Shown here: positions 1-64,000 of the stretch, piece by piece | Position numbering within the stretch: position 1 is the stretch's first letter | Layout of the letters: the number at the start of each line of letters is the position of its first letter | IMG/VR virus record: IMGVR_UViG_3300032268_000986 | Coordinates: 278,866-342,865 of that record | Direction: 5' to 3' (one strand) | DNA length: 64,000 nucleotides | Notes under the pieces: model-generated | Seen by the model: the letters and a program-made list of their open reading frames with translations, nothing else | Databases searched by the model: none | What the model was told of the DNA's origin: nothing | Position numbers and translations under genes: made by a program

Positions 1-562
1 TCTGAATTGAGTTAATGGGCTGTGGGTTCAAGGCCCAGTCTGGCCAACCAGTGGGTGCTGTGCCCACGTACTGATTTTTACCATATAAGTCTGGAATGGT
101 AACTACTTGGCTGGGGACGAATTCAGGCATGATGGAATCAACAATGTTGACGTCAGCGCGAGCTCCCGAGTTGGCGTCAACATAGGCAGCTTGAACATAG
201 TTGCCGGCTGTGCGTTCAATGCTGTAACTGGCAGGTTGTGCAGTGATATTGATGGTGTCAGAGGTATCCAAAACTACCTTGACTCGACCAAGACCGGCGC
301 TAAGTATATCCATGGGCTTGGACACAAGAACTTTGTCTCCAGCTTGACTGATCACTCGAAACACAAAGGTGCTTCCGGTGATGTTGACGGGCTTTTGATC
401 TTGATTGATAAATTCAAACAACAATACGTTGTCAACGCCTTTGTTGATGGTGAGTGTTTTTGCGTACACAGGGTCATACCTCGCAGTGAAATAGCCACCA
501 CTGGTGTCAATCAATAAAATTCGGGCAATTTGCTGATATAAGTATGCAGTGGTAGAATACAT
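1..562 (-). CDS. Partial virion structural protein (BppU N-terminal-like), runs off the left edge
   Basis: Not in the ORF track because it has no stop in the window. Manual translation from ATG at 562 gives MYSTTAYLYQQIARILLIDTSGGYFTARYDPVYAKTLTINKGVDNVLLFEFINQDQKPVNITGSTFVFRVIS..., open to position 1. Late promoter ATAAATA lies at 581-587. Confidence 0.75.
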   Translation of the reverse strand, partial: MYSTTAYLYQQIARILLIDTSGGYFTARYDPVYAKTLTINKGVDNVLLFEFINQDQKPVNITGSTFVFRVISQAGDKVLVSKPMDILSAGLGRVKVVLDTSDTINITAQPASYSIERTAGNYVQAAYVDANSGARADVNIVDSIMPEFVPSQVVTIPDLYGKNQYVGTAPTGWPDWALNPQPINSIQ

Positions 563-580
563 GGGATCCTCGATAACAAC

Positions 581-587
581 TATTTAT
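581..587 (-). promoter_or_regulatory. T4-type late promoter (ATAAATA)
   Basis: Plus-strand tatttat, 18 nt upstream of the minus-strand ATG at 562. The same motif precedes many late genes in the window. Confidence 0.6.
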
Positions 588-960
588 GGGCAGTAGCATC
601 TTTGAAACACTAACGGAAAAATATCCGTTTATAACCCTGTGCGTGTACGCCAGTGTGGAATACGTGGGCGTGATACAGAACAGAGACGATGCTGTAACCA
701 CCATCTACGACTTTGGCACGGTGGTCACACCTGAAGATAAACTGCTGTTTCTGGAACTGGCTGCTGTTTGGTGGTGGGAGAGCAATCGCAGCATTCCCAT
801 CAACATATTCTTGCGTCAGGACTGGGAACCATTTCGTTACACTTTGCGCACATTTGTCAACAAGGATCTTGACATACTGCACGGACCCATTTGCAGTCTT
901 AGCGACATTGTGCGCAAGAAAAGCAAACGTAAATCAATCACCCTGGTGCGCAAGCTCTAA
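586..960 (+). CDS. Hypothetical phage protein
   Basis: 124-aa ORF with globular composition, convergent and 4-nt overlapped with the next gene. No recognised motif. Confidence 0.75.
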   Translation: MGSSIFETLTEKYPFITLCVYASVEYVGVIQNRDDAVTTIYDFGTVVTPEDKLLFLELAAVWWWESNRSIPINIFLRQDWEPFRYTLRTFVNKDLDILHGPICSLSDIVRKKSKRKSITLVRKL

Positions 961-1517
961 TCCAGAAGATTCATGTGCAGAGCCACCAAGGCAGCATAAC
1001 TCACTGCATGTGATTTTTTAAACACAAATCCACGGCTGGCGTCGCCGTCCCACACCGAATCAAACACTTGATCCCAGGGTCGTCCCTGCAGGTGTGCCTT
1101 GCCCGGTCTAATAATTGAAATAAAAGCAGCCATTCTAGGCACAGAATCTGGTCGCATCTGTTTCAACAAATCTGTGTAGTTGCCCACATGCACCAGTTGT
1201 TGTGCCCAGGTGGTGTCAGTCCACAATCGTTTCCAGTCTGGCGATTGACTCAACAGTTGTTCATAGTGATCAACGTCACGTATCTGCTGGTACACACTCA
1301 TGTTCAACAGATCAATTTTGAAATATCCACGCTGGTCAGCCGTCTCATAATCCAAGGCCGCACACTCATTAACAGGATCCCAGGGTATGTCAGTGACGTA
1401 TATGCCCGAGTTGTGTCGTCGTATTGTGCCGTTGGATTCCTGGCTGGCCGCGGTGTGGCGAATCAGTGCCAACACACGACTTCGATCAGGAACGTCGATG
1501 TCAATATCTGCGCTCAT
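957..1517 (-). CDS. Miniature DNA polymerase III alpha (DnaE/family C) catalytic-core-like protein
   Basis: Ordered DnaE motifs: ADIDID (PDxDxD), HNSGIYV (HAxG), GYFKIDLLN (KxDxL), IIRPG, FKKSHAVSYA (FNKSHAxxY). Confidence 0.7.
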   Translation of the reverse strand: MSADIDIDVPDRSRVLALIRHTAASQESNGTIRRHNSGIYVTDIPWDPVNECAALDYETADQRGYFKIDLLNMSVYQQIRDVDHYEQLLSQSPDWKRLWTDTTWAQQLVHVGNYTDLLKQMRPDSVPRMAAFISIIRPGKAHLQGRPWDQVFDSVWDGDASRGFVFKKSHAVSYAALVALHMNLLD

Positions 1518-1861
1518 TTTACATCACACAATGCCACAGCAATACGCACAGCATCCTCTGCACGATCTCTAGCCAGCAAGGCATCTGCCACAGTGGGATG
1601 TTTTTTTGCCAACTCATTCATCTTCTTTTCTTCTTCCATTTTCTGTCGTACCCACTGAATGGCTTCTTGAGTTACACCGTCAAGTTCAATCTGTGGTATA
1701 CTTGCACTCAACATCAACCATGAACTGCCGTCATACACTTCCATGCTTGATCCATTGCATCGAACCATACCTGCACTAGGGCGGCTCATGTCAACATAAG
1801 GTGTACTGTAACTGTTGCCGGCAATGTGTATGCCCAGACCTTGTGTGATGTTTCTAATCAT
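1514..1861 (-). CDS. Hypothetical protein with C-terminal coiled coil
   Basis: 115-aa ORF in a tightly coupled minus-strand operon (ATGA overlap). Confidence 0.7.
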   Translation of the reverse strand: MIRNITQGLGIHIAGNSYSTPYVDMSRPSAGMVRCNGSSMEVYDGSSWLMLSASIPQIELDGVTQEAIQWVRQKMEEEKKMNELAKKHPTVADALLARDRAEDAVRIAVALCDVK

Positions 1862-1862
1862 G

Positions 1863-2537
1863 TCACCATCCTGCTTTCTTTAAAAGATCCTTGGTCCATT
1901 CCTGGTCGGCCATGTAGTTGCGAAACTTGGTTTGCCAGCGATCTGAGTCAATGTAAGGCCAGATCATGGCAATTTGTTCTGAATTGAGTTGGCTTAGAAA
2001 CTCTTGGCCGGACTCTGAATTGTAAATGCACCAAGCACTGAGTCTACCAGCCACTATGTCATGACACAGGGCATTGTGGTTGCCATATCTCAACATGTCG
2101 TGACTGGGATGTGTGGTGTGTTCTTGCCAGGCCAAGCTGAGGTTCAGAGCACGTTCCAATGCATCTTGTGGTGCTTCCAGCAACAGATAATCCAACAAGT
2201 ATTCAGTGTACAACTTGTCACTGCACCAGTTGTCAATTTTTTTCTGTGCTCGCAACAACCATATCAAAAATTGCGAGGGATTGATCACTCGGGTGTTAAC
2301 ACAGTATCTTCCCCATTTCACAAATGCTCGATAGTAGGGCGAGTCCGCAAAGTCTTCAAACGTTTTGTTACGAGCCGATCCCTGCATGGTTTCATAAAAC
2401 TTTACATAGGCCTGGAACCCCAAGCGAACACCTGCTTCGTGCTGTTCCAGTCGGCGTCGTTTGGGTTCACACATGTGAACAGCAACCGAACTTTCTTTAA
2501 AAAATTCTTTTTTGCAAAACTCACACGTATAATTCAT
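1863..2537 (-). CDS. Hypothetical protein with N-terminal zinc-finger-like motif
   Basis: CEFC-x12-HMC at the N-terminus; operon-coupled. Confidence 0.75.
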   Translation of the reverse strand: MNYTCEFCKKEFFKESSVAVHMCEPKRRRLEQHEAGVRLGFQAYVKFYETMQGSARNKTFEDFADSPYYRAFVKWGRYCVNTRVINPSQFLIWLLRAQKKIDNWCSDKLYTEYLLDYLLLEAPQDALERALNLSLAWQEHTTHPSHDMLRYGNHNALCHDIVAGRLSAWCIYNSESGQEFLSQLNSEQIAMIWPYIDSDRWQTKFRNYMADQEWTKDLLKKAGW

Positions 2538-3256
2538 TCTAGTATTGTATTACGTTTGATATAGTCTGTCAAGTATTCATTGACCCGGCCATGATGTCCA
2601 GGTCTACGATGGCGAAACTCCGGTGGGGGAGGAGGATCATTGCGTATGGCCGATTGTGGTACGCCTTGTTGATGTTGCCAGTGAACAGCCGGCCAACGAT
2701 ACCGATCAACAAACAGCACGGGGTCACCAAAAATGTCCAATCGAGGATCTTCCAGATGCTGCAACATTTCTTGTTCGGGTTGATCGCTTATCTGCCGAAA
2801 CACCAACAATCGATGTCCGTACGGTTCTAACAACAGCCTCAACGACAACAATTGATAACTCAAATGTTCCAGCATGTCCAACATACCATACACATGAGCG
2901 TCAAAATTTAGATCCGCCCATTCATGAGTTTTTTCCTGCGTCCAAGGACCTAGATATTTTTCTTGATGTCTTGATTGTGGATTGATCCAGGTGCCTTCAA
3001 ATTTATCATCAGACGGGGACACTGGTATTTCCCAACGATTCATAAAGCTCATGCCCAGCAAGTAAAACGACGGTCGGCGATTGTTCTGATGTGCATGCTT
3101 GGCAGTGGTTCTTATGATTCTTGAATTGCAACTACCCCCCAGGGCCAGATTTTCACATGATTGCATGCCCAGACGATCAACTAGGTCATGAGCCCCGCCA
3201 CCACTGGCATACACATCCATGTAACTGCATCCATTGACTACCAAATGCTTTATCAT
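2534..3256 (-). CDS. SGNH/GDSL-hydrolase-like protein
   Basis: N-terminal LVVNGCSY block and NLALGGSCN block; paralogous motif set in 39984-40706. Confidence 0.5.
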   Translation of the reverse strand: MIKHLVVNGCSYMDVYASGGGAHDLVDRLGMQSCENLALGGSCNSRIIRTTAKHAHQNNRRPSFYLLGMSFMNRWEIPVSPSDDKFEGTWINPQSRHQEKYLGPWTQEKTHEWADLNFDAHVYGMLDMLEHLSYQLLSLRLLLEPYGHRLLVFRQISDQPEQEMLQHLEDPRLDIFGDPVLFVDRYRWPAVHWQHQQGVPQSAIRNDPPPPPEFRHRRPGHHGRVNEYLTDYIKRNTILE

Positions 3257-3696
3257 TTGACATCTCGTCCCAATTGTCGATCGTGATCGTCCAGGTCTTT
3301 GGTAGAAACCACAGTCATCATGACATCCAGTTCGTCATCTCGATAAGTGGGATACAACTCCTGTAGACGCTTTCGTTTGGCACCGGCTCCGGCTTCTTTT
3401 TTCTTGGGCGCAACCCAGTTGTGCTTCATTGCCCCCAAGCCCGGGCTCACGGCAGTGGCACACAACCACTGCAATTTGGGGTGCCGGCCAATTGTGAAGA
3501 AGTGTTTGTTCAAGTAGTGGTTACAACTTTGCACATAGTACTCTTGCAACTCCTGAGCACCGTCCACACAACTACCCCAACGGATCATGAGAAAAGTACT
3601 GAACTTCTTGAGCTCTTCTGTGGTAAGACTGTTGTAGAACTCTCGGTTCTTGACGTCCAGTTGACGCATCTCGTTGTGTATTGATAGCTTATCCAT
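3253..3696 (-). CDS. Putative clamp-loader small subunit (T4 gp62-like)
   Basis: Start revised to ATG 3696 (MDKLSIHNEM). Size and pattern (FLMIRW...LNKH...QWL...KHNWVAPKKK) resemble gp62. Confidence 0.5.
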   Translation of the reverse strand: MDKLSIHNEMRQLDVKNREFYNSLTTEELKKFSTFLMIRWGSCVDGAQELQEYYVQSCNHYLNKHFFTIGRHPKLQWLCATAVSPGLGAMKHNWVAPKKKEAGAGAKRKRLQELYPTYRDDELDVMMTVVSTKDLDDHDRQLGRDVK

Positions 3697-4747
3697 ACTT
3701 GAAAATTTTCCTATAGACCTGTTGTTGGACTGGCAAATGTTGAAACCATCCCTCACCCCGGGTGTGATCCATCATGAGCTGGCGTGCTGTGAACTTCCAC
3801 CAGGCCTGAGTATTGTCCACTGTGCGCAGTACATCAATAGCTCGATCAATGTTGACATGCCGATGTGGTGCTGTTTCCAACTTGGCAATCAAATTGTCTC
3901 GAAATTCCCAGGGAATCAAGCCCAGTCCCTCTGCACCATCAGGATTGGCCAATACTGGTTGGAACGCATGTTCCGTGACCTGTTGCTGTGAAAGATAGTC
4001 AAACAATTGATCTATCCACCAAACATTAATGGCACTGATCACTGGTGCATAGGATAATTGTACATAAGATTGTGATTTACACCAAGCAATATTTTCTTCA
4101 ATTTGACTCCATTTGGTGCCACTGCGAACTATTTCGGCAATCTCTCCCACGGCATCAATGCTGGCATTGACATTGATATACTTGAACTTGGACCAGTAGT
4201 CTTTCACGTGTTTGTTCTTGTAGCCCAACACAGTCATATTGGTGCTGTACATCACACGAGGTTGCACCCGAGCTGCAATCAATTTTTCCAACAGCTGATA
4301 GTGCTGTGGATTCAGCAGTGGTTCACCGCCGGCAAAATACACCTGTTGACAATGACTCAAGTCAATGTCGCCCAATTCAACTTCTTCGTGTAAATGAATC
4401 ACCTGTTGACCCAGTTCACTGGCCCAGCTGGTGCTGAATCCTGGACCACAACTGCGACATTTCAAATTGCAGAGATTGTTGTTTCTAAAATCCAAGAAGT
4501 GAACCTGCAAGTTGGTCAAGTCAGTGGGATAGTGCTGAAACATCTTACGCCAGCCTTCTCGCTCAGGTGGGCATGAGTTCATGCACTCCTGAGGAATTTC
4601 ACCTCGCAAAAAAGCACCGCCTACTACGTCACGAACCTGTTCAGGACTGTCAAAGTGATCGCCGCCCCAGCTGCAACAGGGTGTGAACTTGCCGCCAGGC
4701 ATGTAGGTGACTGCGGTCCATGGAGCCTTGCAATAGATTTCACTCAT
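3689..4747 (-). CDS. Radical SAM protein with N-terminal twitch/SPASM-like Cys cluster
   Basis: CNLKCRSC (CxxxCxxC), FAGGEP, and N-terminal YCKAPW...PCC...C...C. Confidence 0.9.
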   Translation of the reverse strand: MSEIYCKAPWTAVTYMPGGKFTPCCSWGGDHFDSPEQVRDVVGGAFLRGEIPQECMNSCPPEREGWRKMFQHYPTDLTNLQVHFLDFRNNNLCNLKCRSCGPGFSTSWASELGQQVIHLHEEVELGDIDLSHCQQVYFAGGEPLLNPQHYQLLEKLIAARVQPRVMYSTNMTVLGYKNKHVKDYWSKFKYINVNASIDAVGEIAEIVRSGTKWSQIEENIAWCKSQSYVQLSYAPVISAINVWWIDQLFDYLSQQQVTEHAFQPVLANPDGAEGLGLIPWEFRDNLIAKLETAPHRHVNIDRAIDVLRTVDNTQAWWKFTARQLMMDHTRGEGWFQHLPVQQQVYRKIFKYG

Positions 4748-4991
4748 GTGTTTTCCTCAAATTATACAGCACAAACAACTTGTCCAGCAACTCTTTCATG
4801 TCGGGATGTTGTTCACACATGACCAAGACATCATTGATTTGATTCATCATGCGTCTGGTGGGTTCACTCACCGTGGATGAGTTCTGCTCAATGCCAATTA
4901 ATCTGCGTTTGGTCTGACCAAATTCACGTGCATAGATTCTGTTGTCCACACGTTCATAAATGTAAGTGGCTCCGGGGGTCAAGGTTCCCAT
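4740..4991 (-). CDS. Small hypothetical protein
   Basis: 83-aa operon-coupled ORF. Confidence 0.7.
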   Translation of the reverse strand: MGTLTPGATYIYERVDNRIYAREFGQTKRRLIGIEQNSSTVSEPTRRMMNQINDVLVMCEQHPDMKELLDKLFVLYNLRKTHE

Positions 4992-4992
4992 G

Positions 4993-5493
4993 TCACCAGG
5001 CCTTGTTGTAATCCACTATCTCACAGTTACGACTTACGTCCTTGGCAAAATAAATGCAGTCAGGATCAGGATCATCAGTGAGGGGTACGGCCAACAATTG
5101 TCCGTTCTTGAGCTTGGGTGCATACCATACCACTTCATGATATACATCCAAGATTTCAATGTCGGGAAAACTGGGTCTAAAACTGCTGAGTGGGTTGAAT
5201 TGAAACACTCGGAATCCACGATCGTTGATTGATGTCAAGGGCAGCATTTCCAGGTCGCCAATTTCGGGCTCCCCAATCAAGATTTGCCAGTCCATAGGCA
5301 TTTTGATCACATTGTCTCCAATGCGCAGTACTAGAGCAGGACTGTTAAAACTCTCTAGAAATATCAAAGGAATGTAAAAATAATCTGGGTTGTTGGGATC
5401 TGAGTTGTCTAGTATTGCAAACCTCATGTCATCGATTTCATCCGGAAGATGGTCTAGATCAAAGTGCGTGTTTTCTAATGTTAATATTCTCAT
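4993..5493 (-). CDS. Hypothetical protein
   Basis: 166-aa ORF directly downstream of uvsW, with natural composition. Confidence 0.75.
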   Translation of the reverse strand: MRILTLENTHFDLDHLPDEIDDMRFAILDNSDPNNPDYFYIPLIFLESFNSPALVLRIGDNVIKMPMDWQILIGEPEIGDLEMLPLTSINDRGFRVFQFNPLSSFRPSFPDIEILDVYHEVVWYAPKLKNGQLLAVPLTDDPDPDCIYFAKDVSRNCEIVDYNKAW

Positions 5494-5499
5494 GGTTCT

Positions 5500-6969
5500 T
5501 TACTTGATGATCATCCATTCCAGTTTTTCCTGGGTGAATGGATAATTTGCTTCGCGATAAAACTGCTTGCGCTTGGTAAGATGTCGCTTGGCAAATTTGC
5601 ATGTAGAGGTGATGTCCCAGATCTCCACATGGTCTTTGTCTTCGGCCTTTCTAATGCCTCGTCCAATACTTTGTATAACTCTAACAAAACTCTTGCCAGG
5701 TTCTACCAGTACTAGATTAAAGATACGGGGTATATTGATGCCCACAGCAGCCACGCCGTATGTGGCCACAATGATTTTGTCTGTTGCATCGGCCACTGCA
5801 TCGTATTCGGCCTGGCGCTTGGTTCCCTTGGTGGCGCCTGACACAAACACCGCCCGGTCGCCCAGCCGCTCGACCAGTTGACGACCGCATTCAGTTCGAT
5901 CAACCAAGACCAGGGTGTTGCCAGTTTCATTCACTCGAGTGACCAAGGCCGCCATGGTGTCCAAGCGCCCGGACTCTTCCAACAAGTATTTGAGTTCGCT
6001 TTGATAGTCTTTGTACTCCACATGGTCAACCAACTGTACAATGTTCACATGACAGTTGGCCAGTACACCACGATCCTGTAGCTCACTTGCAGCCAGGCGG
6101 CTCACCACTGGTCCTAAACTTACCAACAATGCCTGACTTTCAAACTTTTCCTTGGGCACAGTTCCAGTCAACCCCCAACGAATCGGCACTCTTGACAACA
6201 CCCCGGCCAACAAGGTCTTGAGCGCATCAGCCTTGGCCATGTGTACTTCGTCTACAATTACACAGCAAACATCCTCAATAAAGTCATGTATGGTAAAGTT
6301 GGCTAAACCGCTTTGTGTGGTTTTCATCAAGTTGTTGAGACTCTGCCAGGTACAGATGGTGTGCTTTTTGCCCAGGTCTTTGCGGTCGCCAAAGTAAACA
6401 CCCACGTCTAGCCCCAAGTTCACGTAGTCTTTCTCAGTCTGTGTCACAAGGCTTTTGTTGGGCACAATCACAAGACTGCGGCCATAGGGCTCAATGCTGG
6501 CACTCATGGCCGCTGTCATTAGGGTTTTGCCGGCGCCTGTGGCCACTTCCTGAATGCACTGTGGGTTCTCTAAGAAGTTGTTGATGATTTCAATTTGATA
6601 ATCACGCAACATCACAGGCTCACCGGCTGCTGGGTGTCCTGGGGGCCAGGTCTTGTGTGAGAACGAGTGTTCCTCAAACGGAGAGAACTCAAATTGTATG
6701 GAATAATCTCTCTGATCATCCAGCTCAATGTCATAACCATAGTGTTCTAGAATAGGCACAACCTCGGGCAGTAAGTTCACATAGGTTGATCCGCCCAATT
6801 GAAAATATGCTACCTTGCCATCCCAGCGGCCTAGCCTCACAGCCGGCAGATATCGTGCAGCCGGATTCTCATACTTGAATGTGTTCACTAGCTTTTTGCG
6901 AACGTCAAGGTCAAGTCCTTCGACTTTGATATTGACTTCGTCTCGAATAATTATGGTTGCAGTTTTCAT
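5500..6969 (-). CDS. uvsW: UvsW-like SF2 DNA helicase
   Basis: LRDYQ Q-motif, ATGAGKT, VDEVH, GLTGT, ATYGVAAVGINIPRI, QSIGRGIR; N-terminal RWDGK typical of UvsW. Confidence 0.9.
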   Translation of the reverse strand: MKTATIIIRDEVNIKVEGLDLDVRKKLVNTFKYENPAARYLPAVRLGRWDGKVAYFQLGGSTYVNLLPEVVPILEHYGYDIELDDQRDYSIQFEFSPFEEHSFSHKTWPPGHPAAGEPVMLRDYQIEIINNFLENPQCIQEVATGAGKTLMTAAMSASIEPYGRSLVIVPNKSLVTQTEKDYVNLGLDVGVYFGDRKDLGKKHTICTWQSLNNLMKTTQSGLANFTIHDFIEDVCCVIVDEVHMAKADALKTLLAGVLSRVPIRWGLTGTVPKEKFESQALLVSLGPVVSRLAASELQDRGVLANCHVNIVQLVDHVEYKDYQSELKYLLEESGRLDTMAALVTRVNETGNTLVLVDRTECGRQLVERLGDRAVFVSGATKGTKRQAEYDAVADATDKIIVATYGVAAVGINIPRIFNLVLVEPGKSFVRVIQSIGRGIRKAEDKDHVEIWDITSTCKFAKRHLTKRKQFYREANYPFTQEKLEWMIIK

Positions 6970-6976
6970 TACTGCA

Positions 6977-7005
6977 ATTATATATTAGTCAATTGCAAAA
7001 GTCAA
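6977..7005 (-). promoter_or_regulatory. sigma70-type early promoter for uvsW
   Basis: TTGACT-17 bp-TATAAT; the ATG lies 7 nt after the -10 box, so the mRNA is probably leaderless. Confidence 0.8.
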
Positions 7006-7015
7006 ATTATCTGAC

Positions 7016-7046
7016 AAAAAAACAGGCACCTTTTTAGGGGTGCCTG
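7016..7046 (-). terminator. Rho-independent terminator
   Basis: CAGGCACC-8 nt loop-GGTGCCTG followed by T7 on the minus strand. Confidence 0.85.
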
Positions 7047-7099
7047 CTGTAAAGCCTGGGCCGGAGCCAACCGTTTTTGCCCAGGAAAACTTTAAAGTC

Positions 7100-7324
7100 T
7101 CATTCTTTTGTGCTGACTGTGGTCTTGAACAAAAAGCCACACAATATTGTCAAGCCCCAGGCCTGCAACCAGCTGACTTCGCCAACACCTGCCACAGCAC
7201 CCACCAAGCACCCGTTCCACAACATGTACACAGGCCAACTCAGCAAGAAACTGATCAATACCAAGGTTGCTAGACCCAACACAACTGCACCAACAATCAC
7301 TGCAATTTTTTCCATTTTAGGCAC
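7100..7324 (-). CDS. Small membrane protein
   Basis: 74 aa with two hydrophobic segments; overlaps the stop of the ATPase gene. Confidence 0.7.
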   Translation of the reverse strand: MPKMEKIAVIVGAVVLGLATLVLISFLLSWPVYMLWNGCLVGAVAGVGEVSWLQAWGLTILCGFLFKTTVSTKE

Positions 7325-8339
7325 TCTTCATAACAGTGGTTTCTGCCATGCGTTTCCAGTTGCCTGGAAAGCTCTTGCGCAAGTCTGCAATCTTCAGCGC
7401 CATGCGCAGGCTCATCTCACGCAACCGAGCTTGGTTGGTGTTCATGAACTCAATGATGTCGTCCTGTACGCACTCTTCAAAGTCGTAGTCAGCAAACAAC
7501 ACACCGTCCTTGGCAATCTGCTTGATACGCAGGATCTTGTCACGCATGGTGTCCAAGGTCAAGTCTAGGTAGTGACAGCGTGACTGCAATGCATCCAAGT
7601 GATCACGAAGTTTCTGGCTCTTCATGCTGTCAAACTTCAAGTTAGTGATAAAGATCACCGAACCCTTGAACTCAAAACTGTCTGGAATGCCTTCGCGACG
7701 CAGAGTGCTGGACTCTGACAACCAGGAAATCTTGCGCTTCTTGCCGGAGTCAAGAGCGCCCTTGAGCAAGTTCAAGCTGACATCGTCAAGCAAGATTGAG
7801 TCACAGTCATCAAACACCACCACACAATTGGTGTCAGAATATTTGTACAAGGTCTGGTACAGGCCAATTGGGGTTGCCGAGCCTTTAACAACTTCGGCAC
7901 GGAGTCGCTTGCCAGCCAGCTTGTCCAGCAATGTGGCTTTTTCAATTTCTTGTTCCACACCAAAGCTCTTGCCCACGCCGGGAGGACCTGACACAATCAT
8001 AGCACGGATGTCGCCGTTGACACAGGCCTTGCTCATCTCATGCAAGATGTCAAAACGCTCGCGAATGCGATCCATTGCTTCGTCTTCAGTTTCCGCTGTT
8101 ACCACGGGCTTTTTTAATTGTACGGTGTTGTCTTGTATCATGCCGTTAGTATACTCTAGATCTCGAATGCTGTCAACCCGCACTCTTACCACATCAAACT
8201 CGGCACCAAAATAGCCGTTGCTCTTGACAGTGACGTAGCCGCCTTTGGCTCCAGTTTGGAACCCTTTGACAAGTTCAAAAGTGGCACCTTTTACAGGCTG
8301 GTTGCGATAAACACCGTTTAAAATACGAATTGCGCTCAT
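7317..8339 (-). CDS. AAA+ family ATPase
   Basis: Walker A SGPPGVGKS, Walker B VVVFDDCD, sensor-1 IFITN, Arg finger SRC; SD AAGGAG. Confidence 0.85.
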   Translation of the reverse strand: MSAIRILNGVYRNQPVKGATFELVKGFQTGAKGGYVTVKSNGYFGAEFDVVRVRVDSIRDLEYTNGMIQDNTVQLKKPVVTAETEDEAMDRIRERFDILHEMSKACVNGDIRAMIVSGPPGVGKSFGVEQEIEKATLLDKLAGKRLRAEVVKGSATPIGLYQTLYKYSDTNCVVVFDDCDSILLDDVSLNLLKGALDSGKKRKISWLSESSTLRREGIPDSFEFKGSVIFITNLKFDSMKSQKLRDHLDALQSRCHYLDLTLDTMRDKILRIKQIAKDGVLFADYDFEECVQDDIIEFMNTNQARLREMSLRMALKIADLRKSFPGNWKRMAETTVMKSA

Positions 8340-8384
8340 TTGTTGGCTCCTTGTGAGTGCGGGTTATTTACTTACTAAGCTTCT

Positions 8385-8413
8385 ATTATAACAAATCTGG
8401 GTTTATTGGTCAA
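8385..8413 (-). promoter_or_regulatory. sigma70-type early promoter
   Basis: TTGACC-17 bp-TATAAT upstream of the ATPase gene. Confidence 0.85.
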
Positions 8414-8585
8414 CCGGAGCAAACATTTTTTGCCCGTGTTGCATAAAAACAACAAACGCTGCCATGGTTTTTTCACTGTAGACCATGCTACCATGTCGCT
8501 GAATGTCTTGCAAGAGTTCCAAAAATCCCATGCCCAAAAACTCTTGTTCTTTGTTGAGTTGGGCAATTGCTGTGGCTATTTGCAT
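8403..8585 (-). CDS. Small early hypothetical protein
   Basis: 60 aa, SD GGAG, own sigma70 promoter. Confidence 0.75.
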   Translation of the reverse strand: MQIATAIAQLNKEQEFLGMGFLELLQDIQRHGSMVYSEKTMAAFVVFMQHGQKMFAPVDQ

Positions 8586-8611
8586 ACTGGCTCCGTTTTG
8601 TTAATCTATGC

Positions 8612-8648
8612 TATATTATAGCAAAATGGCGAATTTTGGTCAACCACT
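8612..8648 (-). promoter_or_regulatory. sigma70-type early promoter, copy 1 of a 37-bp exact direct repeat
   Basis: TTGACC (8638-8643)-17 bp-TATAAT (8615-8620); identical to 8917-8953. Confidence 0.85.
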
Positions 8649-8679
8649 CTAATTGTGGCTTTTTTACAACAAAAATTGC

Positions 8680-8889
8680 TTATTTTTTAAGCACTTCGTA
8701 GAATTGCAGGTTGATAGCATCCATTTCCTCTTGGGAAACGTAGAAATCTGTGGTGGGATCGTAGTAGGCGCCCTCTTTGTTGTCATAATACAACACTCTG
8801 CCCGAGAAGTTAAACGGGCCTTCAAGGCCTTTACGCGGTTCATATTTGGTACGCATCATGTCCACTGTGTCAACGACCTTGTAACCCAT
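8680..8889 (-). CDS. Small early hypothetical protein
   Basis: Start revised to ATG 8889 (MGYKVV), which has an AAGGAG SD and a promoter. The longer ORF call simply reads through the promoter. Confidence 0.8.
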   Translation of the reverse strand: MGYKVVDTVDMMRTKYEPRKGLEGPFNFSGRVLYYDNKEGAYYDPTTDFYVSQEEMDAINLQFYEVLKK

Positions 8890-8916
8890 TGCTGGCTCCT
8901 TGTTGCTGTCTATGTG

Positions 8917-8953
8917 TATATTATAGCAAAATGGCGAATTTTGGTCAACCACT
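8917..8953 (-). promoter_or_regulatory. sigma70-type early promoter, copy 2 of a 37-bp exact direct repeat
   Basis: TTGACC (8943-8948)-17 bp-TATAAT (8920-8925). Confidence 0.85.
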
Positions 8954-9689
8954 ATTTCCACAAGTTTTTTATCAGCGGGTCACTGACTTGATGTGGCTTG
9001 GGAGTTCCGTGAAACACAATGACCGAAGCTTCAGGGTCAATCACAGCACCTGCACCGGGTTTGCTGAATGTGCGTGACGGAAATTGCATGCCACCGTCCT
9101 GTACCTGCCAGCGATAACTTTGCACATGTTTTTCAGGATAGAAGCGGCGTTTGTTGTGATCAATTACTGCACCAATGTAGTCTTGGTCCCCGGCATGTCG
9201 ACGCATGACATCTTCAAGGTTCTCGCCGCGAAACTTTTGCCACACCCAGTCAAACTGAACTGTGTTCCAGTACATGAGACTGCTGTTCATGCCCGAATAC
9301 CCAGTGCGTTGTAGATATCTAAAATCACGCAAGGTCCAAAAATAATCAGTATGGCCAGCTGTGGCCCAGGTCATGTCATTGAATACCACAACATCTAGGT
9401 CTAAATACAACAGAGGTCCTTGCCAGTGCTCACTGTTGAACAACTGCATCTTGTACCACCAGGACTTTTTGGGACCAGACACGCCGGCCCAGTCTTCTAA
9501 TATGTGTTTGATCATGTGTGGTGGTACTGATCGGTCATGTTCAGTGTACACATGCATGCGGGCACCACCTGGCAGCTGTCGGTTCAACATGCTGTGCAGT
9601 CGTTCCACATACTGCCAGTCGTATCCTGACCCGTGTATCACACAGGCACACTCGGTTACTCTAGGGCTGGTGCCAATCTTTTTAGCCAT
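8952..9689 (-). CDS. GT-A fold glycosyltransferase
   Basis: CVIHG..Y...YV.RL..M, WWYKMQLF, LYLDLD (DxD), GDQDYI, IVFHG.PKPH. Confidence 0.8.
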   Translation of the reverse strand: MAKKIGTSPRVTECACVIHGSGYDWQYVERLHSMLNRQLPGGARMHVYTEHDRSVPPHMIKHILEDWAGVSGPKKSWWYKMQLFNSEHWQGPLLYLDLDVVVFNDMTWATAGHTDYFWTLRDFRYLQRTGYSGMNSSLMYWNTVQFDWVWQKFRGENLEDVMRRHAGDQDYIGAVIDHNKRRFYPEKHVQSYRWQVQDGGMQFPSRTFSKPGAGAVIDPEASVIVFHGTPKPHQVSDPLIKNLWK

Positions 9690-10504
9690 AAACCTTGGGC
9701 AATTTCTTCAATGGTGTATTCAGTGTGTGCAATTTCAATCAACCAACGGTCACGATCAACTGTGTAGGGCTGGTTGATGTCTTGAATGGCCACGCTGACT
9801 GGATGTGCAAGACTGGACACATCCACCATGGGTCTTGCACCTGCCATGGCTGCTTGAACGCCTGGTCCTGAATTGTAGTTCAACACAGCATGATAACCAT
9901 AGTCAATGTTGAAACTGTCGTAGCTGCCGGGGATCTGTCGTGGATACTCAATCTCAGCACCACCGGGCAATAGAGTGATATCCAGGGGGCATCTGGGGTG
10001 TGGTCTTATCACAATGGGTCGGTCTGACACAGCACGTATTTCACGCACACGTTCGGCAATCCAGCGTTCTTGACAAGGAACATTGGCCAATTGCAGACTT
10101 TTTTTGTGTTGTGCGGCCACCAGTATGGCTGGTCGCAAATTGGGGTTGCGTTGCAGTTGCATGCCCAGTTGTCCGGGGCGGTCTGGATCTAGATCCTGCT
10201 GATGCCCGTAGTAGCCTTCGGCATTGATGTTGTTTACTGCTATTTTCCAAGTTGTGCCCCGTGATATTGCACCAACGTCAACTACTATGACAGGCCGTCC
10301 AGACTCACGATAGTGCTGATAAATGGCTTGATTTCCTGCCATGCGCCCGTTCCACAGCACACTCCAAACAATCACAGCATCAGCACTCATGCCACGTTCT
10401 TGTGCATGAATACCAGAGGATTTTAAACCAGCCAGTACAGCATCCATGACCGGGCGTGAATTTAATGCACAGTAAGAAGGAAAGTAGGCTACGGAACGGA
10501 TCAC
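9656..10504 (-). CDS. KpsS/capsule-synthesis-like GT-B glycosyltransferase (paralog 1)
   Basis: IVIRPHP and VLNYNSGPGVQAAMAG motifs, shared with three other genes in the block. Confidence 0.6.
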   Translation of the reverse strand: MIRSVAYFPSYCALNSRPVMDAVLAGLKSSGIHAQERGMSADAVIVWSVLWNGRMAGNQAIYQHYRESGRPVIVVDVGAISRGTTWKIAVNNINAEGYYGHQQDLDPDRPGQLGMQLQRNPNLRPAILVAAQHKKSLQLANVPCQERWIAERVREIRAVSDRPIVIRPHPRCPLDITLLPGGAEIEYPRQIPGSYDSFNIDYGYHAVLNYNSGPGVQAAMAGARPMVDVSSLAHPVSVAIQDINQPYTVDRDRWLIEIAHTEYTIEEIAQGLWLKRLAPALE

Positions 10505-10510
10505 TAAATA
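10504..10510 (+). promoter_or_regulatory. T4-type late promoter, leaderless
   Basis: CTAAATA, 5 nt, then ATG 10516; no SD. Confidence 0.65.
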
Positions 10511-10515
10511 TCCCT

Positions 10516-11316
10516 ATGAAATATAGTGTAGTTACCACTTTCAACGCAGAAGGTTATGAGAAATACGGGCGCAGAATGATTGAAACATTCATTCAAAACT
10601 GGCCTGCCACTGTGCAGTTGACCGTTTATGCCGAAGGCTGCAGAGTAAATGAAACGGCCGCCAACCTTGAAGTCTGTGACATTGCAGTGGTCACTGAACT
10701 CACTGCATTCAAGCAACAGTGGCAGGGCGTGGCCCGAGCCAACGGCGATGTCAGTGCTGATCCTGTTAGATCAAAACGTCGGGATGCCGGCAAAGGATTC
10801 AAGTGGGACGCTGTGAGATTTTCACACAAAGTCTACAGTATTTTTCACTGTGCAAAAAATACACACACTGACTGGTTAATTTGGATGGACGCAGACACTG
10901 TGTGTCACAGTCCCGTGACTGAACAGGATCTAACAAGACTATGTCCCGACAATCGAGATCTTTGTTTTCTTGGGCGCCGGGGCAAGTTCAGTGAGTGCGG
11001 ACTGTATGCAATGAATCTTGGCAGACCCAATACGAGAGATTTTTTAACTAAATTTCAAAAGTATTATGACGACGCTGAACAAGGAATTTTTACTCTAGAC
11101 GAATGGCATGACAGTTTTGTTTTTGATGCTGTTCGTCGGCAGACTAGTTTATACGAACTAGACTGGAGCAGTCATTTGATCACCGGAGAAGGTCATCCCT
11201 TGATCAATTCAGACTGGGGTGCATATCTAGATCATCTCAAAGGCAAGCGCAAGACCACAGGACGCAGTCCTGCCACAGACTTAAAAGTTCAACGAACCGA
11301 GGCATACTGGCAATGA
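10516..11316 (+). CDS. GT-A nucleotide-diphospho-sugar transferase
   Basis: Start revised to 10516 (MKYSVVTTF). Motifs RFSHKV, LIWMDADT (DxD), HDSFVFD, HLKG. Confidence 0.8.
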   Translation: MKYSVVTTFNAEGYEKYGRRMIETFIQNWPATVQLTVYAEGCRVNETAANLEVCDIAVVTELTAFKQQWQGVARANGDVSADPVRSKRRDAGKGFKWDAVRFSHKVYSIFHCAKNTHTDWLIWMDADTVCHSPVTEQDLTRLCPDNRDLCFLGRRGKFSECGLYAMNLGRPNTRDFLTKFQKYYDDAEQGIFTLDEWHDSFVFDAVRRQTSLYELDWSSHLITGEGHPLINSDWGAYLDHLKGKRKTTGRSPATDLKVQRTEAYWQ

Positions 11317-12113
11317 CCTGGATATTTCTCAACAAGAAAAACAGTGACGAGTACATAGAAATGTTTGCTCGTGGATGCAGTGCAGTGCCCACTGAGTTAG
11401 AAACCTGGCAGTACCAAGACAGTGATGCGCCCTTGGTGATCCGAGGCATCATGAAACACAAGATTATCAAACAGTGCTGGGCAGACAACCGACCATTCTG
11501 GTACATGGATTCCGGCTATGTTGGCAATAGACCCAGTACTCAAAATCCTCATGGTTGGAAACAGTGGCATAGGATAGTGCCCAACAACCTGCAACATGGT
11601 GCAGTGATCCCAAGGCCTGCTGATCGTTGGCAGCGGCATGACATTGCCATGCCTCGACGTCGGCATGGCAGCAAAATATTACTAGCAGCACCAGACGAAA
11701 AACCCTGTGTGTTTTATGACATCACTCTGTCTGACTGGATTGCACAAACCGTTGCCACAATCAAACAATACACTGACCGAGAAATTGTCATACGTGAGCG
11801 CAACCCCAATCGCCAGGCACGTGTGGCCAGTGACTTGCAATCAGCACTGATGGATGTGCATGCCGTGGTCACATTTAATTCTATTGCAGCCACCGAAAGT
11901 GTGCTGGCTGGTGTGCCGGCATTTGCTCTGGCACCGTCAAATGCTGCCATTCCAGTGTCCAACACTGACTTATCCAAAATCAACAACCCATGGTACCCTG
12001 ATCGAGATCAAATTCATGATTGGGCGTGCCATTTGGCCTATGGGCAGTTTCACAATTCTGAACTGCAGAATGGCACAGCGCACCGAATACTACAGGAGAC
12101 TCTCAATGCGTGA
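11313..12113 (+). CDS. KpsS/capsule-synthesis-like glycosyltransferase (paralog 2)
   Basis: YMDSGY, IVIRER, VVTFNSIAATESVLAGVP, W..HLAYGQF. Confidence 0.6.
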   Translation: MTWIFLNKKNSDEYIEMFARGCSAVPTELETWQYQDSDAPLVIRGIMKHKIIKQCWADNRPFWYMDSGYVGNRPSTQNPHGWKQWHRIVPNNLQHGAVIPRPADRWQRHDIAMPRRRHGSKILLAAPDEKPCVFYDITLSDWIAQTVATIKQYTDREIVIRERNPNRQARVASDLQSALMDVHAVVTFNSIAATESVLAGVPAFALAPSNAAIPVSNTDLSKINNPWYPDRDQIHDWACHLAYGQFHNSELQNGTAHRILQETLNA

Positions 12114-12756
12114 ACACTATGGCTGGTATTTCCCAGATGTTGACACACACTTTCCACAAATGCTAAAGAAAAGTGTTGATCGCGGTGGCCCCGCAGAATA
12201 TCAATTACCTGTGCGCCGTCGCAGTATTGAATTGTGTGCTGGACATGGCACTGCCTTGGACATTGGAGCCAATGTGGGCCTGTGGAGTCGTGACCTAGTG
12301 GACAACTTTTCCCAGGTGATTGCGTTTGAGCCCGTGGCCATCTTTAGAGAATGTCTGGAACGCAATGTGTCTGGCTCTAACTTTTCTATCAGCCCCTTGG
12401 CTCTGGGAAATCAAGAAACTCAGGCCACCATGATCATCACTCCAGGCAATACTGGACACAGTCACCTGGATCCTGCCAGCATGGGCACCGGTGATGTGAA
12501 AGTGGTGACTCTTGACAGCTTGAACATACCCAATGTTGACTATGTCAAGATTGACTGCGAAGGGTACGAGTATCGTGTGTTGCAAGGTGCAGAACAAACC
12601 ATTAAAACCTGTCGTCCTGTTGTGGTAGTGGAACAAAAACCGCATGCAGCCTACAGTGATCAATACGCACAGCATGCAGCCGTCGAGTTGCTGAAATCCT
12701 GGGGCATGACCCGGCTGGACCAAGTCAAGGATGACTGGATCATGGGATGGAACTGA
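12106..12756 (+). CDS. FkbM-family SAM methyltransferase
   Basis: Start revised to 12106 (MREHYGW, SD AGGAG). Motifs LDIGANVG, AFEP, VKIDCEGYE..VLQGA. Confidence 0.9.
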   Translation: MREHYGWYFPDVDTHFPQMLKKSVDRGGPAEYQLPVRRRSIELCAGHGTALDIGANVGLWSRDLVDNFSQVIAFEPVAIFRECLERNVSGSNFSISPLALGNQETQATMIITPGNTGHSHLDPASMGTGDVKVVTLDSLNIPNVDYVKIDCEGYEYRVLQGAEQTIKTCRPVVVVEQKPHAAYSDQYAQHAAVELLKSWGMTRLDQVKDDWIMGWN

Positions 12757-12783
12757 TAATAAAATTTTAAAATAGGAAATAGC

Positions 12784-13314
12784 ATGCCATCAAGTAATAA
12801 AGAAGGTAAGTCAGTGATAAGAGAATGGGTTACAGAATTTGGTCCTGACGTAAAAACTGTACTAGATCTTGGAGTCGGGAACGGAACTTATCATAGGCTG
12901 TATACCAGGAAGTCGCCAGCTCTTAAAGAAGCATACTGGATTGGCGTCGAGGCATGGGAGCCCTATATTCGTGAATTTGATTTGTTAACAAGATATAATA
13001 AGATTGTCAATGAAGATATTAGAACAGTAGATTTCAACACCTTGGGTCCAATCGATTTAGTGTTTGCAGGTGATGTATTGGAACATATAACCAAAGAAGA
13101 AGCAATTAAAGTAGTTGACAATCTATTAAAGGTTGCTAAGAAAATTATTGTTAGTATTCCTATTGTGCATTTTCCACAAGGCAAAGAAGAAGGAAATCCC
13201 TACGAAGCACATGTAAAGGATGATTGGTCACACACAGAAATGTTGGAAACTTTCCCTCAAATTAAACGATCATGGACCGGTAACATCATTGGAGTGTACC
13301 TATTAGAGTTATGA
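12784..13314 (+). CDS. Class I SAM-dependent methyltransferase (AT-rich)
   Basis: VLDLGVGNG, GDVLEH; visibly AT-richer than its neighbours. Confidence 0.85.
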   Translation: MPSSNKEGKSVIREWVTEFGPDVKTVLDLGVGNGTYHRLYTRKSPALKEAYWIGVEAWEPYIREFDLLTRYNKIVNEDIRTVDFNTLGPIDLVFAGDVLEHITKEEAIKVVDNLLKVAKKIIVSIPIVHFPQGKEEGNPYEAHVKDDWSHTEMLETFPQIKRSWTGNIIGVYLLEL

Positions 13315-14012
13315 AAGCATACATAATTAGACTGAAAAACAACGCCATGTCTGAGAAATACGCAGACCTTGGTGTTGCCCAGGCTCGCAAGTTTGGCATT
13401 GATGTTGAATACTTTGACGGCATCAACGGATTGGAATATCAACAGCATGTGACTGAATTGGGCATTGCGCCAAGATACAAATTCAAAAAAGGTCGAGCCG
13501 GGGTTTTTGGTTGCTTTCTAAGTCATTACTACCTATGGCAACAGTGTGCAGCAGGTGATCAGCCTTTTTTGATTCTTGAACACGACGGATATTTTGTCAA
13601 GACCTTGCCCAACAACATACTTGACACATTTACAGATGTGCTCAAACTTGATGATCAGGATCCTTATTCCAAGCACTACGACACCACAGTCACGTCTCAA
13701 CTCAATCAACCCGTAGTTGTAAACAAATATCACAACCCGCAAGCCAAGACTGTGAATGACGGATCAGATTTTGTTGACAAAATTGGCACAGGCAACTACA
13801 TTCGCGGCGCCTACAGTTACATCATCAAACCACATGCAGCACAACGGCTGATTGGCTGGATCAAACAAAATGGATTTGTTCCTGCCGATCAACAGATCGG
13901 CGATGCCGTGGTCGATATACAAGTAACCGTGCCCACCATAGCAAGGTTGCACCCTGACTATCACAACCGAATCAAAGAAATGTCTTTGACCGGGAATCCC
14001 GACCTGTTGTGA
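13311..14012 (+). CDS. GT25 (LPS biosynthesis Lex2B/LgtB-like) glycosyltransferase
   Basis: AYIIRL, FDGING, GCFLSHY.LW, LILEHD, AYSYII.P.AA..L, PAD. Confidence 0.85.
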   Translation: MKAYIIRLKNNAMSEKYADLGVAQARKFGIDVEYFDGINGLEYQQHVTELGIAPRYKFKKGRAGVFGCFLSHYYLWQQCAAGDQPFLILEHDGYFVKTLPNNILDTFTDVLKLDDQDPYSKHYDTTVTSQLNQPVVVNKYHNPQAKTVNDGSDFVDKIGTGNYIRGAYSYIIKPHAAQRLIGWIKQNGFVPADQQIGDAVVDIQVTVPTIARLHPDYHNRIKEMSLTGNPDLL

Positions 14013-14013
14013 T

Positions 14014-14958
14014 TTATTTTGTGCGATTTATTGTTTTGAGAAAAGGCAAAAACTTCTGATAGATGCTGCCATTACGAGCATCCTCATCGCTCCAATGTGC
14101 AGCCGCTAGATCATACACCCATTGAGTTCGATCAAACACCACCGGAGTGTTGATCTGAGAGATGTCATGGTTGGCCACTGCCCAGCTCACACAACTGCTG
14201 TCATCCGCAAACACTGGAACTCCGGCCAACACAGCAGCCACACTGGCCGAACTATTGAATACCACCGCGGCATGAGCATGAGAAAGATTGTCTTTTAGTG
14301 TTGCGGACAATGGGTCAAGTACATGCACGTTGAGCTGTCGACGATAATGCCGATTCCTAAAAATTGAAAAATCATCACTGGCATAGGTTCCTGGATGCGG
14401 TCGTATCATAATGGGTAGATCACTGTGTTGCCTTATCTCAGTGATCTTTTGATTGATCCAGGCTGTTGGATCCAGGGACTTCATTGCAAACCCACCATCT
14501 CGTTGCACACACAACAGTATGTAATTGCCAGACAACTTGGGAGGTGCCATGACAATGTTTAAATCACTGCTGATTCGTTGCCATTGGTCAGGACTGCTGT
14601 TGTGATTGGCATATTCGGCTTTGTCGTAGAACGGGCCTCCTAGACTGTAGCGCAAGTAACTGCCATGATCATCTAGATACTTGAAACAACTGGCATCAAT
14701 ACACATGGTATGCCGACCGGTTCGCCGTTGTTCAGCAATGATTTGTTTGCGTAGTTCAATGTTTCGGCCGCCAGTGTTGGTGGTAGCCCAGCCCAAGATC
14801 ACAGCCAAGTGACTGGGGGTATACCGATTTTCCCACTCTATTGCAACTGACGCTCCTTGGGCCCGTGCTCCTTCAGCAAAGGCTTCCAGGCATGCAATCT
14901 TGCGAGTGTGTTTGCGCGGGTTTGCCACCGAGCTGACATAAACAACAACATCAGCCAC
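14014..14958 (-). CDS. KpsS/capsule-synthesis-like glycosyltransferase (paralog 3)
   Basis: Start revised to GTG 14958, coupled to the upstream stop. Motifs IMIRPHPG, VVFNSSASVAAVLAGVP, W..DLAAAHW. Confidence 0.6.
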   Translation of the reverse strand: MADVVVYVSSVANPRKHTRKIACLEAFAEGARAQGASVAIEWENRYTPSHLAVILGWATTNTGGRNIELRKQIIAEQRRTGRHTMCIDASCFKYLDDHGSYLRYSLGGPFYDKAEYANHNSSPDQWQRISSDLNIVMAPPKLSGNYILLCVQRDGGFAMKSLDPTAWINQKITEIRQHSDLPIMIRPHPGTYASDDFSIFRNRHYRRQLNVHVLDPLSATLKDNLSHAHAAVVFNSSASVAAVLAGVPVFADDSSCVSWAVANHDISQINTPVVFDRTQWVYDLAAAHWSDEDARNGSIYQKFLPFLKTINRTK

Positions 14959-15937
14959 CGTTGAGAATTCTCCAAGCAGTTCCGTCTCGCATTTCTGGTT
15001 CAGTAAATTGACAATAAGACAAGTGTGCAGCCCAGGCCACAACTTCATCCAACGTGGGAATCTTGGGGGTTTCAATTTCACTCAGTGATTGGCTGCACAA
15101 GGCTGCGGCAGCATTAGGACCCAGTGTGATTGCTGGTTTGCCCAGTAACAATGCTTCCCCGGCTGCAATACTGGAAAATGTAACCAAGCAATGTACATCT
15201 CGGTCTAGTGCCATTTCCATAGTATCGTCGTTTACTCGTGTTGATCTACCTTGTTTAGTACGTATTACAATTTCTCGGTCAGTGTGTTGCTTGATTTCAT
15301 TGATGGTGGAATCCAACCAAGATTCAAGATTGATGTTATACAGATTCAAGAGTTTTTGACTGGGAGGAGCCAACAACACCTTGGACCCGGGTCTGAATTT
15401 TGTCAACTGTATTCCGGTGCGTTCCAGTCTGTCATGGGGCCTGTCTATGACTGGACCAAACTTTTGTACATCATTCAGTGTAACGCGATGAAACGTCTTC
15501 TTTTTGCCGTTGCCAAAATATCCAGTGTCAACGTAATAAAAATCACGATTGGCTGCTCGGCAGGCTGCCATTTCTTTCCTTTTGCTAATACCACGCAACA
15601 CACACGGTATCATGGAGTTAGCGTCCCGCTCCCAGCTACTGATTTGTCCGCCAGCTCCTTGCACAAAGCTCTGTAAAATAGGATCGTACATGTGCCCCTT
15701 TTCCTTGTATTTGACTTCGCCTGGATCTGACGCAATTGCCACCACTGTTTGCAATGCAACGGCGTTGCAGGACTGATGTATCTTGGCCGCGGTTATTCCA
15801 TAGTATGCGCCCGACGGATCCACACGGAACTTGAGGATATCTTCAAACAGTTGTCGCACATCTGGTGGCACCATGTCAAATGGCGACCTTGGCAATGGAG
15901 CCGGTTCTTGTTCTTGATCTTGATCTTGATCACTCAT
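14951..15937 (-). CDS. KpsS/capsule-synthesis-like glycosyltransferase (paralog 4)
   Basis: YYVDTGY, IVIRTK, LVTFSSIAAGEALLLGKP, W.AHLSYCQF; acidic low-complexity N-terminus. Confidence 0.6.
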   Translation of the reverse strand: MSDQDQDQEQEPAPLPRSPFDMVPPDVRQLFEDILKFRVDPSGAYYGITAAKIHQSCNAVALQTVVAIASDPGEVKYKEKGHMYDPILQSFVQGAGGQISSWERDANSMIPCVLRGISKRKEMAACRAANRDFYYVDTGYFGNGKKKTFHRVTLNDVQKFGPVIDRPHDRLERTGIQLTKFRPGSKVLLAPPSQKLLNLYNINLESWLDSTINEIKQHTDREIVIRTKQGRSTRVNDDTMEMALDRDVHCLVTFSSIAAGEALLLGKPAITLGPNAAAALCSQSLSEIETPKIPTLDEVVAWAAHLSYCQFTEPEMRDGTAWRILNGG

Positions 15938-16619
15938 GAGTTATTTGCTGACAATGCAGTGTGAGTTTGTGTTCTTGATGCCAGGCTTCATTCTGAGGAG
16001 TGTTGGCAAACTCATCAAAGCAGGGCGTTCCCAAGGTGTAGTGCAACAACTTGGCATTGGCATTGGGTCCAAACTCATCAGGTAACCAATTCCATTCTAT
16101 TGGCAGTTCACCGATGCGTGAATCATCGATCCAAGAAAATCTGTGCAGTTCTGCTCCGGTGGCCTTCTGCACGTATTCAGGAGTTAGTTTTCGATTTGGA
16201 AAACTGTTGCAGTTCCAGAGAATTACACTGCTCCAATTCTTGCGTGGGTAATCTTCGTTTTTGGCACCCAGGTACTTTGTTGGCATGCGTGTTTTATAGT
16301 TGTGTTTGACCACTTGCACATCCATGTAAGGATTTCTCATGTCCCAAAGTTCAGCAATGTCGCCACGCACAATCATGTCACCGTCGATAAAAATAGCCGA
16401 ACCAGTAAATCCCATCAGGTAAGGTACTAGGAAACGTGTGTAGATAAAGTGGTTGCTACCGTCGGTGTGTGTTTCGTCGTAATCTTTAAATAGATTAAGT
16501 GCCACTGGCACAATACTCACAGGACGACTTGCATTTCTAATAATACTGTTAACGCAGGTATGATATGCTATGGCCTCACGTGGATCATAGCCAATAAAAA
16601 TTGGTATGATCTCTTTCAT
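15930..16619 (-). CDS. GT-A (GT8-like) glycosyltransferase
   Basis: IFIGYDPRE, TRFLVP, FIDGDM (DxD), RKNWSS, LLHYTLGTP. Confidence 0.85.
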   Translation of the reverse strand: MKEIIPIFIGYDPREAIAYHTCVNSIIRNASRPVSIVPVALNLFKDYDETHTDGSNHFIYTRFLVPYLMGFTGSAIFIDGDMIVRGDIAELWDMRNPYMDVQVVKHNYKTRMPTKYLGAKNEDYPRKNWSSVILWNCNSFPNRKLTPEYVQKATGAELHRFSWIDDSRIGELPIEWNWLPDEFGPNANAKLLHYTLGTPCFDEFANTPQNEAWHQEHKLTLHCQQITHE

Positions 16620-17380
16620 CGACGCTCAATGTCCTCTTCAACACAATCTTCACCGTATTGAATTTCAATTAGTCGCAAGGGCTTGTCAGTTTCGTTGCAC
16701 AACTGGTGCCACTCGTTAAGTTTGATCCAAGTACTCTGATGACGGGCAGGACTGGCCATTAGATCACGATCAGTTGAGTGTGGATCCACGGTGTACACTG
16801 TGGCTTCACCTTCGGCCACAAACCAAAACTCAGCACGTTTTTCATGCCGTTGCATGCTCAAGCATGTCTTGGGACTCACAGTGAGTTCTTTGAGTTTGAC
16901 ATGATTTCCAACTTCGTGCAACACACGATAATAGCCCCAGGCACGACTGGTACGGGGTTTTTTCCAGTCTTCAAGTATCCAGCTAGAACTATTTTTCTTG
17001 TCCGCACCGCCAACACCAAACGCAAATGTCAATTGATCATCGACAACATCCATTTCTGGAATGTTCAGGTGTGTGCGATCACCACCATTGGCAAACACCA
17101 AGGTTGCGTCAGGGTAGTGTGCTCTGACTTGACGTATGAACTCCTTGGCCGAACCATCAGCATCGTCAAATGTGTACACTTCGTCCACCATGGCAAGATT
17201 GTTTATCACACACAATCTTTCTGTCCAGGGCATGAATGGGCGACCTTTTTTGCGTGTGAGCCATTCGTCTGAATTGAGTCCCACAATCAGCATGTCGCCT
17301 AGAGCGCGGGCAGCTTTGAAATACGCAATATGCCCAGAATGCAGCGGATCAAAGCCGCCAGTTACAAGTACAATTTTCAT
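16616..17380 (-). CDS. Cytidylyltransferase-family (RfaE-II/TagD-like) nucleotidyltransferase fused to a ManC-type C-terminal cupin
   Basis: Start revised to 17380 (MKIVLVTGGFDPLHSGH, HxGH). GLNSD, NGGDR, SSSWI; then WGYYRVL, LSMQRH..RAEFW, IEIQYG..C.E.DI.R. Confidence 0.85.
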   Translation of the reverse strand: MKIVLVTGGFDPLHSGHIAYFKAARALGDMLIVGLNSDEWLTRKKGRPFMPWTERLCVINNLAMVDEVYTFDDADGSAKEFIRQVRAHYPDATLVFANGGDRTHLNIPEMDVVDDQLTFAFGVGGADKKNSSSWILEDWKKPRTSRAWGYYRVLHEVGNHVKLKELTVSPKTCLSMQRHEKRAEFWFVAEGEATVYTVDPHSTDRDLMASPARHQSTWIKLNEWHQLCNETDKPLRLIEIQYGEDCVEEDIERR

Positions 17381-17400
17381 ACAGGTATTTACACCTGTAT
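17379..17400 (-). promoter_or_regulatory. Late promoter GTAAATA inside an 8-bp hairpin that masks the start codon
   Basis: Minus strand ATACAGGT-GTAAAT-ACCTGTAT-G; the 3' arm includes the AT of the ATG. Confidence 0.7.
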
Positions 17401-17841
17401 ATCTTCCATGCCAGCAGTTCTTAGACGAACCACATGGCCCATTTGCCACTGTTTGGTGTCCAGGCCTTTGAGGATGCCCAACCAGCGGTTGCGCAGATAT
17501 GCCACTTCGTTGATTATGGTTTCATAGTCAATTACTTCGTCTTCACCGTCCACGTACTTTTCAGCATCCCTGGATGTCAGTGCGCGAGCATATCCTTCAA
17601 GATACTTTTGAAAGTGTTTTCTGCGTATCTTACGCAACTGGATGTTAAGGTAATTGAGCACAGCTTCGATCTCTTGCAACTGATTGAATCTCTGCTCTGT
17701 GATACCTGGCAAGGCCGTGATGTTTTTCTCTACCAAGCCGCCAATCTTGCAGTCTTTTTTAGCTGACTCAAGTTCGTTCTCGTAGTGAGATATGAAATCA
17801 GGAATGAGTCCTAGATCAGCTACTACGCGACTGTACCACAT
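17389..17841 (-). CDS. uvsY: Recombination mediator UvsY
   Basis: 150 aa helical protein with YLEGYARALTSRDAEKYVDGE and LDTKQWQMGH; lies downstream of uvsX. Confidence 0.8.
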   Translation of the reverse strand: MWYSRVVADLGLIPDFISHYENELESAKKDCKIGGLVEKNITALPGITEQRFNQLQEIEAVLNYLNIQLRKIRRKHFQKYLEGYARALTSRDAEKYVDGEDEVIDYETIINEVAYLRNRWLGILKGLDTKQWQMGHVVRLRTAGMEDIQV

Positions 17842-18095
17842 CAGTTTTCCCAGTCATGGTCGTCTTCTTCTTCAACGTCGTCTTCTTCTTCGCTGCCTTC
17901 GTCATGCCCTTGATCCATGTAGTCAGTAAGAGCACGTTTGATATCCGAATCTCCCTTGAAGGCATCACGGATGTCTTCTACAGAACAATCATTGTCAACC
18001 ATGACTGATACCACAATGTCAGCAGCTTCGCTACGATCCACTGAGTTTATGTATCGCTTGAGCTCACTCCAAATTTCACTTACGATATGTTCCAT
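17841..18095 (-). CDS. Small acidic hypothetical protein
   Basis: 84 aa with an acidic tail, coupled between uvsX and uvsY. Confidence 0.75.
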   Translation of the reverse strand: MEHIVSEIWSELKRYINSVDRSEAADIVVSVMVDNDCSVEDIRDAFKGDSDIKRALTDYMDQGHDEGSEEEDDVEEEDDHDWEN

Positions 18096-19150
18096 TATTC
18101 TTCCTCAACGTCAACAACAGGTGTGGCATCCTTTTGATTGCCAAAATCTTTCATCACAGTGTCAAGACAGCCGTCAGTATTGGCTTCCCATGCCTTGCGA
18201 AACTTCTTGATGATCTCGCCATCGCTTGTGGTAAACACTAGACTGTTGCCTTCGCGTTTGAGCAGGCCTTTTTTCTCAATCAAGTCCACAAGACCTGAGT
18301 AAGGGCTCATGCCTGTTTCATAAGGAATCTTGACTTGCACTCCCTCGAACGGCTTGGCATAGCGTGTTTTCATTACTTTACAGCCAGCACGAATACCAGT
18401 TACATCTGAAATCTTGTTGCCGTCTTCGTCCTCTTTGAGTTTCATCTTCTTCATGGCCACCACAATTGAGCTGGCGTAAATGAAACCTTGACCACCTGAA
18501 ATCTTGTCGTCTGGATCAAACATGTCTTGACTGGCGTATGTGTGATTGGTACAAACCAGGCCCACGTTGTAACTACCAAACATGTTGACACAGTTACGCA
18601 CCAAGGCGGTAAGAGCTTTGGGCTTGCGACCTAGGTCACCTTTCATTTCGCCTGCATCAAATTGATTCACATCAGTGGGTGTCAGCAACATGCCCAGGCT
18701 GTCAATTACAAACATGACCTTGGGTCGCTCGGCAGGATCAAGAGCTTTGTAGTCGCTCATGAATGTAGAGATAGTTTTAGCTACATCGTCAATCATGGCC
18801 ATTGACAATTTGAGTAACTTGCTGTCACTGGTATCAACTCCCAGGGCCTTGAGCCAGTCTTCGTCCAAGGCATTTTCGCTGTCAATCAACACTACAAAGA
18901 TGCCTTGCTGTTGTGCATGTTTGATAATGTTGCCACTACAGATGTAACTTTTACCTGCGCCCGAGTCACCGGCAAACACCGTGACCTTGCCCAAGGGGAT
19001 ACCTCGATCAAAGTCTCCTGAGATCAAGTAGTTCAAAGCATAGTTGCCTGTGGAGATCCAGTCTGTGGGATCATTGAATCCAATCGACAATCCGTCGATA
19101 CTTTTTGTAATTTCCTTGCGGAATTTTGATACGTCAAATGGTTTAGCCAT
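18095..19150 (-). CDS. uvsX: RecA-like recombinase UvsX
   Basis: ISTG, GDSGAGKS, LIDSENA, VIDSLG, TNHTY, SGG.G..YASS, KTR. Confidence 0.92.
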   Translation of the reverse strand: MAKPFDVSKFRKEITKSIDGLSIGFNDPTDWISTGNYALNYLISGDFDRGIPLGKVTVFAGDSGAGKSYICSGNIIKHAQQQGIFVVLIDSENALDEDWLKALGVDTSDSKLLKLSMAMIDDVAKTISTFMSDYKALDPAERPKVMFVIDSLGMLLTPTDVNQFDAGEMKGDLGRKPKALTALVRNCVNMFGSYNVGLVCTNHTYASQDMFDPDDKISGGQGFIYASSIVVAMKKMKLKEDEDGNKISDVTGIRAGCKVMKTRYAKPFEGVQVKIPYETGMSPYSGLVDLIEKKGLLKREGNSLVFTTSDGEIIKKFRKAWEANTDGCLDTVMKDFGNQKDATPVVDVEEE

Positions 19151-20741
19151 GGTATTTTCCTTTGTAAATGATATCTGCTATTTCTGGATGTGTCTGATTA
19201 AATTTTTGATCTCTTATATTGTCTAATTTTAGCATGAATTTTGATAGTTCGTCAATTAAATCTGGTGAATATTTGTTCTGTTTGAGTAAGGCAATGATAG
19301 GAAATACATTGTGTTTTATTAACTTGTCATGATCAATTTGAGATAATTTGTCAATGACTTGAGTTGTTAATTCCGTATTCATTGCTGTTATGCTTAAAAA
19401 TTTTGGGTGTTCTAATAAATTAAAATTTAATTTGTTAAATTTTTTTGTATCTACCCAGGTTATTAACTGATCAAGATAATAAACATTTTGAACATTAACT
19501 GTGGTAAAAATACTAAGGATCATGTTTGGTAGTTTGTTTTCTAAGAATTTATCTAAGTTAACATTGACCAAATCCCATTTCCCCCCGCGCTCTAATTCAA
19601 ACCGTGTACCTATGTTATCTATGCTAAATGCAATGTCAACTTGTCGGAACAACTTCCATTTTTCAAACAAATGTGCTGGGTACACAGACCCGTTTGAATT
19701 GTAATGTAGTCTAATTTTGTGTGCCAGGTCATGCTCTATTAGATAATCTAAAAATGTCTCTTGTTGCTTGATGAGAAACGGCTCGCCACCATAAAAATCA
19801 ATGTTAACCAGCTGATTTCCCAACGTGTTAAACATTTTCCAAATTTGATCATTTTTGACCCACTGTCCTTTTCGATTGAGATTTTTGAGATCAATAATAG
19901 AGTCAAAGTGTCGTGCCTGTTCTTCTGCTATTTTTGAACTAGCGTCTGAATTGCATATTCTGCATGCAAAATTACAAAGATTTCCTAGTTTTAAATCTAG
20001 ACTAACTAAATTTTCAAGTTGATCTTGCTCTATGTCTAAACATTGCGCATCAATCCCAAGACAATCACTGAACCACTGTCGATTTGATTGCCCTTTATGT
20101 TGTTCTTTCATCCAGCAGCTCGAACATCCGGCAGGACGATCCCCGTCGAGAAATTGTGTTCTTAACCTTGTTAAATAGTCACTGTGGTAGACTTCTTCAA
20201 TACTATTAGTATTGATATTGTAGGGAACATTGTTGGAATCCGTTATTGATTCTTTATACACACAACAAGGTCTAAATTCGCCTTGTGACGAAATTTCTAA
20301 ATGTGCCCATGGACTAAAACAAAATGTGTCAGGCAAGGTAATTGCAGGATTCTTAACAACCTCAGGTGCGACGTCACTAAATTTTATGTCCAGTGTTGAA
20401 AAAATACAATCATCTGTTGAATAGTTGCGTCTAACTAATTCAAGATGATCTTGATCAATGTCAGAACCAGAACTACAAATTAAAATAAAAAAGTTAGATA
20501 TATCTAACAGCGTTGCGCTTTTTTGTATGTGTATTAAAGTTTCAACTGATATCAAATTTCTACTGTACAGAACTATTCGACTATGATCACTGTATTCTGG
20601 TTGGTACCATTGTTTAAATAATTTATACAGTGTTTTTCGAGGTTGACCAAGTAATTGATCTAGGTCGATTACACCAACTATTTGATAGTTGTAATGTTGT
20701 TCTAAATACTGTTTTAGGTCAGTTGAGGGTATCGGTGTCAT
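19143..20741 (-). CDS. Radical SAM/SPASM protein with N-terminal extension (AT-rich insertion)
   Basis: FCFSPW...PCC...GCSSC, CNFACRIC, FYGGEP; AT-rich codon usage unlike its flanks. Confidence 0.88.
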   Translation of the reverse strand: MTPIPSTDLKQYLEQHYNYQIVGVIDLDQLLGQPRKTLYKLFKQWYQPEYSDHSRIVLYSRNLISVETLIHIQKSATLLDISNFFILICSSGSDIDQDHLELVRRNYSTDDCIFSTLDIKFSDVAPEVVKNPAITLPDTFCFSPWAHLEISSQGEFRPCCVYKESITDSNNVPYNINTNSIEEVYHSDYLTRLRTQFLDGDRPAGCSSCWMKEQHKGQSNRQWFSDCLGIDAQCLDIEQDQLENLVSLDLKLGNLCNFACRICNSDASSKIAEEQARHFDSIIDLKNLNRKGQWVKNDQIWKMFNTLGNQLVNIDFYGGEPFLIKQQETFLDYLIEHDLAHKIRLHYNSNGSVYPAHLFEKWKLFRQVDIAFSIDNIGTRFELERGGKWDLVNVNLDKFLENKLPNMILSIFTTVNVQNVYYLDQLITWVDTKKFNKLNFNLLEHPKFLSITAMNTELTTQVIDKLSQIDHDKLIKHNVFPIIALLKQNKYSPDLIDELSKFMLKLDNIRDQKFNQTHPEIADIIYKGKYHG

Positions 20742-20763
20742 TTGAGTTTAATCAGAGAAATTA

Positions 20764-20786
20764 CAAGGGGCCTTAAAGGCCCCTTG
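20764..20786 (-). terminator. Terminator-like hairpin downstream of gp32
   Basis: 10-bp stem CAAGGGGCCT/AGGCCCCTTG with a 3-nt loop, followed by TAATTTCT on the minus strand. Confidence 0.65.
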
Positions 20787-20800
20787 TGTCTACTATCTGC

Positions 20801-21802
20801 TTATTGCTTCTGACGACTACGAATCATGGCCAAGATGTCTTCGGCCTTTTGTGGTGGTTTGTTGGCTGCTACAGGTGCCGACGCTGCCGGAACATCATCC
20901 ACATCAAATGGAGGATCTTCGTTGACCACGTCTGGCTTGGCTGCCACTGGTGCTGGACGGCTAGCAGGCTTTGCTGGCGCATCTTCGTCAGTGCTGGCTG
21001 CGGCACCACCAGGTGCTTGAACGCCAGCTGGACGGAAGTACTGGCCCCAACGTTCTGTGTCGTAAGGTTGTCCATCCACACTTGCTTCAAACATCTCTTT
21101 GATGACCTTGAGTTCGACCTCGCCGGGCTTCTTGGGCAGGAATGTGCTGAGATCAAACAGACCATGTTTTTCAACAGCGGCTGCTTCCTCTTCAGACAAG
21201 GCCGATTCCTTACGTGCCCACTTTGAGCCGTTGTAGTCGGCAAATCCACCCTTGGCACCTTTGCTGATGCGGAAGTCTAGACCACGCAGGTAGTCAGTTG
21301 GCAATTCTTCCAACTCAGGATCCATCAGCGCACCCTTGATGGTGGTAAAGATCTGCGGGCCAATGATGAATCTGCGGATTGGGTTTTCTGGTGTTTTGTC
21401 CTCACCAATGGGATTTTCGCGAACAAAGCCTTGGAAAATATAACTGCGTTTTTTCCAGTACTTGCGACCCATTTCTTCAAGGCTCTTGTCCTTGAACCAG
21501 GTGCGTACTTCGGCCAGGATGGGGCATGCCTCGCCCCACATTTCCACGCAGGGTACTTGTACCATGACCTGCTTGGATTCCATCTCTCCTTTGATGCCAT
21601 TAAAGGGCAAACGAATCATGGCTCGTTCTTGCCAAAAGAAAGTGTTTTTAGAGTTACCATCAGGGAGGAAGCGTAGTGTGGCCGATTGGCCTTCTTCCAT
21701 GTTCCAGTGCGGGTAGATAGAATTATCACCGCCTGTGCTTTGGCCGCCTTGTTTGTTGTCAGCTGCCTGTAGTCGTGCTCGAATTTCTGCTAGAGATGCC
21801 AT
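20801..21802 (-). CDS. gp32: Single-stranded DNA-binding protein (T4 gp32-like)
   Basis: LRFLPD, CPI, YWKKRSY, D...G.DFRI, DYNGSKW, acidic C-terminus with DPPFD. Confidence 0.88.
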   Translation of the reverse strand: MASLAEIRARLQAADNKQGGQSTGGDNSIYPHWNMEEGQSATLRFLPDGNSKNTFFWQERAMIRLPFNGIKGEMESKQVMVQVPCVEMWGEACPILAEVRTWFKDKSLEEMGRKYWKKRSYIFQGFVRENPIGEDKTPENPIRRFIIGPQIFTTIKGALMDPELEELPTDYLRGLDFRISKGAKGGFADYNGSKWARKESALSEEEAAAVEKHGLFDLSTFLPKKPGEVELKVIKEMFEASVDGQPYDTERWGQYFRPAGVQAPGGAAASTDEDAPAKPASRPAPVAAKPDVVNEDPPFDVDDVPAASAPVAANKPPQKAEDILAMIRSRQKQ

Positions 21803-21820
21803 AGTATGTTTCCTTTATAA

Positions 21821-21869
21821 GTTGCCTATGTGTGTTGCCTATCTAAATTAATTAGATCAATTGTTGCCT
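21821..21869 (-). repeat. Three AGGCAAC repeats plus a small palindrome in the gp32 leader
   Basis: Plus-strand gttgcct at 21821-21827, 21834-21840 and 21863-21869; ATCTAA/TTAGAT stem at 21841-21857. Confidence 0.7.
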
Positions 21870-21902
21870 GTGCCACAAAAGAAAAAGCGCAAACACAGTA
21901 GT

Positions 21903-21942
21903 AGTATATGCGCTTTTGTCCGCTGTGTCAAGTTTATTTATA
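21903..21942 (-). promoter_or_regulatory. Tandem late (TATAAATA 21935-21942) and early (TTGACA-17-TATACT 21903-21931) promoters for gp32
   Basis: Exact T4 late consensus and near-consensus sigma70 boxes. An AAAAGCGCA/TGCGCTTTT inverted repeat (21883-21917) overlaps the -10 box. Confidence 0.8.
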
Positions 21943-23703
21943 TCATTTGAGCAAAGCCAGTGATTTTATTCTTGCCAGTTCGTCTGACTCGTAGTAGCTG
22001 CCTGTGATTGCGGCATTGTAGTTCATGGGGTCGTCGTTGCCTTCGTCCATGACCGGAGCCATGCCGCCGGCCACTGTGCCCATTTCATACATGCCTCCAC
22101 ATTCGGCCAGGCCATGTTCGGGACAATAAGCACCTTCGGCAGTCATGTTGCAGGCGCTGCCTTCTGTAGTGACTGGCATGGCCATGGGAGAGATGAGATT
22201 TTCAGCTAAGCCGCGATCTTGAGCAAATCGATCTGATATCCATTCATATGGATCACCATCACGTGCTTTCTTTGTGCCATATGGCATGTCATCAAAATAA
22301 TAGTCATACAGGGCATGGTACAAATCATCACTCATGTCCCCGGTGGCTTCAAAGTCACGCACCTCTTTGCCAAATCTGTTACAGATGTGATCCAAGGTGC
22401 TGCCAGTAGAATCAGTCAGCACACCTTCGTTTAGGTCATCGTACTCGCCTTCTTGCTCTTCGGGTGGTGTGTTGCCCTGTGGAACGTCAACACCTAGTTC
22501 ATTCAACCGATCCATGATGGCAGGATTTTCCCAGATGCTGACGTTGGGATCTTGTTCAGCTTGGTCGCCAATGAGATCAAACAGCTGATCATCGCCCACA
22601 AGGTCATACAACTGCTCAGTGGCATTGGTACCATCGGGGCCGGCTTCCAGCGGCTGACTCATCAGTTGTTTCAAACGATTCTGTTGTTCTGGAGTTTCGG
22701 GCAACGCCCAGGTTCCCTCGGCTAGATTATTGATCCAGTTTTCAAAGATTTGTGCTTCTTTCATGTCTTGTCCTTGTTGTTGTATTCTTGCCAGCAAGGG
22801 CAAGGCCTCTTCGATACGTGCATCCAGTGTTTGTTCCACAAACAAACTCTTGATGTCTTCAACCAAAGATTCATGATCGGCCACTTGCATGGGCGACCAT
22901 GATTCAAAATATGCTGAGTAACCACGATGGGTGCCCATGTGTTTGAGATTTTCTCGCAGTTGTTGATAATAGGTATTGGCTTGCTCAATGACTGATTGTT
23001 TCACGCTTTCGGCCACGGCATCATGGCTGGCTCGACGAAAACGACTCAAGACCTTGAGTTCAGTCACTGTTTCTGTGATATGACTGCCGCGAACATCGTA
23101 GGGTTTGCCGCCCTGACGCACATGCTCTAACATGGCTCTGCCGCCGGCCATGTTGACAAACGGCAACTTGAATCGCTCTTGATCAGCTGTTTCAATAAAC
23201 AAACTTTCAACGTAGCGGAATCTTGCATCGTTTTCGCCCAGCACACGATTGTGACGGATCATGAGTCTGGCTTCAGTGGGTTCGCCTGCGTAGCTGACCT
23301 TGCGTGTGCCATAGTAGCCTTCAAACAGGCCTTCTTGTATGGCAGCAATACCAGCTTGTACTCGTTTGAGTTTGTTGAGATTTGTCAGTGTGCCGGTCCA
23401 GCGATTGCGGTTGGCCAACTGCATGAGTTGCTGTTGAAAATCAAAGAACTCATTGCGGTCCTGGGCATCTTCAATGGTTTTGCCCAGATTGTCACCGTAC
23501 ATGATCATCATTTCGTTGTCATTGCCCAGTACAATCACCATGGTGCCATAGTTTTTACCCGAGCCAGATACATAGTCAAAGCTGAATGTCTTGGCATCTT
23601 CGGTGTCGCAGGGACGGCCGTCTCGACCCAGAGTTTCAGGATGAAAGTCCCGAGTATCCAGTAAATCACTTAGTTGTTGTTCAAAATTGAGGGTTTGTGC
23701 CAT
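21943..23703 (-). CDS. Late protein of unknown function with modular acidic C-terminal half (candidate head-internal/core protein)
   Basis: 586 aa, leaderless late promoter CTAAATA at 23711-23717, repeated hydrophobic-x-E sites (IQE, VAE, LAE, LNE, MDE). Confidence 0.6.
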   Translation of the reverse strand: MAQTLNFEQQLSDLLDTRDFHPETLGRDGRPCDTEDAKTFSFDYVSGSGKNYGTMVIVLGNDNEMMIMYGDNLGKTIEDAQDRNEFFDFQQQLMQLANRNRWTGTLTNLNKLKRVQAGIAAIQEGLFEGYYGTRKVSYAGEPTEARLMIRHNRVLGENDARFRYVESLFIETADQERFKLPFVNMAGGRAMLEHVRQGGKPYDVRGSHITETVTELKVLSRFRRASHDAVAESVKQSVIEQANTYYQQLRENLKHMGTHRGYSAYFESWSPMQVADHESLVEDIKSLFVEQTLDARIEEALPLLARIQQQGQDMKEAQIFENWINNLAEGTWALPETPEQQNRLKQLMSQPLEAGPDGTNATEQLYDLVGDDQLFDLIGDQAEQDPNVSIWENPAIMDRLNELGVDVPQGNTPPEEQEGEYDDLNEGVLTDSTGSTLDHICNRFGKEVRDFEATGDMSDDLYHALYDYYFDDMPYGTKKARDGDPYEWISDRFAQDRGLAENLISPMAMPVTTEGSACNMTAEGAYCPEHGLAECGGMYEMGTVAGGMAPVMDEGNDDPMNYNAAITGSYYESDELARIKSLALLK

Positions 23704-23713
23704 GGTAGTATAT

Positions 23714-25303
23714 TTAGCGCATTATGGAAATAAAGGGCATGGGTTCAACTATGACATCGCCATGATCTTTGAGGTGACTGTCCAATTCAGAGTGATAGGT
23801 TTGCAACAACATCAACATGCGCACTGCCAACAAACTGCTCATCACAAGATCATCAGTTTCCCCGGGTTTGGCAGAGTAACTGGTGCCAGCTGCCACAAAG
23901 GTCTTGAGCTCAGAAATCAAGGGCTTGCTGTACAGTTTCATGCGGCCCGATTCCACAAGGATTTTGAACTTGTTGCAGGCTGTGATCTTGGCCTTGTGTG
24001 TGGTGTTGAAACCTTTGCGGAATCTGCGACCTGTGGTGCCTGTCACAGAGTTGTCGCTGAGAAAGTACCCAGGAATATTTTCTTCACCGTATTCTGCAAT
24101 AGAGATCAAGGCTGCTTCTCCCAGGGTGTTGTTTTCCACCGAGTAATACACGCTCTTGTCGTTCTTGGTCACTGCTTTTATTTCCTTGATGATGTCCACC
24201 AGTATGCGAACTTGACTGGGCACATCAGTTTTGTTGTGGCGCCACTCGGCTACTTGTTCTGTGGTGTCGGCCTCAAAAACCTGTATAGCTGCTGGATCAC
24301 CTCCGGTGCCCAGGCTGGGATCCAAGGCAACAATGTACATTTTACCTGGGTTGATTGGCTTGTACCAGCGCACTTGACCGGTACGGTGTATGGGGTCAAC
24401 TCCTTCTATCTCCAGCAGTTTGATAGGGGATATCAAAGTTTCATCGTTGATAACAAACTCACAGTCCATTTCTCTGCGGAAACGTTCTTCACCCAGCTGA
24501 GCTCGTTGTTCATTGGCCCAGGCATCATCACGATCTGGGTGTTCTCTCCAATAGGCGCGGTACGCACGGAAGCCATTGATGCCTAGACCGTCGGGTCTGG
24601 GATTGCCGTACTCGTCTTCAATCTTGTTGGCACCTTTCCAGATATAAGCAAATTGATCTTCGTCTGAGTTGGGAGTTGATGTGATAATGGCTTTACCACC
24701 AGTGCTCAATGTGGGAGTGATGGAAGTCCAAAACTCCTTGGCAATTGTGGGTCGCACAAACGCAAACTCATCAAGATACAGCAAGGTGATACTCATACCA
24801 CGGCCGGTGTTTTCAGTTGTGGTCTGACTTACAATACGGCTACCGTTGTCAAACTCTAGGCTTCCTTTGTTGTAGCTGGTGGCGCCGGCACGAATGTGAT
24901 TGGGGCACAACTCATAAGCATATCTTATGCGTTGCATGATTTCCTGGGCGCCTAGATACTTGTGTGCAGCAATCAAGATTGTGCTGTCGGGAATAAACAT
25001 GGCATACCACAGCAGGTATCCAGCTGCTGATGTTGATTTGCCTGTTTGTCGAGGCATGAGACTGATACTAAATCTATTGGTGTGATAGTTGTCAATCAGC
25101 TTTTTTTGATAGTCATAAGCATGGTACAACATCTTGCCACGTGTGGGATGCTGAATGTGAAAAAAGTTGTCCATGAAGTATGCCGGGCCCGTGACAGGGT
25201 CGGCGCACAGTGCAAATTCTTGTAGTTCTTGATTGGTGTAGGTCTCTCGTCTGTGTGGCGATTTGACCAGTACAGTGTCCAGTGTTGGTTTCATTCCAAT
25301 CAT
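23714..25303 (-). CDS. gp17: Terminase large subunit (T4 gp17-like)
   Basis: PRQTGKS, RGMSITLLYLDEFAFV, ITSTPN, FRREMDCEF, DPSLG, DDLVMS. No intein seen. Confidence 0.95.
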   Translation of the reverse strand: MIGMKPTLDTVLVKSPHRRETYTNQELQEFALCADPVTGPAYFMDNFFHIQHPTRGKMLYHAYDYQKKLIDNYHTNRFSISLMPRQTGKSTSAAGYLLWYAMFIPDSTILIAAHKYLGAQEIMQRIRYAYELCPNHIRAGATSYNKGSLEFDNGSRIVSQTTTENTGRGMSITLLYLDEFAFVRPTIAKEFWTSITPTLSTGGKAIITSTPNSDEDQFAYIWKGANKIEDEYGNPRPDGLGINGFRAYRAYWREHPDRDDAWANEQRAQLGEERFRREMDCEFVINDETLISPIKLLEIEGVDPIHRTGQVRWYKPINPGKMYIVALDPSLGTGGDPAAIQVFEADTTEQVAEWRHNKTDVPSQVRILVDIIKEIKAVTKNDKSVYYSVENNTLGEAALISIAEYGEENIPGYFLSDNSVTGTTGRRFRKGFNTTHKAKITACNKFKILVESGRMKLYSKPLISELKTFVAAGTSYSAKPGETDDLVMSSLLAVRMLMLLQTYHSELDSHLKDHGDVIVEPMPFISIMR

Positions 25304-25863
25304 GTGATATTGGGCTTTAATAATGTGTACGAGGTCAGTCTAAATGTGCCCACAGGCACAGGGTTGAGCATGCCATGAAACAAGCCAGTGGTTTCAGCAT
25401 TGTTTAAAGGGTTGGTCATTATGTATCCTGTGTTGGCCTGAGATTCAAACTGTTTTCTCACTTGCTGGCCTTGACTGTCATGATAAAAACAGGTGCCCTG
25501 TTCAGAATGGCCTATCCAATACATCTGCATGGCGCCCGGCAACGCACCGTCGGTATGTATAGGGCAATCAAACCCTTCATGATCCAACCAAAACACAGTA
25601 TGTCCATGATGATGACTGAGTAAAGGCATGTTGATCATGGTGCTGATACGAAACCATATCTGTTGTTGATTGGTTGTCCATTGGTCTCCCCAGGACAGAT
25701 CATGAAGTTCAATTCTGCGTCGAGGCCAGGTTTCTTGGCAAGGTTGAGTACTGTGTGGGACATTCAACCAGTCCGTGGCAAGTATTTGTTGCAAAAGATC
25801 TGAGGGCACCAGGTCAGTTACCTGGAACAGATTTGGAACACTGTCAACTGCGGTTATTTGCAT
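25300..25863 (-). CDS. 2OG-Fe(II) oxygenase-like protein
   Basis: Start probably ATG 25863. HTD (HxD), G..T.FY, N.GY, distal HG and R.TSY. Confidence 0.7.
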   Translation of the reverse strand: MQITAVDSVPNLFQVTDLVPSDLLQQILATDWLNVPHSTQPCQETWPRRRIELHDLSWGDQWTTNQQQIWFRISTMINMPLLSHHHGHTVFWLDHEGFDCPIHTDGALPGAMQMYWIGHSEQGTCFYHDSQGQQVRKQFESQANTGYIMTNPLNNAETTGLFHGMLNPVPVGTFRLTSYTLLKPNIT

Positions 25864-26996
25864 AGGTGTGATAACTCTGGCCATAGCTTTTCAAACTCAC
25901 CTGCTTTGTCAGGATGGAACACAGTTTCGTTGTCCACTATGTGTTGTTTGAATTGTTTTTCAATTCCAGGTCGGGCCTGTTTTATGTCACGATACATATT
26001 TAATGAGTTATCAAAAAATGCACGTTCAGCCGGAGTGGAGATCCCTAGATTGTAAAAACGTTCTATCTCAGAAATTGCTGCGGCTGCAACTTCTGGACCA
26101 TGCAGAAATGGATCAAGATACTCTGGTTGAAACAGGTTCTGCCACAACACTGTGGTACCAGTTTGCTCGGCAAATTCGCGCAGTTCACAAATGCGTGTGG
26201 CATTGTAGATGTTGTACACTGCATGTATGCCACCCCACTGTCCTTGCGTTTTCATCAAGTCCTTGATCAGTTGCAAGTTGTGTTGAATTGTGCTCCAGGT
26301 GGCACCATGTCGCACATATTCAAGGCGATCACCGGTGTTATCAAAGCTCATGCTCCAGCCCACTTTGTTTCTAGTTGATAACTTTTGAAATATCTTGTTT
26401 GATTCTAGATCAACATTCAAGTTTGTAATCAGTGTGACAATTGCGTCCTTGGGTATGACATCCAACAAACGATTGTTTTCTGGCAACAACAAGGGCTCGC
26501 CGCCTACCAGCGCAACTTCATGTATGTGTTCGTAGTGCTGTTCAATGAAGTCACACACTGAATCGTAGTAGGGTCTTGCACCACTCTTGAATGGAATACC
26601 TTTGATGCCGGCCCATTTTGAGCTGCATGATTCACCGCAGTAGTTACAACTCAGGTTACAAGTGGTATTCCAACGCACATCCACAATCACAGGATAGTGA
26701 TATTTGTCTCCTGCTGTGGCATAATCAAAGTTGGGATTTACATTGTTGTGCCAGGCCCGTTCAGAATCAGCACCAAATCGTTCTGCTCGCACACAATTGC
26801 TGCAATACTCATGTGGGATTCCTTGTGCAAGACTATTGCGTATCTTGCCCATGAGATCAGAGTTTAAAATCTCAACAATGCTCTGTGAGTTCAAGTTGCC
26901 CAGCATGTTGGGATTGCCGGCACAGCAGGTTTTTACATCGCCCCTGGGATTGATATGTAGGCCGCGCCAGGGAGCGGCACAATAGAAATTTGTCAT
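25854..26996 (-). CDS. Radical SAM protein with twitch/SPASM domain
   Basis: YCAAPW...TCC...CSNC, CNLSCNYC, LVGGEP, ITN. Confidence 0.9.
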   Translation of the reverse strand: MTNFYCAAPWRGLHINPRGDVKTCCAGNPNMLGNLNSQSIVEILNSDLMGKIRNSLAQGIPHEYCSNCVRAERFGADSERAWHNNVNPNFDYATAGDKYHYPVIVDVRWNTTCNLSCNYCGESCSSKWAGIKGIPFKSGARPYYDSVCDFIEQHYEHIHEVALVGGEPLLLPENNRLLDVIPKDAIVTLITNLNVDLESNKIFQKLSTRNKVGWSMSFDNTGDRLEYVRHGATWSTIQHNLQLIKDLMKTQGQWGGIHAVYNIYNATRICELREFAEQTGTTVLWQNLFQPEYLDPFLHGPEVAAAAISEIERFYNLGISTPAERAFFDNSLNMYRDIKQARPGIEKQFKQHIVDNETVFHPDKAGEFEKLWPELSHLCK

Positions 26997-27012
26997 CCCG
27001 TATTTACGGGTG
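26994..27012 (-). promoter_or_regulatory. Late promoter GTAAATA centred in a palindrome abutting the ATG
   Basis: Minus strand CACCCGT-AAAT-ACGGG-ATG; 4 nt from the promoter to the ATG. Confidence 0.65.
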
Positions 27013-27014
27013 TT

Positions 27015-27452
27015 TTAGTTGCACCAAGATGTTTTGGCTTCGCCGTAGTATTCGCGGGCAAACCCGTTGGCAATCAGTTGCTGACGTAGGCTAACACCGT
27101 TTAACAGCACATCTCCCAGCACACGGCCACCATACTTGTCCCAGTCCATGAGCACAATCTGTCGCTTTTGACTGGCAGCAATCAGTTGCTTGGTAAATGC
27201 TGTGGCAGCTTCACCACGTTGAGCTTCACTGGCACATTGAGCACGATGGCCCTTTTCAGGAGTGTCAACTCCGAACACACGGATACTGAGTTCCTGTTTG
27301 AGTGGTGCAGGCAACCATGTGGCTTGTATGCCCACTGTGTCACCGTCTATGACTCTGGTGATTACGGCGTCATATGTGACACCGGGTTTTTGTCGGGGTT
27401 GTGCTAATACTAACACAGGAACGACGAGTAAGAGTAGGATGAGTTTTTTCAT
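27015..27452 (-). CDS. Thermonuclease (SNase-like) with N-terminal signal-like hydrophobic segment
   Basis: VIDGDT, IRVFGVDTPE, DKYGGRVLG, LIANGFAR; leaderless late promoter TTAAATA at 27457-27463. Confidence 0.88.
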   Translation of the reverse strand: MKKLILLLLVVPVLVLAQPRQKPGVTYDAVITRVIDGDTVGIQATWLPAPLKQELSIRVFGVDTPEKGHRAQCASEAQRGEAATAFTKQLIAASQKRQIVLMDWDKYGGRVLGDVLLNGVSLRQQLIANGFAREYYGEAKTSWCN

Positions 27453-27459
27453 ATGGTAT

Positions 27460-28068
27460 TTAAGCTACTTGATATGTGCCAGAAAGATCAAAATGTGCGC
27501 CCGATTGCCAGGCGCCTGTGGCCGGAGTGTTGAATTTCCAAACTAGATCGGTAGTGCTACCAGAATAATACAGTTTCATAACTGTGGTGCTGTCAATGAC
27601 ATCTGTGATTCCGGCAATATGGTATAAGGCAGGAGAACCAGCACCGGCTGTTTGATGCAGGCTGCCTCCGGCCAGTCTAAATGTGTTTAGTGCGGGGGTG
27701 GGCAGTGTAATCTGATATCCTGTGCTGCCAAAGTTGGTAACTCCTGTAAAATCCACATACACATGTATATACATCAGCGGACCCATACGCACATAAGATG
27801 CTGTAGCAGTGCCGCCGGCAAATGTGCCCGATCCGTCAGTGAACTGTGGGTTGAATGTTGTGGTGCTGGTAACGCCAGATCCGTATGCTACTAAATTTAA
27901 ATTTCCGTTGACGTTGCCCACATAGATATCTTGTGTGAGTTGGTTGACTACTAATTCACTTGGGCGAGCAACACCATTGTAATCGCCAATGGTTTCTTGT
28001 GCATTGTCTTTCATCACAGCACGGCTTATGCCTGTGATGTTGTCGTATGGTGGGGGTGGATTGGCCAT
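27460..28068 (-). CDS. Probable virion structural protein
   Basis: Late promoters at 28093-28107; Gly/Thr-rich beta-sandwich-like C-terminus (YVRMGPLMYIHVYVDF) typical of fibre-tip domains. Confidence 0.6.
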   Translation of the reverse strand: MANPPPPYDNITGISRAVMKDNAQETIGDYNGVARPSELVVNQLTQDIYVGNVNGNLNLVAYGSGVTSTTTFNPQFTDGSGTFAGGTATASYVRMGPLMYIHVYVDFTGVTNFGSTGYQITLPTPALNTFRLAGGSLHQTAGAGSPALYHIAGITDVIDSTTVMKLYYSGSTTDLVWKFNTPATGAWQSGAHFDLSGTYQVA

Positions 28069-28108
28069 GATCTCTAACTTTCCTTGTTAGAGTATTTAGC
28101 TATTTATG

Positions 28109-28489
28109 TTAATAGCCATTAAAGGGTCGGACTGGACTCTGTGTGTCCACAAACGTGGGTTCTGTGCTGTCAGGGGTTGATACTAGTTGTTTGCCGTCCG
28201 GAGTGTTGGTCATGGTCAGTGCAGTATCAATTATTTGTGCGATTCCTGCGTTCATGCCAGCAATGACCCCGTGTTCGCCAAATGCAGTTTCACCGCTCCA
28301 TGCTGGCAGGTTGTCGGTTAATCCATCTGTGCCTGCATCACTTCTGGCTCGTGCCATGGCCACACTGAATCTATAGTTGTTGTAGGGATCAGCAGCACTG
28401 AGCCCGGGAATCACATAGGTATGACGCATGGGATTGGCCTGCTCAGGTGGCAGGGATTTATGCTCGGTTACAAATTCACGGGCTCGCAT
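28109..28489 (-). CDS. Candidate internal head protein, paralog B
   Basis: N-terminus MRAREFVTE; ends QSPVRPFNGY; paralogous to 28489-28854. Confidence 0.6.
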   Translation of the reverse strand: MRAREFVTEHKSLPPEQANPMRHTYVIPGLSAADPYNNYRFSVAMARARSDAGTDGLTDNLPAWSGETAFGEHGVIAGMNAGIAQIIDTALTMTNTPDGKQLVSTPDSTEPTFVDTQSPVRPFNGY

Positions 28490-28854
28490 CAGTAACCCCC
28501 AAACGCCTTGACTGGACTTTGTTTGCCAGTGCTTGCTAGTTCTTCTGAATCCATGTCACCTGAATTCAAATCAGTATACTCAGCACCAGCTGCCTTGAAT
28601 GCTTGTTTCAGCATTTCGTGTTCAATTTCTGTGTAAGGATAGGCACCACGTTTTTTTCCTATCCAACTTTTTTCATCCATGTCCAACACATCGCCTGATC
28701 CGTCGGCCATGGCCACTGCCATCATCACACGATTGAGAGTGTAGTCACTGTTGGTGCGTTCGCCATCGCTAAACGTGGTCAAGCCCACCGTGGCGGCTTG
28801 ACGACGGTTGCCTATAGTACCATCGCGCTCAGTGATAAACTCTCGTGCTCGCAT
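28489..28854 (-). CDS. Candidate internal head protein, paralog A
   Basis: N-terminus MRAREFITE; ends QSPVKAFGGY. Confidence 0.6.
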   Translation of the reverse strand: MRAREFITERDGTIGNRRQAATVGLTTFSDGERTNSDYTLNRVMMAVAMADGSGDVLDMDEKSWIGKKRGAYPYTEIEHEMLKQAFKAAGAEYTDLNSGDMDSEELASTGKQSPVKAFGGY

Positions 28855-29135
28855 TACGGTGTGTACACGCTGGACAGTGCCGAACTTGCTGTGCCCAGTT
28901 CAGTTGCTGTCCAATTTGAACCAGTCACAGTGACTTTGTTGCCAGCACCTGAGTATATTTCAACTGTGCTGTTGGCAGGTACTTGCACAGCAACAGTGTA
29001 TAAATTTCCCACGGCAGCAGCCGATCCCAAGGCAACTGCATACACATTGTAAGTCACTGCGGTGTTGCCTGTGGCAATACTGAGCTTGTCAGTGTAAACT
29101 GTGGCATTGGACAGTGTGGTGTATACGTTGGCCAT
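28854..29135 (-). CDS. Small beta-rich hypothetical (probably virion) protein
   Basis: 93 aa, Ala/Thr/Val rich, coupled in the late operon. Confidence 0.7.
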   Translation of the reverse strand: MANVYTTLSNATVYTDKLSIATGNTAVTYNVYAVALGSAAAVGNLYTVAVQVPANSTVEIYSGAGNKVTVTGSNWTATELGTASSALSSVYTP

Positions 29136-29320
29136 TATTTCTTGTCCTGTGGAGGAGTTTGTGGAGGGATAGCAACCACTGGTTGAAACAAGTTACGAGT
29201 CTGATCCAACACACCAGGAATGTTTACAGGCTGTTGCTTGTAACCCTGTGTTGCAGGGCTGTGTGGATTCAACACTGGTAGTGTTGTCAGTACTGATTCT
29301 TTAATAATTTTTTGTGTCAT
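29135..29320 (-). CDS. Small hypothetical protein
   Basis: Start revised to ATG 29320 (MTQKIIKES), with a GGAG SD, 2 nt from the upstream stop. Confidence 0.65.
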   Translation of the reverse strand: MTQKIIKESVLTTLPVLNPHSPATQGYKQQPVNIPGVLDQTRNLFQPVVAIPPQTPPQDKK

Positions 29321-29321
29321 A

Positions 29322-31424
29322 TCAAACTCCGTGTTTGCCTTTGTACTCTTTCCAAAGACCAGCCACGCTCTCACGTACTTTTTCCATGTCGCCGTCGCCG
29401 TCTAGGTCAGCTTCTTTCTTGCCATCGGCACGGGCCTTGGCCAGATTGCCAGTGAACTTGTTGCCTTCTTCGGTCTTTTCTTCGTCAACTTCTTTTTTCT
29501 TGACGCCGGCCATTTCCATCATGCGCTTGATGGCATCTTCTTCTTCGGCAGCATAGCTTTGCTGACGTTCTTCTTGACTGGCCAGCACAGGTACTGTGCT
29601 CTGACCAGTTGACTTGGGACCGTTCAAGCCACCTGAGTATTCAAAGTTGTTGTCAGCCTGTTCAGTCTTGGTGGGATAGTCAGGAGAATTTTCATCCACC
29701 ATGTCTGAACAACCACATGGGGCTTGATTGCAAGTTGGACAGGCTTCTTCACCGTGATCATGACCATGATCTTGTCCGCCACCAATACCGGCCATTTTGA
29801 GGATTTCTGCCAACTTGGCTGCATCTTCTTCAGTGGCTGTGACTGTTAGAGAACTGCCACCTTCGGTTGAGCTGCTCATGTTGATGCTCATGCTTTCAGC
29901 AATCATGCTTTCTAGTTCACGATTCATTGAATCATAGATGCCCTTGCCAAAACTCATGCTGCCCTTGCCACCAGCAGCTGGAGCCACGCTGCCTGCTGTG
30001 GTGCTGGATTCGTCAACTTCTTTTTCTTTCTTCTTGCCTTCGGATTTTTTCTTTTCAGGCAAGCCCTTGTGCTTGGTGCTGGCAAAATCTTCAGCATCTT
30101 TTTTCTTCATGGTCTTGGCAACTTTGGCAACTTCTTTGCTGGGGGCTTTTTCGCCCTTTTGTGTTGCATGTACCATGCCCATGAACTTCTGCTGCTTCTT
30201 GCTTACTGCTTTTTCATCAAGCTCTTGTTCACCGTCTTTGCTGATTTTGTAGCCGGCTTTTTTCAGCAACTTCATAGCTGCTTTAACGTCGTCACCTTCT
30301 TCTTTGAGATTGTATTCTGGTCCAGAAGCAGTACCGCCCACACGTTGTGCCATTGGTCGCATACCAGCTCTATTAATCATCTGAGTTTGCTTGAGTCTTT
30401 GTGGATTTTTTTGTGCAAAGGCTAGCAGTTGACGAGCTGTGTTTTCATCGTAAGTTTCGACACTACCTGCGTCAGGATCAACTTCGGCGCCATTCATAGC
30501 AGCAATCTGATCAATCAATGTGTCATCTAAGATAGCAAAAGTTTGTTTCATTCCGCCGCTTTCTTTAGTCATTAACTTTGATCGGCCGCTTGGTCCCTTG
30601 GCACCGGTGCGATTGCTTGTGCCTTTGGGTCGGCCACGACTGCGTTTTTCTCCGGCTGCTGGAGTTTCATCACCTGTGTTGGTTTCACCAGTCTTGGCAT
30701 CGTAGGCACGTGTGTGACGAATACCAGTTGCTGTTTTTTCAATTTCGCCCTTGCTGGTCTTGACACGATCGCCCACACGCATGCCGCTGTGGTCGCCGGC
30801 ACGGCGCTTGACGTCGGCCATCATGTCGTCCCAACCTTCGTCCATTTCTGAGTTACGACCTCGGCCGCCGCCCAGGGCTGACTTCATGGCTTCTGCAGCC
30901 ACATCGCCCAGCATCTCGTCAACTTCTTTCTTGGCGCCGGCAATTTTGTCGGCAAAAGTGATCTTGTCTTTTGGTTCGGCTAGTGCAGCAAAGCTCTTGG
31001 CCTTGGCCGGTGACATTTTTTCTTTGACTACCTTGGGATTTGGTTCACGGCCAGGCTTCATGCCAGTTTGTGGTACGCCCATTCTTTTCTGCAGGTCACG
31101 CATCATGTCTGCATCGCTGCCATGTCCCAGTGTGTCCAGGGCCTTGGAGCCCAGCTTTTTGGCAGCACCACCCACTTTCTTGACAATGTTGCCCAGGCCT
31201 TCGTCAACTTCGGTGTTGTCATATTTGTCATATTTGGCACGTACTGGGTCAAGGTCTTTGCCTTCACGTCCGGCCTTGGCCAAGGCTTCCATGCCTTCTT
31301 TGCCGTATTTTTCATAGCCCTTGGCAGCACGGCTCATGTCACGCTCATTGAGCTGACCATGTGTTTTGCTTGGTGTGGCGCGGATCTCGTCCAGCTTTTT
31401 GTTTAAGTCGTAAAAAAATGTCAT
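29322..31424 (-). CDS. Large charged modular protein (candidate protease-processed head-core/internal protein) with AT-hook motif
   Basis: 700 aa, Lys/Glu/Gly-rich, many hydrophobic-x-E sites (LNE, VDE, VKE, MDE, LDE, IAE, VRE); AT-hook KRSRGRPKG. Confidence 0.55.
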   Translation of the reverse strand: MTFFYDLNKKLDEIRATPSKTHGQLNERDMSRAAKGYEKYGKEGMEALAKAGREGKDLDPVRAKYDKYDNTEVDEGLGNIVKKVGGAAKKLGSKALDTLGHGSDADMMRDLQKRMGVPQTGMKPGREPNPKVVKEKMSPAKAKSFAALAEPKDKITFADKIAGAKKEVDEMLGDVAAEAMKSALGGGRGRNSEMDEGWDDMMADVKRRAGDHSGMRVGDRVKTSKGEIEKTATGIRHTRAYDAKTGETNTGDETPAAGEKRSRGRPKGTSNRTGAKGPSGRSKLMTKESGGMKQTFAILDDTLIDQIAAMNGAEVDPDAGSVETYDENTARQLLAFAQKNPQRLKQTQMINRAGMRPMAQRVGGTASGPEYNLKEEGDDVKAAMKLLKKAGYKISKDGEQELDEKAVSKKQQKFMGMVHATQKGEKAPSKEVAKVAKTMKKKDAEDFASTKHKGLPEKKKSEGKKKEKEVDESSTTAGSVAPAAGGKGSMSFGKGIYDSMNRELESMIAESMSINMSSSTEGGSSLTVTATEEDAAKLAEILKMAGIGGGQDHGHDHGEEACPTCNQAPCGCSDMVDENSPDYPTKTEQADNNFEYSGGLNGPKSTGQSTVPVLASQEERQQSYAAEEEDAIKRMMEMAGVKKKEVDEEKTEEGNKFTGNLAKARADGKKEADLDGDGDMEKVRESVAGLWKEYKGKHGV

Positions 31425-31429
31425 TTGAT

Positions 31430-32038
31430 TTATCCTCTTGGGTGTGCGCCTGTAGTAGGCTTTGGCGGACGCTTGACCTTGCTGAACGGGCTGTTGTTGC
31501 CCATTGGCAGATCATTTGTGGTTTTTGCCGGAGGTGTCTTGCCGCCAGCCACTGTGAAATCACTACGGTATGCATTTTTCAGCACAACATGATTGTATGG
31601 ATCAGCTGAGTAATCTTTCTTCAATGCACGTTGCTCGGCATCGTCGGCAGGATAATCAGTGTCTTTCAACAGATCTTTGTTTTGATCTGTGATCTTTTCA
31701 CTTTCTTGACGTAGACTTTCATCATGAGCACGAGTGCCCATGACAATACGATTTGGATCCATGCCTAGAATCTGTGCCAACTGTTTGATCTGTGGCTCGA
31801 TTGCAGGGTAACGGAAGTCTACGTCAATAATGGTAACAGGCTCGTTTTCAAAGGCCGGAAACTCTGGAATGCTTTTACGCACCGGAGTTGTCTTGGGGTC
31901 AGTCATCTTGGCGATGTCAAACTGAGCCAGTCGGGCTTTGAGCTGACGTACAAAGTCAGCTGGAGCGTCACCAACAATTTTAATGCGATATGTGTATACA
32001 CGTTCGCTTTCAGCAAGATATTGTGCAAATGGTCTCAT
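31430..32038 (-). CDS. Late hypothetical protein with CTS-like N-terminus
   Basis: MRPFAQYLAE resembles the T4 capsid-targeting sequence; late promoter at 32056-32062. Confidence 0.6.
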   Translation of the reverse strand: MRPFAQYLAESERVYTYRIKIVGDAPADFVRQLKARLAQFDIAKMTDPKTTPVRKSIPEFPAFENEPVTIIDVDFRYPAIEPQIKQLAQILGMDPNRIVMGTRAHDESLRQESEKITDQNKDLLKDTDYPADDAEQRALKKDYSADPYNHVVLKNAYRSDFTVAGGKTPPAKTTNDLPMGNNSPFSKVKRPPKPTTGAHPRG

Positions 32039-32058
32039 GGCGATTTCCTATTGAGTAT

Positions 32059-32547
32059 TTATTCTTTTTTGTCGTTTTGATCCACAGGAGGGCGCAAACG
32101 TGCCAGTAGATCATTACGACTAAGCACCACACTGGTGCCAGTTTGTGACACAGTTGCTTCAGGCGGTGTGGCTTGGTCTAGACGTGCTTTTTTCAGCTGC
32201 AAATCAATCATTTTGAGTTTTTTGTCTAGCTTGGCTGTTTTGGCTGTGATTGCATGTCCCAGCATGTTCGAAGCCACACTGAAGATATCACTGGCAAATC
32301 TTGAATCAACTTGCATGCCAAGATCCATGAGATCTCGATAGCTTTCGGTTGCCAGGCCAGCAAGTTCGTCCATTTCAGTGTCGGTTGCATCAAGGCCATT
32401 GACCGCAGGCAGTGCATTGTCAATTTTGTCAATGGCTTGATCAATGGCCTGAATCTGTTCACGCTGTTCTTCCACAGCAACAGGCAGATCTGTGTCAGGT
32501 GCAGCACCTGGGGGTAAATTAAACAGTTCTTCGAGTTTGCGAGTCAT
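32059..32547 (-). CDS. Putative terminase small subunit (gp16-like)
   Basis: 162-aa helical/coiled-coil protein of gp16-like size and pattern, next to gp4; leaderless late promoter at 32552-32558. Confidence 0.45.
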   Translation of the reverse strand: MTRKLEELFNLPPGAAPDTDLPVAVEEQREQIQAIDQAIDKIDNALPAVNGLDATDTEMDELAGLATESYRDLMDLGMQVDSRFASDIFSVASNMLGHAITAKTAKLDKKLKMIDLQLKKARLDQATPPEATVSQTGTSVVLSRNDLLARLRPPVDQNDKKE

Positions 32548-32562
32548 GCCATATTTATGGGC

Positions 32563-32994
32563 TTACTGACGGCCGTTGTGAAACATGTCGGTCTCGGTGA
32601 TGACTCTAAACATCATGCCGTTGCGGCGTGCCCACTTGGTGGCAGCATCCCATTTGGCATAGTTGATGGCTATCACAGCACGATCACGACTGCTCATCTT
32701 GCTCTCTATAACACTTTGTTTTTTGGGTTTGATTTCAATCAGCTCGGCTCGCACAGTGTTGTCTCTGGTGCGATATGTGATCAAAAAATCCGGGATGTAG
32801 TTGGCTGTTTTGCCTGTGAGTGGGTGGCGATAGGGTATGGCTATGCTTTCACTGGCCCACTGCAAGATATGATCATTGGTGTCACAAAATCGCATGAAGC
32901 TGTGTTCCCAGCCTGATCGATAGTGAGGTGCGCCGCGGCCCACATACTTGGCTGGATTGACAACTTGGTAGTCGCCTTGTGCCCACTTGGCCAT
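32563..32994 (-). CDS. gp4: Head completion nuclease (T4 gp4-like, TnsA-N fold)
   Basis: YRSGWE..FM.FCD....ILQWASE.I.IPY..P.....YIPDF...LIEIKP. Confidence 0.9.
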   Translation of the reverse strand: MAKWAQGDYQVVNPAKYVGRGAPHYRSGWEHSFMRFCDTNDHILQWASESIAIPYRHPLTGKTANYIPDFLITYRTRDNTVRAELIEIKPKKQSVIESKMSSRDRAVIAINYAKWDAATKWARRNGMMFRVITETDMFHNGRQ

Positions 32995-33356
32995 TATTGA
33001 ACCACTGCTCGTGCAGCATAATAGTTGGGGGCCACTGGAGCACCCACTCCCAACAAGGTCTCACGACTTCGAATACTGTTGAGGTAGTAGGCCAGGTTTA
33101 CATCTAGATCCATGCCTCGAGGGCCTTGCAGTTGTTGCAGCAAGGTCATGACCGGTATATTGGTGGTTTGTGCAACTCTAAACAAACTCACAGTGAAGTT
33201 TTCCGCGGCCTGACGAGTTTTCATCACTGTGCGGAAATAAGAATTTACTAGATCGTATTCGGCTGCTGGAATGTTTACATCATAGTCGTAGAAACTGTCA
33301 AACACTCTCACTGTGAGATCTAGATTGGGATTCACATAGTTAATAGTGTCGCTCAT
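32994..33356 (-). CDS. Hypothetical virion-module protein
   Basis: 120 aa, coupled between the tube-like gene and gp4. Confidence 0.7.
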   Translation of the reverse strand: MSDTINYVNPNLDLTVRVFDSFYDYDVNIPAAEYDLVNSYFRTVMKTRQAAENFTVSLFRVAQTTNIPVMTLLQQLQGPRGMDLDVNLAYYLNSIRSRETLLGVGAPVAPNYYAARAVVQ

Positions 33357-34522
33357 GGTCCTGGTCCTGGTCCTGTTCTAGGAGTTGTTGCTGGTGTGGC
33401 AGCCGTGGACTTGGTGACATTGGGGAATATCCATCCGTCGGCCTTGTTAGCTACTTGTCTTACTGCACCTGGTATGGCACCTATCACTGTTTGTTTACCA
33501 AGAGCTACTGCTTCACTCTTGGCAATGCTGGCAAGATTTTTGCCCTTGAATGTGTTATAGGCTGTACCGGCTTTTTGCGCGGCGCCCAACAATCCCAGTA
33601 CTGACCCTGATTGCAAATCTTCAATGATGCCAGTGCCAGCATCCAACAATCCGCCCTGGCCAAACACTGTGGCAGTTGAACCAGGTCTTGAAATAGGACT
33701 GCGTGTTTGATCATAGTGTGCTGGGTCTGCAAAGCCCTTGACATTGGTGTCGGGTCTGCTTTTGCCAATAGCGCCTGTGTAGTATTTCACAGTCTCATAG
33801 GAAATGGTCATGCTGTTTTGCATGGTACCATTGCCTTCGGCATAGTTGTATGTGTCGTGACTCCAGTTTTTGATCAAGGGGTTGATCAACACATAGGAAG
33901 CATACTTGTGTTGGTCCATGCCAAAAATTCGTATGTCTGAAAAGAAAGGAGGTTTGCCTGAATCCGAACTGGTACCATCCTTGAAACTTTCGCCAATGTA
34001 TCCCCAGTCGTTTACGTTACCAATGCGTTGATCATCGTAGATGTCACGATCATTGTATCCAAACCCAGTTTGACGATTACTGCTACTGCCCAAGCTGCCG
34101 TTGGTGCTGTTGGCATCGCTGATGTAGGTCTGTGTGGGATCTTTGTAGTAGTAGCTGTAGTAGTTGTACCACATGTTGCGCACCAGGTCACCCGAGTCAT
34201 CGTGAAATGTCACAGTGACATCCTGGTACTTGATACCAGTTTGCACCACACGTTTGCGATTGTATTGATTCAGCGTGTGAGTATCAACATTGTACTTGGG
34301 AAGGTCGCAGGTTTTTACCACCAGGCTCAGTGAGCTTAGATCAGGTATGCTGATGCTGGGTATGGCCTTGGTGTTGATTGTAAAGCTGACATGATACAGG
34401 AACTTGACGCGAGGTTTAAGTTCGTACTGATTGGTCGTGAATGTTTTGCTTGCGTGGGTATAGTCGCGCAGGCCTTGGCCTGCGCCTATAAACCCCTGAA
34501 AGAAGTCTTGGCCAAAACCCAT
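33353..34522 (-). CDS. Tail tube initiator/baseplate protein (gp19/gp54-like fold)
   Basis: VKTCDLPKY...NQYNRKR...I.Y..V.VTFHDD and L.NP.I..W.HD...Y.E motifs; follows the tail tube gene. Confidence 0.7.
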   Translation of the reverse strand: MGFGQDFFQGFIGAGQGLRDYTHASKTFTTNQYELKPRVKFLYHVSFTINTKAIPSISIPDLSSLSLVVKTCDLPKYNVDTHTLNQYNRKRVVQTGIKYQDVTVTFHDDSGDLVRNMWYNYYSYYYKDPTQTYISDANSTNGSLGSSSNRQTGFGYNDRDIYDDQRIGNVNDWGYIGESFKDGTSSDSGKPPFFSDIRIFGMDQHKYASYVLINPLIKNWSHDTYNYAEGNGTMQNSMTISYETVKYYTGAIGKSRPDTNVKGFADPAHYDQTRSPISRPGSTATVFGQGGLLDAGTGIIEDLQSGSVLGLLGAAQKAGTAYNTFKGKNLASIAKSEAVALGKQTVIGAIPGAVRQVANKADGWIFPNVTKSTAATPATTPRTGPGPGP

Positions 34523-34536
34523 GCATGGGCTCCGGG

Positions 34537-35169
34537 TTAAGCGACGCCTGCGCCTGTTACTACATCGCCAACTGTGCGGCCAATAGCAAAGCCAATACCT
34601 GAAGTATTTGGGGCACCCTGACTGGCGTTGTCATACGCAATGGTCATGCTGATGGTAACTGCTGCGCTTTCGCCATAGTTCATGCCACCGTAGTCGGCAC
34701 CTTTAAGGTAACAGCCATACAGTTCCCAAGTCTCAAGAACCACAGGTTCAGCAGCACCGTTGCCACCGTCAAGAATTTCAAATTTGGTTGTAAATTTGTA
34801 ATCAATGCCTGATGCAGCTGATGCCATTTCAAAAAAGTCCAGTTGTTTCTGGAACTGTTCGCCCACTAGTCTAGTGACATTGCCGCCAGCATCGTCACGA
34901 AGTTCACATGTGGTGTCTGCCCATGAATGCTTGCCGGCCAACTTCAATGTTGAGTTGTAGATGGGCACTGTGATTTCTTCAAACGTCAAGTTTGGTCGTG
35001 CAAAGCTGACCACTTGTTTAGTAAGCTCAGTTGTGGGCTTTGAAATACCAAAGTTTTCAAACATCACTCGAAAGCGATATTTGAGTTTGGGCATGAGCAA
35101 GCCCTGGGTGCTGGAACTCTGGTCACTTGCCAGGGGTACCGTCATGCGTTGTAGTGATGAAACTGCCAT
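34537..35169 (-). CDS. gp19: Tail tube protein
   Basis: LKYRFRV, RPNLTFEEI, LAGKHSW, WELYGC, IAYD; directly after the sheath gene; late promoter at 35191-35197. Confidence 0.85.
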   Translation of the reverse strand: MAVSSLQRMTVPLASDQSSSTQGLLMPKLKYRFRVMFENFGISKPTTELTKQVVSFARPNLTFEEITVPIYNSTLKLAGKHSWADTTCELRDDAGGNVTRLVGEQFQKQLDFFEMASAASGIDYKFTTKFEILDGGNGAAEPVVLETWELYGCYLKGADYGGMNYGESAAVTISMTIAYDNASQGAPNTSGIGFAIGRTVGDVVTGAGVA

Positions 35170-35200
35170 TTTAAATATCTCCTATGTTTTTATTTACCTG

Positions 35201-35222
35201 AATAAAGGTCTGTTTCCAGACC
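35201..35222 (-). terminator. Terminator between sheath and tube genes
   Basis: Minus strand GGTCTG-GAAA-CAGACC-TTTATT. Confidence 0.7.
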
Positions 35223-35230
35223 CCTATTTT

Positions 35231-38200
35231 TTAGGCTGCTGCTCCAGAGATCTCTCCAGTATTCTTGATGCGCAGTGGAATATAGATGAATTCCACGGCC
35301 TTGACTGGTTCGATGGCAATATCAACCCACAATTCATTGCGGTCAATACGAGCTGGTGTGTTGTTGCTGAGATCACAAACCACCAAGTAGTCATAGATCG
35401 CACGTTTGGCAATCAAGTCAATCATCAAGCTGTTGCACTGTCCTGCAATTTCATCGCGAGTGATCTGATCGTTTGGTTCAAACAAGAACAGCTTGCCAAC
35501 TTCTTCTAGACGGCCACGCAAGAAGCAAATCAAACGTGCCACGTTGATTCGATCCAGTGCAGTGGTCACACTGCGTGATGTTTTGTTACCAAAGTTGGTG
35601 ATACCAATACCTGGGATAAAGGTAATTGGGTTGATGTTGCGTTCATACAAGATGTCTCGTACTGCTTGGCCAACAGCAATTTGTTGGAATTCGCCAGTTT
35701 GTGCATCAATGTAACCAATTGCAGTGGCATTGTCAATGACACCACGACGTGTGCCAGCCGGAGCCAACCATGGATAGCTCACAGCATCACTACGCAGAAT
35801 AGTACGTACCATCATGTGGCTTGGTGGTTGAACCACGGTTTGTCCGCCAAGGTCTGTGGTAATACAGCTGGGGTAGAACACACCACAATAGTTGCTGGTT
35901 GCAATGTTGCCATCTTCGGTTACCAGACCAGCACCGTTGTTGTTGGTAGCCCAGGCCACTAACTCGTTGCCTGAATTGGGCAATCGCATTGGTGTGTCGC
36001 CCACTACAAACAAGGTGTTGTTGCGCTCGTTGCTGAGTGCAATCATGTTAGGAGTCAGCTCAGGGTATGCTGGTGTGGCAATAATGTTGTACTGGTTTTG
36101 TTCTTCACGTGCTGCCAAGCTGGTGTCAACACCGCTCTTGAGTGATTCAACTACCATTTGACGTTGTGCCAGGCGCCCTGACCACATGCTGCCATTTTGT
36201 TTGTTACCAGACGCAGTCAACCAAGTATTGGTTTCTTGTGGCAATGTGTCATCGGGGAAGCTGGTGGCATTGAAATAATCTGCCTGGAAGCTCTTGACAT
36301 TGTAACCTGAACGGCGTGTGTTGAACAACAACATACCTTGTGGATACAGTGCAGGATCTGGTGCGTCCAAGTCCAAGTAGTTGCTGGTCAGCAAACTAAC
36401 AATGGTTGGGAATGGGTCAGATATACAGTTCACAGTGCCGTTTGTGGCCCAACGAGCATCAGCAAACAAAATGCCGTTTTGTGTGACCTGGTCAGTGGTG
36501 TCAACTTCCACCCACTGATCAACACCGGTTACCGGTTCCCAGCGATACAACTTGGGATAATTTTCCAGGTCGCTGGTGTCAATCCATAGATCACCGTATT
36601 CCAGGGGACTCAGTGCGGTGTCAGTCTGGGTGGTGGGTGCTGTGGCCGCAACAATGGGTCCGGCTGCATTGGTTATACTCAAGTCAAACCCGCGAACATC
36701 GTTGGTGACGTTTTGATATCCCACCCATGAGCCGTTGTTCTGAATCATGATGTCTGCATCACTTACCGAGCTGTAGTACCATAAGCGACCGTCTGCAGGA
36801 TCCTGATCTGGTGCTGTGGGGCTAGCAGTATATGTAAACAACGGTGTGCTTACAAAGTTACTGAGAACCAAGATGGTTAGATCTAGTCTACTGGGGTGAA
36901 TCTTGGGAGTATTCAAAGTGAAACCTGCCACGGTCAGACATGTGCCAGTGAGCTGTTGAATATTCATGTTTCCGCCCTGGCTGTGTGTGAACACAATGTT
37001 ACCGGCGCTGTTTACACTGGCACTCACATAAGGAACATTGGCTGCACTCACTGCGGCCACAAACGCTGCCGGTGTGGTTCCGTTAAGAGTAACAGTTGCA
37101 ACATTTAGTGCTGCGGTGCCTGCCTCAGTGGCACTGATCTCAAATGTATCGCCGTTTGTGAACGTGGTAGGTACAGCAGTGCCAGTTACCACAGTTTGTC
37201 CAATTGCAATTTTTTCAAGAATTTCAAAAGAGAACGATTCATTACTACCCGTGTTGAATTGAGAAGCATCGCATAGGCCATATGTGGTGCCCACAGGAAC
37301 ATTGGCGCCGCCACCAGTGGGATCCAGGCCATACACCGCATTGCGATCACTGGTGAAAATATTGCAAGCCTGTGGAACAAAAGCAGCCAGAGCAGCACTG
37401 TAGCGTTTTACCGCCAGGAAGGCACCGTTGTTCACGGCGCTGATGTTGTTCCATACCGATCCAGTGGGACGCGGTGTGGTGTCAGTGGTTCTCCAACGTG
37501 GAGCCTGATAGCTGAATCCTGGAAAGTACTCAGGTGCCAGATAGCTGCCAGCAGTGATGCCCAGTGCAGTCAACAATGCTGCACCTTGGTTGGGACCAAC
37601 TTCGATGTTTACAATGCCGCCATTGGCAGTGGAACCATCACTGGTGGCTGTGCTGTTGGCATAAATGTTCAATTTTCCGCTGACCGCAGCAGCAGTGACA
37701 CCTGTGATGGCAGCAGCATTGATCACAGCGGCCAGCCCTGTGACTGTGTTGGTAGCACCAACAGTGATCAAGTTGCTGTTGATGTACATGTTTGCGCCCA
37801 CGGTCAGGCTCGATGGGCTGTTGGCACCAGGCACAGACGCCCATGAGCTTTTCCAAGCATCAGAGCCCACTTGCACCCACACGTTGTTGGTGTTTTTGTA
37901 ATAACCAGGATTGTAGTAATTCACTGCACTCACTGCATAGTCGCCAATGCTGCCAATGCTGGCCAAAGGAGTGTAATTGCCGCCGGCGTAGTTTACTACT
38001 TCGTCGGTTTCAGTAATAACAATTGGAGTCTTGACTGTGAATGCACCAGTGGCTAGATTCCATTCTTGAATGCCCCAGGTGGTATTTGTGGTGTCTAACC
38101 AGAATGTGCCGTCAGCAGGAGCGCCAACCGGGCGGCTCAAGCTGGCAGTGAGTTGACTTAGGTCAACTGCCACACGCTGTACATAAGCACGGTTTGTAAC

Positions 38201-38506
38201 ACCCAGTGCCGAGTACGCTGCCAACAAGCCGTATTCGTTGAGTTCGTAACCATTGATTGGAGTACCAGTTGTGGTCTGATAAAAGAATGGTACGCCAAAT
38301 GTAGCTGTAAGATCTCGTTGACTTGTGATTAAATAAGTCTTGTTGATGTTGGCAGCAACAGTGCCAGCGGCTACTGTGACGCCGTCGCTGGAAATTTTGT
38401 TTTGTGCAGTGGCAATCACAAAGTAAGGTACTGTGTTAACAGCTGATGGAAGATATTGACTTTCGTCAATTACCGTTACTTCTACGCCTGGGGATATTAG
38501 AGCCAT
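35231..38506 (-). CDS. gp18: Tail sheath protein, enlarged (1091 aa)
   Basis: MALISPGVEVTVIDES N-terminus; C-terminal PWLAPAG..RG, INPI, FGNKT, ALDRINVARL, FEPND, PVKAVEFIYI. Confidence 0.95.
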   Translation of the reverse strand: MALISPGVEVTVIDESQYLPSAVNTVPYFVIATAQNKISSDGVTVAAGTVAANINKTYLITSQRDLTATFGVPFFYQTTTGTPINGYELNEYGLLAAYSALGVTNRAYVQRVAVDLSQLTASLSRPVGAPADGTFWLDTTNTTWGIQEWNLATGAFTVKTPIVITETDEVVNYAGGNYTPLASIGSIGDYAVSAVNYYNPGYYKNTNNVWVQVGSDAWKSSWASVPGANSPSSLTVGANMYINSNLITVGATNTVTGLAAVINAAAITGVTAAAVSGKLNIYANSTATSDGSTANGGIVNIEVGPNQGAALLTALGITAGSYLAPEYFPGFSYQAPRWRTTDTTPRPTGSVWNNISAVNNGAFLAVKRYSAALAAFVPQACNIFTSDRNAVYGLDPTGGGANVPVGTTYGLCDASQFNTGSNESFSFEILEKIAIGQTVVTGTAVPTTFTNGDTFEISATEAGTAALNVATVTLNGTTPAAFVAAVSAANVPYVSASVNSAGNIVFTHSQGGNMNIQQLTGTCLTVAGFTLNTPKIHPSRLDLTILVLSNFVSTPLFTYTASPTAPDQDPADGRLWYYSSVSDADIMIQNNGSWVGYQNVTNDVRGFDLSITNAAGPIVAATAPTTQTDTALSPLEYGDLWIDTSDLENYPKLYRWEPVTGVDQWVEVDTTDQVTQNGILFADARWATNGTVNCISDPFPTIVSLLTSNYLDLDAPDPALYPQGMLLFNTRRSGYNVKSFQADYFNATSFPDDTLPQETNTWLTASGNKQNGSMWSGRLAQRQMVVESLKSGVDTSLAAREEQNQYNIIATPAYPELTPNMIALSNERNNTLFVVGDTPMRLPNSGNELVAWATNNNGAGLVTEDGNIATSNYCGVFYPSCITTDLGGQTVVQPPSHMMVRTILRSDAVSYPWLAPAGTRRGVIDNATAIGYIDAQTGEFQQIAVGQAVRDILYERNINPITFIPGIGITNFGNKTSRSVTTALDRINVARLICFLRGRLEEVGKLFLFEPNDQITRDEIAGQCNSLMIDLIAKRAIYDYLVVCDLSNNTPARIDRNELWVDIAIEPVKAVEFIYIPLRIKNTGEISGAAA

Positions 38507-38604
38507 GTTCGGGGTTCCTTTTCAAGTGTTAATATTTATGGAGCCCGCCAAAAAACCGTCGTCTACTACGCCCTTTGCCAAAGGTCCTGCAAATAAATAC
38601 CACT

Positions 38605-38952
38605 ATGAATAGACCCATGTGCCCGGTTTGCGGGCAAAGACCCTGTGCTGTGAACTATTATCGAGACGGAGAGGCTCACTATCGTTCAAGATGTGAGTCA
38701 TGTGCTAGGCGAAACCGTGGCTTGAAACCAAGAGTTCCCTTGTGGCAGAGCCAGGGATACAAAAAGAAAATGGTGTGTGATCGTTGTGGATTTCGTGCTA
38801 GATATTCCGCACAAATATCAGTGTATCACGCAGATGGCAGGCTTGACAATGCTGCTCCAAAAAATCTCAAAAGCATTTGCAAAAACTGCGAAATAGCTGT
38901 CAGTCGAGACGATTTGCCATGGCGTCTCGGTGACCTCGAGGCCGATGTTTGA
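38605..38952 (+). CDS. Zinc-finger/HNH-like protein
   Basis: Start revised to 38605 (ATAAATA at 38593-38599, then 5 nt). CPVC, CESC, CDRC, H.DG.L.N....NL...CKNC. Confidence 0.65.
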   Translation: MNRPMCPVCGQRPCAVNYYRDGEAHYRSRCESCARRNRGLKPRVPLWQSQGYKKKMVCDRCGFRARYSAQISVYHADGRLDNAAPKNLKSICKNCEIAVSRDDLPWRLGDLEADV

Positions 38953-39448
38953 TCAATCTATCCACTAATTCAATGGTGTTGCGGCGCAGGGCTGCTAGAT
39001 CGCCATTGTTGTCAATCACATAGTCGGCCATCCAAATTTCCAAGCTCATGCTGGATCTATCTTCTGGTGGCAAGTGATCACTCCGATCTACCCAGACAGC
39101 ATAGTCAAATACTCCGGTATTTCGCATGGCATGAAATTCAGCTTTGTTGCGTAGACCGCAATAGATGTCGTTATCTGCAAATATTTCTCTACCCAAGCGA
39201 GCATAATCATCAGCACAGTAAGCATGAATCATGTTGTACCATTCAGCACGATGGTTGTGTCGATCTGTGTAGCATTCTTGAAATGTCGTGTAGCCGTACT
39301 GATCTTTCAGTTCACGATAGATGAATTTTTCAGCACAAAACTCTGAACTGGATTGAAATTCATAACCAAATTTTTCTCGAAGAATTTCGCACACCGAGTC
39401 TTTACCATGGCGTCCATGGCCAATAATTAGCAGTTTAGGTAGTGTCAT
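38900..39448 (-). CDS. Deoxynucleoside monophosphate kinase (T4 gp1-like)
   Basis: IIGHGRHGKD P-loop variant, R..E and WVDR motifs. Confidence 0.7.
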   Translation of the reverse strand: MTLPKLLIIGHGRHGKDSVCEILREKFGYEFQSSSEFCAEKFIYRELKDQYGYTTFQECYTDRHNHRAEWYNMIHAYCADDYARLGREIFADNDIYCGLRNKAEFHAMRNTGVFDYAVWVDRSDHLPPEDRSSMSLEIWMADYVIDNNGDLAALRRNTIELVDRLIKHRPRGHRDAMANRLD

Positions 39449-39966
39449 TTGAGTTGTGTTACGTTTAGATGTTTGAGGGTGCGCTGTAGCATGCCAATTT
39501 GTCTACGACAATCTTCCAAGGCATGATGACTGGTGGCAGGAATGGGTTGGTCAGGCCACAGACTGAAAACTGTACGGCTATCACGCACCGAGTAGTATTT
39601 CCAAGGCAGGGGTTTGTTATAGCTCTTGTAGGCATGTTCAAGAATGTTCATGTCATACGTGGGACCTTGGGCCCAGATACGATTGGCATGCCAGATCAAT
39701 TTCCCTAGCTCGTCCAAGGCTTGGTCCAAGGGAATACGGTCTTCATCGTTGAAGGCTTCTTCACGAGCATGTGCAGGTTGTGTGGCCCACCATGCCACAG
39801 TACCATCTTCAATTTTGCGATTTTCTTGACTCTCTAGTGTGACTCGAGCATAGAATGACCGATCATAATAGCCTGTACCAAACGGATCAAACGTCTGGGC
39901 AGCAATAGTCAAAATAGTTGTGTCAGGGCCAGTAGCCAGCCCTTCAAGGTCGATCATTAAGTCCAT
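39445..39966 (-). CDS. DEDDh 3'-5' exonuclease (DexA/RNase T-like)
   Basis: MIDLE, WWATQ, WAQGPTYD..ILE, RD.RT, HHALEDC..Q. Confidence 0.85.
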   Translation of the reverse strand: MDLMIDLEGLATGPDTTILTIAAQTFDPFGTGYYDRSFYARVTLESQENRKIEDGTVAWWATQPAHAREEAFNDEDRIPLDQALDELGKLIWHANRIWAQGPTYDMNILEHAYKSYNKPLPWKYYSVRDSRTVFSLWPDQPIPATSHHALEDCRRQIGMLQRTLKHLNVTQLK

Positions 39967-39983
39967 GCTACATTGTAGCAGAT

Positions 39984-40706
39984 CTAATCACGCAAGTCAA
40001 TATTCATGGCCAAACGAAACCAGTCAATCATGGCAGAATTGGTGGGATGATAACCGTCTTCTCTGAGACGGTTTTGGTCACGAGCCCAGACCTGGGGTGC
40101 TGTGTGATCTGTGAATTTTGTCCAGTCCACTGCATGGTACAAGGGAGTTTGCTGATCCATGACGCCATGACACTGCTCAAACTGATCGTATTCAGTGGAT
40201 TTGACATCATATATAAATCCCATCTGATAGGGTATATTGCGCTGATTCAACACAGCCTGTGTTGACACAATACTCAACAAAGACAACTCGGTGAGATATT
40301 GATTTTGATCAGCTTCGGACATGTATTGCATTTGAAGAAATTTTTTAATTGCTTTTGGAGTTTGACTAGAATCCTGAGTGGTTATACCTACTAACATCCC
40401 TCCTGAGTGGAACCATGACATGTTGCCAATTTGCCACTTAAACAAATGTTCGTTAGTGTGTGCTTGATAATGCTGGCCCAGATGTGCGCTGATGGGAATA
40501 TCCACACGATTGATGCCAGACCATATCACCACAACTTGATCATACGGTGTTCTACAAACTTCGTATATGGTCTGTGCTGCTATGGCTTGATTGCCAGATC
40601 CAGGGGAGGCCAGGACGGTGTATTTGTCAGAGTTGATAGGATGAACTTTCTCCTGGTTTAAAAAAGCCAAGAAACTACACCCCACCAACAGTGTACGAGA
40701 CATCAA
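39984..40706 (-). CDS. SGNH hydrolase-like protein
   Basis: LVGCSF (catalytic Ser block), SPGSGN, WSG..R.D, C-terminal DGYHP (DxxH). Confidence 0.6.
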   Translation of the reverse strand: MMSRTLLVGCSFLAFLNQEKVHPINSDKYTVLASPGSGNQAIAAQTIYEVCRTPYDQVVVIWSGINRVDIPISAHLGQHYQAHTNEHLFKWQIGNMSWFHSGGMLVGITTQDSSQTPKAIKKFLQMQYMSEADQNQYLTELSLLSIVSTQAVLNQRNIPYQMGFIYDVKSTEYDQFEQCHGVMDQQTPLYHAVDWTKFTDHTAPQVWARDQNRLREDGYHPTNSAMIDWFRLAMNIDLRD

Positions 40707-41464
40707 CCAATGACCCAGGTCAAGGGCTGGCTTCCATCAACATAGTTTACCAGTTCGGCAATTTTAGCGTCCATTTGAGTTTGTGCCTCGGCTTTCATGG
40801 CAGTGCCATTTAGTGTGCCGCCACCTTGTGGTCCAGCAATGGAACCAAACTTTTCTCTAGCTTCGCCAATGATCATTTTGCAGGCAGCCACCATGTAGTC
40901 ACGCAGCCATTGGCTAATTTGATAGTCTTGCAACAAGTTGATTTCAGGTTTGAGTTGGTAAGCCCAGATCAACACATTTTCGCCAGTGCCTTTGGGGTCA
41001 CGAATCAGTTGCAATTTTTTAGTAACAGGATTCCATGTGTAGTTCATGTAGGCGCCAAACATCTTGCCGGCCAGCTCAACATACTGTGAATAGAAGTCAT
41101 ATGTGGCCAGGCCACCGGCCACGTTGAAGTTCATGAGATACACATTCAAGCTGGCCTGTGCAAAAGGATCAAAGTTTGATGCAAAAGGGCCAGTAGCATC
41201 ACCAAATGTTCTGCGAAAGATCTGTCGAACACTCACAACTTCCTGGGGCAGGGTATAGATGTTTAGATCACGTATGAGTTCCATGAAGATGTAGGCTTCT
41301 TCATAGGCATAGTTGGCACGTTGACGGTAAACCCCAATGGTTCTTTGATAGGCAGCTTCGTAGTGAGCCGGGTCCAACTCTAGGTCAACAATTTGGTTGC
41401 CTAGTGTTAGGCCGCAGTAATCAATAAGCTCTTGCTTGAGCTCTTGCAGTGTTTTTTCAGACAT
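40703..41464 (-). CDS. gp13: Neck protein (T4 gp13-like)
   Basis: LIDYC.L.LG...VDLELD..HYE, YTLP.EV..V, W.RDY..A..K..IG..R.KF, GG.TLNG; late promoter at 41486-41492. Confidence 0.85.
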   Translation of the reverse strand: MSEKTLQELKQELIDYCGLTLGNQIVDLELDPAHYEAAYQRTIGVYRQRANYAYEEAYIFMELIRDLNIYTLPQEVVSVRQIFRRTFGDATGPFASNFDPFAQASLNVYLMNFNVAGGLATYDFYSQYVELAGKMFGAYMNYTWNPVTKKLQLIRDPKGTGENVLIWAYQLKPEINLLQDYQISQWLRDYMVAACKMIIGEAREKFGSIAGPQGGGTLNGTAMKAEAQTQMDAKIAELVNYVDGSQPLTWVIG

Positions 41465-41488
41465 TAAGGGGACTCCGTTCCCCCATAT

Positions 41489-42631
41489 TTACCACACTCT
41501 AAGAATGATCAAATTCTCAGTGCCTCGACCGTTGAATGCCGTCTCGGTTGTAGTGAGTTCTTTGTACACTCTACGAGCCGCTGGCTTGCCGGCTGTGCTC
41601 ATGGTCTTTAGGGTATCAGCCGGTTTCCTCACAGTTTTTTGCAGGGTTTCTGCTGTGGAAAATCCAATGATGCTGTTGCTCTTGATGGTGAATGCCTTGG
41701 CATACTCATCTGCTACCACGTGTATCAGTTTGCGCTTTTTGGTATCGTACAACCAGGCCTCGCTCTTGTCCACCAGGCTTGCAGCCGGCAACGATTTCAG
41801 TTTGAGCTCGGCAAACTCTGCCAGAATCTTGAACTTGGCCGCACGTTTTTCTGGTGGCACTGCACGAACCTTGCGTGGCTTGCGTTCTACCTTCTTGATC
41901 TGCACATACGCACCACAGTCATTGATCACTGCTTCACAGAACTTGATTACGTTGCGCATTTGAATCTTGGAGAGATGACTGTAGCCCTCAACCAGTTGTG
42001 CGTCTTTGCCTTCGACCACACGCTCAAATTCTGACAGTTTGCGTTTCCAGTTGTCTGAAATCTGACTGACCATTTGTGGTGCAATGTTCATGCCACGCAT
42101 GATCACCACGGGCTTGAAGTCAGCAGTCATCTTGGCACCACTCAACAAGAAATCGTCAAACAAGCCCTCTAGTTCACCGTCACACTCGTTGGCTTTTTCA
42201 CGCAGACGATCTTGAATTGTGATCTTGGGCACTGCGGGTTCTTCTGGTGCTTCTTCCACGGTGTTTTGTTTGCTGTCCAGTATTTCTCTCAATTGGCTTT
42301 GCAATCTAGCCTGTTCGCTGTCGTTTAACTCCAGACCCACCAGGGTCATGCGGCACAACCAGCCTGTGGTCAAGCGAATAGCCGAGTCAGGAATACCCTT
42401 GAGCAGTCGAACATCGTCCTTGCGACCATGTGTTTCTAGATAACTTACAATCATGTCACGGGCATCTTTTTTACCATAAAAGTAATTGTACCAAGTGAAT
42501 GCTTTGCTTAATGCTGTAATGCGGTACTCAGTGGGCTGAGTCTGCCAGGTGGGCTCTTGTCCCAAGATGTTGGTGTCAGAACTGCGGGGGTTCAGCAGTT
42601 TTATAGATTTGGGTGTTACAGCAGTTTTCAA
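41489..42631 (-). CDS. Early hypothetical protein
   Basis: 380 aa, TTG start with AAGGAG SD, sigma70 promoter at 42659-42687. Confidence 0.8.
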   Translation of the reverse strand: MKTAVTPKSIKLLNPRSSDTNILGQEPTWQTQPTEYRITALSKAFTWYNYFYGKKDARDMIVSYLETHGRKDDVRLLKGIPDSAIRLTTGWLCRMTLVGLELNDSEQARLQSQLREILDSKQNTVEEAPEEPAVPKITIQDRLREKANECDGELEGLFDDFLLSGAKMTADFKPVVIMRGMNIAPQMVSQISDNWKRKLSEFERVVEGKDAQLVEGYSHLSKIQMRNVIKFCEAVINDCGAYVQIKKVERKPRKVRAVPPEKRAAKFKILAEFAELKLKSLPAASLVDKSEAWLYDTKKRKLIHVVADEYAKAFTIKSNSIIGFSTAETLQKTVRKPADTLKTMSTAGKPAARRVYKELTTTETAFNGRGTENLIILRVW

Positions 42632-42658
42632 GGTGGCTCCTTTTGGATCAATGTTGTA

Positions 42659-42687
42659 ATTATAGCACTTTGAGATTTATTGGTCAA
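42659..42687 (-). promoter_or_regulatory. sigma70-type early promoter, back-to-back with the gp14 late promoter (ATAAATA 42695-42701, + strand)
   Basis: TTGACC-17 bp-TATAAT, with the same GGTTGACCAA context as the 8.4-8.9 kb promoters. Confidence 0.85.
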
Positions 42688-42709
42688 CCTGTCAATAAAT
42701 AGTATTACT

Positions 42710-44071
42710 ATGCCCCGTCTAAGTTTATACCGTCCCAACCGCACTAGAGACTACCAATTTCTAGACCGAACTATTTCGGAAATGTACACCGTTGGTGGGC
42801 TGGACATCTATGTCCACAAATACATGGGTCCTGTCACTGGCGGGGAAGATTCGGCTTTTTCGGGCAACGCAGATGCAACCCAACCCACGTATGACACTCA
42901 GAGTCCTTTGCACATACAGGACTTGCTGTTGTTGGAAAACCGTGATCGTGTGTACGATCCTGATATCTACATCATGCGCGGAGTGTACAACACTCAGGAC
43001 GTGGACTTTGATTTAAGTCAGTTTGGATTGTTTTTGAACAACGACACCTTGTTCATCACATTTCACTACAACGACATGATTGACACATTTCAGCGCAAGC
43101 TCATGAACGGTGATGTACTTGAAGTTCCCAATCTCAGAGACTACAATCCGCTCAATGCTGCCATACCACAACCATTTCCCAAGTACTATGTGATACAGGA
43201 TGCGGCATTTGCCAGCGAAGGTTTTAGTCAAACTTGGTTGCCACACCTGTGGCGTGTGAAAGCCACACCGCTGACCAATGCACAAGAATACAAAGACATA
43301 CTCAAGAAACCAGTTGTGAGTGAGCAAATCTGGGACAACGACAATTTCTATCCTGCAGGCAGTGTGGTCAACGCAGGTGATGTGTACTATGTTGCCAAGA
43401 TCAATGTTCCTGCAGGCACAGACATCACTAATACCACTTACTGGATGGAATACTCGCCCCCCACTCAGAGCGAGGTGTTTACCACACGCACCAAGGACCA
43501 GGAAATCAACGATGCCATTGTTACCCAGGCCAACATTGAAGTGCCACTCAGTGGGTTTGATGTGCAAAGCTTCTATGTGTTGCCCACCACAATCGATGGG
43601 CAACCAGCCAATCCTGATTCTCTTACTTCAGAAAGTGGTGATACCGTGGATGGCACACAGGGTGGCATGAGTGTGACCCCCAAGGCCGATGGCTACACTG
43701 TGGGTTACCTAACTGGAGATGGTATCCCTCCCAATGGGTTGCCCACTGGTGCCGGAGTCAGCTTCCCGCCCACGCCCTTGGCTGGGGACTTTTTCTTGCG
43801 ACTGGACTATTTTCCCAACCGACTGTTCCGCTTCAATGGTAGAGCATGGATCAAGATTGAGAGCAAGGTGCGCAATGATCTCAACAACGGATTCAGCAAC
43901 AAAACTCTGCGCAGTAGCTTTGTCAACAATCCCTACACTGTGCCCACCACAGACATGGGCAACATACCAAGTCGTCAGAGTCTCAGTGAAATTCTCCGGC
44001 CCAGGGCCGACAACGGTGATCAAGGAGGCGACAAACCTCCAAATCCACCTCCAACAACTTTTAACTATTGA
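42710..44071 (+). CDS. gp14: Neck/head-completion protein (T4 gp14-like) with C-terminal extension
   Basis: Start revised to 42710 (MPRLSLY). Motifs G.D.Y.HKY, QDLLLLENRDR.Y, DLSQFGLF, GDVLEVP, HLWR.K. Confidence 0.75.
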   Translation: MPRLSLYRPNRTRDYQFLDRTISEMYTVGGLDIYVHKYMGPVTGGEDSAFSGNADATQPTYDTQSPLHIQDLLLLENRDRVYDPDIYIMRGVYNTQDVDFDLSQFGLFLNNDTLFITFHYNDMIDTFQRKLMNGDVLEVPNLRDYNPLNAAIPQPFPKYYVIQDAAFASEGFSQTWLPHLWRVKATPLTNAQEYKDILKKPVVSEQIWDNDNFYPAGSVVNAGDVYYVAKINVPAGTDITNTTYWMEYSPPTQSEVFTTRTKDQEINDAIVTQANIEVPLSGFDVQSFYVLPTTIDGQPANPDSLTSESGDTVDGTQGGMSVTPKADGYTVGYLTGDGIPPNGLPTGAGVSFPPTPLAGDFFLRLDYFPNRLFRFNGRAWIKIESKVRNDLNNGFSNKTLRSSFVNNPYTVPTTDMGNIPSRQSLSEILRPRADNGDQGGDKPPNPPPTTFNY

Positions 44072-45486
44072 TCATGCAAGAATTCTTTTACGACGAACAG
44101 ATACGCAGGTTCCTGCTGCAATTTACCAGAATTTTTACAGGATTTCAAGTAGAGTATGGGCGTGAAGCCAACAGTGAGAATGCTGCCTATTTGAGAGTTC
44201 CTGTGCGATACGGTGATGCCAGTCGCAATGCTCAAACCATCATTCAAGAGAACTCGGCCAATTCCATGCCTTCGTCACCCATGATGTCATTCTACATCAC
44301 AGGCATGGACTATGACCGCCCAAGAATGCAGGAACCTTACTTTGTGAGTAAAACTGCTGTGCGTCAGCGCACATATGATTCTTTCAGTCAAACCTACGAA
44401 ACCACGCAGGGCAATGCGTTCAGTATTGAACGACTCATGCCAGTGCCCTATCGCATGACCATCAATCTAGATGTGTGGACCAGCAACACCAATCAAAAGT
44501 TGCAGATATTTGAGCAAATTGCCACGCTGTTTAATCCCTCCTTGGAGATACAGGCCACTGACAACTACATTGACTGGACCAGTTTGACCATAGTAGATCT
44601 AGAACGAGTGAACTGGACCAGTCGCACCATTCCCATGGGCACCGACAATCCCATTGACATCATGACCATAACATTTGGCATTCCAATTTGGATCAGTTCT
44701 CCGGCCATGGTCAAGAAACTGGGCGTGGTAGAGCGTGTTGTATCTGGTATATTTGACGACCAGGGCGATCTAGCGGATTCTATCACCAACAATGATTTGT
44801 TGTTGGGCACCAGACAAATGTTTACTCCTTGGAACTACAAGTTGGTTGTGATTGACAACAAAATTCAAGTCTTGTATGATGCCACAGTTGTTCCTGATGG
44901 CAGCTATGTCAATCTAGCTCCCACAGCCATTGTGGCGGATTCTCCCTTGTTATGGCCTGCTGTGTTGGGTGCATATGGTGTGTATCGCCCAGGTATCAGT
45001 CAAATTCGATTGAATCGCCCGCCAGATTCCAACACCACTGAATATGCCATTGTGGGAACATTTGTGGTTGATCCCAACGATGATCGACTGGTGATTTTTG
45101 ATCCTGATCCTGACACTGCTCCACAAAATACTTTGCCACCCATTGATGCCATTATCAATCCACTGCTGAGTGGTCCAGGCACTGGGTTACCAGCAGCCGC
45201 AGATGGTCAACAATACTTGCTGGTTGAAGGGACTGGCAGTGCTGAAAATGAATTTCCAGCTGAGGCATGGCTGGGTCAAGGTAACCGACCACTAGTGGCC
45301 CAGGCCAATGATATCATTGTGTATCAGTGGGGCTATTGGCGTGTGTTGTTTGACAGCAGCAATCAGCCGGCTGGACAGTTTGTCACCAACATCACCACAG
45401 GCACACAGTATGAGTGGACTGGAGATGTCTGGATCAAATCATATCAAGGTGTGTATCCTGCCGGTACCTGGAGCATAGTACTGTGA
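44068..45486 (+). CDS. gp15: Tail terminator (T4 gp15-like) with C-terminal extension
   Basis: FFYDEQIRRFLLQF..IF, VPVRYG, MPVPY......D.W, QIFEQI..LFNP; order gp13/14/15. Confidence 0.8.
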   Translation: MIMQEFFYDEQIRRFLLQFTRIFTGFQVEYGREANSENAAYLRVPVRYGDASRNAQTIIQENSANSMPSSPMMSFYITGMDYDRPRMQEPYFVSKTAVRQRTYDSFSQTYETTQGNAFSIERLMPVPYRMTINLDVWTSNTNQKLQIFEQIATLFNPSLEIQATDNYIDWTSLTIVDLERVNWTSRTIPMGTDNPIDIMTITFGIPIWISSPAMVKKLGVVERVVSGIFDDQGDLADSITNNDLLLGTRQMFTPWNYKLVVIDNKIQVLYDATVVPDGSYVNLAPTAIVADSPLLWPAVLGAYGVYRPGISQIRLNRPPDSNTTEYAIVGTFVVDPNDDRLVIFDPDPDTAPQNTLPPIDAIINPLLSGPGTGLPAAADGQQYLLVEGTGSAENEFPAEAWLGQGNRPLVAQANDIIVYQWGYWRVLFDSSNQPAGQFVTNITTGTQYEWTGDVWIKSYQGVYPAGTWSIVL

Positions 45487-45896
45487 AAGCAGTTGGTGTT
45501 TGGTTTTATGCGGCCAGCACTGGTCGATATCTATACCTGTTGCGCAATGATCACAAACATCCTGGCGCCTGGGGCCTACCTGGGGGCAAACTTGAATCTG
45601 GTGAAACCTTGCTGGGTGGCATGGAACGTGAATGCACTGAAGAACTAGGCAGCTTTCCAGTGTATCAGCGACTGGTGCCTGTGGAGAAATTCACTGCTGG
45701 GGATTTTGAGTATCACACCTGGGTGTGTGTGGTCACTGGTGAATTTGTGCCTGTGCTAAATCACGAACACCTGGGGTATGCCTGGATCAATTCTAGTGTG
45801 TTTCCCAGGCCTATGCATCCGGGTCTTTGGAGCACAGTGAATCTCGAAGCTGTGCAAAGCAAGCTGCTCTTGATAGAGCAGGCATTGCAATTATAA
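45483..45896 (+). CDS. Nudix hydrolase
   Basis: Start revised to GTG 45483. Nudix box GLPGGKLESGETLLGGMERECTEELG; EH..YAW. Confidence 0.9.
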   Translation: MKAVGVWFYAASTGRYLYLLRNDHKHPGAWGLPGGKLESGETLLGGMERECTEELGSFPVYQRLVPVEKFTAGDFEYHTWVCVVTGEFVPVLNHEHLGYAWINSSVFPRPMHPGLWSTVNLEAVQSKLLLIEQALQL

Positions 45897-48800
45897 TCTA
45901 CCAACCACTATCTCAATAACACCCGATTCGCCGTTGAAGTTTTCCAGTGCTTTGCCAATAACTGTGCCCATGGCCGGTGTAGCACAGGCACATGCCGCAC
46001 CGTTACCAGCAGCGATCATCATGTCACCTTTGCGCACTGTGCCTGTGACCTTGGTAGGTACTCTTCCTGCTAGGGCCAGAGACACTGTGTACTCACTCTC
46101 TAGCATGGTGTTCATTAAATGAGCTGGATTAGTTGAAACCACACCGGCTACTCTAGCATCACCATACTGAGTTGACACAGTGACTTCGGCACTGCCACCA
46201 AACGACAGCACTGTGCCCGGAGTATACTCGGCATCTGCTGTGTACTTCTCTGCCAAGTCAGCATAACGAGCAGTTGTTGCAGTTGCAGTAATTATGTTAG
46301 CTGTGAAGTTTCCGCTTGCATCACGTGCAACAATTGCACTGGCTGTGTTGGCCGATGTTGCGGTAGAACCCAGGGTGACAGCACCAGTTGATACACTGGC
46401 TGTGATACCACCACCATTGGCCAGGCTCAGTACGCCTGTGTTGGTGATTGTAACGCCTGTGCTGCCGTTGTAGCTGGTGCCACCCAAACCTGTACCAATT
46501 GTCAATGTACCAGTTGCTGTAGCAGTGATAGTACCTGATCCACCCAGAGCAATTGCTGTGCCATTAACAGTCAAGCTGGCATTGGCCAATCTGGCTTGTG
46601 CTAATGTGCCACTTGAGATATTTGATGCATTGATTGTAGTGACATTGGCACCTGACCCGTTGAGTGTACCAAAGATGTTGCCACCAGTGATGTTGCCTGT
46701 GGCTGATATTAGGCCGGCTGTTAAAATGTTACCACCAGTGACGTTGCCACTTAGTGATGCTGTAGTACCTGTGTGTGTGGTGGCATTGACGTTGGCGCCA
46801 CCCAAGATGTTGCCACCAGTAATGTTGCCTGTGGCAGATATTAGACCACCTGTCAACAAGTTACCGCCAGTGATGTTGCCTGTGGCCGAAATTGTAGTGC
46901 TTGACGACACTGCACCAACCAATGGACCATAGAACGCTGCGGCAGTGATGTTACCCGACGCACTCATGCGTCCAATGTTCACATTACCTGTACCATTGGG
47001 TGTGAGTACAATGTTGGCGTTGGCAGCCGATGTTTGAATATCCAACTGAGCTGAGTCAACAATAGCACCTGACAACAATAGGTTTCCACCAGTGATGTTG
47101 CCAGTGCTCACAGTCAAACTGGTGCCAGTTATGGCAGCACCTGTGATGCCGCCAGCAGCTGAAATCAAGCCACCTGTGAGCAGGTTACCTGAAGTGGTAT
47201 TGCCTGTCACTGTGAGGCTGGTCAATGTACCCAATGATGTGATATTGGGCTGTGCTGCCGAGCTTACTGTGGCAGCATAGCCAGTGGTATTAACACTCAG
47301 TGTGCCGGTTACATTGGCTGCAGGTATTGATGTCAGTCCAGCACCTGATCCATTGAACTGCGATCCTGTGACTTGACCAGCTGCTGATATCAATCCTGCT
47401 GTGGTAATGTTGCCGCTCACAACGTTGCCACCAGCTGATATCAAACCTGTTGTATTGACGTTGCCCCCAACCACGTTGCCAGTGGCTGATACAAATGAAC
47501 TGGCTACTACTCTGGCAGTGTTAACGTTGCCAGCTGCAATATTGCCAGTTGCTGATACTGTGCCAGCAGTGCTCAAATTGCCTGTGATGGTATTGCCAGT
47601 CACACTCAAACTGGTCAGTGTGCCCACAGTCTGAAGACTTGAATTTACCACAGTGGCATTCAGGATAGATCCACTCAGTGTGCCTGCAGGTGCAACCACT
47701 GCCGCAGTAGATGCTGCTGTGAGCTGTCCTTGTTGGTTAACTGTAAACGTCGGGATAGCTGTGGAGTTGCCGTAGCTGCCGGCTGTGACCACTGTGTTGC
47801 TGATGCTGAACTGAGTGCCTGTCAGTGTGAGTCCAGTGCCAGCGGTGAAGGCACCCGAACCTGAGAATTGTGTCCAAACAACAGCACTTGTGCCCACTGT
47901 GGTAACTGGTTCCACCATGACCCAACCAGTGCTGTCATATTGTGTGCCTGCTGTGATAAACGTAAAGTCACCTCCAGCCATGGCAGTTGGAGTGTCAAAA
48001 TCTGTGGCACGAGTCAACACTGTTGTGCTTGTTCTTGTATAGATACCATTGTGTGCTGTGTTGGTTTCGTCTTTAATCAAGATACGCATGCCATTGCTCA
48101 GCGTCACACCGTCAATGGTGACATAACTGCCTGTGGTAGTCAGCGTGGCACCCACACCGCTGGTGCCATTGTTGTAGGTCACTGTGCCGCCAGAAATTGT
48201 GGCCAGTGTGGTCGTAGTTGCTGCGCTACATGAAGGTTGTATGTGCAATCCTTCAGCAACATTATCAACATAGGCCTTGGTGGCAGCATCTTGTGCTTGT
48301 ACAGGGTCACTGAGGTTGTTGATATATGTCTGAGTACTCAACACAATGTTGCCAGTGGCCGACAAATTGATGTTGCCGGTTGATCGTACTGTGGTTGCAG
48401 TACCAGTCACTGTGTTGGCAAAAACTCCACCCGCAGTGAGCAAGTTAGCGCCGGTGATGTTGCCTAACACACTCATGGCCTGTGATTCAGTGATAGTCAC
48501 TGCTATGGTAGGAGTGATAGCTCCGTTGGCAGTGGTTTGAATCACTGCATAGGTACCTCGAGCAGTGTCAGTTTGATCTTGTGCGGAGAAAAAGTCCAGT
48601 CTGCCAGTTGAGTTTGCACCAAATCCTTGTGATCCATTGCTGTAGCCACGGGCGGTGTACTGGGCTAATAGATCGCCGGCAACAGTTTGTGTTGGCGATG
48701 CTGCTGTACCACGAGCATGTCGTCCAGTGTAGGCAGTGTATACTCCTGTGCCATAGCTGTCTGTGGTAATTCGAGTAATATTAGCACTTTGGCCTGTGGC

Positions 48801-51800
48801 GTGAATTATGGTGCCCAGGGCATCAGCAATGCCTTGTGTAGCAGTTTGGGCAGACACCATGAGCAAGCTGTCAGGTACAGTGGCTGGACCAATGTTGACA
48901 TTGCCACCTGTGATGTTGCCTGTGGCACTCACTTGGCCAGCTGTATTGACATTTCCGCCAGTTATATTGCCTGAGACTGAAACTGTGGTGCCAGTCAAGT
49001 TACCAACCAAGGTACCAATGATGTTGCCACCAGTGACGTTGCCTGAAGCACTGACAGTGGTAGCTGACAACAATGTTGTTGATACGTTGCCACCAGTGAT
49101 GTTGCCTGTGGCCGAAATTGCGCCGCCAGTGGCCAAGTTAGCACCAGTAACGTTGCCGCCAGCGCTGACTTGACCAGCAGTGAGCACATTACCACCAGTA
49201 ACGTTGCCAGTGGATGTGATCAATCCAGTGGTAGTAAGATTGCCTGCTGTGGTGTTGCCGTAAAGAGTGATATTGGTCTGAGCACCTGATGTGATTGATC
49301 CTATGATCACATTGGTGTTGGAACCACTTGCTCCCAAGGTGCCAATGTCTATGGTCTTGACACTGCCCGAAGCAGTGACACCGTTGCCAATCACAATTGA
49401 TTGATTGGCTGTGCTACGACCTATGTTGATGGCGCCAGTCTGTGACGTGCCACCAATGGTAGTAGTACCTGTGGTTTGAGCATTACCTATACTGATAACA
49501 CCAGTGGTGGTGCTCATGGTCACGGTGCTGGTGGCTGTAAAAGTTCCACTCACTGAGGTGGTGCTTAGACTAGTAGTGCCGCCTATGGTAGCAGCGCCTA
49601 CAACATTCAATGCTGTCTGTACCACAGCATTGCCCTGTACATCAAGGTCTTTGTTTATAGAAACATAACCATCAAAATAGTTGCTGCCTCCTGTGGCTCT
49701 CAGGCCCTCGCCACGTGTGTCTATCTCTAGCACAGTGTCTGAACCTGATCCCACTATCCAGCATCGATTTTGAGTAAATTCCAAAAACATGCCGGTGGGG
49801 GTTGATTCAACAAATCCATACCAAAAACTGTGGTTGACAAAAGTGGCTGTGGTAAGATCATAGGGTGTGCCAAGATTGTATTGATTAATAGCATCGTTGG
49901 TTGATCCCAACATGTAGAATCTAGTGCCGTTGTTGTTGAACTGTATTGCTGCTGGTGCAGTGTCTTGTGTTGCCAGACTCACAAAGGTACTAAACGTGGC
50001 AGTGGCTATGTTGCCAGCTGATGAAAGATTATAGACATCAACCCCATCACCACTTGAGCCAGAAATAAACATCTGTGTGAGATCAGGCTTGAACGTGATA
50101 CCTGTGGGTGTTGACTCTTCAGCAACCACTGAAAACTCCTGCACAAACGTTAGTGTGTTGGCTTGCCAAGCGGTGCCAAAATTATATTCACGCACTGCAT
50201 CATTGCCTGATCCCACGATATAACACTTGGTACCATCTGAAGAAATGTATAGATCAGTTGGGGAAGTGTCGCTAAGATTTGGGGATACTCCTACATTAGA
50301 TGCCGTAGTGATGTTCCATGCTGTTGACAAGTTATATTCAGTGATATCATCACCTGAGGTGCCAACAATGTACATCTTGGTGCCATCGGGCTTGAAAAAT
50401 ATGCCAGTTGCTGCTGTCTCGTCCGCGGCCACACTGAAACTGTTGCCAGTCAAATACCAACCCGTGATGTCATTGCTGTTTTGCAGTACTGAATTTGCTT
50501 GCGTGCCTAATAAGATTACATTGTTGGCCGACACATTGCCTGTGGTACTGAGATTACCAGTGACGTTGCCAATTACATTACCAATGAAGTTTGCCGCAGT
50601 GACATTGCCAGCGGCTGAGATCAATCCACCAGTTAGTATGTTGCCACCGGTGACGTTGCCACTTGCACTCACAGTAACACCCTGTACCAAGGCAGCAGAT
50701 ATCAAATTGCCACCAGTGACGTTTCCTGTTGCTGAGACCAAACCTGCTGTGGTGACATTGCCACCTATGACGTTACCTGAAGCACTGACAGTGGTAGCTG
50801 ACAACAATGTGGTAGATACATTACCGCCAGTGATGTTGCCTGTGGCTGATACAATGCCACCTGTGAGTAGATTACCGCCGGTGACGTTACCAATTGCGCT
50901 AGCAGTACCACCAGTGATATTGCCACTTGTGACCAAATTGCCACCTGTGACGTTGCCGGCTGCTGATACCAATCCGTTTGAAAATATGTTGCTGCCAGTG
51001 ATGTTGCCTGTGGCAACCACATTACCCGATGACAACAAATTGCCAGCACTGACGTTGGCAGTAGCTGACACTTGCCCAGCTGTGGCAATGTTACCACCTG
51101 TAATATTGCCAGTGGCCAAAACTTGGCCAGCTGTGTTGATGTTGCCACCTGCCACATTGCCTGTCACGGCCAATGCGTTGCTGGTTTTATCAAAAGTAAA
51201 TGCGGCGCTACCGTTTAGAACATCAGCATCGTTGAATTGAACCTGTGTGTTAGATCCAGCTGCATCAACATTGCCAACAAACGTGCCAATAAAGTTAGCA
51301 GCAGTGATGTTGCCAGTACCGCTAACTTGGCCGCTGCCAAAAAGAATGTTGCCACCAGTGATATTGCCTGTGGTTGTTACTTGCCCAGTAGTGACAATGT
51401 TGCCACCAGTGATGTTGCCTGAAGCTGTAACTTGGCCGGCAGTGGCCACATTGCCACCAGTGACATTTCCGGTTGCCACAACTGTTCCAAGGGAACCAAT
51501 ATTTCCAGCAGTGATGTTGCCTGTAACTACTGCAACGCCTGAAGTGATCAGATTGCCACCAACTACGTTTCCAGTTGCAGTAATTAGACCACCAGTTAGT
51601 ATGTTACCACCAGTGATGTTACCAGTCAGCGATGCTACCGCAGCTTCTACTGTGCCAGCAACAAAAGTACCAAAATTGGCCACTGTGACTACTTCGTTGG
51701 CTATTGCCACGTCAACCGCTGCAAACATTTTGCCAGCACTGTCGTCATATCCAAAAAATGCACTTTTTTCTACGTTGCCAGCTGTGTCAAAATACCACAA

Positions 51801-52571
51801 CTGTGTGCCACGATCCTTGTTGTCATCTGAAGTCAGTGGTGTGTTGTTGGGCCCGTGACCCATGCTGATTATGGGATCTTCTACAGCCAGGGTAGAAACG
51901 TTGATGTAGCTGATATTGCCATTGACATAAAGATCACCGTTGACTGTGGCGTCACCTGTTACTGACAAAGTACCAATAGTTCCTGTTCCTGATACCAAAA
52001 GACCACCAGCATTAACGTTGGATGTGGCAACTACGTTTCCAGTAACGCTGGCTCCTGTGCTAGTGACCACCAATACATTGCTGGAGCCAGCCACTGTGAC
52101 ATAGGCATTGCCATTCACACCCGAAATGCCAATAGTTGTGGTACCTTGGGTGATTGAACTTACATCAATATTGCCCACATCAATGTTGGCCTGAGTGACA
52201 CCATCACTGGTATACACTGCAAACGTGTTGCCAGCTATTTCTTTCAACTGCAAGTTGCCCAAGTAAATGGTATTACCACCCACATACAAACTGCTCCAGG
52301 CCTGATTGGCTGATCCCAAATTGTAAGTGAGATTGGCAGATGGTACTAGGTTGCCAATAACATTGCCAGTCACGGTGACGCCGTTCAATGTTTTGTTGCT
52401 CAGTGTTTGAGTTTGTGTGAGACCCACAGTGGCAAATCCGCCTGCTACGGCACCGTCATGCACACGCAAGGTGTTGTTGGTTGTATCAACCGTGATTTCG
52501 GCCAACGCACCGGTAAAAGCGTTGTTTTCTGATGTTGTACCGCGTCGGTATTGTACTTGTGTTGATGCCAT
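45891..52571 (-). CDS. Giant tail fibre (2226 aa): Mtd_N-like N-terminus, GN(V/I)TGGN repeats, internal propeller-like repeats, C-terminal Peptidase_G2-like intramolecular chaperone
   Basis: QYRRGT...FTGA..EITVDT...LRVHDG; QDAATKAYVD; NGIY..TRATDFD; YADLAE...VALAGRVP.KV...KGD...IGKAL. Confidence 0.85.
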   Translation of the reverse strand: MASTQVQYRRGTTSENNAFTGALAEITVDTTNNTLRVHDGAVAGGFATVGLTQTQTLSNKTLNGVTVTGNVIGNLVPSANLTYNLGSANQAWSSLYVGGNTIYLGNLQLKEIAGNTFAVYTSDGVTQANIDVGNIDVSSITQGTTTIGISGVNGNAYVTVAGSSNVLVVTSTGASVTGNVVATSNVNAGGLLVSGTGTIGTLSVTGDATVNGDLYVNGNISYINVSTLAVEDPIISMGHGPNNTPLTSDDNKDRGTQLWYFDTAGNVEKSAFFGYDDSAGKMFAAVDVAIANEVVTVANFGTFVAGTVEAAVASLTGNITGGNILTGGLITATGNVVGGNLITSGVAVVTGNITAGNIGSLGTVVATGNVTGGNVATAGQVTASGNITGGNIVTTGQVTTTGNITGGNILFGSGQVSGTGNITAANFIGTFVGNVDAAGSNTQVQFNDADVLNGSAAFTFDKTSNALAVTGNVAGGNINTAGQVLATGNITGGNIATAGQVSATANVSAGNLLSSGNVVATGNITGSNIFSNGLVSAAGNVTGGNLVTSGNITGGTASAIGNVTGGNLLTGGIVSATGNITGGNVSTTLLSATTVSASGNVIGGNVTTAGLVSATGNVTGGNLISAALVQGVTVSASGNVTGGNILTGGLISAAGNVTAANFIGNVIGNVTGNLSTTGNVSANNVILLGTQANSVLQNSNDITGWYLTGNSFSVAADETAATGIFFKPDGTKMYIVGTSGDDITEYNLSTAWNITTASNVGVSPNLSDTSPTDLYISSDGTKCYIVGSGNDAVREYNFGTAWQANTLTFVQEFSVVAEESTPTGITFKPDLTQMFISGSSGDGVDVYNLSSAGNIATATFSTFVSLATQDTAPAAIQFNNNGTRFYMLGSTNDAINQYNLGTPYDLTTATFVNHSFWYGFVESTPTGMFLEFTQNRCWIVGSGSDTVLEIDTRGEGLRATGGSNYFDGYVSINKDLDVQGNAVVQTALNVVGAATIGGTTSLSTTSVSGTFTATSTVTMSTTTGVISIGNAQTTGTTTIGGTSQTGAINIGRSTANQSIVIGNGVTASGSVKTIDIGTLGASGSNTNVIIGSITSGAQTNITLYGNTTAGNLTTTGLITSTGNVTGGNVLTAGQVSAGGNVTGANLATGGAISATGNITGGNVSTTLLSATTVSASGNVTGGNIIGTLVGNLTGTTVSVSGNITGGNVNTAGQVSATGNITGGNVNIGPATVPDSLLMVSAQTATQGIADALGTIIHATGQSANITRITTDSYGTGVYTAYTGRHARGTAASPTQTVAGDLLAQYTARGYSNGSQGFGANSTGRLDFFSAQDQTDTARGTYAVIQTTANGAITPTIAVTITESQAMSVLGNITGANLLTAGGVFANTVTGTATTVRSTGNINLSATGNIVLSTQTYINNLSDPVQAQDAATKAYVDNVAEGLHIQPSCSAATTTTLATISGGTVTYNNGTSGVGATLTTTGSYVTIDGVTLSNGMRILIKDETNTAHNGIYTRTSTTVLTRATDFDTPTAMAGGDFTFITAGTQYDSTGWVMVEPVTTVGTSAVVWTQFSGSGAFTAGTGLTLTGTQFSISNTVVTAGSYGNSTAIPTFTVNQQGQLTAASTAAVVAPAGTLSGSILNATVVNSSLQTVGTLTSLSVTGNTITGNLSTAGTVSATGNIAAGNVNTARVVASSFVSATGNVVGGNVNTTGLISAGGNVVSGNITTAGLISAAGQVTGSQFNGSGAGLTSIPAANVTGTLSVNTTGYAATVSSAAQPNITSLGTLTSLTVTGNTTSGNLLTGGLISAAGGITGAAITGTSLTVSTGNITGGNLLLSGAIVDSAQLDIQTSAANANIVLTPNGTGNVNIGRMSASGNITAAAFYGPLVGAVSSSTTISATGNITGGNLLTGGLISATGNITGGNILGGANVNATTHTGTTASLSGNVTGGNILTAGLISATGNITGGNIFGTLNGSGANVTTINASNISSGTLAQARLANASLTVNGTAIALGGSGTITATATGTLTIGTGLGGTSYNGSTGVTITNTGVLSLANGGGITASVSTGAVTLGSTATSANTASAIVARDASGNFTANIITATATTARYADLAEKYTADAEYTPGTVLSFGGSAEVTVSTQYGDARVAGVVSTNPAHLMNTMLESEYTVSLALAGRVPTKVTGTVRKGDMMIAAGNGAACACATPAMGTVIGKALENFNGESGVIEIVVGRL

Positions 52572-52590
52572 GGTTTATCCTATGCCATAT

Positions 52591-53325
52591 TTATGTGCTG
52601 ACTACAGCTCGATCTGTAACTCTACGCCAATTAGTTCCGTCACTGAATGCCGGCACTGGGCCGCCTACATCATTTGTGACATATACAAATTGAGCTGCTG
52701 TGTCTGCTGTGGGAAGCCCAGCCACGGTATAACTGGGAAGAACCAACTGACCGGGATAAAAAACACCAGTAGTAACAATGGTGCCCAAATCATATACGGT
52801 TGTGGCCGGAACTTCGGTGACTGATCCAAAATCATAAAAAGTGGCTGCTGCTTCCCACACATAGCCGAGACTGCCGCCTACTTCCCAAACAATAGTACTG
52901 GCGCCAACAAAAGTGATAGTATCTGTGGCAGAGTTTGTTGTGATACTGATGCCAGTTCCAGCCACAAAATTCACTGTGGCGCCTGAAGAATTTGCTACCA
53001 CAGTGTTTGCGCCAGCCACTGCAATTGCGCCAAAGCTATTGCCGACGTTAAGACCAGTTAGCTGACTGCCGTTGCCCAGGATATAGTTGCCAGTGACGTT
53101 GCCCACAGCTGACACATTGCCCAAACTCACAACATTGCCACCAGTGACATTGCCTGTGACGGACACAAATCTACTGCTGGTCAGTAGCTCAACTTGACTG
53201 TTGCCGTTCTTGAAAAACAAATTGCCATCAGCATAGTTGATGGCCAATTCGCCCAAGGCTAGATTACCTGCACTGGGAACAGAGTTGGCATTGCCAGATC
53301 TTTTGAGGAGTAGAGTATTACTCAT
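52591..53325 (-). CDS. Short fibre/adaptor protein
   Basis: MSNTLLLKRS..VP....LALGELAIN..DG.LF.K N-terminus, GN repeats, C-terminal YTVAGLP...PAFSDGTNWRRV. Confidence 0.75.
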   Translation of the reverse strand: MSNTLLLKRSGNANSVPSAGNLALGELAINYADGNLFFKNGNSQVELLTSSRFVSVTGNVTGGNVVSLGNVSAVGNVTGNYILGNGSQLTGLNVGNSFGAIAVAGANTVVANSSGATVNFVAGTGISITTNSATDTITFVGASTIVWEVGGSLGYVWEAAATFYDFGSVTEVPATTVYDLGTIVTTGVFYPGQLVLPSYTVAGLPTADTAAQFVYVTNDVGGPVPAFSDGTNWRRVTDRAVVST

Positions 53326-53334
53326 TTGTTACTG

Positions 53335-55842
53335 TCAATATGTACCACCGTCAATGGTGCTGTTTACAGTAAGCACTGCATCGCCTAGCACGTACACACC
53401 GTCAGCGTAGACGTTGCCAGTCACGCCCACACCACCAGCCACACGCAGAGCACCAGTAACGTTGCTCACACTGATTGTGGTGGCCAAGATGTTGGCAAAG
53501 GTGTTTACCACCAAAGTGCCCACATTGGCTGTGTTGGGTGTTACAAGATTTCCACCTGTGATGTTGGATGTGGCGCTTACTATGCCTGCTGTGATGATGT
53601 TGCCGCCCACAACATTGGCTGTGATTGTGGCATTGTTGGCATTGACATTGGCTGCTGCTGTTACGTTGCCAGACACACTGATATTGCCAGAAGCAATGTT
53701 GCCTGTGACTGTGAGTAGGCCAGTGCTGATCACATTGGCACCAGTGATGTTGCCAGTTACACTCAGGCTGGTACCAGTGGCAGCACCAATGTTGGGTGTG
53801 GTCAAATTGGCTGAGGCTTTGACCACAACATTGCCGCCCACAATGGCCGTGGTGTCGTTGTCAACGTTGACTGAGAATACTGTGCCTGATAGAGTCAGGC
53901 CGTTACCAGCACTGTAGACTTGACTAGCACCAAATTGTGTAAAGGTTAAACTATCAAGACCTAGGATAATTTCGCCTGTGGGTGCTGTGAGCACATAGCT
54001 GTCACCAGCACCAGTGTTGCCGGCCTGCACATAGAAATAATCGCCTGTGTCAACACCGTTGATACTGCTGGGTGCATAGGTGTTCATGTCTGACGAACGA
54101 GTAAACACCCACGGTGCTGACACGTTACCAGTGTTGGTCACATCATAGACACCGTTGTGTGCACCATTGGTTTGTTGATAAACCAGCACACGTTGTCCAG
54201 CGGTTACTGTTACACCGTCAATTACCGCAGCGCCGTTGACGTTGGCAGTGAGTGTTGCACCCACACCAGGATTGGCTCTACCAACTTGACTCAAACCAGT
54301 GCCATTGGTCAGGTTAGTTTTCTGCACACCACCATAGGTTTCGGCCAATGTGATCTGTGTGTTGGCCGGGACTGAATACACAAAGTAACTGGTGTTGGCA
54401 ACGATACCATTAAAGCTGCTGCCCCAGTAAATCTGGTCATTGACATTTAGAGTATGTGTTGATGAGAATGTCAGTGTGGTATTGCCTGTGATGCTTGTCA
54501 CTGTGTGAGTAGTACCGCCTTGGGCATAAGTTGCTGCTAGCGCAGTGGGACTCTCAACATACACCGGAGTGTGAATAATAAGGCCAGCGGACACAGCATC
54601 GTCAACATACTGCTTGGTGGCTGCATCAGTGGACTGCTGCGGTGATGCTAGAGCATTGATGTGAGTATTGTTTAAATGTACGTTGCCAGAAGTGGGCCAC
54701 AGGTTAATGTCACCTGAGCCAGTGCTCACTGTGATGCCAGTGGTACCACGAATATTGGGGGTGGTCACAAGGCCTGCTGTGGCTATGTTACCACCAGTAA
54801 TATTGCCAGAAGCTGTGACCAAGCCAGCTGTGTTGAAATTTCCTGCTGTGACGTTGCCTGTCACAGTAATCAAACCAGCTGTGGCTACGTTACCGCCAGT
54901 GATGTTGCCAGTTACGCTGCTGGCACCAGTCACAGTAAGTATACTGTTGGCGCTGTCAAATGCCAAATTAGCACTAGCTGCAAAATCATTGCCAAAGTTG
55001 AATTGAATTTGACCGTTGGCACCAGCAGCTTGTTGGAAGTCCACTGGACTGCCGTTGGCATAGTAATAGTTGTTGGTCAAAATGCCACCAGCGGCCACAT
55101 TGCCTGCTGTGGCAATGTTGCCACCTGTGATGTTGCCAGTTACTGAAGCTAGTCCAGCTGTGACCAAGTTACCAGCAGTGACTGTACCAGCAATGTTGGC
55201 ATAACCTGAAGCAATTACATTGGCACTAGTCGCTACGTTTCCTGTGGCTGTAACTTGCCCTGCTGTAACAATATTGCCACCAGTGATGTTGCTGGTAGCT
55301 GTGATCAATCCAGCAGTGGCAATGTTGGCAGCAGTGACATTGCCACTGACCGATGCCACTCCAGTGATGTAAATACCAGTGTTGGCAAACACTGTGACAT
55401 TGGGCGTTCCAGCCACAGTGATTGAAATATTACCACTGTTGGCAATTTGAATGTTGGATGTGCCGTTGGCTAGAGCTGACGTAGAAATTTCTAAGTTGCT
55501 GGCTGATGTGACACGACCATATTGGTCCACTGTAAACACACCAATGTTGCTGACTGCGCCAGTGGTACCACCGTATGTGCCAGCTGCAACTCCAGTAGTG
55601 GTCAGTGTAAGAGTTAGGTTACTGGTGCCATTGCCAGTGTTGACAGAGTTACCAGTGACATTGCCCAAGACCTGTATGGGCTGATTTTGCGTGAGTTCGT
55701 ACACGCTGGCTGTACCAGTGTCTACCTTGGTGTACAATCTGCCATTGTAGGTATTGATGGCCAGTTCGCCTAGAGCCAGATTGGCTGTTCCGGGTACCGC
55801 GTTTGGGGTACTAGAACGTTTAATTAACAGTGTATTTGACAT
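53335..55842 (-). CDS. Tail fibre protein (835 aa)
   Basis: Same N-terminus as 52591-53325; GN repeats, DAATKQYVD, HNGVY, ends IDGGTY. Confidence 0.8.
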   Translation of the reverse strand: MSNTLLIKRSSTPNAVPGTANLALGELAINTYNGRLYTKVDTGTASVYELTQNQPIQVLGNVTGNSVNTGNGTSNLTLTLTTTGVAAGTYGGTTGAVSNIGVFTVDQYGRVTSASNLEISTSALANGTSNIQIANSGNISITVAGTPNVTVFANTGIYITGVASVSGNVTAANIATAGLITATSNITGGNIVTAGQVTATGNVATSANVIASGYANIAGTVTAGNLVTAGLASVTGNITGGNIATAGNVAAGGILTNNYYYANGSPVDFQQAAGANGQIQFNFGNDFAASANLAFDSANSILTVTGASSVTGNITGGNVATAGLITVTGNVTAGNFNTAGLVTASGNITGGNIATAGLVTTPNIRGTTGITVSTGSGDINLWPTSGNVHLNNTHINALASPQQSTDAATKQYVDDAVSAGLIIHTPVYVESPTALAATYAQGGTTHTVTSITGNTTLTFSSTHTLNVNDQIYWGSSFNGIVANTSYFVYSVPANTQITLAETYGGVQKTNLTNGTGLSQVGRANPGVGATLTANVNGAAVIDGVTVTAGQRVLVYQQTNGAHNGVYDVTNTGNVSAPWVFTRSSDMNTYAPSSINGVDTGDYFYVQAGNTGAGDSYVLTAPTGEIILGLDSLTFTQFGASQVYSAGNGLTLSGTVFSVNVDNDTTAIVGGNVVVKASANLTTPNIGAATGTSLSVTGNITGANVISTGLLTVTGNIASGNISVSGNVTAAANVNANNATITANVVGGNIITAGIVSATSNITGGNLVTPNTANVGTLVVNTFANILATTISVSNVTGALRVAGGVGVTGNVYADGVYVLGDAVLTVNSTIDGGTY

Positions 55843-55854
55843 ATTTTTACCTTT

Positions 55855-57066
55855 TTAAAACGTTCCGCCATCAATCTGCTGGTCGTCGTTTGTCATTTTT
55901 ATCCATGGGGTCCAGGCCGCCGCCCAATAATTTCTTGTAAATTCAATTTTTACATTTTCAAAATTATCAATTGTGCCTGGATAGAATGTTTGGGAAACAG
56001 CTACATTTCCTGCTACTGCACTGTTCTTGACTTCAAGCAAGCCCACATACACCAAACTGTCCAGAGGAGGGCCAGTTACACCACCCCAATTTGTTCTATT
56101 TACCGTATAAGTGCCCATTTGCAGCAGCACATCCCAATTTGATGTATCTCCACCACGGTTGACCATGGTCTCAGTAAGGCCTGTGCCTGAGCCCACAAAG
56201 CTGCCGCCGGAAACCACATTTCCAACCACAGTCACACTGTTGGCAGTTTTATTAAAGGTAAATCCTGCAGATGCTGTGGCTACACCACTGTCGTTAAACA
56301 CAACCCCAGTGTTGGCTCCAGATATAGAAATATTGCCAGAGATGTTGCCCACAAATGTGTTGGCGGTGACAACGTTGGCGGTGACATTGCCCGTAACGTC
56401 AATTGATCCAACGACTGTTAATCCTTGCTCAACATTTAACCCGTCTGCTATGTTGACAAAACTTGAATCATCAGACTTGATGTCGTTGGTCACAATCTGA
56501 GGTGCTGTGACTGTGCCACTTACGTCAAGTCCTAGGGTAGTGAACTCAGCAACATTGACTGAATTAACTTCAACAAATATGTTGCCGTTGTTTGATGGGA
56601 TTGATACACTGCTGTTGCCGTTGTTAATGGAAGATCCGCCCGAAACCACAACTCCGGTCAAGGCACGACCATTACCAACAAAGTACCCCGAAGTTGTGAT
56701 ATTGCCCGGGGCATAGATTTCACCGCGAGATTCAATATCATTGGCTACAACATCTCCATAAATGTTGAGACTAGAGTTGATGATGCCAGAAATTGCCAAG
56801 TTGCCACTGATGTTTGCATTGCCTGTTGCAATGTTTGCTGTGGAAACATTGCCAGAAAAACTTGCATTTCCAGCAGTGACGTTGCCACTGGCACTGAGCG
56901 TGGTAAAACTGGCTGCTGCCGGGGCGGTGTTGCCAATGACTATGCCGTTGATGGCACCTTGTGGTTGCAGGCGCCAGGCTTGACCAGTCCAGATCCATGA
57001 CTTACCAGCAAAGGTGTAAATATCACCTGATGTTGGGTTCGTTGGAAAATTTAAAGTTAATGCCAT
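55855..57066 (-). CDS. Fibre-like protein (403 aa)
   Basis: LNFPTNPT.G..YT..GKSW.W.G..W N-terminus, GN repeats, C-terminal gp12/pyocin-knob-like segment (QTFY...WTPW), ends IDGGTF; leaderless late promoter at 57073-57079. Confidence 0.75.
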   Translation of the reverse strand: MALTLNFPTNPTSGDIYTFAGKSWIWTGQAWRLQPQGAINGIVIGNTAPAAASFTTLSASGNVTAGNASFSGNVSTANIATGNANISGNLAISGIINSSLNIYGDVVANDIESRGEIYAPGNITTSGYFVGNGRALTGVVVSGGSSINNGNSSVSIPSNNGNIFVEVNSVNVAEFTTLGLDVSGTVTAPQIVTNDIKSDDSSFVNIADGLNVEQGLTVVGSIDVTGNVTANVVTANTFVGNISGNISISGANTGVVFNDSGVATASAGFTFNKTANSVTVVGNVVSGGSFVGSGTGLTETMVNRGGDTSNWDVLLQMGTYTVNRTNWGGVTGPPLDSLVYVGLLEVKNSAVAGNVAVSQTFYPGTIDNFENVKIEFTRNYWAAAWTPWIKMTNDDQQIDGGTF

Positions 57067-57085
57067 AGTGAATATTTAGTGAAAA

Positions 57086-57784
57086 TCATGCTGGTGTAAT
57101 TGTTGCCAGGCCATTGGTGTTTCTCCACACCGATGTTGGTGTAGATCCCGTGGCCACATAAATGGTCCAGTTGTCAGTGCTGACCACTACTCGACCAAGC
57201 ACTTTTCCAATGGTATTGACTGTGGCAGCAGCATTGCCAATCATGACGTTGGTTGAGGTGTCTAGAACAGAGGCAGATGCTGGAGAACTAAAACTTTGAT
57301 AAGCCTCCATTTCTGCCCACTGATTGCTTGTGTTGTCATTGAAATAGATGTACTGCACACCAGTGTCACTTTCAATCCAGACATCACCAATGTTGGCTGG
57401 GTTTGGGGCAAACTGGCTGAATGTGACCTGGCTGCCACCGCCACCACCTGAAATACCAGTTAGAAATGCGCCATTACCATAGAAGTATTGAGCACGTACA
57501 CTACCAAACAGCTTGTCTGGAGTACCAAGATCATACACCCCGCTGATGCCTGGATTTATAGTGCTGTTGACTTGAATATTGCCAATGCCATTGGCCTGCA
57601 ATATCAGTTCATTGTTGTAACCCCGGACTGTGATTGTGTTGTTGGCAATGACAACATTGCTGTCCACTGGTCCTGATGACCAAATTGCCGTGAAGTTGTT
57701 GTTTACTGCATCAAATGCAGCACGTAGAGATTCGCCTGTGCCGTCATTGGCCACTAGGCCTGTGTTGATTATTTGTTGAGTCAT
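57086..57784 (-). CDS. Fibre/baseplate-attachment protein
   Basis: QQIINTGLVANDGTGESLR.AF..VN.NF motif typical of T4-like baseplate/fibre proteins; P.P..GDVW.ESDTG. Confidence 0.7.
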   Translation of the reverse strand: MTQQIINTGLVANDGTGESLRAAFDAVNNNFTAIWSSGPVDSNVVIANNTITVRGYNNELILQANGIGNIQVNSTINPGISGVYDLGTPDKLFGSVRAQYFYGNGAFLTGISGGGGGSQVTFSQFAPNPANIGDVWIESDTGVQYIYFNDNTSNQWAEMEAYQSFSSPASASVLDTSTNVMIGNAAATVNTIGKVLGRVVVSTDNWTIYVATGSTPTSVWRNTNGLATITPA

Positions 57785-57793
57785 GAAGTCTCT

Positions 57794-57820
57794 GGGTCCT
57801 TGGTATATTTACCAGAACCC
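57794..57820 (-). promoter_or_regulatory. Late promoter GTAAATA in a hairpin that sequesters the SD
   Basis: Minus strand GGGTTC-TGGTA-AATA-TACCA-A-GGACCC; the AAGGA SD is in the 3' arm. Confidence 0.6.
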
Positions 57821-57826
57821 AAAGGC

Positions 57827-60793
57827 TTATGCTCGACCCACAACTACTTCAATTACACCAGTTGAACCTGAAAAATTAGCCAGTGCTTTGCCAATAATGG
57901 TTCCTGGAAGAGGATTTGATTCTGCTCGAGCCAGTCCATGACCAGCAGACACCAACAAATCACCTTTGGTAACAGGGCCTTGAATCTTGCAGGGTACTCG
58001 ACCTGCCAGAGCTACAATTGCCACATGCTCGGCTTGCAGCATTGAATTCATAACAAAACTGGGTTTTTCTGAAATCACCCCGGCTACTCGATGATCACTG
58101 TCGATTGCAGAAACTGTGACTTCTTCTGCGCCGCCAAAAACTACAACAGTACCTGTTTCGTACCGAGCATCTGATGCATATAATTCTGCCAAGTCAGCGT
58201 ATTGTGCCGATGTTGCCTTGGCAAATATGGTGTTGAAGTACAGTGAAGAACTACCAATGTTGCCTACGCCATTGCCGTTGCTGTTGACAATGTTGCCCGC
58301 TGTAATTGTACCAGTGCCGACACTGAGGTTACCACCAGTGATATTGCCCGTGACACTTATTGTGGTACCAGTTAGATTACCAACCAAGGTACCAATGATG
58401 TTGCCACCAGTGATGTTGCCTGTAACACTGACAGTGGTACCTGTGTGAGTTGTAGCATTGACGTTGGCACCACCCAGAATATTACCACCCGTGATGTTGC
58501 CTGTAACACTGACAGTGGTACCTGTGTGAGTTGTAGCATTGACGTTGGCACCACCCAGAATATTACCACCCGTGATGTTGCCTGTGACACTGACAGTTGT
58601 ACCTGTGTGTGTAGTGGCATTGACGTTGGCACCACCTAGTATGTTACCACCAGTGATGTTGCCTGTAACACTGACAGTGGTACCTGTGTGAGTTGTAGCA
58701 TTGACGTTGGCACCACCTAGAATATTACCACCAGTGATGTTACCAGTAACGCTTACTGTGGTACCAGTTAGGTTACCAACATGAGTACCAATGATGTTAC
58801 CACCAGTGATGTTGCCCAATGCACTGATTGTTCCTGTACTGCCAATTATAGTGGCATTGGCAGTTACAATATTACCACCTGTGATGTTGCCTGTGGCTGA
58901 TATCAAGCCACCAGTTAAGATATTGCCACCTGTGATGTTGCCACTTAGCGATGCTGTTGTGCCAGTATGTGTGGTGGCATTGACATTTGCGCCACCCAGA
59001 ATATTACCACCTGTGATGTTGCCCAATACACTGATTGTTCCTGTACTGCCAATTATTGTGGCATTAGCAGTAACCAAGTTACCACCGGTGACGTTACCTG
59101 ATGCACTTACAGTGGTTGCTGATACGTTGCCTACCAAAGGACCATAGAACGCTGCTGCGGTAATGTTTCCGCTGGCACTGACACGTCCAATGTTGACATT
59201 ACCGGTGCCATTGGGTGTGAGCACAATATTGGCATTAGCTGCTGTGGTTTGTATGTCCAGTTGTGCTGAGTCAAGAATAGCTCCTGAAATCAGCAAGTTG
59301 CCGCCAGTGACGTTGCCCGTGACTGATACTGCGGTCAACGTACCAACTGATGTGATGTTGGGCTGAGCGTTTGTTGTGACTGTGCCAGCTGTGGTTGCTG
59401 ACGTTGCTGACGTAGCCGTTGTAGCCGATGTAGCACTTGCTACAGCACCAGTGACGTTGCCCCCAGGAATAGAAGTTAGTCCTGACCCTGACCCAAAGAA
59501 ATTTGCCGCAGTAATATTTCCAGCTGCACTTACTAATCCAGCTGTGGTCACATTGCCAGCAATGACATTGCCTGTGACTGAGTTAAGTCCAGTTACTGTG
59601 ACACCCACATTGGATATTACCATTACATTAGATGTACCAGCAACAGCGGCAGTGATGTTGCCGTTGGTTTGAGAAACTGCCAATAGTGTAGTACCATTGG
59701 CAATTTGAGTAACAGCCACGTTACTGGTTGCTGTTACGTTGGATAAGAATCCGCCATCACCCACAAAGTATTTGCCGGCTTGAACTGTGACGTTACCAGT
59801 TGACGATACTGCACCGGTAGACACTGTGCCTAGAGTGGTGATATTTCCACCAGTTACTGTGCCTGTGGCCGATACTGCACCGGTAGTAAAGACATTGCCA
59901 GCATTGATATCTGAATTTGCTGTTACATAAGCTGCAATTAGATTTCCATTTATGTTTAACGCAGTGCCAGTGTAATTTGTAGCTGATACGTTGCCGCCAG
60001 TGATGTTGCCTGTGGCTGATATTAGGCCAGCTGTCAATATATTGCCACCTGTGACGTTGCCACTTAATGACGCAGTTGTGCCTGTATGTGTAGTGGCGTT
60101 GACATTGGCACCACCCAAGATGTTGCCACCAGTGATGTTGCCAGTAGCTGAGATCAACCCACTTGTGATTAAATTACCACCTGTGATGTTGCCGCTAAGT
60201 GATGCAGTTGTACCTGTGTGTGTGGTGGCATTGACGTTTGCGCCGCCCAGAATGTTGCCACCAGTGATGTTGCCTGTGGCTGAGATCAATCCAGCAGTGA
60301 TGACGTTGCCACCAGTGACGTTGCCACCAGCACTTACTTGGCCACCTGTTCTTAAATTACCACCTGTGACGTTGCCACTCAGTGATGCTGTGGTACCTGT
60401 ATGGGTAGTTGCATTGACGTTGGCACCACCTAGAATATTGCCACCCGTGATGTTGCCAGTGGCACTGACAACTCCGCCTGTTCTTAAATTACCACCTGTA
60501 ACGTTGCCTGTGGCACTGATTAATCCTGTGACATATTCTCCAGTAGTGGCCCAGACCACCACATTTCCCGTTCCACCAATTCCCACTGTGATATTGCCGT
60601 CAGCGGTGCCCACGTTGACGTTGCTGGTACCGTTGAAAATTCGAGTAACACTGATGTTACCAGCAATACTGGTGTTGCCTGAAATTGACAGGTCGCCGGT
60701 AACGACCACTGTGGTGGATTGCAAGGTAATTGTGTTACCTGCTCCTAGAGTTTGAATAGTGTAATTGCCGGCGACACGTTTGGCGGTTGTCAT
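57827..60793 (-). CDS. Tail fibre (988 aa) of GN(I/V)TGGN repeats with Peptidase_G2-like C-terminal chaperone
   Basis: Repeats throughout; YADLAELYASDARY..GTVV.FGG..EVT...RVAGV...VALAGRVPCK; late promoter at 60811-60817. Confidence 0.85.
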   Translation of the reverse strand: MTTAKRVAGNYTIQTLGAGNTITLQSTTVVVTGDLSISGNTSIAGNISVTRIFNGTSNVNVGTADGNITVGIGGTGNVVVWATTGEYVTGLISATGNVTGGNLRTGGVVSATGNITGGNILGGANVNATTHTGTTASLSGNVTGGNLRTGGQVSAGGNVTGGNVITAGLISATGNITGGNILGGANVNATTHTGTTASLSGNITGGNLITSGLISATGNITGGNILGGANVNATTHTGTTASLSGNVTGGNILTAGLISATGNITGGNVSATNYTGTALNINGNLIAAYVTANSDINAGNVFTTGAVSATGTVTGGNITTLGTVSTGAVSSTGNVTVQAGKYFVGDGGFLSNVTATSNVAVTQIANGTTLLAVSQTNGNITAAVAGTSNVMVISNVGVTVTGLNSVTGNVIAGNVTTAGLVSAAGNITAANFFGSGSGLTSIPGGNVTGAVASATSATTATSATSATTAGTVTTNAQPNITSVGTLTAVSVTGNVTGGNLLISGAILDSAQLDIQTTAANANIVLTPNGTGNVNIGRVSASGNITAAAFYGPLVGNVSATTVSASGNVTGGNLVTANATIIGSTGTISVLGNITGGNILGGANVNATTHTGTTASLSGNITGGNILTGGLISATGNITGGNIVTANATIIGSTGTISALGNITGGNIIGTHVGNLTGTTVSVTGNITGGNILGGANVNATTHTGTTVSVTGNITGGNILGGANVNATTHTGTTVSVTGNITGGNILGGANVNATTHTGTTVSVTGNITGGNILGGANVNATTHTGTTVSVTGNITGGNIIGTLVGNLTGTTISVTGNITGGNLSVGTGTITAGNIVNSNGNGVGNIGSSSLYFNTIFAKATSAQYADLAELYASDARYETGTVVVFGGAEEVTVSAIDSDHRVAGVISEKPSFVMNSMLQAEHVAIVALAGRVPCKIQGPVTKGDLLVSAGHGLARAESNPLPGTIIGKALANFSGSTGVIEVVVGRA
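58410..58733 (-). repeat. Four tandem 81-bp (27-aa) coding repeats
   Basis: Units start at 58410, 58491, 58572 and 58653; the first two are identical. Peptide GNITGGNILGGANVNATTHTGTTVSVT. Confidence 0.9.
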
Positions 60794-61381
60794 TTAGAGT
60801 TCCTTTGTGTTATTTATTCGGTTTAGGAAGTCTTCCATTTGCATATTGGCCAGGTTTTTTATCTTTTGAAGTTCGGGTATGTTGGCAGTGGTGGGGCCAA
60901 ACACACGAAAGAAGTTGGTATTGGAAAAATCTCCAGCAACAGTTTTTATCTGTCGCGCCCAGTTGCCAGTGTATGTGGGAACATCTGCGCTTTTTTTGTA
61001 AAATTCAGTGTCAGCGTAACAGTTGTTGAATTTGCCAGTGACCGTGGGTCCCATGTCAAATCCCAACAGGTACACTGCTCGATTGCCGGCCAAGGCTGCC
61101 AGAGCCACTGCAATTGGCCCTGAACTGAATCCGTAATACTGCTGTGGCACTGGTTTTGCTGCCAAGTGAGGCAGAGGTTTTCTGGTGTAAAACTCATGTT
61201 GTTTTGGATAACCTGAGTGTTGTATCTGTTCGCTGATGGGACGGTCTGTGCTGACCAAGACATCAGGTGCAAACTCTCGGTACAAGGCATTGCAGCCGTA
61301 CACCGGCCCCAGCCCTTGCAGCGTGGCTAGATTAACTGCTTGACGACTCACGCCGTTGCCCAAAACAAATGCTCTACTCAT
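60794..61381 (-). CDS. Maf (MAF_flag10/DUF115)/CstII-like glycosyltransferase domain protein
   Basis: AFVLGNG.S, VYGCNA.Y....PD.L...D, SSG..A..LA...G...VYLLGFD. Confidence 0.6.
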   Translation of the reverse strand: MSRAFVLGNGVSRQAVNLATLQGLGPVYGCNALYREFAPDVLVSTDRPISEQIQHSGYPKQHEFYTRKPLPHLAAKPVPQQYYGFSSGPIAVALAALAGNRAVYLLGFDMGPTVTGKFNNCYADTEFYKKSADVPTYTGNWARQIKTVAGDFSNTNFFRVFGPTTANIPELQKIKNLANMQMEDFLNRINNTKEL

Positions 61382-61386
61382 AGAAA

Positions 61387-61413
61387 ATCCTCTCTGTATG
61401 TACCAGAGAGGAT
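61387..61413 (-). promoter_or_regulatory. 10-bp hairpin sequestering the SD, with a late-promoter-like loop (GTACATA)
   Basis: Minus strand ATCCTCTCTG-GTACATA-CAGAGAGGAT-TTTCT-ATG. Confidence 0.65.
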
Positions 61414-61430
61414 CTCAGGGCTAAATCAAA

Positions 61431-62252
61431 TTAGCTGGTGACTTTGTCAACTTGCGCCAATTGCAAGCTGCCGTTTTGAGCTTCAGCACCTGCAATGATT
61501 TCAGCGCCAGACCATGTGACTGTGCCTTCATCAGTGAAGAAGTTAACAGGGTAGAAGTTTTCGCTGCTTTGTACATTGGTACCAAGATTGCTGTCACTGT
61601 AGTTGCCGTAAGTCATGCCATTCCAGTCACGTACCCACTTGTTGGTGATGTAACTGGCGTACACAGCAGAACTGTCGCCTACTGAATAAGCGATACTCAT
61701 GAAACCAGCAGCAGGAGTGGCGGTGTTTGACAACACGCATTGTCCAACAGGATATGCTGTGCCTGTACCAGCACCCACTGCTGTGGCTGTGAATACATCA
61801 CCCAATGCATAATCTACGCCGGCACCGCAAGCTGCCCAGTCAGTTGTTCCAACTGAGGCAATTTGATATGCTTGACCCACAATCAACGATTCATCTGCAG
61901 TGGTGGCAGCAGTGTAAGCCACCAAGAACTTGTGCGAACCTTTTTGTCTGATAATGCGACCAGCTCCTGCAGTTGTGTTGGTACCATCTGCCAAACTGAT
62001 GTTGACCACAGCAGCAATTTCTGGAAATGTTGGTGTTGGAGTCGAAGTTGCTGGAGAACCACCCACCACGCCCAGAAAATCTGTGGCGCTGAGTGTGTTG
62101 GCACTGTTGTAAACTGGATTGGTCAAGCTACCAAAGTTGGGGTAACCTGCATCAGTAAGAACGGTTTGATTGTATGTGGTCACTGGTGGTGTGCCACTAA
62201 CGACGGTTCCAGAACCAACGTTGTTTTTTTGAATTTTGAGAGCTCTTCCCAT
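61431..62252 (-). CDS. Late, probably virion structural, protein
   Basis: 273 aa, Gly/Ala/Thr-rich, IIRQKGSHKFLV motif, AAGGAG SD, late promoter at 62337-62343. Confidence 0.7.
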   Translation of the reverse strand: MGRALKIQKNNVGSGTVVSGTPPVTTYNQTVLTDAGYPNFGSLTNPVYNSANTLSATDFLGVVGGSPATSTPTPTFPEIAAVVNISLADGTNTTAGAGRIIRQKGSHKFLVAYTAATTADESLIVGQAYQIASVGTTDWAACGAGVDYALGDVFTATAVGAGTGTAYPVGQCVLSNTATPAAGFMSIAYSVGDSSAVYASYITNKWVRDWNGMTYGNYSDSNLGTNVQSSENFYPVNFFTDEGTVTWSGAEIIAGAEAQNGSLQLAQVDKVTS

Positions 62253-62257
62253 TTGAT

Positions 62258-62336
62258 TTCTCCTTATAGAAGCCCAATGCGGGTTCTAGCCGCTACGCAG
62301 TGGTGAGCTGCATAAGTCGCCCTATTGCGACAAGTG
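62258..62336 (-). ncRNA. Candidate structured 5' leader RNA (three hairpins)
   Basis: GTCGC/GCGAC, TATGCAG/CTGCGTA and TAGAA-CCC/GGG-C-TTCTA stems between the late promoter and the SD. Confidence 0.4.
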
Positions 62337-62392
62337 TATTTAGTTTGTTCAACAAATTTAAGCCGCTAGTCCGGGTTGTTGTAAATATCTGC

Positions 62393-63541
62393 ATGGACAT
62401 CAACTACCTCATCGACCAAGGCAATCAGCATCGGTCAAAACATGAACCTGAACAAGCACTGCATTGTTACGCCATGGCATTTGTAAGTGATCGCAATTCT
62501 GCTGCGGCCTTCAACAACTATGGAAATGTACTGAGAGAAATAGGCGAGCCTAGACGTGCTGTACCATTCTTACAAAACGCAATTGAACTTGATCCCAACA
62601 ACGTCACAGCTAGATTCAATCTAGCTGTGGCATACTTGCTCATGGGAGACTATGAAAAAGGCTGGCCAGCATACGAAACTCGTTGGCAGTATGAACATCT
62701 TGCCGGAACTGAGCCGCAGTTCTCTCAGCCTAGATGGCGTGGCGAGGATCTCAAGGGAAAAACCGTACTGGTTGTAGGCGAACAAGGCCACGGTGACAAT
62801 ATTCAGTTTGTGAGATTTGTATATAACCTTCATGTCATGGGTGCCAGAATCAAACTGCAAGTAACAGATGGGTTGATACCTCTGTTGAGCAACAGCGCCA
62901 TTATTGAGCAAGTGGGCAGCTACGTTGATGACATGGGAGAATTTGATTACTGGGTTCCCATCATGAGTCTACCGGGAATACTGGGTGTAACTCTTGACCG
63001 ATTGACTAGCACAGTGAGTTATCTTAATGCGCCAGACACAGTGTCTCAAGAATGGGTTCAACGACTGGGTGCCAAAACACGCATGAGAGTGGGCATTAGC
63101 TGGAGTGGTCGTAGAGACTCCTGGTTGAATCAACACAAATCAGTTCCGTTTCCAGTGGTGTTAGAAATGATTCGCAACAATCCGCAGTACGAATGGATCA
63201 ACCTGCAAGCAGATGCCAGCGATGATGAAGTTGTTGCATTGCAAGATGCCGGGGTGACCATGTTTCCCGGAGCTGTCAACAGCTTCCTGGACACAGCCGG
63301 ACTCATGTCACATTTGGATGTGGTAATTGGCGTTGATACCGCAGTGAGTCACTTGGCCGGAGCACTGGGTCGCTCGACCTGGATCATGCTCAACAACTAT
63401 GCCACAGACTGGCGTTGGTTACTGAATCGCGACAGTTCACCCTGGTACGGCACTGTGCGACTGTTCCGTCAACCTGCCATGGGAGATTGGACAAGTGTAA
63501 CCAAAAAGGTCAGCCAGTATCTCTCGTGGTTCAAAGTATAA
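62393..63541 (+). CDS. TPR-repeat + GT-B (GT9-like) glycosyltransferase
   Basis: Start revised to 62393 (GTAAATA at 62381-62387, then 5 nt). TPRs (AAFNNYGNVL, ARFNLA..YLL.G), EQG.GD.IQF.RF, VGISWSG, NLQ, F.DTA.L...LD.VI.VDTAV.HLAGALG, DWRW...SPWY. Confidence 0.88.
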   Translation: MDINYLIDQGNQHRSKHEPEQALHCYAMAFVSDRNSAAAFNNYGNVLREIGEPRRAVPFLQNAIELDPNNVTARFNLAVAYLLMGDYEKGWPAYETRWQYEHLAGTEPQFSQPRWRGEDLKGKTVLVVGEQGHGDNIQFVRFVYNLHVMGARIKLQVTDGLIPLLSNSAIIEQVGSYVDDMGEFDYWVPIMSLPGILGVTLDRLTSTVSYLNAPDTVSQEWVQRLGAKTRMRVGISWSGRRDSWLNQHKSVPFPVVLEMIRNNPQYEWINLQADASDDEVVALQDAGVTMFPGAVNSFLDTAGLMSHLDVVIGVDTAVSHLAGALGRSTWIMLNNYATDWRWLLNRDSSPWYGTVRLFRQPAMGDWTSVTKKVSQYLSWFKV

Positions 63542-63665
63542 CTTGCTATAATGCACATGTATACAATATAATATACACTACTAGCAAGGTCGTTAAACTA
63601 TATTATTGACCCCAACTACTCCTGGCATGACCAGCTTGGATGTTGGGGTTTTCTCTTGTTCGTGA

Positions 63666-63687
63666 AAAAGCCCCTTGCGGGGCTTTT
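63666..63687. terminator. Bidirectional rho-independent terminator
   Basis: AAAAGCCCC-TTGC-GGGGCTTTT between convergent genes, with T-tracts on both strands. Confidence 0.85.
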
Positions 63688-63690
63688 ATT

Positions 63691-63918
63691 TTACGCGGCG
63701 TCTACAAACTTTTTCAGTTCTTCGGCCTGGCTGATGATATCCGTGGTTGACGGGAAATCAGGCATGGTTGGAAACGGAAGGCTTGCACGATTAGCATCAG
63801 TCAGTTTGGAATGATATTCGTCGCTGAGTTTGCTGCGTTTTTCGTAAATTGGCGCTTGAAGAATTTCTTTGGCCAAGGTAAGAAGTTCGAGACGGATCTC
63901 GTAAGGTGTTTTGCTCAT
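63691..63918 (-). CDS. Small hypothetical phage protein
   Basis: 75 aa MSKTPYEIRLELL..AKE; AGGAG SD; structured CA-rich leader. Confidence 0.8.
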   Translation of the reverse strand: MSKTPYEIRLELLTLAKEILQAPIYEKRSKLSDEYHSKLTDANRASLPFPTMPDFPSTTDIISQAEELKKFVDAA

Positions 63919-64000
63919 GTTGTTCTCCTGTGTATGTGTGTGTTGATCCGGTCCCGCCCCTTGCAGGACAAGATTGCTACACGAGCATGTTTACTTATAA

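What the first reader, a model, noticed from the sequence alone, without database searches (positions are those of the whole stretch)
8952..17380. Ten-gene glycan-synthesis island under late-promoter control, with four KpsS-like paralogs
Seen: three GT-A enzymes, a GT25, four paralogous GT-B proteins sharing IxIRx(H/K)P-like, V(T/F)xNS..A..G.P and W...LA..Q(F/W) motifs, two methyltransferases and a nucleotidyltransferase-cupin fusion. Two arms start at leaderless late promoters (10504 +, 17386 -). Established: KpsS/KpsC are CMP-beta-Kdo transferases of capsule biosynthesis, and FkbM-like enzymes often methylate sugars. Inference: a near-complete pathway for a methylated oligosaccharide made late in infection. 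It could supply the virion glycan, or remodel the host surface for superinfection exclusion or lysis timing. Late timing argues against simple early host takeover.
Basis: partly seen in the sequence, partly recalled or inferred. Interest (0 to 1): 0.75.

Follow-up and report, generated by a model that had tools for sequence, protein, structure and literature searches.

The report
Phage sugar-chain assembly gene cassette
A 343-kb freshwater phage carries eleven genes for enzymes that add or methylate sugars; four are old copies of a virus-only enzyme family shaped like bacterial capsule Kdo transferases but without their key catalytic aspartate, and related phages hold the same cassette, with a changeable middle, at the same place.

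Summary
They are four KpsC-fold paralogs (B, D, H, I), GT8 (J), GT25 (G), two further DxD transferases (A, C), FkbM and class-I methyltransferases (E, F), and an RfaE-II-like nucleotidyltransferase fused to a PMI cupin (K).

The four copies are ancient paralogs, not in-phage duplicates. The locus is a conserved syntenic cassette between uvsY and an AAA/uvsW pair. Twenty complete cassettes show 18 architectures.

TAAATA-N5-ATG heads both arms and is conserved at K and C orthologs only. A gp55 homolog exists, so late timing is plausible but unproven, and genes B and A lie outside it.

The phage encodes no Kdo or sialic-acid synthesis genes, so this is not a near-complete pathway. The acceptor is unresolved.

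The parts
8952..9689 (-). Gene A: GT-A-type glycosyltransferase with a DLD motif, 245 aa. It is the second gene of the B-A pair.
   Evidence: phrog_1962 glycosyltransferase, E 1.8e-24. No Pfam or PDB sequence hit. An ortholog follows the B ortholog in 70 of 82 related loci.
9656..10504 (-). Gene B: KpsC-fold paralog of the QxxxS + RxHP type, 282 aa, GTG start. Key residues are D76, Q132, S136 and R167-P-H169-P170.
   Evidence: AF2 pLDDT 96.6. Foldseek and VIA top hits are KpsC, WbbB and KrkA. hhalign against E. coli KpsC-N gives E 8.4e-6.
10505..10518 (+). TAAATA-N5-ATG element that heads the plus-strand arm (C-D-E-F-G). It lies 1 nt from the divergent B start codon.
   Evidence: The same element, in frame, is found at 40 of 72 C orthologs against 0 of 79 B orthologs.
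10516..11316 (+). Gene C: probable GT-A nucleotide-sugar transferase with a DAD motif, 266 aa from the motif-linked ATG.
   Evidence: PF00535 at 22.3 bits, below the 23.3 cut-off. Atlas places it in a viral family with distant PF03407/GT8 neighbours.
11313..12113 (+). Gene D: KpsC-fold paralog of the D/I type, 266 aa. It has Pro at the Gln site and R-E-R-N in place of RxHP.
12103..12756 (+). Gene E: FkbM-family methyltransferase, 217 aa from ATG 12103.
   Evidence: PF05050 75 bits, TIGR01444 98 bits, phrog_8156. An FkbM domain is fused to a family domain in P0101.
12784..13314 (+). Gene F: small class-I SAM methyltransferase, 176 aa.
   Evidence: PF08241 at 25.9 bits against a cut-off of 21.2. 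It is rare in relatives, found in 2 of 82 loci.
13311..14012 (+). Gene G: GT25 glycosyltransferase, 233 aa. It is the last gene of the plus arm, and its stop lies 1 nt from the stop of H.
   Evidence: PF01755, E 3.6e-17, 63 bits. Present in 23 of 82 related loci.
14014..14958 (-). Gene H: KpsC-fold paralog of the QxxxG + RxHP type, about 314 aa from GTG 14958.
14951..15937 (-). Gene I: KpsC-fold paralog of the D/I type with an 80-aa acidic N-terminal extension, 328 aa. It has R-T-K-Q in place of RxHP.
   Evidence: An I-type domain is fused behind a J-like GT8 domain in P0016 and P0029.
15930..16619 (-). Gene J: GT8 glycosyltransferase with a DGD motif, 229 aa.
   Evidence: PF01501 at 30.5 bits. 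phrog_28018, E 7e-40. 38% identical over its full length to the N-terminal half of the fusion protein P0016.
16616..17380 (-). Gene K: RfaE-domain-II-like nucleotidyltransferase fused to a type-II PMI cupin, 254 aa from the motif-linked ATG. It is the first gene of the minus arm (K-J-I-H).
   Evidence: PF01467 and PF01050. TIGR02199, E 6e-22, below its cut-off. PDB relatives are ECT, HldC and TagD. The fusion is virus-wide, with one cluster of 1,223 members.
17378..17391 (-). TAAATA-N5-ATG element that heads the minus-strand arm.
   Evidence: TAAATA-N5-ATG is found at 27 of 34 K orthologs, and at 0 of 28 UvsY, 0 of 32 I and 0 of 44 H orthologs.

Best explanation
The locus is a cytoplasmic glycan-assembly and tailoring cassette of a clade of freshwater jumbo myophages. 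These phages have T4-like replication and late-transcription genes, and their nearest cultured relatives by UvsX are the Phosso, Atu_ph07, CBB and GAP32 group.

Shown:
- Eight soluble transferases, two methyltransferases and one nucleotidyltransferase-cupin enzyme are packed into two convergent operons (C-D-E-F-G and K-J-I-H) plus a divergent pair (B-A).
- The four paralogs belong to a large virus-specific family with the modified GT-B fold of retaining beta-Kdo transferases.
- B and H retain the CMP-binding (K/R)xHP motif, the Gln that binds the Kdo carboxylate, and the general-base acid.
- None of the four has the Asp nucleophile.
- The four copies are ancient lineages that are co-inherited.
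- The cassette ends are conserved, and the middle differs in almost every related phage.

Inferred:
- The enzymes build a short, partly methylated oligosaccharide step by step. It resembles an LPS core in its ingredients: an acidic ulosonic or other CMP-linked unit, hexoses added by GT8 and GT25, and possibly a heptose-like unit activated by K.
- Donors come mostly from the host's nucleotide-sugar pools.
- Without the Asp nucleophile, the B and H types probably transfer directly from the CMP-linked donor in one step. That would be inverting transfer, or phospho-transfer with CMP leaving.
- The two arms are switched on from gp55-type late promoters that give leaderless mRNAs.
- The acceptor is most likely a virion protein made at the same time. 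The hypervariable middle then gives related phages different surface glycans.
For: Enzyme calls.

Fold of the paralogs:
- The AF2 model of B has pLDDT 96.6.
- The top 20 Foldseek PDB hits are all WbbB or KpsC, with KrkA further down the list; best E 3.5e-7.
- The top 8 Swiss-Prot models are KpsC, KpsS, LipA, LipB, LpsZ and FixF.

Residue mapping onto KpsC-N, E 8.4e-6 over 210 columns:
- E66 aligns with an acidic residue in 90 of 90 family members.
- Q156 aligns with Q132.
- D160 aligns with S136.
- KVHP aligns with RPHP.
- The roles of these residues come from PMC10148158 and PMC12887879.

Family size and viral range.

Pathway coupling: the family domain is fused to a J-like GT8 domain and to an FkbM domain in other viruses.

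Ancient paralogy.

Synteny and variability: 592 or more relatives in IMG/VR, and 20 complete cassettes with 18 architectures.

No membrane proteins in the cassette.

Promoter element:
- 4 sites against 0.43 expected in the window.
- 18 against 2.5 expected genome-wide.
- Conserved only at K orthologs (27 of 34) and C orthologs (40 of 72).
- The TerL operon opens with the same element.
- A gp55 homolog is present, E 1.9e-7.

A late or structural setting in another phage: the CcrColossus family member lies between a tail protein, a sialyltransferase-like gene, a GT9 gene and the lysis cassette.
Against: - No biochemical or expression data exist for any family member.
- The donor nucleotide is inferred from a motif alone.
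- D and I lack that motif, so they may use another donor or be non-catalytic.
- The cassette lies among recombination and replication genes (gp32, uvsX, uvsY, uvsW-like), not among structural genes.
- B and A have no TAAATA element.
- The K arm could also be read through from uvsX-uvsY.
- GT8, GT25 and RfaE-like enzymes are classic LPS-core enzymes, which fits a host-envelope acceptor equally well.
- No acceptor protein was identified.
- RNA evidence is limited to contigs of relatives in lake metatranscriptomes and carries no timing information.
Confidence: 0.55

Rival explanations
1. Host-envelope remodelling. The same enzymes act at the inner face of the cytoplasmic membrane on lipid A-core or a phosphatidylglycerol-linked primer, and host machinery exports the product. 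This changes the cell surface, which would exclude superinfection or stop progeny phages from sticking to cell debris.
For: - Every recognisable enzyme type belongs to LPS-core, LOS or capsule-primer chemistry: KpsC/KpsS fold, GT8 and GT25, RfaE-II-like.
- The enzymes are soluble or peripheral, as core transferases are.
- The phage encodes no exporter, so it would use the host's.
- B and A lack the late element and lie upstream of, and in the same orientation as, the AAA and uvsW-like genes, so they could be expressed earlier.
- Hypervariability is what is expected of a receptor-related glycan.
Against: - If the two arms really are late, little time is left for export before lysis.
- The host is unknown, so no matching core structure can be checked.
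- In CcrColossus the related cluster sits in the tail and lysis region.
Confidence: 0.3
2. The KpsC-fold paralogs are not ulosonic-acid transferases. They are phosphodiester-forming transferases that use a CDP-linked alcohol or sugar made by K and release CMP, as in teichoic-acid or Stealth-type chemistry. The glycan would then be phosphate-bridged.
For: - The N-domain of K matches cytidylyltransferases: ECT E 1.6e-12, TagD E 1.8e-8, and TIGR01518 E 1e-10.
- K heads the operon that holds I and H in most relatives.
- Loss of the Asp nucleophile with retention of the CMP-phosphate-binding His-Pro fits a reaction in which CMP is the leaving group.
- The phage has no CMP-Kdo or CMP-sialic acid synthetase.
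Against: - The best match of K is RfaE domain II, an adenylyltransferase, E 6e-22.
- TagF-type structures are not among the top 50 fold hits.
- B and H keep the Gln that binds the Kdo carboxylate in KpsC.
- A basal clade of the family keeps the full QxxxD + HP signature of true Kdo transferases.
Confidence: 0.15
3. DNA hypermodification. The cassette decorates phage DNA bases with sugars, as in T4 glucosylation and the recently described Kdo, heptose and oligosaccharide modifications of 5hmC.
For: - The cassette lies among replication and recombination genes.
- Phage clusters holding a cytidylyltransferase and GT-B enzymes put heptose or Kdo on 5hmC (Pyle et al., 10.1101/2023.12.21.572611).
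Against: - The genome has no thymidylate-synthase-like hydroxymethylase (PF00303) and no C5-cytosine methyltransferase (PF00145).
- No TET/JBP hit was found, but that search's control was silent.
- The paralogs resemble KpsC and WbbB, not T4 beta-glucosyltransferase, which is absent from the top 50 fold hits.
- Eight transferases plus sugar methyltransferases is far more than any known DNA system uses.
Confidence: 0.05
4. Only B and H are enzymes. D and I, which lack Gln and His-Pro, are catalytically dead paralogs kept as scaffolds or acceptor-binding subunits for their neighbours J (GT8) and E (FkbM).
For: - D and I lack three of the four KpsC catalytic or donor-binding residues.
- The I-type domain is fused to GT8, and a family domain is fused to FkbM, in other viruses. 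This is as expected for a non-catalytic partner domain.
Against: - The D/I clade keeps R109, D76, R167, S212 and E267 almost invariant.
- It replaces His with Lys or Arg in 21 of 21 members, and these residues can still bind a phosphate.
- That pattern points to a conserved, altered pocket rather than decay.
Confidence: 0.2

Closest known systems
Retaining beta-Kdo transferases: KpsC and KpsS (GT107, Pfam PF05159 Capsule_synth), WbbB (GT99), KrkA (GT140)
   Different: The Asp nucleophile, described as absolutely conserved and essential, is Ser in B, Gly in H, Leu in I and Pro in D. D and I also lack Gln and His-Pro. No Pfam PF05159 hit was found. The proteins are 270-330 aa, single-module and virus-encoded. 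The neighbouring genes are other glycosyltransferases and methyltransferases, not kps export genes.
Virus-encoded virion glycosylation systems: mycobacteriophage capsid and tail-tube glycosylation, and chlorovirus capsid glycans made by cytoplasmic viral transferases and sugar methyltransferases. This is from my own knowledge; Freeman et al. 2023 is listed in the references of PMC12619734.
   Same: Several soluble viral transferases plus methyltransferases act in the cytoplasm, with no lipid carrier or exporter genes. Glycan structure varies between related viruses.
   Different: The enzyme families differ, and no KpsC-fold enzymes are reported there. Here no glycosylated protein is known, and the locus sits among recombination genes.
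LPS core and LOS assembly enzymes: GT8 (WaaI/WaaJ type), GT25 (LgtB/Lic2 type), HldE/RfaE domain II
   Same: J, G and the N-domain of K match these families.
   Different: All matches are distant. K is fused to a PMI-type cupin, a fusion found almost only in viruses. The phage has no heptose kinase, phosphatase or GmhA, and no Kdo synthesis genes.
T4-type late promoters (TATAAATA, read by gp55-RNA polymerase; own knowledge)
   Same: The A/T-rich TAAATA core stands alone without a -35 box. A gp55 homolog is present, and the terminase operon carries the element.
   Different: The core is shorter, and only one full TATAAATA occurs in 64 kb. The element sits a fixed 5 nt before the ATG, so the mRNA would be leaderless. 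Late timing has not been measured.
Phage DNA sugar-hypermodification gene clusters (Pyle et al.)
   Same: Both are multi-transferase viral clusters with a cytidylyltransferase-like enzyme, and Kdo and heptose are possible sugars.
   Different: No 5hmC- or 5hmU-generating enzyme was found in this genome. The GT-B enzymes there resemble T4 beta-GT, whereas these resemble KpsC and WbbB.

Membership tests
Retaining beta-Kdo transferases (GT99/GT107/GT140) | Modified GT-B fold closest to KpsC, WbbB or KrkA | tested here: met
Retaining beta-Kdo transferases (GT99/GT107/GT140) | (K/R)xHP motif that binds CMP | tested here: inconclusive
   Met in B (R167-P-H-P) and H. Not met in I (R-T-K-Q) or D (R-E-R-N). 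The motif definition comes from PMC12887879.
Retaining beta-Kdo transferases (GT99/GT107/GT140) | QxxxD motif with the absolutely conserved Asp nucleophile | tested here: not met
   KpsC Q156/D160 align with B Q132/S136. H has Q/G, I has P/L and D has P/P. By clade the nucleophile position is Ser in 40 of 42, Gly in 12 of 12, and variable in the D/I clade.
Retaining beta-Kdo transferases (GT99/GT107/GT140) | General-base acid (KpsC Glu66) | tested here: met
   The aligned column is Glu or Asp in 90 of 90 family members and Asp in all four window paralogs. The role of Glu66 comes from PMC10148158.
Pfam PF05159 Capsule_synth (KpsS/KpsC) | Score above the Pfam gathering threshold | tested here: not met
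   No hit even at E 10 for any of the four paralogs. Only 3 of 90 family members hit weakly, best E 6e-5.
Retaining beta-Kdo transferases (GT99/GT107/GT140) | Transfer of Kdo from CMP-beta-Kdo with retention of configuration | not testable with these tools
   Needs enzyme assays and intact-protein mass spectrometry.
T4-type late transcription unit | gp55-type late sigma factor encoded by the phage | tested here: met
   phmmer with T4 gp55 hits the ORF at genome 13738-14637(-), E 1.9e-7.
T4-type late transcription unit | TATAAATA-like -10 element at the transcript start, enriched and conserved | tested here: inconclusive
   The TAAATA core at a fixed N5 before the ATG is enriched and conserved at K and C orthologs only. 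The full octamer occurs once in the window, which is the chance level.
T4-type late transcription unit | Transcripts appear late in infection | not testable with these tools
   No RNA run holds this phage. Only contigs of relatives were found, with no time information.
GT8, GT25, FkbM methyltransferase (Pfam) | Score above the gathering threshold | tested here: met
   J 30.5 against 24.3, G 63.3 against 24, E 75.2 against 22.7.
GT2 (Pfam PF00535) for gene C | Score above the gathering threshold | tested here: not met
   22.3 bits against 23.3. Calling C a GT-A enzyme rests on its DAD motif and its Atlas neighbours.
Phage DNA sugar-hypermodification clusters | Enzyme that makes 5-hydroxymethyl-pyrimidine (ThyA-like hydroxymethylase, or C5-MT plus TET/JBP) | tested here: not met
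   PF00303 and PF00145 are absent, and their controls were positive. PF12851 is absent, but its control was silent.
Capsule or O-antigen export-type loci | Membrane components in the locus (initiating transferase, flippase, polymerase or ABC transporter) | tested here: not met
   None of the 11 products has a membrane-spanning segment. The maximum 19-residue hydropathy is 1.78, and it falls in a Rossmann strand-helix.

The most novel reading that the evidence does not exclude
The QxxxS, QxxxG and Pro/Lys types form a new, virus-specific glycosyltransferase family built on the KpsC/WbbB scaffold, with thousands of members. This family has given up the covalent Asp intermediate and works by a different mechanism: one-step inverting transfer of an ulosonic acid, or CMP-releasing phospho-transfer. 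Sets of two to five of these enzymes, together with a swap-in middle module, give freshwater jumbo phages a serotype-like, late-made surface glycan.
Probability: 0.3. Interest if true: 0.8.

Novelty: new variant of a known kind. Interest (0 to 1): 0.62.

Why it matters
Retaining beta-Kdo transferases are considered an isolated branch of glycosyltransferases, defined by an invariant Asp that forms a covalent sugar adduct. Here the same scaffold appears in thousands of viral proteins, and in most of them that Asp is replaced by Ser or Gly while the rest of the active site is kept. This is a natural experiment on how the mechanism can change, and it can be tested directly with existing CMP-Kdo assays.

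Separately, the cassette has conserved ends and a middle that differs in 18 of 20 related phages. That suggests abundant lake phages diversify a glycan much as bacteria diversify O-antigens. This bears on virion surface chemistry, host range and receptor masking in uncultured phages.

Tried and rejected
- **Nucleotide search.** A megablast of the island against 50,697 phage records found nothing.
- **Single-sequence fold.** A single-sequence AF2 run on H was useless, pLDDT 34. It used one of the two structure jobs, so H, D, I, A, C and K were not modelled.
- **PDB with a shallow profile.** The four-sequence profile found nothing in PDB sequences. The 90-sequence profile was needed.
- **Recent duplication.** In-phage duplication was rejected by the tree.
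- **Horizontally acquired island.** Rejected, because GC content is ordinary and the locus is syntenic in relatives.
- **Late class via structural genes.** I tried to classify the TAAATA-led genes as late through known structural genes. Pfam gp23, portal, sheath and tube models did not hit this genome. PHROG and tblastn annotation of motif-led ORFs gave mostly 'unknown'. Only the terminase operon and a virion structural protein gave support.
- **RNA evidence.** No run holds this phage. Laying four metatranscriptomes gave only contigs of relatives at 80-90% identity, with no 5' ends.
- **Sigma-70 promoters and terminators.** Scans were at chance level, except for one strong promoter just after gene A.
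- **Context of basal family members.** Contigs carrying the basal QxxxD-type members were too short to show context.
- **IMG/VR scan.** The scan with the full family alignment failed for lack of a conserved stretch. A B-clade alignment worked.
- **Literature.** Searches found no description of this viral family or of the leaderless TAAATA element. The 'moraphage' lineage paper concerns a different phage group.

Full report
**Where the window lies**

The window is the last 64 kb of a 342,865-bp IMG/VR virus record rated 99% complete. Its UvsX-like recombinase is 65-67% identical to those of Sinorhizobium phage Phosso, Vibrio phage 2.275.O, CBB, GAP32 and Atu_ph07. The phage is therefore an uncultured jumbo myophage with T4-like replication genes. 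Near-identical DNA occurs in freshwater and lake metagenomes.

**The observation**

Between 8952 and 17380 there are eleven tightly packed ORFs, not ten.

| Gene | Coordinates | Assignment |
|---|---|---|
| A | 8952-9689(-) | phrog_1962 glycosyltransferase, E 1.8e-24, DLD motif |
| B | 9656-10504(-) | KpsC-fold paralog |
| C | 10516-11316(+) | sub-threshold GT2 (22.3 against 23.3 bits), DAD motif, viral nucleotide-sugar-transferase-like neighbours |
| D | 11313-12113(+) | KpsC-fold paralog |
| E | 12103-12756(+) | FkbM methyltransferase |
| F | 12784-13314(+) | class-I SAM methyltransferase |
| G | 13311-14012(+) | GT25, 63 bits |
| H | 14014-14958(-) | KpsC-fold paralog |
| I | 14951-15937(-) | KpsC-fold paralog |
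| J | 15930-16619(-) | GT8, 30.5 bits |
| K | 16616-17380(-) | cytidylyltransferase-like domain plus PMI-type cupin |

- The N-domain of K best matches RfaE domain II (E 6e-22), below that model's cut-off.
- B, D, H and I are homologous. D-I is 43% identical (E 5e-60), and the other pairs range from E 8e-18 to 1e-7.
- A profile of the family finds exactly these four copies in the genome.

**What the four paralogs are**

They hit no Pfam family, not even PF05159 at E 10.

A profile search of 1.84 billion representatives found 4,535 clusters at E 1e-3 or better and 3,106 at 1e-10 or better. The ESM Atlas neighbours are about 100% viral and unnamed.

With a 90-sequence alignment (A3), AlphaFold gave a model of B at pLDDT 96.6. 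The fold searches agree:
- The 20 best Foldseek PDB hits are all retaining beta-Kdo transferases (WbbB or KpsC), E down to 3.5e-7; KrkA appears lower in the list.
- Among Swiss-Prot models the top eight are KpsC, KpsS, LipA, LipB, LpsZ and FixF.

At the sequence level:
- The profile reaches WbbB (E 0.0034) over the RPHP-to-NS stretch, and KpsC at E 0.14.
- hhalign against E. coli CFT073 KpsC-N (fetched) gives E 8.4e-6 over 210 columns.

**Membership test**

The literature defines these enzymes by four features (PMC12887879; PMC10148158):
- a (K/R)xHP motif that binds CMP;
- a QxxxD motif whose Gln binds the Kdo carboxylate;
- the Asp of that motif, 'absolutely conserved', which forms the covalent Kdo adduct;
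- a general-base Glu (KpsC E66).

In the hhalign and family alignments the mapping is as follows:

| KpsC residue | Family column | State |
|---|---|---|
| E66 | position 76 | Glu or Asp in 90 of 90 members; Asp in all four window proteins |
| K-V-H-P | R167-P-H169-P170 | present in B and H |
| Q156 | Q132 | present in B and H |
| D160 | position 136 | Ser in B, Gly in H, Leu in I, Pro in D |

- I and D also have Pro in place of Gln.
- I and D have R-T-K-Q and R-E-R-N in place of RxHP.

These states are properties of whole clades, not accidents:

| Clade | Gln site | Nucleophile site | RxHP |
|---|---|---|---|
| B clade | Gln | Ser in 40 of 42 | 42 of 42 |
| H clade | Gln | Gly in 12 of 12 | 12 of 12 |
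| D/I clade | Pro in 19 of 21 | variable | Lys or Arg replaces His in 21 of 21 |
| Small basal clade | Gln | Asp in 9 of 11 (full QxxxD) | His-Pro kept in 9 of 11 |

The window's proteins are therefore relatives of beta-Kdo transferases that fail the defining nucleophile test. The conserved remainder of the pocket argues that they are still enzymes. For B and H it also argues that they still bind a CMP-linked, probably carboxylated, donor. A one-step transfer without a covalent intermediate is an inference.

**Age of the paralogs**

I built a maximum-likelihood tree of 96 family members. It is a quick IQ-TREE search with SH-aLRT support, because the careful search did not finish. It puts B, H, D and I in four separately supported clades. 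Each paralog has a closer relative in another phage:
- I with P0001, 72% identity;
- H with P0002, 61%;
- D with a gene in L014, 57%;
- B with a gene in L013, 58%.

D and I share a 99%-supported super-clade. The copies are therefore old and co-inherited, not duplicated within this phage.

**Evidence that the neighbours work together**

- In other viruses an I-type domain is fused behind a GT8 domain. That GT8 domain is 38% identical to J over its whole length (P0016, E 4e-45).
- A family domain is also fused behind an FkbM domain (P0101).
- Here J sits directly upstream of I, and E directly downstream of D.

**The locus across phages**

Two long contigs (339 kb and 255 kb) show the same order next to uvsX. 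A scan of IMG/VR found at least 592 relatives of B.

In 82 loci the recurrent order is: UvsX, UvsY-like, K, J, I or D, H, a variable middle, (E, D), C, then divergently B, A, an AAA ATPase and a UvsW-like helicase (UvsY; helicase).

Of 20 cassettes complete from K to the AAA gene, 18 have different architectures, with two to five family copies (mode four). The differences lie in the middle: GT25, methyltransferases and unassigned ORFs.

GC content is unremarkable. This is a conserved cassette with a hypervariable centre, like an O-antigen locus, rather than an acquired island.

Analogous clusters exist in cultured phages:
- Pelagibacter phage Mosig has methyltransferase, methyltransferase, hypothetical gene, GT, family member, sulfotransferase, hypothetical gene, GT.
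- Caulobacter phage CcrColossus has a tail protein, a sialyltransferase-like gene, a family member, an NDP-sugar transferase and a GT9, followed by the lysis genes.

**What is missing**

- The genome has no KdsB/NeuA-type CMP-sugar synthetase, no NeuB and no KdsA.
- No KdsB or KpsF homolog occurs in the 82 related loci.
- None of the eleven proteins has a membrane-spanning segment.

The cassette therefore assembles and tailors a glycan in the cytoplasm. It draws mainly on host nucleotide sugars and on whatever K activates. It is not a near-complete pathway.

**Promoters**

TAAATA-N5-ATG occurs at the starts of C and K. It is enriched in the window (4 sites against 0.43 expected) and genome-wide (18 against 2.5). 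There is a sharp spacing peak at N5.

The strongest evidence is comparative. In the related loci the in-frame element is present at these ortholog starts:

| Ortholog | Sites with element |
|---|---|
| K | 27 of 34 |
| C | 40 of 72 |
| J | 2 of 35 |
| G | 1 of 23 |
| A | 0 of 73 |
| B | 0 of 79 |
| D | 0 of 64 |
| E | 0 of 57 |
| H | 0 of 44 |
| I | 0 of 32 |
| UvsX | 0 of 18 |
| UvsY | 0 of 28 |
| AAA | 0 of 44 |
| UvsW | 0 of 38 |

- The element also opens the operon that contains the large terminase, followed by a virion structural protein.
- The genome encodes a T4 gp55-like sigma factor.
- Late, leaderless expression of the two arms is thus a reasonable inference, but it has not been measured.
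- B starts 11 nt from C on the other strand and has no such element.
- A strong sigma-70-like promoter lies just after the stop of A.
- RNA data were uninformative.

**Acceptor**

Three targets were considered.
- **DNA** is unlikely. No hydroxymethyl-pyrimidine-forming enzyme was found, and the fold is not that of T4 beta-GT. I raised this rival because phage clusters are now known to put Kdo and heptose on 5hmC.
- **Virion proteins.** In favour are the late-type promoters, the absence of export genes and the CcrColossus context.
- **Host envelope lipids.** In favour are the LPS-core-like enzyme set and the fact that B-A lie outside the late units.

The evidence does not decide between virion proteins and host envelope lipids. 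I put the virion reading slightly ahead.

**Verdict**

- The most interesting point is not the island as such. It is the very large, unnamed viral family on the KpsC/WbbB scaffold that has replaced the catalytic aspartate, and its use in sets within a conserved but internally variable phage glycan cassette.

Noticed in passing
window 3689-4747(-), 19143-20741(-), 25854-26996(-): There are three radical-SAM genes within 27 kb. One has a SPASM domain and lies between the gp32-like SSB and uvsX. Another is the first gene of the terminase operon.
   Followed up: no
whole genome; window 26996, 27452, 32547, 38605, 57066, 62393: TAAATA at a fixed 4-6 nt before the ATG heads 24 ORFs genome-wide. The N5 form occurs 18 times against 2.5 expected. 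This implies a class of leaderless mRNAs in this phage.
   Followed up: partly
genome 13738-14637(-), outside the window: This ORF has similarity to the T4 late sigma factor gp55 (phmmer E 1.9e-7).
   Followed up: partly
window 8948-8920(-): A near-consensus sigma-70 promoter (TTGACC-17-TATAAT with an extended TG) lies directly after the stop of gene A, upstream of the AAA ATPase and uvsW-like genes.
   Followed up: no
window 28000-32000: AT skew is strongly negative here (-0.21 to -0.31). The region overlaps a 700-aa ORF (29322-31424) that matches only PHROGs of unknown function.
   Followed up: no
L013:9983-10000: In one relative the junction between the divergent C and B orthologs is the palindrome GGTTAAATATTTAACC, which carries TAAATA on both strands.
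   Followed up: no
window 16616-17380(-) and Atlas clusters: The cytidylyltransferase-like plus PMI-cupin fusion (K) is itself a widespread, almost purely viral protein family with no studied member. One cluster has 1,223 members, 97% of them viral.
   Followed up: partly
window 27015-27452(-) and 38605-38952(+): An endonuclease (phrog_452) and an HNH endonuclease both start at TAAATA-linked ATGs.
   Followed up: no

What the first reader, a model, noticed from the sequence alone, without database searches (positions are those of the whole stretch)
17379..17400. Late promoter embedded in a hairpin that hides the start codon (uvsY to glycan operon switch)
Seen: a perfect 8-bp inverted repeat with GTAAATA at its centre; the 3' arm covers the AU of the AUG, and the promoter also contains the uvsY TAA stop. 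Established: T4 genes e, soc and I-TevI are silenced on early read-through transcripts by RBS-sequestering hairpins and are released when a late promoter starts inside the stem. Inference: the same logic keeps the glycan operon untranslated on uvsX-uvsY read-through mRNA, here using a leaderless late message.
Basis: partly seen in the sequence, partly recalled or inferred. Interest (0 to 1): 0.6.

Follow-up and report, generated by a model that had tools for sequence, protein, structure and literature searches.

The report
Leaderless late promoter inside a hairpin
In an uncultured 343-kb jumbo phage, a short T4-like late promoter (TAAATA) sits five bases before the start codon of a sugar-modification gene, so it probably makes an mRNA with no leader; a hairpin that would hide this start codon on longer transcripts is present, but its function is not shown.

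Summary
On the minus strand, 17400..17379 is a perfect 8-bp inverted repeat, 10 bp with two G-U pairs. Its loop holds the UvsY-like gene's TAA stop and the start of TAAATA; its 3' arm covers the ATG (17380) of a nucleotidyltransferase-cupin gene.

The promoter reading is well supported:
- TAAATA is the most enriched hexamer before genes in this phage (63 of 429 upstream regions, about 6 expected).
- It precedes the tail tube, tail sheath and baseplate genes.
- The genome encodes a gp55-like late sigma factor.
- TAAATA-N5-ATG occurs 18 times, and 17 of these open long ORFs. There is no Shine-Dalgarno, the start is always ATG, and position -1 is always a pyrimidine. This fits transcription starting on the A of ATG.
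- In relatives this gene keeps TAAATA-N5-ATG whatever lies upstream, or has a Shine-Dalgarno instead.

The hairpin part is weaker. The stem is conserved in close relatives, but usually with a mismatch, and it shows no compensatory changes. Its 5' arm lies in translated uvsY codons. Across 34 independent sites, N5 pairs with nearby downstream sequence more often than chance, which fits silencing of read-through RNA.

No RNA data could be obtained. Verdict: a new variant of the T4 e/soc/I-TevI logic, partly supported.

The parts
17378..17401 (-). RNA hairpin predicted on read-through transcripts. Perfect 8-bp arms at 17400..17393 and 17386..17379, extended to 10 pairs by G-U at both ends. The UAAA loop is 17391..17388. 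The 3' arm includes the whole AUG.
   Evidence: Sequence; folds; inverted-repeat scan. AUG pairing probability is 0.99/0.94/0.67 in read-through RNA, against 0.02 when the RNA starts at the A of AUG.
17386..17391 (-). TAAATA, the core of a late-type promoter at the -10 position. Its first three bases are the TAA stop of the UvsY-like gene.
   Evidence: Most enriched upstream hexamer in the genome (63 of 429, about 6 expected). Precedes tail tube, sheath and baseplate genes. Conserved before this gene in relatives. A gp55-like sigma factor is encoded.
17381..17385 (-). N5 spacer (CCTGT) between promoter and ATG. It is predicted not to be transcribed from this promoter. It forms the core of the 3' arm of the hairpin on read-through RNA.
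   Evidence: N5 is the commonest spacing (18 sites, 17 opening ORFs). Position -1 is a pyrimidine at 17 of 17 sites.
17380..17380 (-). Predicted transcription start, the A of the ATG (give or take 1 nt). This would give a leaderless mRNA.
   Evidence: Inferred from the T4 late-promoter geometry: box about one helical turn upstream of the start (PMC2988020). The exact numbering, -13 to -6, is from my own knowledge. Also inferred from the fixed spacing, the absence of a Shine-Dalgarno, ATG-only starts and the pyrimidine/purine rule at -1/+1. Not measured.
17389..17841 (-). UvsY-like recombination mediator gene (150 aa). Its last four codons form the 5' arm of the hairpin.
   Evidence: phrog_231, E=4e-14. 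Over 600 related contigs in IMG/VR.
16616..17380 (-). Nucleotidyltransferase (cytidylyltransferase-like) fused to a cupin (mannose-6-phosphate isomerase C-terminal type), 254 aa. First gene of the minus-strand glycan cluster.
   Evidence: Pfam PF01467 (3.9e-13) and PF01050 (1.2e-20); phrog_7878.
14014..16619 (-). Rest of the minus-strand cluster. It holds a GT8-like glycosyltransferase (15930..16619), a 328-aa protein with a faint DUF6716 glycosyltransferase match (14951..15937), and an unknown ORF (14014..15081; its start is uncertain).
   Evidence: The genes overlap or abut, and no TAAATA lies between them on this strand.
17841..21802 (-). Upstream co-directional genes from which read-through would come: gp32-like SSB (20801..21802), radical SAM/SPASM protein (19143..20741), UvsX (18095..19150) and an 84-aa ORF (17841..18095).
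   Evidence: From the radical SAM gene to uvsY the genes overlap by a few bases. The scan found no terminator-like site between uvsX and the ATG at 17380.
21903..21945 (-). Candidate upstream promoters before the SSB gene: a sigma-70-like TTGACA-17-TATACT (21931..21903) with a TAAATA just before it (21945..21940).
   Evidence: Consensus matches only.
10505..10518 (+). A second TAAATA-N5-ATG (ATG at 10516). It opens the convergent plus-strand half of the glycan island, which holds GT2-like, DUF6716-like, FkbM methyltransferase, methyltransferase and GT25 genes up to 14012.

Best explanation
The window is part of an uncultured 343-kb jumbo phage that has T4-style late transcription in a reduced form: a gp55-like sigma factor and a minimal TAAATA promoter with no -35 element.

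At 17391..17386 (minus strand) this promoter overlaps the stop codon of uvsY and lies exactly five bases before the ATG of the first glycan gene. Transcription from it should begin on, or within one base of, the A of that ATG. That would give a leaderless mRNA for the minus-strand glycan genes, translated through its 5'-terminal AUG without a Shine-Dalgarno.

Longer transcripts that run through from the SSB/uvsX/uvsY genes contain the five spacer bases and the uvsY codons. These fold into a 10-bp hairpin that pairs the AUG, and an AGGUG 11 nt upstream of it, so initiation there is disfavoured. The promoter-initiated RNA lacks the 5' arm and has a free AUG.

Status of each step:
- Shown: the motif, its genome-wide and clade-wide behaviour, the sigma factor gene and the predicted folds.
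- Inferred: the start site, late timing, and any effect of the hairpin on translation.

My odds: late-type promoter about 0.8; leaderless start about 0.7; hairpin selected to silence read-through RNA about 0.35. The confidence figure given for this explanation (0.55) is for the whole statement, weighted towards the promoter and leaderless part.
For: The motif behaves as a promoter:
- TAAATA is the top enriched hexamer within 70 nt upstream of ORFs (63 of 429, about 6 expected). It is under-represented genome-wide (142 copies, about 235 expected from composition).
- Its spacing to the ATG falls into two groups: N4-N7 with no Shine-Dalgarno, and N13-N27 with an AGGA-type Shine-Dalgarno between.
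- No base is conserved upstream of the motif.
- TAAATA precedes the tail tube, tail sheath, baseplate/fibre and virion structural genes.
- A 304-aa gp55-like sigma factor is encoded: phrog_12791 7e-73, phrog_234 1.6e-23, T4 gp55 1.6e-6.
- Related cultured jumbo phages CBB and GAP32 were already predicted to use ATAAATA late promoters with a gp55-like sigma (PMC5259590).

The start looks leaderless:
- TAAATA-N5-ATG occurs 18 times, and 17 of these open ORFs of at least 50 codons. Control hexamers give 1-11 hits per offset and no comparable peak; the reversed pattern gives 2.
- Starts are ATG only (25 of 25 at N4-N6, no GTG or TTG). Position -1 is C or T at 17 of 17 sites.

Relatives keep the arrangement:
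- In 84 distinct upstream contexts, the homologous gene keeps TAAATA (sometimes TAAGTA)-N5-ATG. This holds whether uvsY overlaps it, uvsY ends 16 nt earlier, another gene precedes it, or the region is intergenic. A minority have an AGGA Shine-Dalgarno and no TAAATA.
- Across 1.73 Mb of related loci there are 260 N5 hits (228 open ORFs, 54 N-terminal classes), against 3-37 at other offsets.

The hairpin:
- It is predicted to form in read-through RNA and not in RNA starting at +1 or -1.
- Close relatives keep 9 of 10 pairs (89.7% of cells paired; slid controls 19-40%).
- At 34 independent sites, N5 plus ATG is complementary to the first 30 nt of the ORF more than in permutations (mean run 3.97 vs 3.48, p<0.0005; runs of 5 or more: 9 vs 3.3). 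Parallel-complement, direct-repeat and mirror-repeat controls are flat.

Precedent: T4 e and I-TevI (PMC3014915).
Against: - There are no RNA data of any kind.
- T4's full TATAAATA box is not used, and no gp33 homologue was found. The mechanism may therefore differ from T4's in detail.
- No compensatory change occurs in 58 distinct relatives, and the window's perfect stem is a rare variant. Pair 22-39 is unpaired in 56 of 58, and the usual form folds at -7 to -8 kcal/mol.
- In subclades where uvsY ends 16 nt earlier, the upstream partner is different or absent.
- Across independent sites, pairing of N5 with upstream sequence, which is the geometry at this site, is not enriched (p=0.39).
- Uninterrupted hairpins over the AUG are no commoner at these sites than at random ATGs. 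AUG pairing is higher than at Shine-Dalgarno-led starts (0.67 vs 0.51, p=5e-4) but barely above random ATGs (0.59, p=0.07).
- The 5' arm lies within the last codons of uvsY, so every ribosome that finishes uvsY melts it.
- An internal AUG without a Shine-Dalgarno would be poorly used anyway, which makes a silencer partly redundant.
Confidence: 0.55

Rival explanations
1. The promoter and leaderless start are real, but the hairpin has no function of its own. It is a by-product. The 5' arm is fixed by the UvsY C-terminal codons (Ile-Gln-Val-stop). The 3' arm is an inherited spacer that happens to match, after a deletion brought the uvsY stop into the promoter.
For: There are no compensatory changes, and the window's extra A-U pair is found in only 2 of 58 distinct relatives. 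The same spacer (CCTGC or CCTGT) also occurs in subclades where the upstream partner is absent. Upstream pairing is not enriched at independent sites. Uninterrupted hairpins are not enriched compared with random ATGs, and the chance of one such hairpin among 31 sites is about 0.4.
Against: The Gln and Val codons show no synonymous variation in the overlap class, although the search pattern allowed it and neighbouring codons vary freely. Most spacer variants keep pairing: C to T changes give G-U. N5 pairs with flanking sequence more than chance at independent sites.
Confidence: 0.3
2. The hairpin enforces translational coupling. On polycistronic RNA the AUG is closed unless a ribosome translating uvsY reaches the UAA in the loop and melts the 5' arm. 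It can then re-initiate 8 nt downstream. The glycan gene would thus be made at a low level tied to uvsY early, and from the leaderless RNA late.
For: The geometry is read directly from the sequence. The stop is in the loop, the 5' arm is the last four codons, and the AUG lies 8 nt after the stop. In 5 of 21 internal sites of this class, the TAA of TAAATA is the upstream gene's stop. Coupling of this type is established, for example MS2 coat-replicase (my own knowledge).
Against: There is no Shine-Dalgarno to hold the 30S subunit. In sister subclades the stop lies 24-27 nt (in one, 42 nt) before the AUG, yet TAAATA-N5-ATG is kept. Many sites of the class have no upstream co-directional gene at all.
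Confidence: 0.15
3. TAAATA at a fixed distance from the AUG is an RNA-level translation signal that replaces the Shine-Dalgarno, not a promoter. The gene would then be translated from polycistronic RNA.
For: The motif and the Shine-Dalgarno are interchangeable between homologues. The spacing to the AUG is fixed.
Against: The same motif stands 13-27 nt upstream of Shine-Dalgarno-led structural genes, where it cannot act in that way. It matches the core of the T4 late box, and a gp55-like sigma is present. The pyrimidine at -1 with a purine at +1, and ATG-only starts, fit a transcription start and leaderless translation. At this very site the motif would lie in the loop and closing pairs of a stable hairpin whose 3' arm pairs the AUG.
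Confidence: 0.07
4. The hairpin is a 3'-end element for the uvsX-uvsY transcript, either a terminator or a barrier to exonucleases.
For: It stands exactly at the end of uvsY. The genome has many more stem-loops than chance (105 vs about 38).
Against: No U-run follows it; the next bases are A-rich. The terminator scan does not list it. Bona fide terminator-like stems in this genome are GC-rich with U-tails.
Confidence: 0.06
5. The palindrome acts in DNA, either as a binding site for a dimeric regulator of this promoter or as an extruded hairpin promoter like those of phage N4.
For: It is a perfect palindrome centred on the promoter. A few other TAAATA sites have short flanking inverted repeats, for example at window 26996 and genome 77174.
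Against: Flanking inverted repeats are not a general feature of TAAATA sites. No sequence is shared between the arms at different sites.
Confidence: 0.04

Closest known systems
T4 gene e (lysozyme), soc and I-TevI: inhibitory hairpins on early read-through RNA, relieved by a late promoter that starts inside the structure (PMC3014915)
   Same: A late promoter is embedded in the DNA that encodes the 5' part of a stem. The stem occludes the initiation region only on longer transcripts. A late-function gene follows early or middle genes on the same strand.
   Different: Here the late RNA is predicted to be leaderless, whereas in T4 it keeps a Shine-Dalgarno leader. The stem covers the AUG rather than a Shine-Dalgarno. 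The 5' arm lies in translated codons of the upstream gene, and the promoter overlaps that gene's stop codon. The promoter is TAAATA, not TATAAATA. Nothing has been tested experimentally.
Predicted ATAAATA late promoters and gp55-like sigma of Rak2-like jumbo phages CBB and GAP32 (PMC5259590)
   Same: The core motif is the same and precedes structural genes. A gp55-like sigma is present and no gp33 was found. These are jumbo myovirus-type genomes with UvsX, UvsY and gp32-like genes.
   Different: GAP32, PA5oct, Phosso and T4 show no excess of TAAATA-N5-ATG (5 vs 8, 15 vs 12, 3 vs 2 and 10 vs 5 against the reversed-pattern control). The leaderless arrangement is particular to this uncultured clade.
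Leaderless mRNAs such as lambda cI from PRM, and the many leaderless genes of actinobacteria (PMC4633059, listed; lambda is from my own knowledge)
   Same: The AUG is at the 5' end, there is no Shine-Dalgarno, and a strict AUG is required.
   Different: Here the arrangement is tied to one phage sigma-type promoter and used for some 25-30 genes of a phage whose other genes have ordinary Shine-Dalgarno sites. Transcript maps of the jumbo phages AR9 and phiKZ found no leaderless mRNAs.
Aeh1 mobE hairpin that sequesters the ribosome binding site (Gibb and Edgell 2009, cited in PMC3014915)
   Same: A hairpin over the initiation region of a gene nested among earlier-expressed genes in a T4-related phage.
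   Different: As for T4 e: a leadered message, and the Shine-Dalgarno rather than the AUG is sequestered.

Membership tests
T4-type late promoter (gp55-dependent) | 8-bp TATAAATA box at the -10 position | tested here: not met
   Only the 6-bp core TAAATA is conserved. At the N5 sites the preceding base is A 6, G 5, C 5, T 1, with no base conserved. TATAAATA occurs 9 times in 343 kb, about 16 expected. At this site the box reads GGTGTAAATA.
T4-type late promoter (gp55-dependent) | No conserved -35 element | tested here: met
   Column counts at 17 N5 sites show no conserved position from -20 to -12.
T4-type late promoter (gp55-dependent) | Phage encodes a gp55-family sigma factor | tested here: met
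   G000:C1:13780-14616 (minus strand), 304 aa: phrog_12791 7e-73, phrog_234 1.6e-23, T4 gp55 1.6e-6.
T4-type late promoter (gp55-dependent) | Co-activator gp33 and coupling to the sliding clamp gp45 | tested here: inconclusive
   No match to T4 gp33 or to phrog_254. gp33 is small and diverges fast; CBB also lacks a detectable one. gp45 was not searched.
T4-type late promoter (gp55-dependent) | Precedes virion structural (late) genes | tested here: met
   TAAATA precedes the tail tube (gene start 35169), tail sheath (38506), baseplate/fibre-like genes (57784, 60793) and a virion structural protein (23703).
T4-type late promoter (gp55-dependent) | Transcripts start about 6 nt after the box and appear late, depending on replication | not testable with these tools
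Initiation-region hairpin relieved by an internal late promoter (T4 e / soc / I-TevI type) | The late transcript lacks the 5' arm of the stem | tested here: met
   By geometry, using the inferred start: the whole 5' arm (17401..17392) lies upstream of the predicted +1 (17380). AUG pairing falls from 0.99 to 0.02.
Initiation-region hairpin relieved by an internal late promoter (T4 e / soc / I-TevI type) | The stem occludes the Shine-Dalgarno and/or start codon on longer RNA | tested here: met
   AUG paired at 0.99/0.94/0.67 in read-through contexts. This is a prediction only.
Initiation-region hairpin relieved by an internal late promoter (T4 e / soc / I-TevI type) | The 5' arm is untranslated, so the structure persists on early RNA | tested here: not met
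   The 5' arm is the last four codons of the UvsY-like ORF and the stop codon is in the loop.
Initiation-region hairpin relieved by an internal late promoter (T4 e / soc / I-TevI type) | Read-through transcription from upstream early or middle promoters | tested here: inconclusive
   A sigma-70-like promoter lies at 21931..21903, and no terminator-like site lies between uvsX and 17380. There are no RNA data.
Initiation-region hairpin relieved by an internal late promoter (T4 e / soc / I-TevI type) | The stem is conserved or covaries among relatives | tested here: inconclusive
   89.7% of cells are paired in 58 distinct relatives, but there are 0 compensatory changes and one pair is usually broken. 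Other subclades use other or no partners. Family-wide, N5 pairing is enriched downstream and not upstream.
Leaderless mRNA | 5' end at, or within a few nt of, the A of the AUG | not testable with these tools
   Inferred from the N5 spacing and the T4 geometry.
Leaderless mRNA | No Shine-Dalgarno, and a strict AUG start | tested here: met
   There is no room for a Shine-Dalgarno in N4-N7. 25 ORF-opening ATG against 0 GTG or TTG at N4-N6; Shine-Dalgarno-led genes use 11 TTG or GTG out of 126.

The most novel reading that the evidence does not exclude
A widespread clade of uncultured jumbo phages (several hundred IMG/VR contigs) expresses some 25-30 genes per genome as leaderless late mRNAs. These include the swappable cassettes of a hypervariable glycan island next to uvsY. 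The mRNAs come from a minimal gp55-type promoter set exactly five bases before the ATG. The five untranscribed bases serve as a built-in silencer: they pair with flanking sequence only on read-through RNA. Promoter, spacer and ATG together would then form a portable unit that makes any cassette late-only without a Shine-Dalgarno.
Probability: 0.3. Interest if true: 0.75.

Novelty: new variant of a known kind. Interest (0 to 1): 0.58.

Why it matters
If 5'-end mapping confirms it, this would be the first gp55-type (T4-like) late transcription system that routinely makes leaderless mRNAs.

- It would extend the classic T4 e/soc/I-TevI timing device to messages that have no leader at all.
- It bears on how much leaderless translation the unknown host supports. 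That is a clue to the host, since cultured relatives (GAP32, PA5oct, Phosso, T4) lack the pattern.
- It gives a simple rule for annotation: TAAATA-N5-ATG marks true starts. My naive ORF caller, which takes the first ATG/GTG/TTG in a frame, mis-set the start of this very gene.
- It suggests how hypervariable glycan cassettes can be exchanged at a conserved promoter/start junction and still be expressed late.
- The 14-bp promoter-start unit could also be a compact expression element for phage engineering.

Tried and rejected
- T4's full TATAAATA as the promoter: rejected, because it is not enriched.
- Genome-wide excess of strong uninterrupted hairpins over the AUG of leaderless-type sites: not found compared with random ATGs. 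Comparing by hand, sites with and without an upstream co-directional gene have about the same mean AUG pairing (about 0.67 each).
- Covariation in the uvsY-overlap class: none, 0 compensatory changes. The pattern search fixed most of the 5' arm, so the test had little power on that side.
- A first test of downstream pairing was inflated by homologous coding sequence. I repeated it on 34 sites with distinct upstream DNA and distinct proteins, with orientation controls.
- Independent covariation tests at two other hairpin sites failed. The 79-aa gene at genome 77174 has no detectable relatives. Homologues of the 202-aa gene at genome 174911 are mostly Shine-Dalgarno-led and lack the motif.
- Intrinsic terminator: rejected, because there is no U-run.
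- Known RNA family: none at the site.
- gp33 homologue: not found.
- The big protein searches, structure prediction and complex prediction were not needed.
Full report
**What is there.**

The window is the last 64 kb of a 342,865-bp IMG/VR virus record with 47% G+C. Its UvsX gene is only 64-68% identical in DNA to those of jumbo phages such as Sinorhizobium phage Phosso, GAP32 and PA5oct. It is therefore an uncultured jumbo phage, not a T4-like phage in the narrow sense.

The genes around the site all read on the minus strand:
- gp32-like SSB, 20801..21802
- radical SAM/SPASM protein, 19143..20741
- UvsX, 18095..19150
- an 84-aa ORF, 17841..18095
- UvsY-like, 17389..17841
- a nucleotidyltransferase-cupin fusion, 16616..17380
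- a GT8-like glycosyltransferase, 15930..16619
- two further ORFs

The plus-strand genes 10516-14012, which converge on these, are also glycan enzymes: GT2-like, FkbM and other methyltransferases, and GT25. "uvsY to glycan operon switch" is a fair description.

**The observation.**

On the minus strand, 17400..17393 and 17386..17379 are perfect 8-nt complementary arms. With G-U pairs at both ends the stem is 10 bp (17401..17378) with a UAAA loop, at -10.3 kcal/mol. The uvsY TAA (17391..17389) opens the hexamer TAAATA (17391..17386). Five bases follow, then the ATG (17380..17378), all of which is in the 3' arm.

**Is TAAATA a promoter?**

T4's 8-bp TATAAATA is not enriched in this genome: 9 copies, about 16 expected. 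The 6-bp core, however, is the most enriched hexamer upstream of ORFs. It is present in 63 of 429 upstream windows against about 6 expected, although it is under-represented in the genome as a whole (142 copies, about 235 expected). Any base may precede it, and nothing further upstream is conserved.

It stands before the tail tube, tail sheath, baseplate/fibre-like and virion structural genes of this window. The genome encodes a 304-aa gp55-like late sigma factor (phrog_12791 7e-73; T4 gp55 1.6e-6). No gp33 was found.

The same picture was predicted for the cultured jumbo phages CBB and GAP32: ATAAATA before structural genes, a gp55-like sigma and no gp33 (PMC5259590). I take TAAATA to be this phage's late-type promoter.

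**Is the message leaderless?**

The distance from TAAATA to the start codon falls into two groups. One is 13-27 nt with an AGGA-type Shine-Dalgarno in between. The other is 4-7 nt with no room for one.

TAAATA-N5-ATG occurs 18 times, and 17 of these open ORFs of at least 50 codons. N4 adds 7 sites, 6 of them open. Control hexamers give 1-11 hits per offset with no comparable peak, and the reversed pattern gives 2. At N4-N6 the ORF-opening codon is always ATG (25 of 25, no GTG or TTG). At the 17 N5 sites, position -1 is always C or T.

T4 late promoters sit about one helical turn before the start (PMC2988020). By my own knowledge the box spans -13 to -6, which leaves five bases before +1. TAAATA-N5-A therefore puts +1 on the A of the ATG. 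The site in question is of this commonest N5 type.

**Comparative evidence.**

Several hundred IMG/VR contigs encode close relatives of UvsY and of the nucleotidyltransferase. In 84 distinct upstream contexts the transferase gene keeps TAAATA-N5-ATG, occasionally as TAAGTA. This holds in four situations:
- the uvsY stop lies inside the motif, as in the window
- uvsY ends 16 nt earlier
- other genes precede the transferase
- the region is intergenic

A minority have an AGGA Shine-Dalgarno and no TAAATA. The same swap between the motif and a Shine-Dalgarno is seen for another gene. Over 1.73 Mb of related loci there are 260 N5 hits (228 open ORFs, 54 different N-termini), against 3-37 at other spacings. 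T4, Phosso, GAP32 and PA5oct show no such excess. The arrangement belongs to this clade and behaves as a functional alternative to a Shine-Dalgarno.

**The hairpin.**

In read-through RNA the AUG is paired with probability 0.99/0.94/0.67. In RNA starting at +1 or -1 the figure is 0.02-0.09. The evidence for selection is mixed.

*Against selection:*
- In 58 distinct relatives of the overlap class the stem is 89.7% paired (slid controls 19-40%), but without a single compensatory change.
- The A-U pair that makes the window's stem perfect is unpaired in 56 of the 58. The usual form is 6 bp, a mismatch (mostly C-C), then 3 bp, at about -7 to -8 kcal/mol.
- Other subclades have different or no upstream partners.
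- Strong uninterrupted hairpins are no commoner at the 31 sites of this class than at random ATGs. The chance of one hairpin of this strength among the 31 is about 0.4.
- The 5' arm is made of the last uvsY codons, so terminating ribosomes would open it. That is unlike T4 e, soc and I-TevI (PMC3014915).
- There is no good Shine-Dalgarno to silence, only an AGGUG 11 nt upstream.

*For selection:*
- Most spacer variants keep the pairing.
- At 34 independent N5 sites (distinct upstream DNA and distinct proteins), the spacer plus ATG is complementary to the first 30 nt of the ORF more than in permutations: mean run 3.97 vs 3.48 (p<0.0005), and runs of 5 or more at 9 sites vs 3.3 expected. Three orientation controls are flat.

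That spacer is absent from a transcript starting at the ATG, so such stems can form only on read-through RNA. The same test for upstream partners, which is the geometry at this site, is not significant (p=0.39).

Other sites in this genome look similar. At genome 77174 a stem-loop of -29 kcal/mol encloses both promoter and AUG. At 174911 and 163918 the spacer and AUG pair with the first codons of the ORF.

**Conclusion.**

The promoter and the leaderless start are well supported by sequence statistics and by comparison with relatives, but they have not been measured. The hairpin is real and is conserved in near relatives. Its silencing role is a reasonable inference with some family-wide statistical backing, but it is not demonstrated, and coupling or coincidence remain live alternatives.

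The finding is a new variant of a known regulatory device. The more notable result is the clade-wide use of TAAATA-N5-ATG.

Rfam has nothing at the site.

Noticed in passing
window 10505-10518 (+) and 10516-14012 (+): The convergent plus-strand half of the glycan island also begins with TAAATA-N5-ATG. It holds GT2-like, DUF6716-like, FkbM methyltransferase, a second methyltransferase and GT25 genes. The ORF listing GTG start at 10456 is probably wrong; the ATG at 10516 fits the motif.
   Followed up: partly
related loci L167-L285 (alignment A1), junction equivalent to window 17378-17401: The uvsY end, TAAATA, spacer and ATG-AAA junction is conserved even where a different gene follows (N-termini MKDIIPI.., MKTQRTW.., MKKVVIV..). 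The region after uvsY therefore looks like a hypervariable cassette island with a conserved promoter/start boundary.
   Followed up: partly
G000:C1:77145-77190 (-), outside the window: A stem-loop of -29 kcal/mol (a 10-bp outer stem plus a 4-bp inner stem) encloses a TAAATA-N5-ATG and its AUG. Its 5' arm lies in untranslated spacer after the upstream stop. This is the cleanest T4 gene-e-like arrangement in the genome. The 79-aa product has no detectable relatives.
   Followed up: partly
G000:C1:174890-174925 (-) and 163900-163935 (-): The spacer plus AUG forms 7-bp and 10-bp stems with the first codons of the ORF (-8.1 and -9.8 kcal/mol). These stems could not form on a transcript starting at the ATG.
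   Followed up: partly
window 20763-20787 (-): A perfect 11-bp GC-rich stem with a 3-nt loop lies directly after the gp32-like SSB gene and 22 nt before the radical SAM gene. Its tail is only weakly U-rich. It could be a partial terminator or an RNA stabiliser that divides the upstream operon.
   Followed up: no
window 21903-21945 (-): A near-consensus sigma-70-type promoter (TTGACA-17-TATACT) lies immediately after a TAAATA, about 100 nt before the SSB gene. These may be tandem early and late promoters, as for T4 gene 32.
   Followed up: no
window 19143-20741 (-) and 25854-26996 (-): Two radical SAM proteins, the first with a SPASM domain. One is embedded between the SSB and UvsX genes; the other sits in the structural module behind a TAAATA-N4-ATG. 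This is an unusual place for such enzymes.
   Followed up: no
relatives L028, L045, L048, L051, L054, L062, L066, L076, L123 (upstream of the transferase gene): Where the gene heads an intergenic region, a TATATACG-like element lies 5-6 nt before TAAATA. It may be a second overlapping promoter or a regulator site.
   Followed up: no
G000:C1:170286-170307 (-): A perfect 9-bp stem with TAAATA spanning the 5' arm and loop, followed by a U-run and then an ATG 8 nt later. It looks like an intrinsic terminator that happens to contain, or deliberately overlaps, the promoter motif.
   Followed up: no
G000:C1:91028 and 91900 (-): TAAATA-N4/5-ATG sites stand directly after sequences that look like tRNA 3' ends (T-arm and acceptor stem, one ending in CCA). 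Small ORFs may therefore be interleaved with a tRNA cluster. The window itself has no tRNA.
   Followed up: no
genome-wide; relatives L005, L020, L077, L139: TAAGTA is the second most enriched upstream hexamer. It replaces TAAATA at the same N5 distance in some relatives, so it is probably a functional promoter variant.
   Followed up: partly
window 45891-52571 (-): A 2226-aa ORF in the structural module, preceded by TAAATA at N16 with a Shine-Dalgarno. It was not characterised.
   Followed up: no

What the first reader, a model, noticed from the sequence alone, without database searches (positions are those of the whole stretch)
28109..32038. Cluster of candidate capsid-internal proteins with CTS-like N-termini and protease-site-delimited modules
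Seen: N-termini MRAREFVTE, MRAREFITE and MRPFAQYLAE, and a 700-aa charged protein punctuated by hydrophobic-x-E sites and carrying an AT-hook (KRSRGRPKG). Established: T4 internal proteins carry a ~10-aa capsid-targeting sequence (MKTYQEFIAE-like) removed by gp21 after hydrophobic-x-E, and some are injected anti-defence factors. Inference: this phage packages several internal proteins, one acting as a polyprotein cut into small peptides that may bind DNA or be ejected into the host.
Basis: partly seen in the sequence, partly recalled or inferred. Interest (0 to 1): 0.6.

Follow-up and report, generated by a model that had tools for sequence, protein, structure and literature searches.

The report
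Phage head internal-protein gene cluster
A giant T4-related phage carries a tightly coupled operon of probable head-packaged proteins: some have short N-terminal tags that nearly match T4's capsid-targeting sequence, and one is a 700-residue modular protein punctuated by a repeated EVDE motif that looks like a prohead-protease cutting site. The reading is well supported by comparison with other phages but unproven without virion proteomics.

Summary
The ORFs and N-termini are real. All lie on the minus strand as one translationally coupled operon: p202, p700, p61, p93, p121 and p126.

**Tags.** The 9-residue tag M-R-A-x-E-F-[IVL]-x-E is invariant in orthologs. It is kept at protein level, not DNA level. 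It heads at least 16-27 unrelated protein families in uncultured phages, and tag-bearing contigs encode a T4 gp21-type (Peptidase_S77) protease. p202's tag has the T4 CTS determinants: aromatic at 4 and 7, Leu8, Glu10.

**Virion evidence.** p202 is homologous to Pseudomonas phage PA5oct virion protein gp282. p700 sits where PA5oct virion protein gp281 sits.

**Cleavage motif.** Generic hydrophobic-x-E is not enriched in p700. [LIVM]-D-E is: 8 observed against 0.8 expected, and EVDE is the top 4-mer. Two of these sites exactly bracket a DUF3008-like module that is a free-standing virion protein in cyanophages.

**Gap.** This record itself lacks the protease, because its two ends flank the missing head-gene module.

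**Verdict.** A T4-style capsid-targeting and processing system in a distant jumbo clade: a new variant of a known kind. Cleavage, packaging and ejection remain inferred.

The parts
32059..32547 (-). p162, 162 aa, acidic coiled-coil-like protein. Context gene just upstream of the cluster.
   Evidence: 38% identical to PA5oct gp283 (E 2e-27) and matches PHROG 16202. gp283 has no MS tag in the PA5oct record. It lies between the gp4-like head-closure gene (32563-32994) and p202. The small-terminase-like position is my inference only.
32056..32062 (-). ATAAATA, a T4 late-promoter-like heptamer 18-24 nt upstream of the p202 start codon. Likely start of the operon transcript.
   Evidence: The motif is under-represented genome-wide (25 on this strand against about 31 expected), yet it sits directly upstream of p162 (32558), p202 (32062) and p202b (28107). 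Promoter function is inferred.
31430..32038 (-). p202, 202 aa, pI 8.9. Conserved virion-protein homolog with a 10-residue T4-CTS-like N-terminus (32009-32038), a ferredoxin-like core and a disordered Pro/Lys-rich tail.
   Evidence: Homologous to PA5oct gp282, annotated 'structural protein, ESI-MS/MS' (hhalign 96%, E 1.7e-9). M1, Y7, L8 and E10 are invariant and F4 nearly so in 32 orthologs. 433 IMG/VR relatives. AF2 mean pLDDT 64.
29322..31424 (-). p700, 700 aa. Modular charged protein, candidate head-internal polyprotein.
   Evidence: Same position as PA5oct virion protein gp281, with no sequence similarity. Orthologs range from 614 to 894 aa with module gain and loss. [LIVM]DE is enriched.
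31344..31424 (-). p700 residues 1-27, a candidate N-terminal propeptide ending in L-N-E27.
   Evidence: The LNE27 site is present in 100% of 32 orthologs. The N-terminus MTFFYDLNKKL is strongly conserved. Cleavage is inferred.
30621..30647 (-). AT-hook-like KRSRGRPKG, p700 residues 260-268.
   Evidence: RGRP is present in 28 of 32 orthologs, mostly as KRGRGRPKG. DNA binding is inferred from the known HMGA-type motif.
30009..30212 (-). DUF3008-like basic module, p700 residues 405-472, pI 9.9. Bracketed by ELDE404 and EVDE472.
   Evidence: PHROG 30268 E 2e-24; Pfam DUF3008 17 bits, below its cut-off. It is a free-standing 69-91 aa gene in 156 cyanophage records, and S-SCSM1 gp279 is annotated 'virion protein'. 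It is present in 18 of 32 orthologs.
29481..31394 (-). Span holding the eight [LIVM]-D-E sites of p700. The motif residues are 11-13, 73-75, 168-170, 194-196, 402-404, 470-472, 576-578 and 646-648.
   Evidence: Coordinates. Enrichment. The flanks of the eight sites are unrelated, so this is a short linear motif, not a long repeat. Homology-block boundaries among orthologs fall within 3 residues of a site 72 times, against 39 +/- 6 at random.
29502..29810 (-). Two copies of a scaffold-C-terminus-like motif: ...ILKMAGI at residues 539-547 and ...MMEMAGV at residues 633-641.
   Evidence: The scaffold proteins of PA5oct (gp330) and of relative G001 end in ...LRRLAGIK and ...LKRLAGL. PA5oct gp281 carries three copies. 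These are among the best-conserved blocks of p700. Their role is inferred.
29135..29320 (-). p61, 61 aa, Pro-rich, pI 9.7, N-terminus MTQKIIKE.
   Evidence: Conserved in 44 loci. Many orthologs keep an [IL]-x-E at residues 6-8, and others start without that extension. It starts 1 nt after the p700 stop.
28854..29135 (-). p93, 93 aa, beta-rich, untagged, function unknown.
   Evidence: Conserved in 44 loci. TAATG stop-start overlaps on both sides. No family match.
28489..28854 (-). p121, 121 aa, pI 4.9. Tag MRAREFITE at 28828-28854.
   Evidence: Paralog of p126 (E 1e-6). M1, R2, F6 and E9 are invariant across 52 family members. No PHROG, NCBIfam or cultured-phage match, and only a sub-threshold Pfam HTH_47 hit (16.5 bits, cut-off 27.1).
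28109..28489 (-). p126, 126 aa, pI 5.0. Tag MRAREFVTE at 28463-28489.
   Evidence: In the AF2 model residues 1-11 have pLDDT below 50 and lie outside the small alpha/beta core. TGATG overlap with p121.

Best explanation
**What it is.** The interval is a late, translationally coupled operon (p202, p700, p61, p93, p121, p126). It lies between the gp4-like head-closure gene plus p162 and the large terminase gene. The phage is an uncultured ~350-kb member of the T4 superfamily, related to Pseudomonas phage PA5oct.

**Proposed mechanism.**
1. The short N-termini are capsid-targeting sequences that take the proteins into the scaffolding core of the prohead. They are M-R-A-x-E-F-[IVL]-x-E on p121 and p126, and M-[KR]-x-F-x-x-Y-L-x-E on p202.
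2. A gp21-type (Peptidase_S77) prohead protease then cuts after the invariant Glu. The mature proteins stay inside the head with the DNA.
3. p700 is a modular cargo of the same system. It enters the prohead, perhaps helped by its scaffold-C-terminus-like ...[KM]AG[IV] motifs. It is cut after L-N-E27 and at the repeated E-[VLM]-D-E sites into pieces of about 26-208 residues.
4. These pieces include an AT-hook-bearing basic fragment and a basic DUF3008-like peptide that could bind the packaged DNA.

**Shown here.**
- Gene structure and coupling.
- Tag conservation at peptide level but not DNA level.
- The tag on many unrelated cargos.
- Co-occurrence of the tag with S77.
- Homology or synteny with PA5oct virion proteins.
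- Motif enrichment.
- The coincidence of two sites with the module boundaries.

**Inferred.** Targeting, cleavage, retention in the head, DNA binding, and any ejection or anti-defence role.
For: **Lineage and synteny**
- The large terminase is 52% identical to that of PA5oct.
- The gene order Ad2, sheath, tube, tube, gp4-like, p162/gp283, p202/gp282, p700/gp281, TerL is shared. gp282 and gp281 carry ESI-MS/MS virion evidence in the PA5oct record.

**Tag behaviour**
- BLAST-collected orthologs of p121 and p126 all keep M-R-A-x-[ED]-F-[IVL]-x-E, with a free P2 position.
- The three copies in this genome differ at synonymous sites.
- The same tag heads a 210-aa protein with an unrelated body elsewhere in the genome.
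- A pattern scan of IMG/VR gave 73 complete ORFs starting with the tag. Of these, 65 have no upstream in-frame ATG, and their bodies form at least 16 unrelated clusters.

**Match to T4**
- The T4 CTS is MKTYQEFIAE (PMC8442874).
- In T4, targeting depends on residues 4 and 7, and processing on residues 8 and 10 (PMC9026906).
- p202 has F4, Y7, L8 and E10.
- A related cargo inserted after p700 in loci L007 and L045 starts MKSFQEYLAE, which is 6 of 10 identical to the T4 CTS.

**Protease**
- Relatives G001, G003 and G005 encode a protease 55-57% identical to PA5oct gp331. The G001 copy, the one scanned, scores 79 bits on Pfam Peptidase_S77. The gp23-type capsid protein and gp20-type portal lie next to it.
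- Four of five large tag-bearing contigs encode S77 above the Pfam cut-off.

**p700**
- [LIVM]DE occurs 8 times against 0.81 expected, the top value in the genome. EVDE is the top 4-mer. The 32 orthologs hold 154 sites against 27.5 expected, with consensus [KE][KE]-E-V-D-E.
- The DUF3008-like module is bounded by ELDE404 and EVDE472. It equals a whole gene in cyanophages. In S-PM2 it is preceded by ...VLHE.
- Homology-block boundaries cluster at the sites.
- The head-module protein g418 of G001 has RLDE at residues 10-13 and KVDE near its C-terminus.

**Other**
- The p126 tag is predicted to be disordered and outside the fold.
Against: - There is no proteomic or biochemical evidence for this phage or any close relative.
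- The record contains no protease, capsid or portal gene. Their presence is inferred from relatives and from the position of the contig ends.
- The tag region of p202 aligns from residue 1 with PA5oct gp282, which has Ala instead of Glu at position 10. At least there it cannot be cut at that site, and the segment may simply be part of the protein.
- p121 and p126 share whole-length homology, so their identical N-termini alone could be common descent.
- p121 and p126 are acidic (pI about 5), whereas the T4 internal proteins are basic.
- Generic h-x-E is not enriched in p700.
- Asp at P2 is not documented by me as accepted by an S77 protease.
- p700 and PA5oct gp281 share position but no detectable sequence similarity.
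- The block-boundary test uses non-independent sequences, and a conserved motif tends to anchor alignment ends.
Confidence: 0.6

Rival explanations
1. p700 is an assembly-only core or scaffold-like protein. It enters the prohead and is chopped at the E-[VLM]-D-E sites so that the pieces can leave the shell before DNA packaging, as with T4 gp22. It delivers nothing to the host and does not stay with the DNA.
For: It carries motifs like the C-terminal ...RLAG[IL] of the clade's scaffold proteins. Its composition is charged and largely low in complexity. Many closely spaced candidate sites are what the literature describes for propeptides that must be cleared (PMC5694885).
Against: The positional counterpart PA5oct gp281 is detected in purified virions. 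The clade already has a separate gp22-like scaffold plus gp67- and gp68-like proteins. p700 has no similarity to them. The conserved AT-hook and the DUF3008 module, a virion protein in cyanophage S-SCSM1, suggest that some fragments are retained.
Confidence: 0.2
2. EVDE is not a protease site. It is a short interaction, metal-binding or linker motif, and p700 stays intact as one long DNA-associated virion protein.
For: Cleavage has not been observed. Generic h-x-E is not enriched. Acidic motifs recur in disordered proteins for other reasons.
Against: The motif ends in Glu preceded at P3 by V, L, M or I, which fits the only known rule of S77 and related proteases. It brackets a module that is a stand-alone gene elsewhere. 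It persists in otherwise unrelated inserted segments of orthologs. The analogous repeated ...QGVAEG... punctuation occurs in other modular proteins of this phage group.
Confidence: 0.15
3. The shared N-termini are not capsid-targeting signals. They reflect common descent of paralogs, or another function of the first residues such as translation initiation, stability, or binding to a chaperone or another machine. The small proteins are not inside the head.
For: p121 and p126 are whole-length paralogs. Neither they nor any cultured-phage homolog has proteomic evidence. They are acidic.
Against: The tag is found on at least 16-27 unrelated cargo families and always at the ORF start. Its codons vary while the peptide is fixed. 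It fits the T4 CTS and cleavage rule. It co-occurs with S77. The genes are translationally coupled to homologs of proven virion proteins.
Confidence: 0.12
4. The cluster encodes external or neck/tail-associated virion parts rather than internal head proteins.
For: It lies next to tube, sheath and head-closure genes. The next gene downstream, p202b, looks like a fibre protein with a conserved N-terminus and a variable C-terminus. The PA5oct MS data show virion association only, not location.
Against: In T4 and its relatives, CTS-like tags and Glu-ending motifs are features of prohead substrates. p700 is disordered, charged and hypervariable in module content, unlike tail parts. No tail-family match was found.
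Confidence: 0.08

Closest known systems
[quoted passage not shown]
   Same: A tag of about 9-10 residues ending in aliphatic-x-Glu, with aromatic residues at the T4 targeting positions. The same tag sits on unrelated cargos. The locus is variable, with cargo genes gained and lost. The clade has an S77 protease.
   Different: The main tag is one residue shorter (MRAxEF[IV]xE). p121 and p126 are acidic, not basic. The cargo repertoire is far larger, at 27 or more families. The host phage is a ~350-kb PA5oct-like jumbo phage, not a T-even. Nothing has been shown experimentally.
T4 prohead core proteins gp22, gp67 and gp68, and Alt, which is processed at both termini
   Same: Charged proteins with several Glu-ending sites that are cut by the prohead protease. 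Small peptides result.
   Different: p700 is much larger and has no sequence similarity to them. It carries an AT-hook and a DUF3008-like module, and it uses a much more stereotyped site, E-[VLM]-D-E.
Ejection and inner-body proteins of phiKZ-like giant phages (phiKZ, 201phi2-1, SPN3US), cut at S/A/G-x-E or A-x-E
   Same: Many head proteins are processed after Glu. Paralogs share identical N-termini. Propeptides hold multiple sites (PMC5694885; PMC9026906).
   Different: A different phage lineage, and a protease only distantly related. In those phages P3 is small (A, S, G), whereas here it is aliphatic as in T4. Their propeptides are usually over 100 residues.
Pseudomonas phage PA5oct gp282 and gp281 (structural proteins by ESI-MS/MS)
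   Same: gp282 is a homolog of p202. gp281 occupies the p700 position between gp282 and TerL and carries ...LAG[IVL] motifs.
   Different: Identity is 25% for p202. gp282 lacks Glu10. gp281 is strongly acidic, 499 aa long and not alignable to p700. PA5oct lacks p61, p93, p121 and p126 at this locus.
DUF3008 (PF11450) and PHROG 30268, small basic proteins of T4-like cyanophages (S-PM2 p146, S-SCSM1 gp279)
   Same: 65-76% identity over about 52-58 residues. S-SCSM1 gp279 is annotated as a virion protein.
   Different: Here it is an internal module of a 700-aa protein, flanked by EVDE-type motifs. The Pfam score of 17 bits is below the gathering cut-off of 24.
HMGA-type AT-hook
   Same: An R-G-R-P core with flanking Lys and Arg, conserved in 28 of 32 orthologs.
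   Different: A single copy in a phage protein. Minor-groove binding has not been tested.

Membership tests
T4-type CTS-bearing head internal proteins | N-terminal tag of about 10 residues ending in aliphatic-x-Glu, with the T4 targeting determinants (aromatic at positions 4 and 7) | tested here: met
   p202 has F4, Y7, L8 and E10, invariant or nearly invariant in 32 orthologs. p121 and p126 have F6, [IV]7 and E9 in a 9-residue version. The T4 rule is taken from PMC9026906 and PMC8442874.
T4-type CTS-bearing head internal proteins | The same tag on otherwise unrelated cargo proteins | tested here: met
   At least 16 unrelated clusters among 73 tagged ORFs from the IMG/VR scan. 27 clusters over all loci held. 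An unrelated 210-aa tagged cargo in this genome.
T4-type CTS-bearing head internal proteins | The genome encodes a gp21-type (Peptidase_S77) prohead protease | tested here: inconclusive
   Not found in this 342,865-bp record. It is present in relatives G001, G003 and G005, with G001 scoring 79 bits on Pfam S77, and in 4 of 5 other tag-bearing contigs. The two ends of this record flank exactly the head module of G001.
T4-type CTS-bearing head internal proteins | Physically inside the capsid, with the tag removed after Glu | not testable with these tools
   The only indirect evidence is that PA5oct gp282 and gp281 are MS-detected virion proteins. The paper's supplementary peptide tables are not held.
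T4-type CTS-bearing head internal proteins | Small, highly basic mature protein | tested here: not met
   p121 has pI 4.9 and p126 pI 5.0. p202 has pI 8.9. Some predicted p700 fragments have pI 9.2-9.9.
Prohead-protease-processed polyprotein or core protein | Recurrent Glu-ending motif above chance, located at module boundaries | tested here: met
   [LIVM]DE occurs 8 times against 0.81 expected. EVDE is the top 4-mer. The 32 orthologs hold 154 against 27.5 expected. The motif brackets the DUF3008 module. Boundary enrichment is, with caveats.
Prohead-protease-processed polyprotein or core protein | Observed cleavage products | not testable with these tools
   Needs virion mass spectrometry or an in-vitro protease assay.
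Pfam DUF3008 (PF11450) | Score at or above the gathering threshold | tested here: not met
   17.1 bits against a cut-off of 24. The same segment matches PHROG 30268 at E 2e-24 and cyanophage genes at 65-76% identity.
gp22-like scaffolding protein | Sequence similarity to the clade's scaffold (PA5oct gp330, G001 362-aa protein) | tested here: not met
   No BLASTP hit at E < 0.05. Only the short ...[KR][LM]AG[ILV] motif is shared.
AT-hook DNA-binding motif | G-R-P core flanked by basic residues | tested here: met
   KRSRGRPKG at residues 260-268. RGRP is present in 28 of 32 orthologs. Binding itself was not tested.

The most novel reading that the evidence does not exclude
This abundant, uncultured jumbo-phage clade may run a general 'tag-and-cut' cargo system.
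- Interchangeable N-terminal capsid-targeting tags load dozens of unrelated proteins into the head.
- Long modular polyproteins (p700 here, and the 519-aa and 633-aa proteins elsewhere in the genome) are cut at stereotyped motifs (EVDE, QGVAEG). This releases separate effectors whose new N-termini become functional.
- Such new N-termini would include twin-arginine (Tat) signal peptides that are internal and silent in the precursor. Injected modules would then be re-exported by the host into its periplasm.
Probability: 0.12. Interest if true: 0.85.

Novelty: new variant of a known kind. Interest (0 to 1): 0.6.

Why it matters
**What it would extend.** T4's capsid-targeting sequence is the classic route by which phages load proteins into the head for delivery with the DNA, and it is already used as an engineering tool. 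If this finding holds, three things follow.
- The same logic operates in a distant, environmentally abundant jumbo-phage clade. The p202 family has 433 IMG/VR relatives.
- The cargo repertoire is much larger than in T4.
- There is a polyprotein format with a stereotyped cutting motif.

**What it makes possible.**
- It gives a sequence rule that could find candidate head-delivered proteins, possibly including anti-defence factors, directly in metagenomes.
- It gives short, testable tags and sites for packaging foreign proteins in jumbo phages.

**The limit.** No function of any cargo is known. The finding matters only once packaging and cleavage are shown.

Tried and rejected
**Searches of this record and of cultured phages**
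- Pfam S77 and Gp23 searches of the record found nothing.
- tblastn with the PA5oct portal, protease, scaffold and capsid proteins found nothing. The contig ends flanking the head module explain this. It is not evidence that the phage lacks these genes.
- megablast of the region, and tblastn of p202 and p121, against 50,697 cultured-phage records gave no match.

**Family scans**
- PHROG, Pfam and NCBIfam scans of p126, p121, p93 and p202 gave nothing usable. A weak HTH_47 hit in p121 (16.5 bits, below cut-off) was ignored.

**Structure-based searches**
- The PDB sequence search with the DUF3008-like module was empty.
- AF2 models of p202 (pLDDT 64) and p126 (pLDDT 62) are only moderate.
- Foldseek in PDB gave only a generic ferredoxin-like (S6/ACT/PII) fold for p202.
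- In BFVD, p202 matched only uncharacterised phage proteins, including one from Atu_ph07. p126 matched nothing.
- The protein-atlas look-up of p126 scored below 0.9 and gave only unnamed clusters.

**Unavailable**
No verdict.
- The PA5oct supplementary MS tables are not held.

**Ideas dropped**
- Generic hydrophobic-x-E enrichment was tested and rejected.
- The CxxC...CxC cluster in p700 was considered as a zinc knuckle. It was dropped because the cysteines are not conserved.

**Literature**
- A literature search for MRAREF and MRAQEF returned no paper.

**Not used**
- I did not use the reads tools, any alternative genetic code, the search for homologous proteins or the search of protein representatives. 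No claim here rests on absence of relatives.

Full report
**Where the window lies.** The window is the last 64 kb of a 342,865-bp linear IMG/VR virus record. Family scans show a T4-superfamily myovirus. They find UvsX, UvsY, a gp32-like SSB, the large terminase, a 1091-aa sheath, two tube-like proteins, a gp4-like head-closure protein and an Ad2 adaptor. The nearest annotated phage is Pseudomonas jumbo phage PA5oct, whose TerL is 52% identical. Sinorhizobium phage Phosso, Agrobacterium phage Atu_ph07 and Rak2/GAP32-like phages follow.

**The observation.** All genes of the interval are on the minus strand.
- p202: 31430-32038, MRPFAQYLAE.
- p700: 29322-31424.
- p61: 29135-29320, MTQKIIKE.
- p93: 28854-29135. 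Also not listed.
- p121: 28489-28854, MRAREFITE.
- p126: 28109-28489, MRAREFVTE.

The gene junctions are a 5-nt gap, a 1-nt gap and three TAATG or TGATG overlaps, so the six genes are translationally coupled. An ATAAATA heptamer resembling the T4 late promoter sits just upstream of p162, p202 and the next gene p202b. The heptamer is under-represented genome-wide. KRSRGRPKG is at p700 residues 260-268.

**Is it more than chance?**
- A loose tag pattern hits 6 ORFs of the genome against 0.89 +/- 0.88 for shuffled N-termini. Three of the six are in this cluster.
- Generic hydrophobic-x-E in p700 is not clearly enriched: 17 against 10.9 +/- 3.0 for LIVM, and 22 against 19.0 for a broader set.
- A narrower motif is strongly enriched. 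[LIVM]-D-E occurs 8 times against 0.81 expected (P 2e-6), the best of 357 ORFs.
- An unbiased k-mer scan makes EVDE the most over-represented 4-mer, at 4 against 0.02 expected.
- In 32 non-redundant orthologs the motif occurs 154 times against 27.5 expected. The consensus is [KE][KE]-E-V-D-E followed by M, G, S, K or A.
- The flanks of the eight sites are unrelated to one another. This is therefore a short linear motif, not a long repeat.

**Synteny with a phage that has proteomics.** PA5oct has the same gene order:
- head closure gp284;
- gp283, 38% identical to p162;
- gp282, 201 aa;
- gp281, 499 aa;
- TerL gp280.

The record marks gp282 and gp281 as structural proteins with ESI-MS/MS evidence. 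p202 is homologous to gp282 (BLASTP E 5e-9 pairwise; hhalign probability 96%, E 1.7e-9, aligned from residue 1). p700 and gp281 share only position and a short recurring motif. PA5oct lacks p61, p93, p121 and p126 at this site. In relatives of the present phage this stretch also gains and loses other genes, so it is a plastic locus.

**The tags.**
- IMG/VR holds 433 stretches encoding p202 relatives. Eighty loci were fetched.
- Orthologs collected by BLAST, not by the tag, keep M-R-A-x-[ED]-F-[IVL]-x-E in p121 and p126, with position 8 free.
- They keep M-[KR]-x-F-x-x-Y-L-x-E in p202.
- The three MRAxEF copies in this genome use different codons, so selection acts on the peptide.
- p121 and p126 are paralogs along their whole length. 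On their own they would prove little.
- The same tag heads a 210-aa protein with an unrelated body at G000 179021-179653 and a 235-aa protein inserted between p121 and p126 in L065.
It gave 73 complete ORFs of 60 aa or more that begin with the tag. Of these, 65 have no upstream in-frame ATG. Their bodies fall into at least 16 unrelated clusters.
- Over all loci held there are 27 clusters for the 9-residue form.
- A second cargo family sits right after p700 in L007 and L045. It begins MKSFQEYLAE, which is 6 of 10 identical to the T4 CTS with four conservative changes.
- The T4 CTS is MKTYQEFIAE (PMC8442874). Mutational work places targeting at residues 4 and 7 and processing at residues 8 and 10 (PMC9026906). 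p202 has F4, Y7, L8 and E10.
- In the AF2 model of p126, residues 1-11 are low-confidence and outside the small core.

**The protease.**
- The record has no match to Pfam S77 or Gp23. It also has no match to the PA5oct portal, protease, scaffold or capsid proteins.
- Relatives G001, G003 and G005 encode a protease 55-57% identical to PA5oct gp331.
- In G001 the protease scores 79 bits on Peptidase_S77. It lies in a T4-ordered head module: portal, gp67-like, gp68-like, protease, scaffold, gp23-type capsid protein.
- Mapping the G001 genes onto this genome shows that the gene just before that module is at window 62393-63538. The gene just after it is at G000 1120-2493.
- The two ends of the record therefore flank the missing head module. 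The absence is an assembly gap, not a biological loss.
- Four of five other large tag-bearing contigs also encode S77 above the Pfam cut-off.
- Capsid-protein N-termini in G001 and PA5oct carry conserved L-x-E sites just before the Gp23 domain. This fits T4-like specificity.

**p700 as a modular protein.**
- Orthologs range from 614 to 894 aa. Conserved blocks are separated by lineage-specific insertions.
- Conserved features:
  - the N-terminus with L-N-E27, present in 100% of orthologs;
  - the AT-hook, in 28 of 32;
  - a DUF3008-like basic module, in 18 of 32;
  - two blocks ending ...ILKMAGI and ...MMEMAGV.
- The DUF3008-like module spans residues 405-472 (PHROG 30268, E 2e-24). It is bounded by ELDE404 and EVDE472.
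- In 156 cyanophage records the same module is a separate small gene. In S-SCSM1 that gene is annotated as a virion protein and starts where the p700 module starts. In S-PM2 it is preceded by an extension ending ...VLHE.
- Homology-block boundaries among orthologs fall within 3 residues of an [LIVM]DE site 72 times against 39 +/- 6 at random. This test uses related sequences, and a conserved motif can anchor alignment ends, so it is supporting evidence only.
- Cutting at LNE27 and all [LIVM]DE sites would give fragments of 26-208 residues, three of them basic with pI 9.2-9.9.

**A scaffold-like motif.** The scaffold proteins of PA5oct and G001 end in ...LRRLAGIK and ...LKRLAGL. The same short motif recurs in four places:
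- in p700;
- three times in PA5oct gp281, including its N-terminus;
- near the C-terminus of a 633-aa modular protein elsewhere in this genome;
- in that protein's family across IMG/VR.

I infer that it may be a second prohead-binding determinant. This is not tested.

**Mechanism, and how sure I am.**
- Head association of the cluster through CTS-like tags and S77 processing: about 0.6.
- p700 being cut at the EVDE-type sites: about 0.45.
- Any fragment binding DNA or entering the host: plausible but untested.

Points against:
- PA5oct gp282 lacks Glu10.
- p121 and p126 are acidic.
- p700 and gp281 are not alignable.
- There is no direct proteomic evidence.
- I have not documented Asp at P2 for S77 enzymes.

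**Comparison with what is known.**
- The system works like the T4 IP/CTS/gp21 system and like the processed ejection proteins of phiKZ-like phages.
- It meets the sequence-level criteria of the T4 type.
- It fails the 'small basic protein' criterion for p121 and p126.
- The in-genome protease criterion is left open by the assembly gap.
- The clade, the shorter tag, the breadth of cargos and the stereotyped E-[VLM]-D-E punctuation of a modular protein are not in the literature I could search.
- I class it as a new variant of a known kind.

**Limits.** The PA5oct supplementary peptide tables are not held. I did not use the reads tools, the large protein searches or any alternative genetic code.

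Noticed in passing
G000 162359-163918 (-) = L232:7359-8918; G000 179650-181551 (-) = L091:9650-11551; L218:1714-3156: Three long modular proteins carry an internal twin-arginine (Tat) signal above the NCBIfam TIGR01409 cut-off, at residues 201-229, 320-347 and 79-106. Each signal lies a few residues after a Glu-ending motif (ELDE or GVAE). The 519-aa protein starts with a cytidylyltransferase/NMNAT-like domain and is second in the genome for [LIVM]DE enrichment. Cleavage would make the Tat signal N-terminal.
   Followed up: partly
G000 179650-181551 (-) and loci L212-L230: A family of modular proteins (331-1110 aa) shares three things: N-termini of the form M-I-I-x-D-L-[FY]-x-E, a repeated ...QGVAEG... 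punctuation, and a conserved C-terminal block ...DYQDMVARVKKLAGLGPL.... The segments between these features differ from phage to phage. In this genome the gene is followed, with a 4-nt overlap, by the MRAQEFVTE-tagged 210-aa gene.
   Followed up: partly
window 62393-64000 and G000 1-2493: The two ends of the record flank the head-morphogenesis module. In relative G001 the module holds a 418-aa protein, the gp23-type capsid protein, scaffold, S77 protease, gp68-like, gp67-like and portal. About 8-9 kb seems to be missing from an otherwise near-complete genome (CheckV 99%).
   Followed up: yes
window 27460-28068 (-): p202b starts MANPPPPYDNITG. Its N-terminal part is conserved and its C-terminal part is variable. 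L016 has two tandem copies of 202 and 465 aa. This looks like a fibre or receptor-binding protein with an exchangeable tip. It has its own ATAAATA upstream.
   Followed up: no
window 27015-27452 (-); L054:14405-15220: A 145-aa nuclease (PHROG 452, 'endonuclease') with a clear Sec-type signal peptide (MKKLILLLLVVPVLVLAQP) sits between the cluster and TerL. In some relatives a signal-peptide-bearing Endonuclease_NS (PF01223, E 1e-41) is also found in this stretch.
   Followed up: no
window 25854-26996 (-) and 19143-20741 (-): Two radical-SAM-like proteins (PHROG 14086 and 1802) are embedded among the packaging and recombination genes. Relatives carry one or two copies next to TerL.
   Followed up: no
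L005:5425-6063; L033:8902-9492: Two extra ORFs of about 200 aa interrupt the cluster in some relatives. One lies between p202 and p700 and the other between the gp4-like gene and p162. By eye, from their first 22 residues, they look like homing endonucleases. No family scan was run.
   Followed up: no
L002 (S-SCSM1 88632-94787) and L001 (S-PM2 104620-110793): In T4-like cyanophages the free-standing DUF3008-like gene lies one or a few genes downstream of an NMNAT/cytidylyltransferase gene, separated by other ORFs. In S-SCSM1 the NMNAT, the intervening 520-aa protein and the DUF3008-like protein are all annotated as virion proteins. This echoes the NMNAT-like polyprotein of this genome.
   Followed up: no
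window 45891-52571 (-), 53335-55842 (-), 57827-60793 (-): Several very long ORFs (2226, 835 and 988 aa) share repeated segments with each other, with other loci in the genome and with the G001 1322-aa protein. They look like fibre-like paralogs with shuffled repeats.
   Followed up: no
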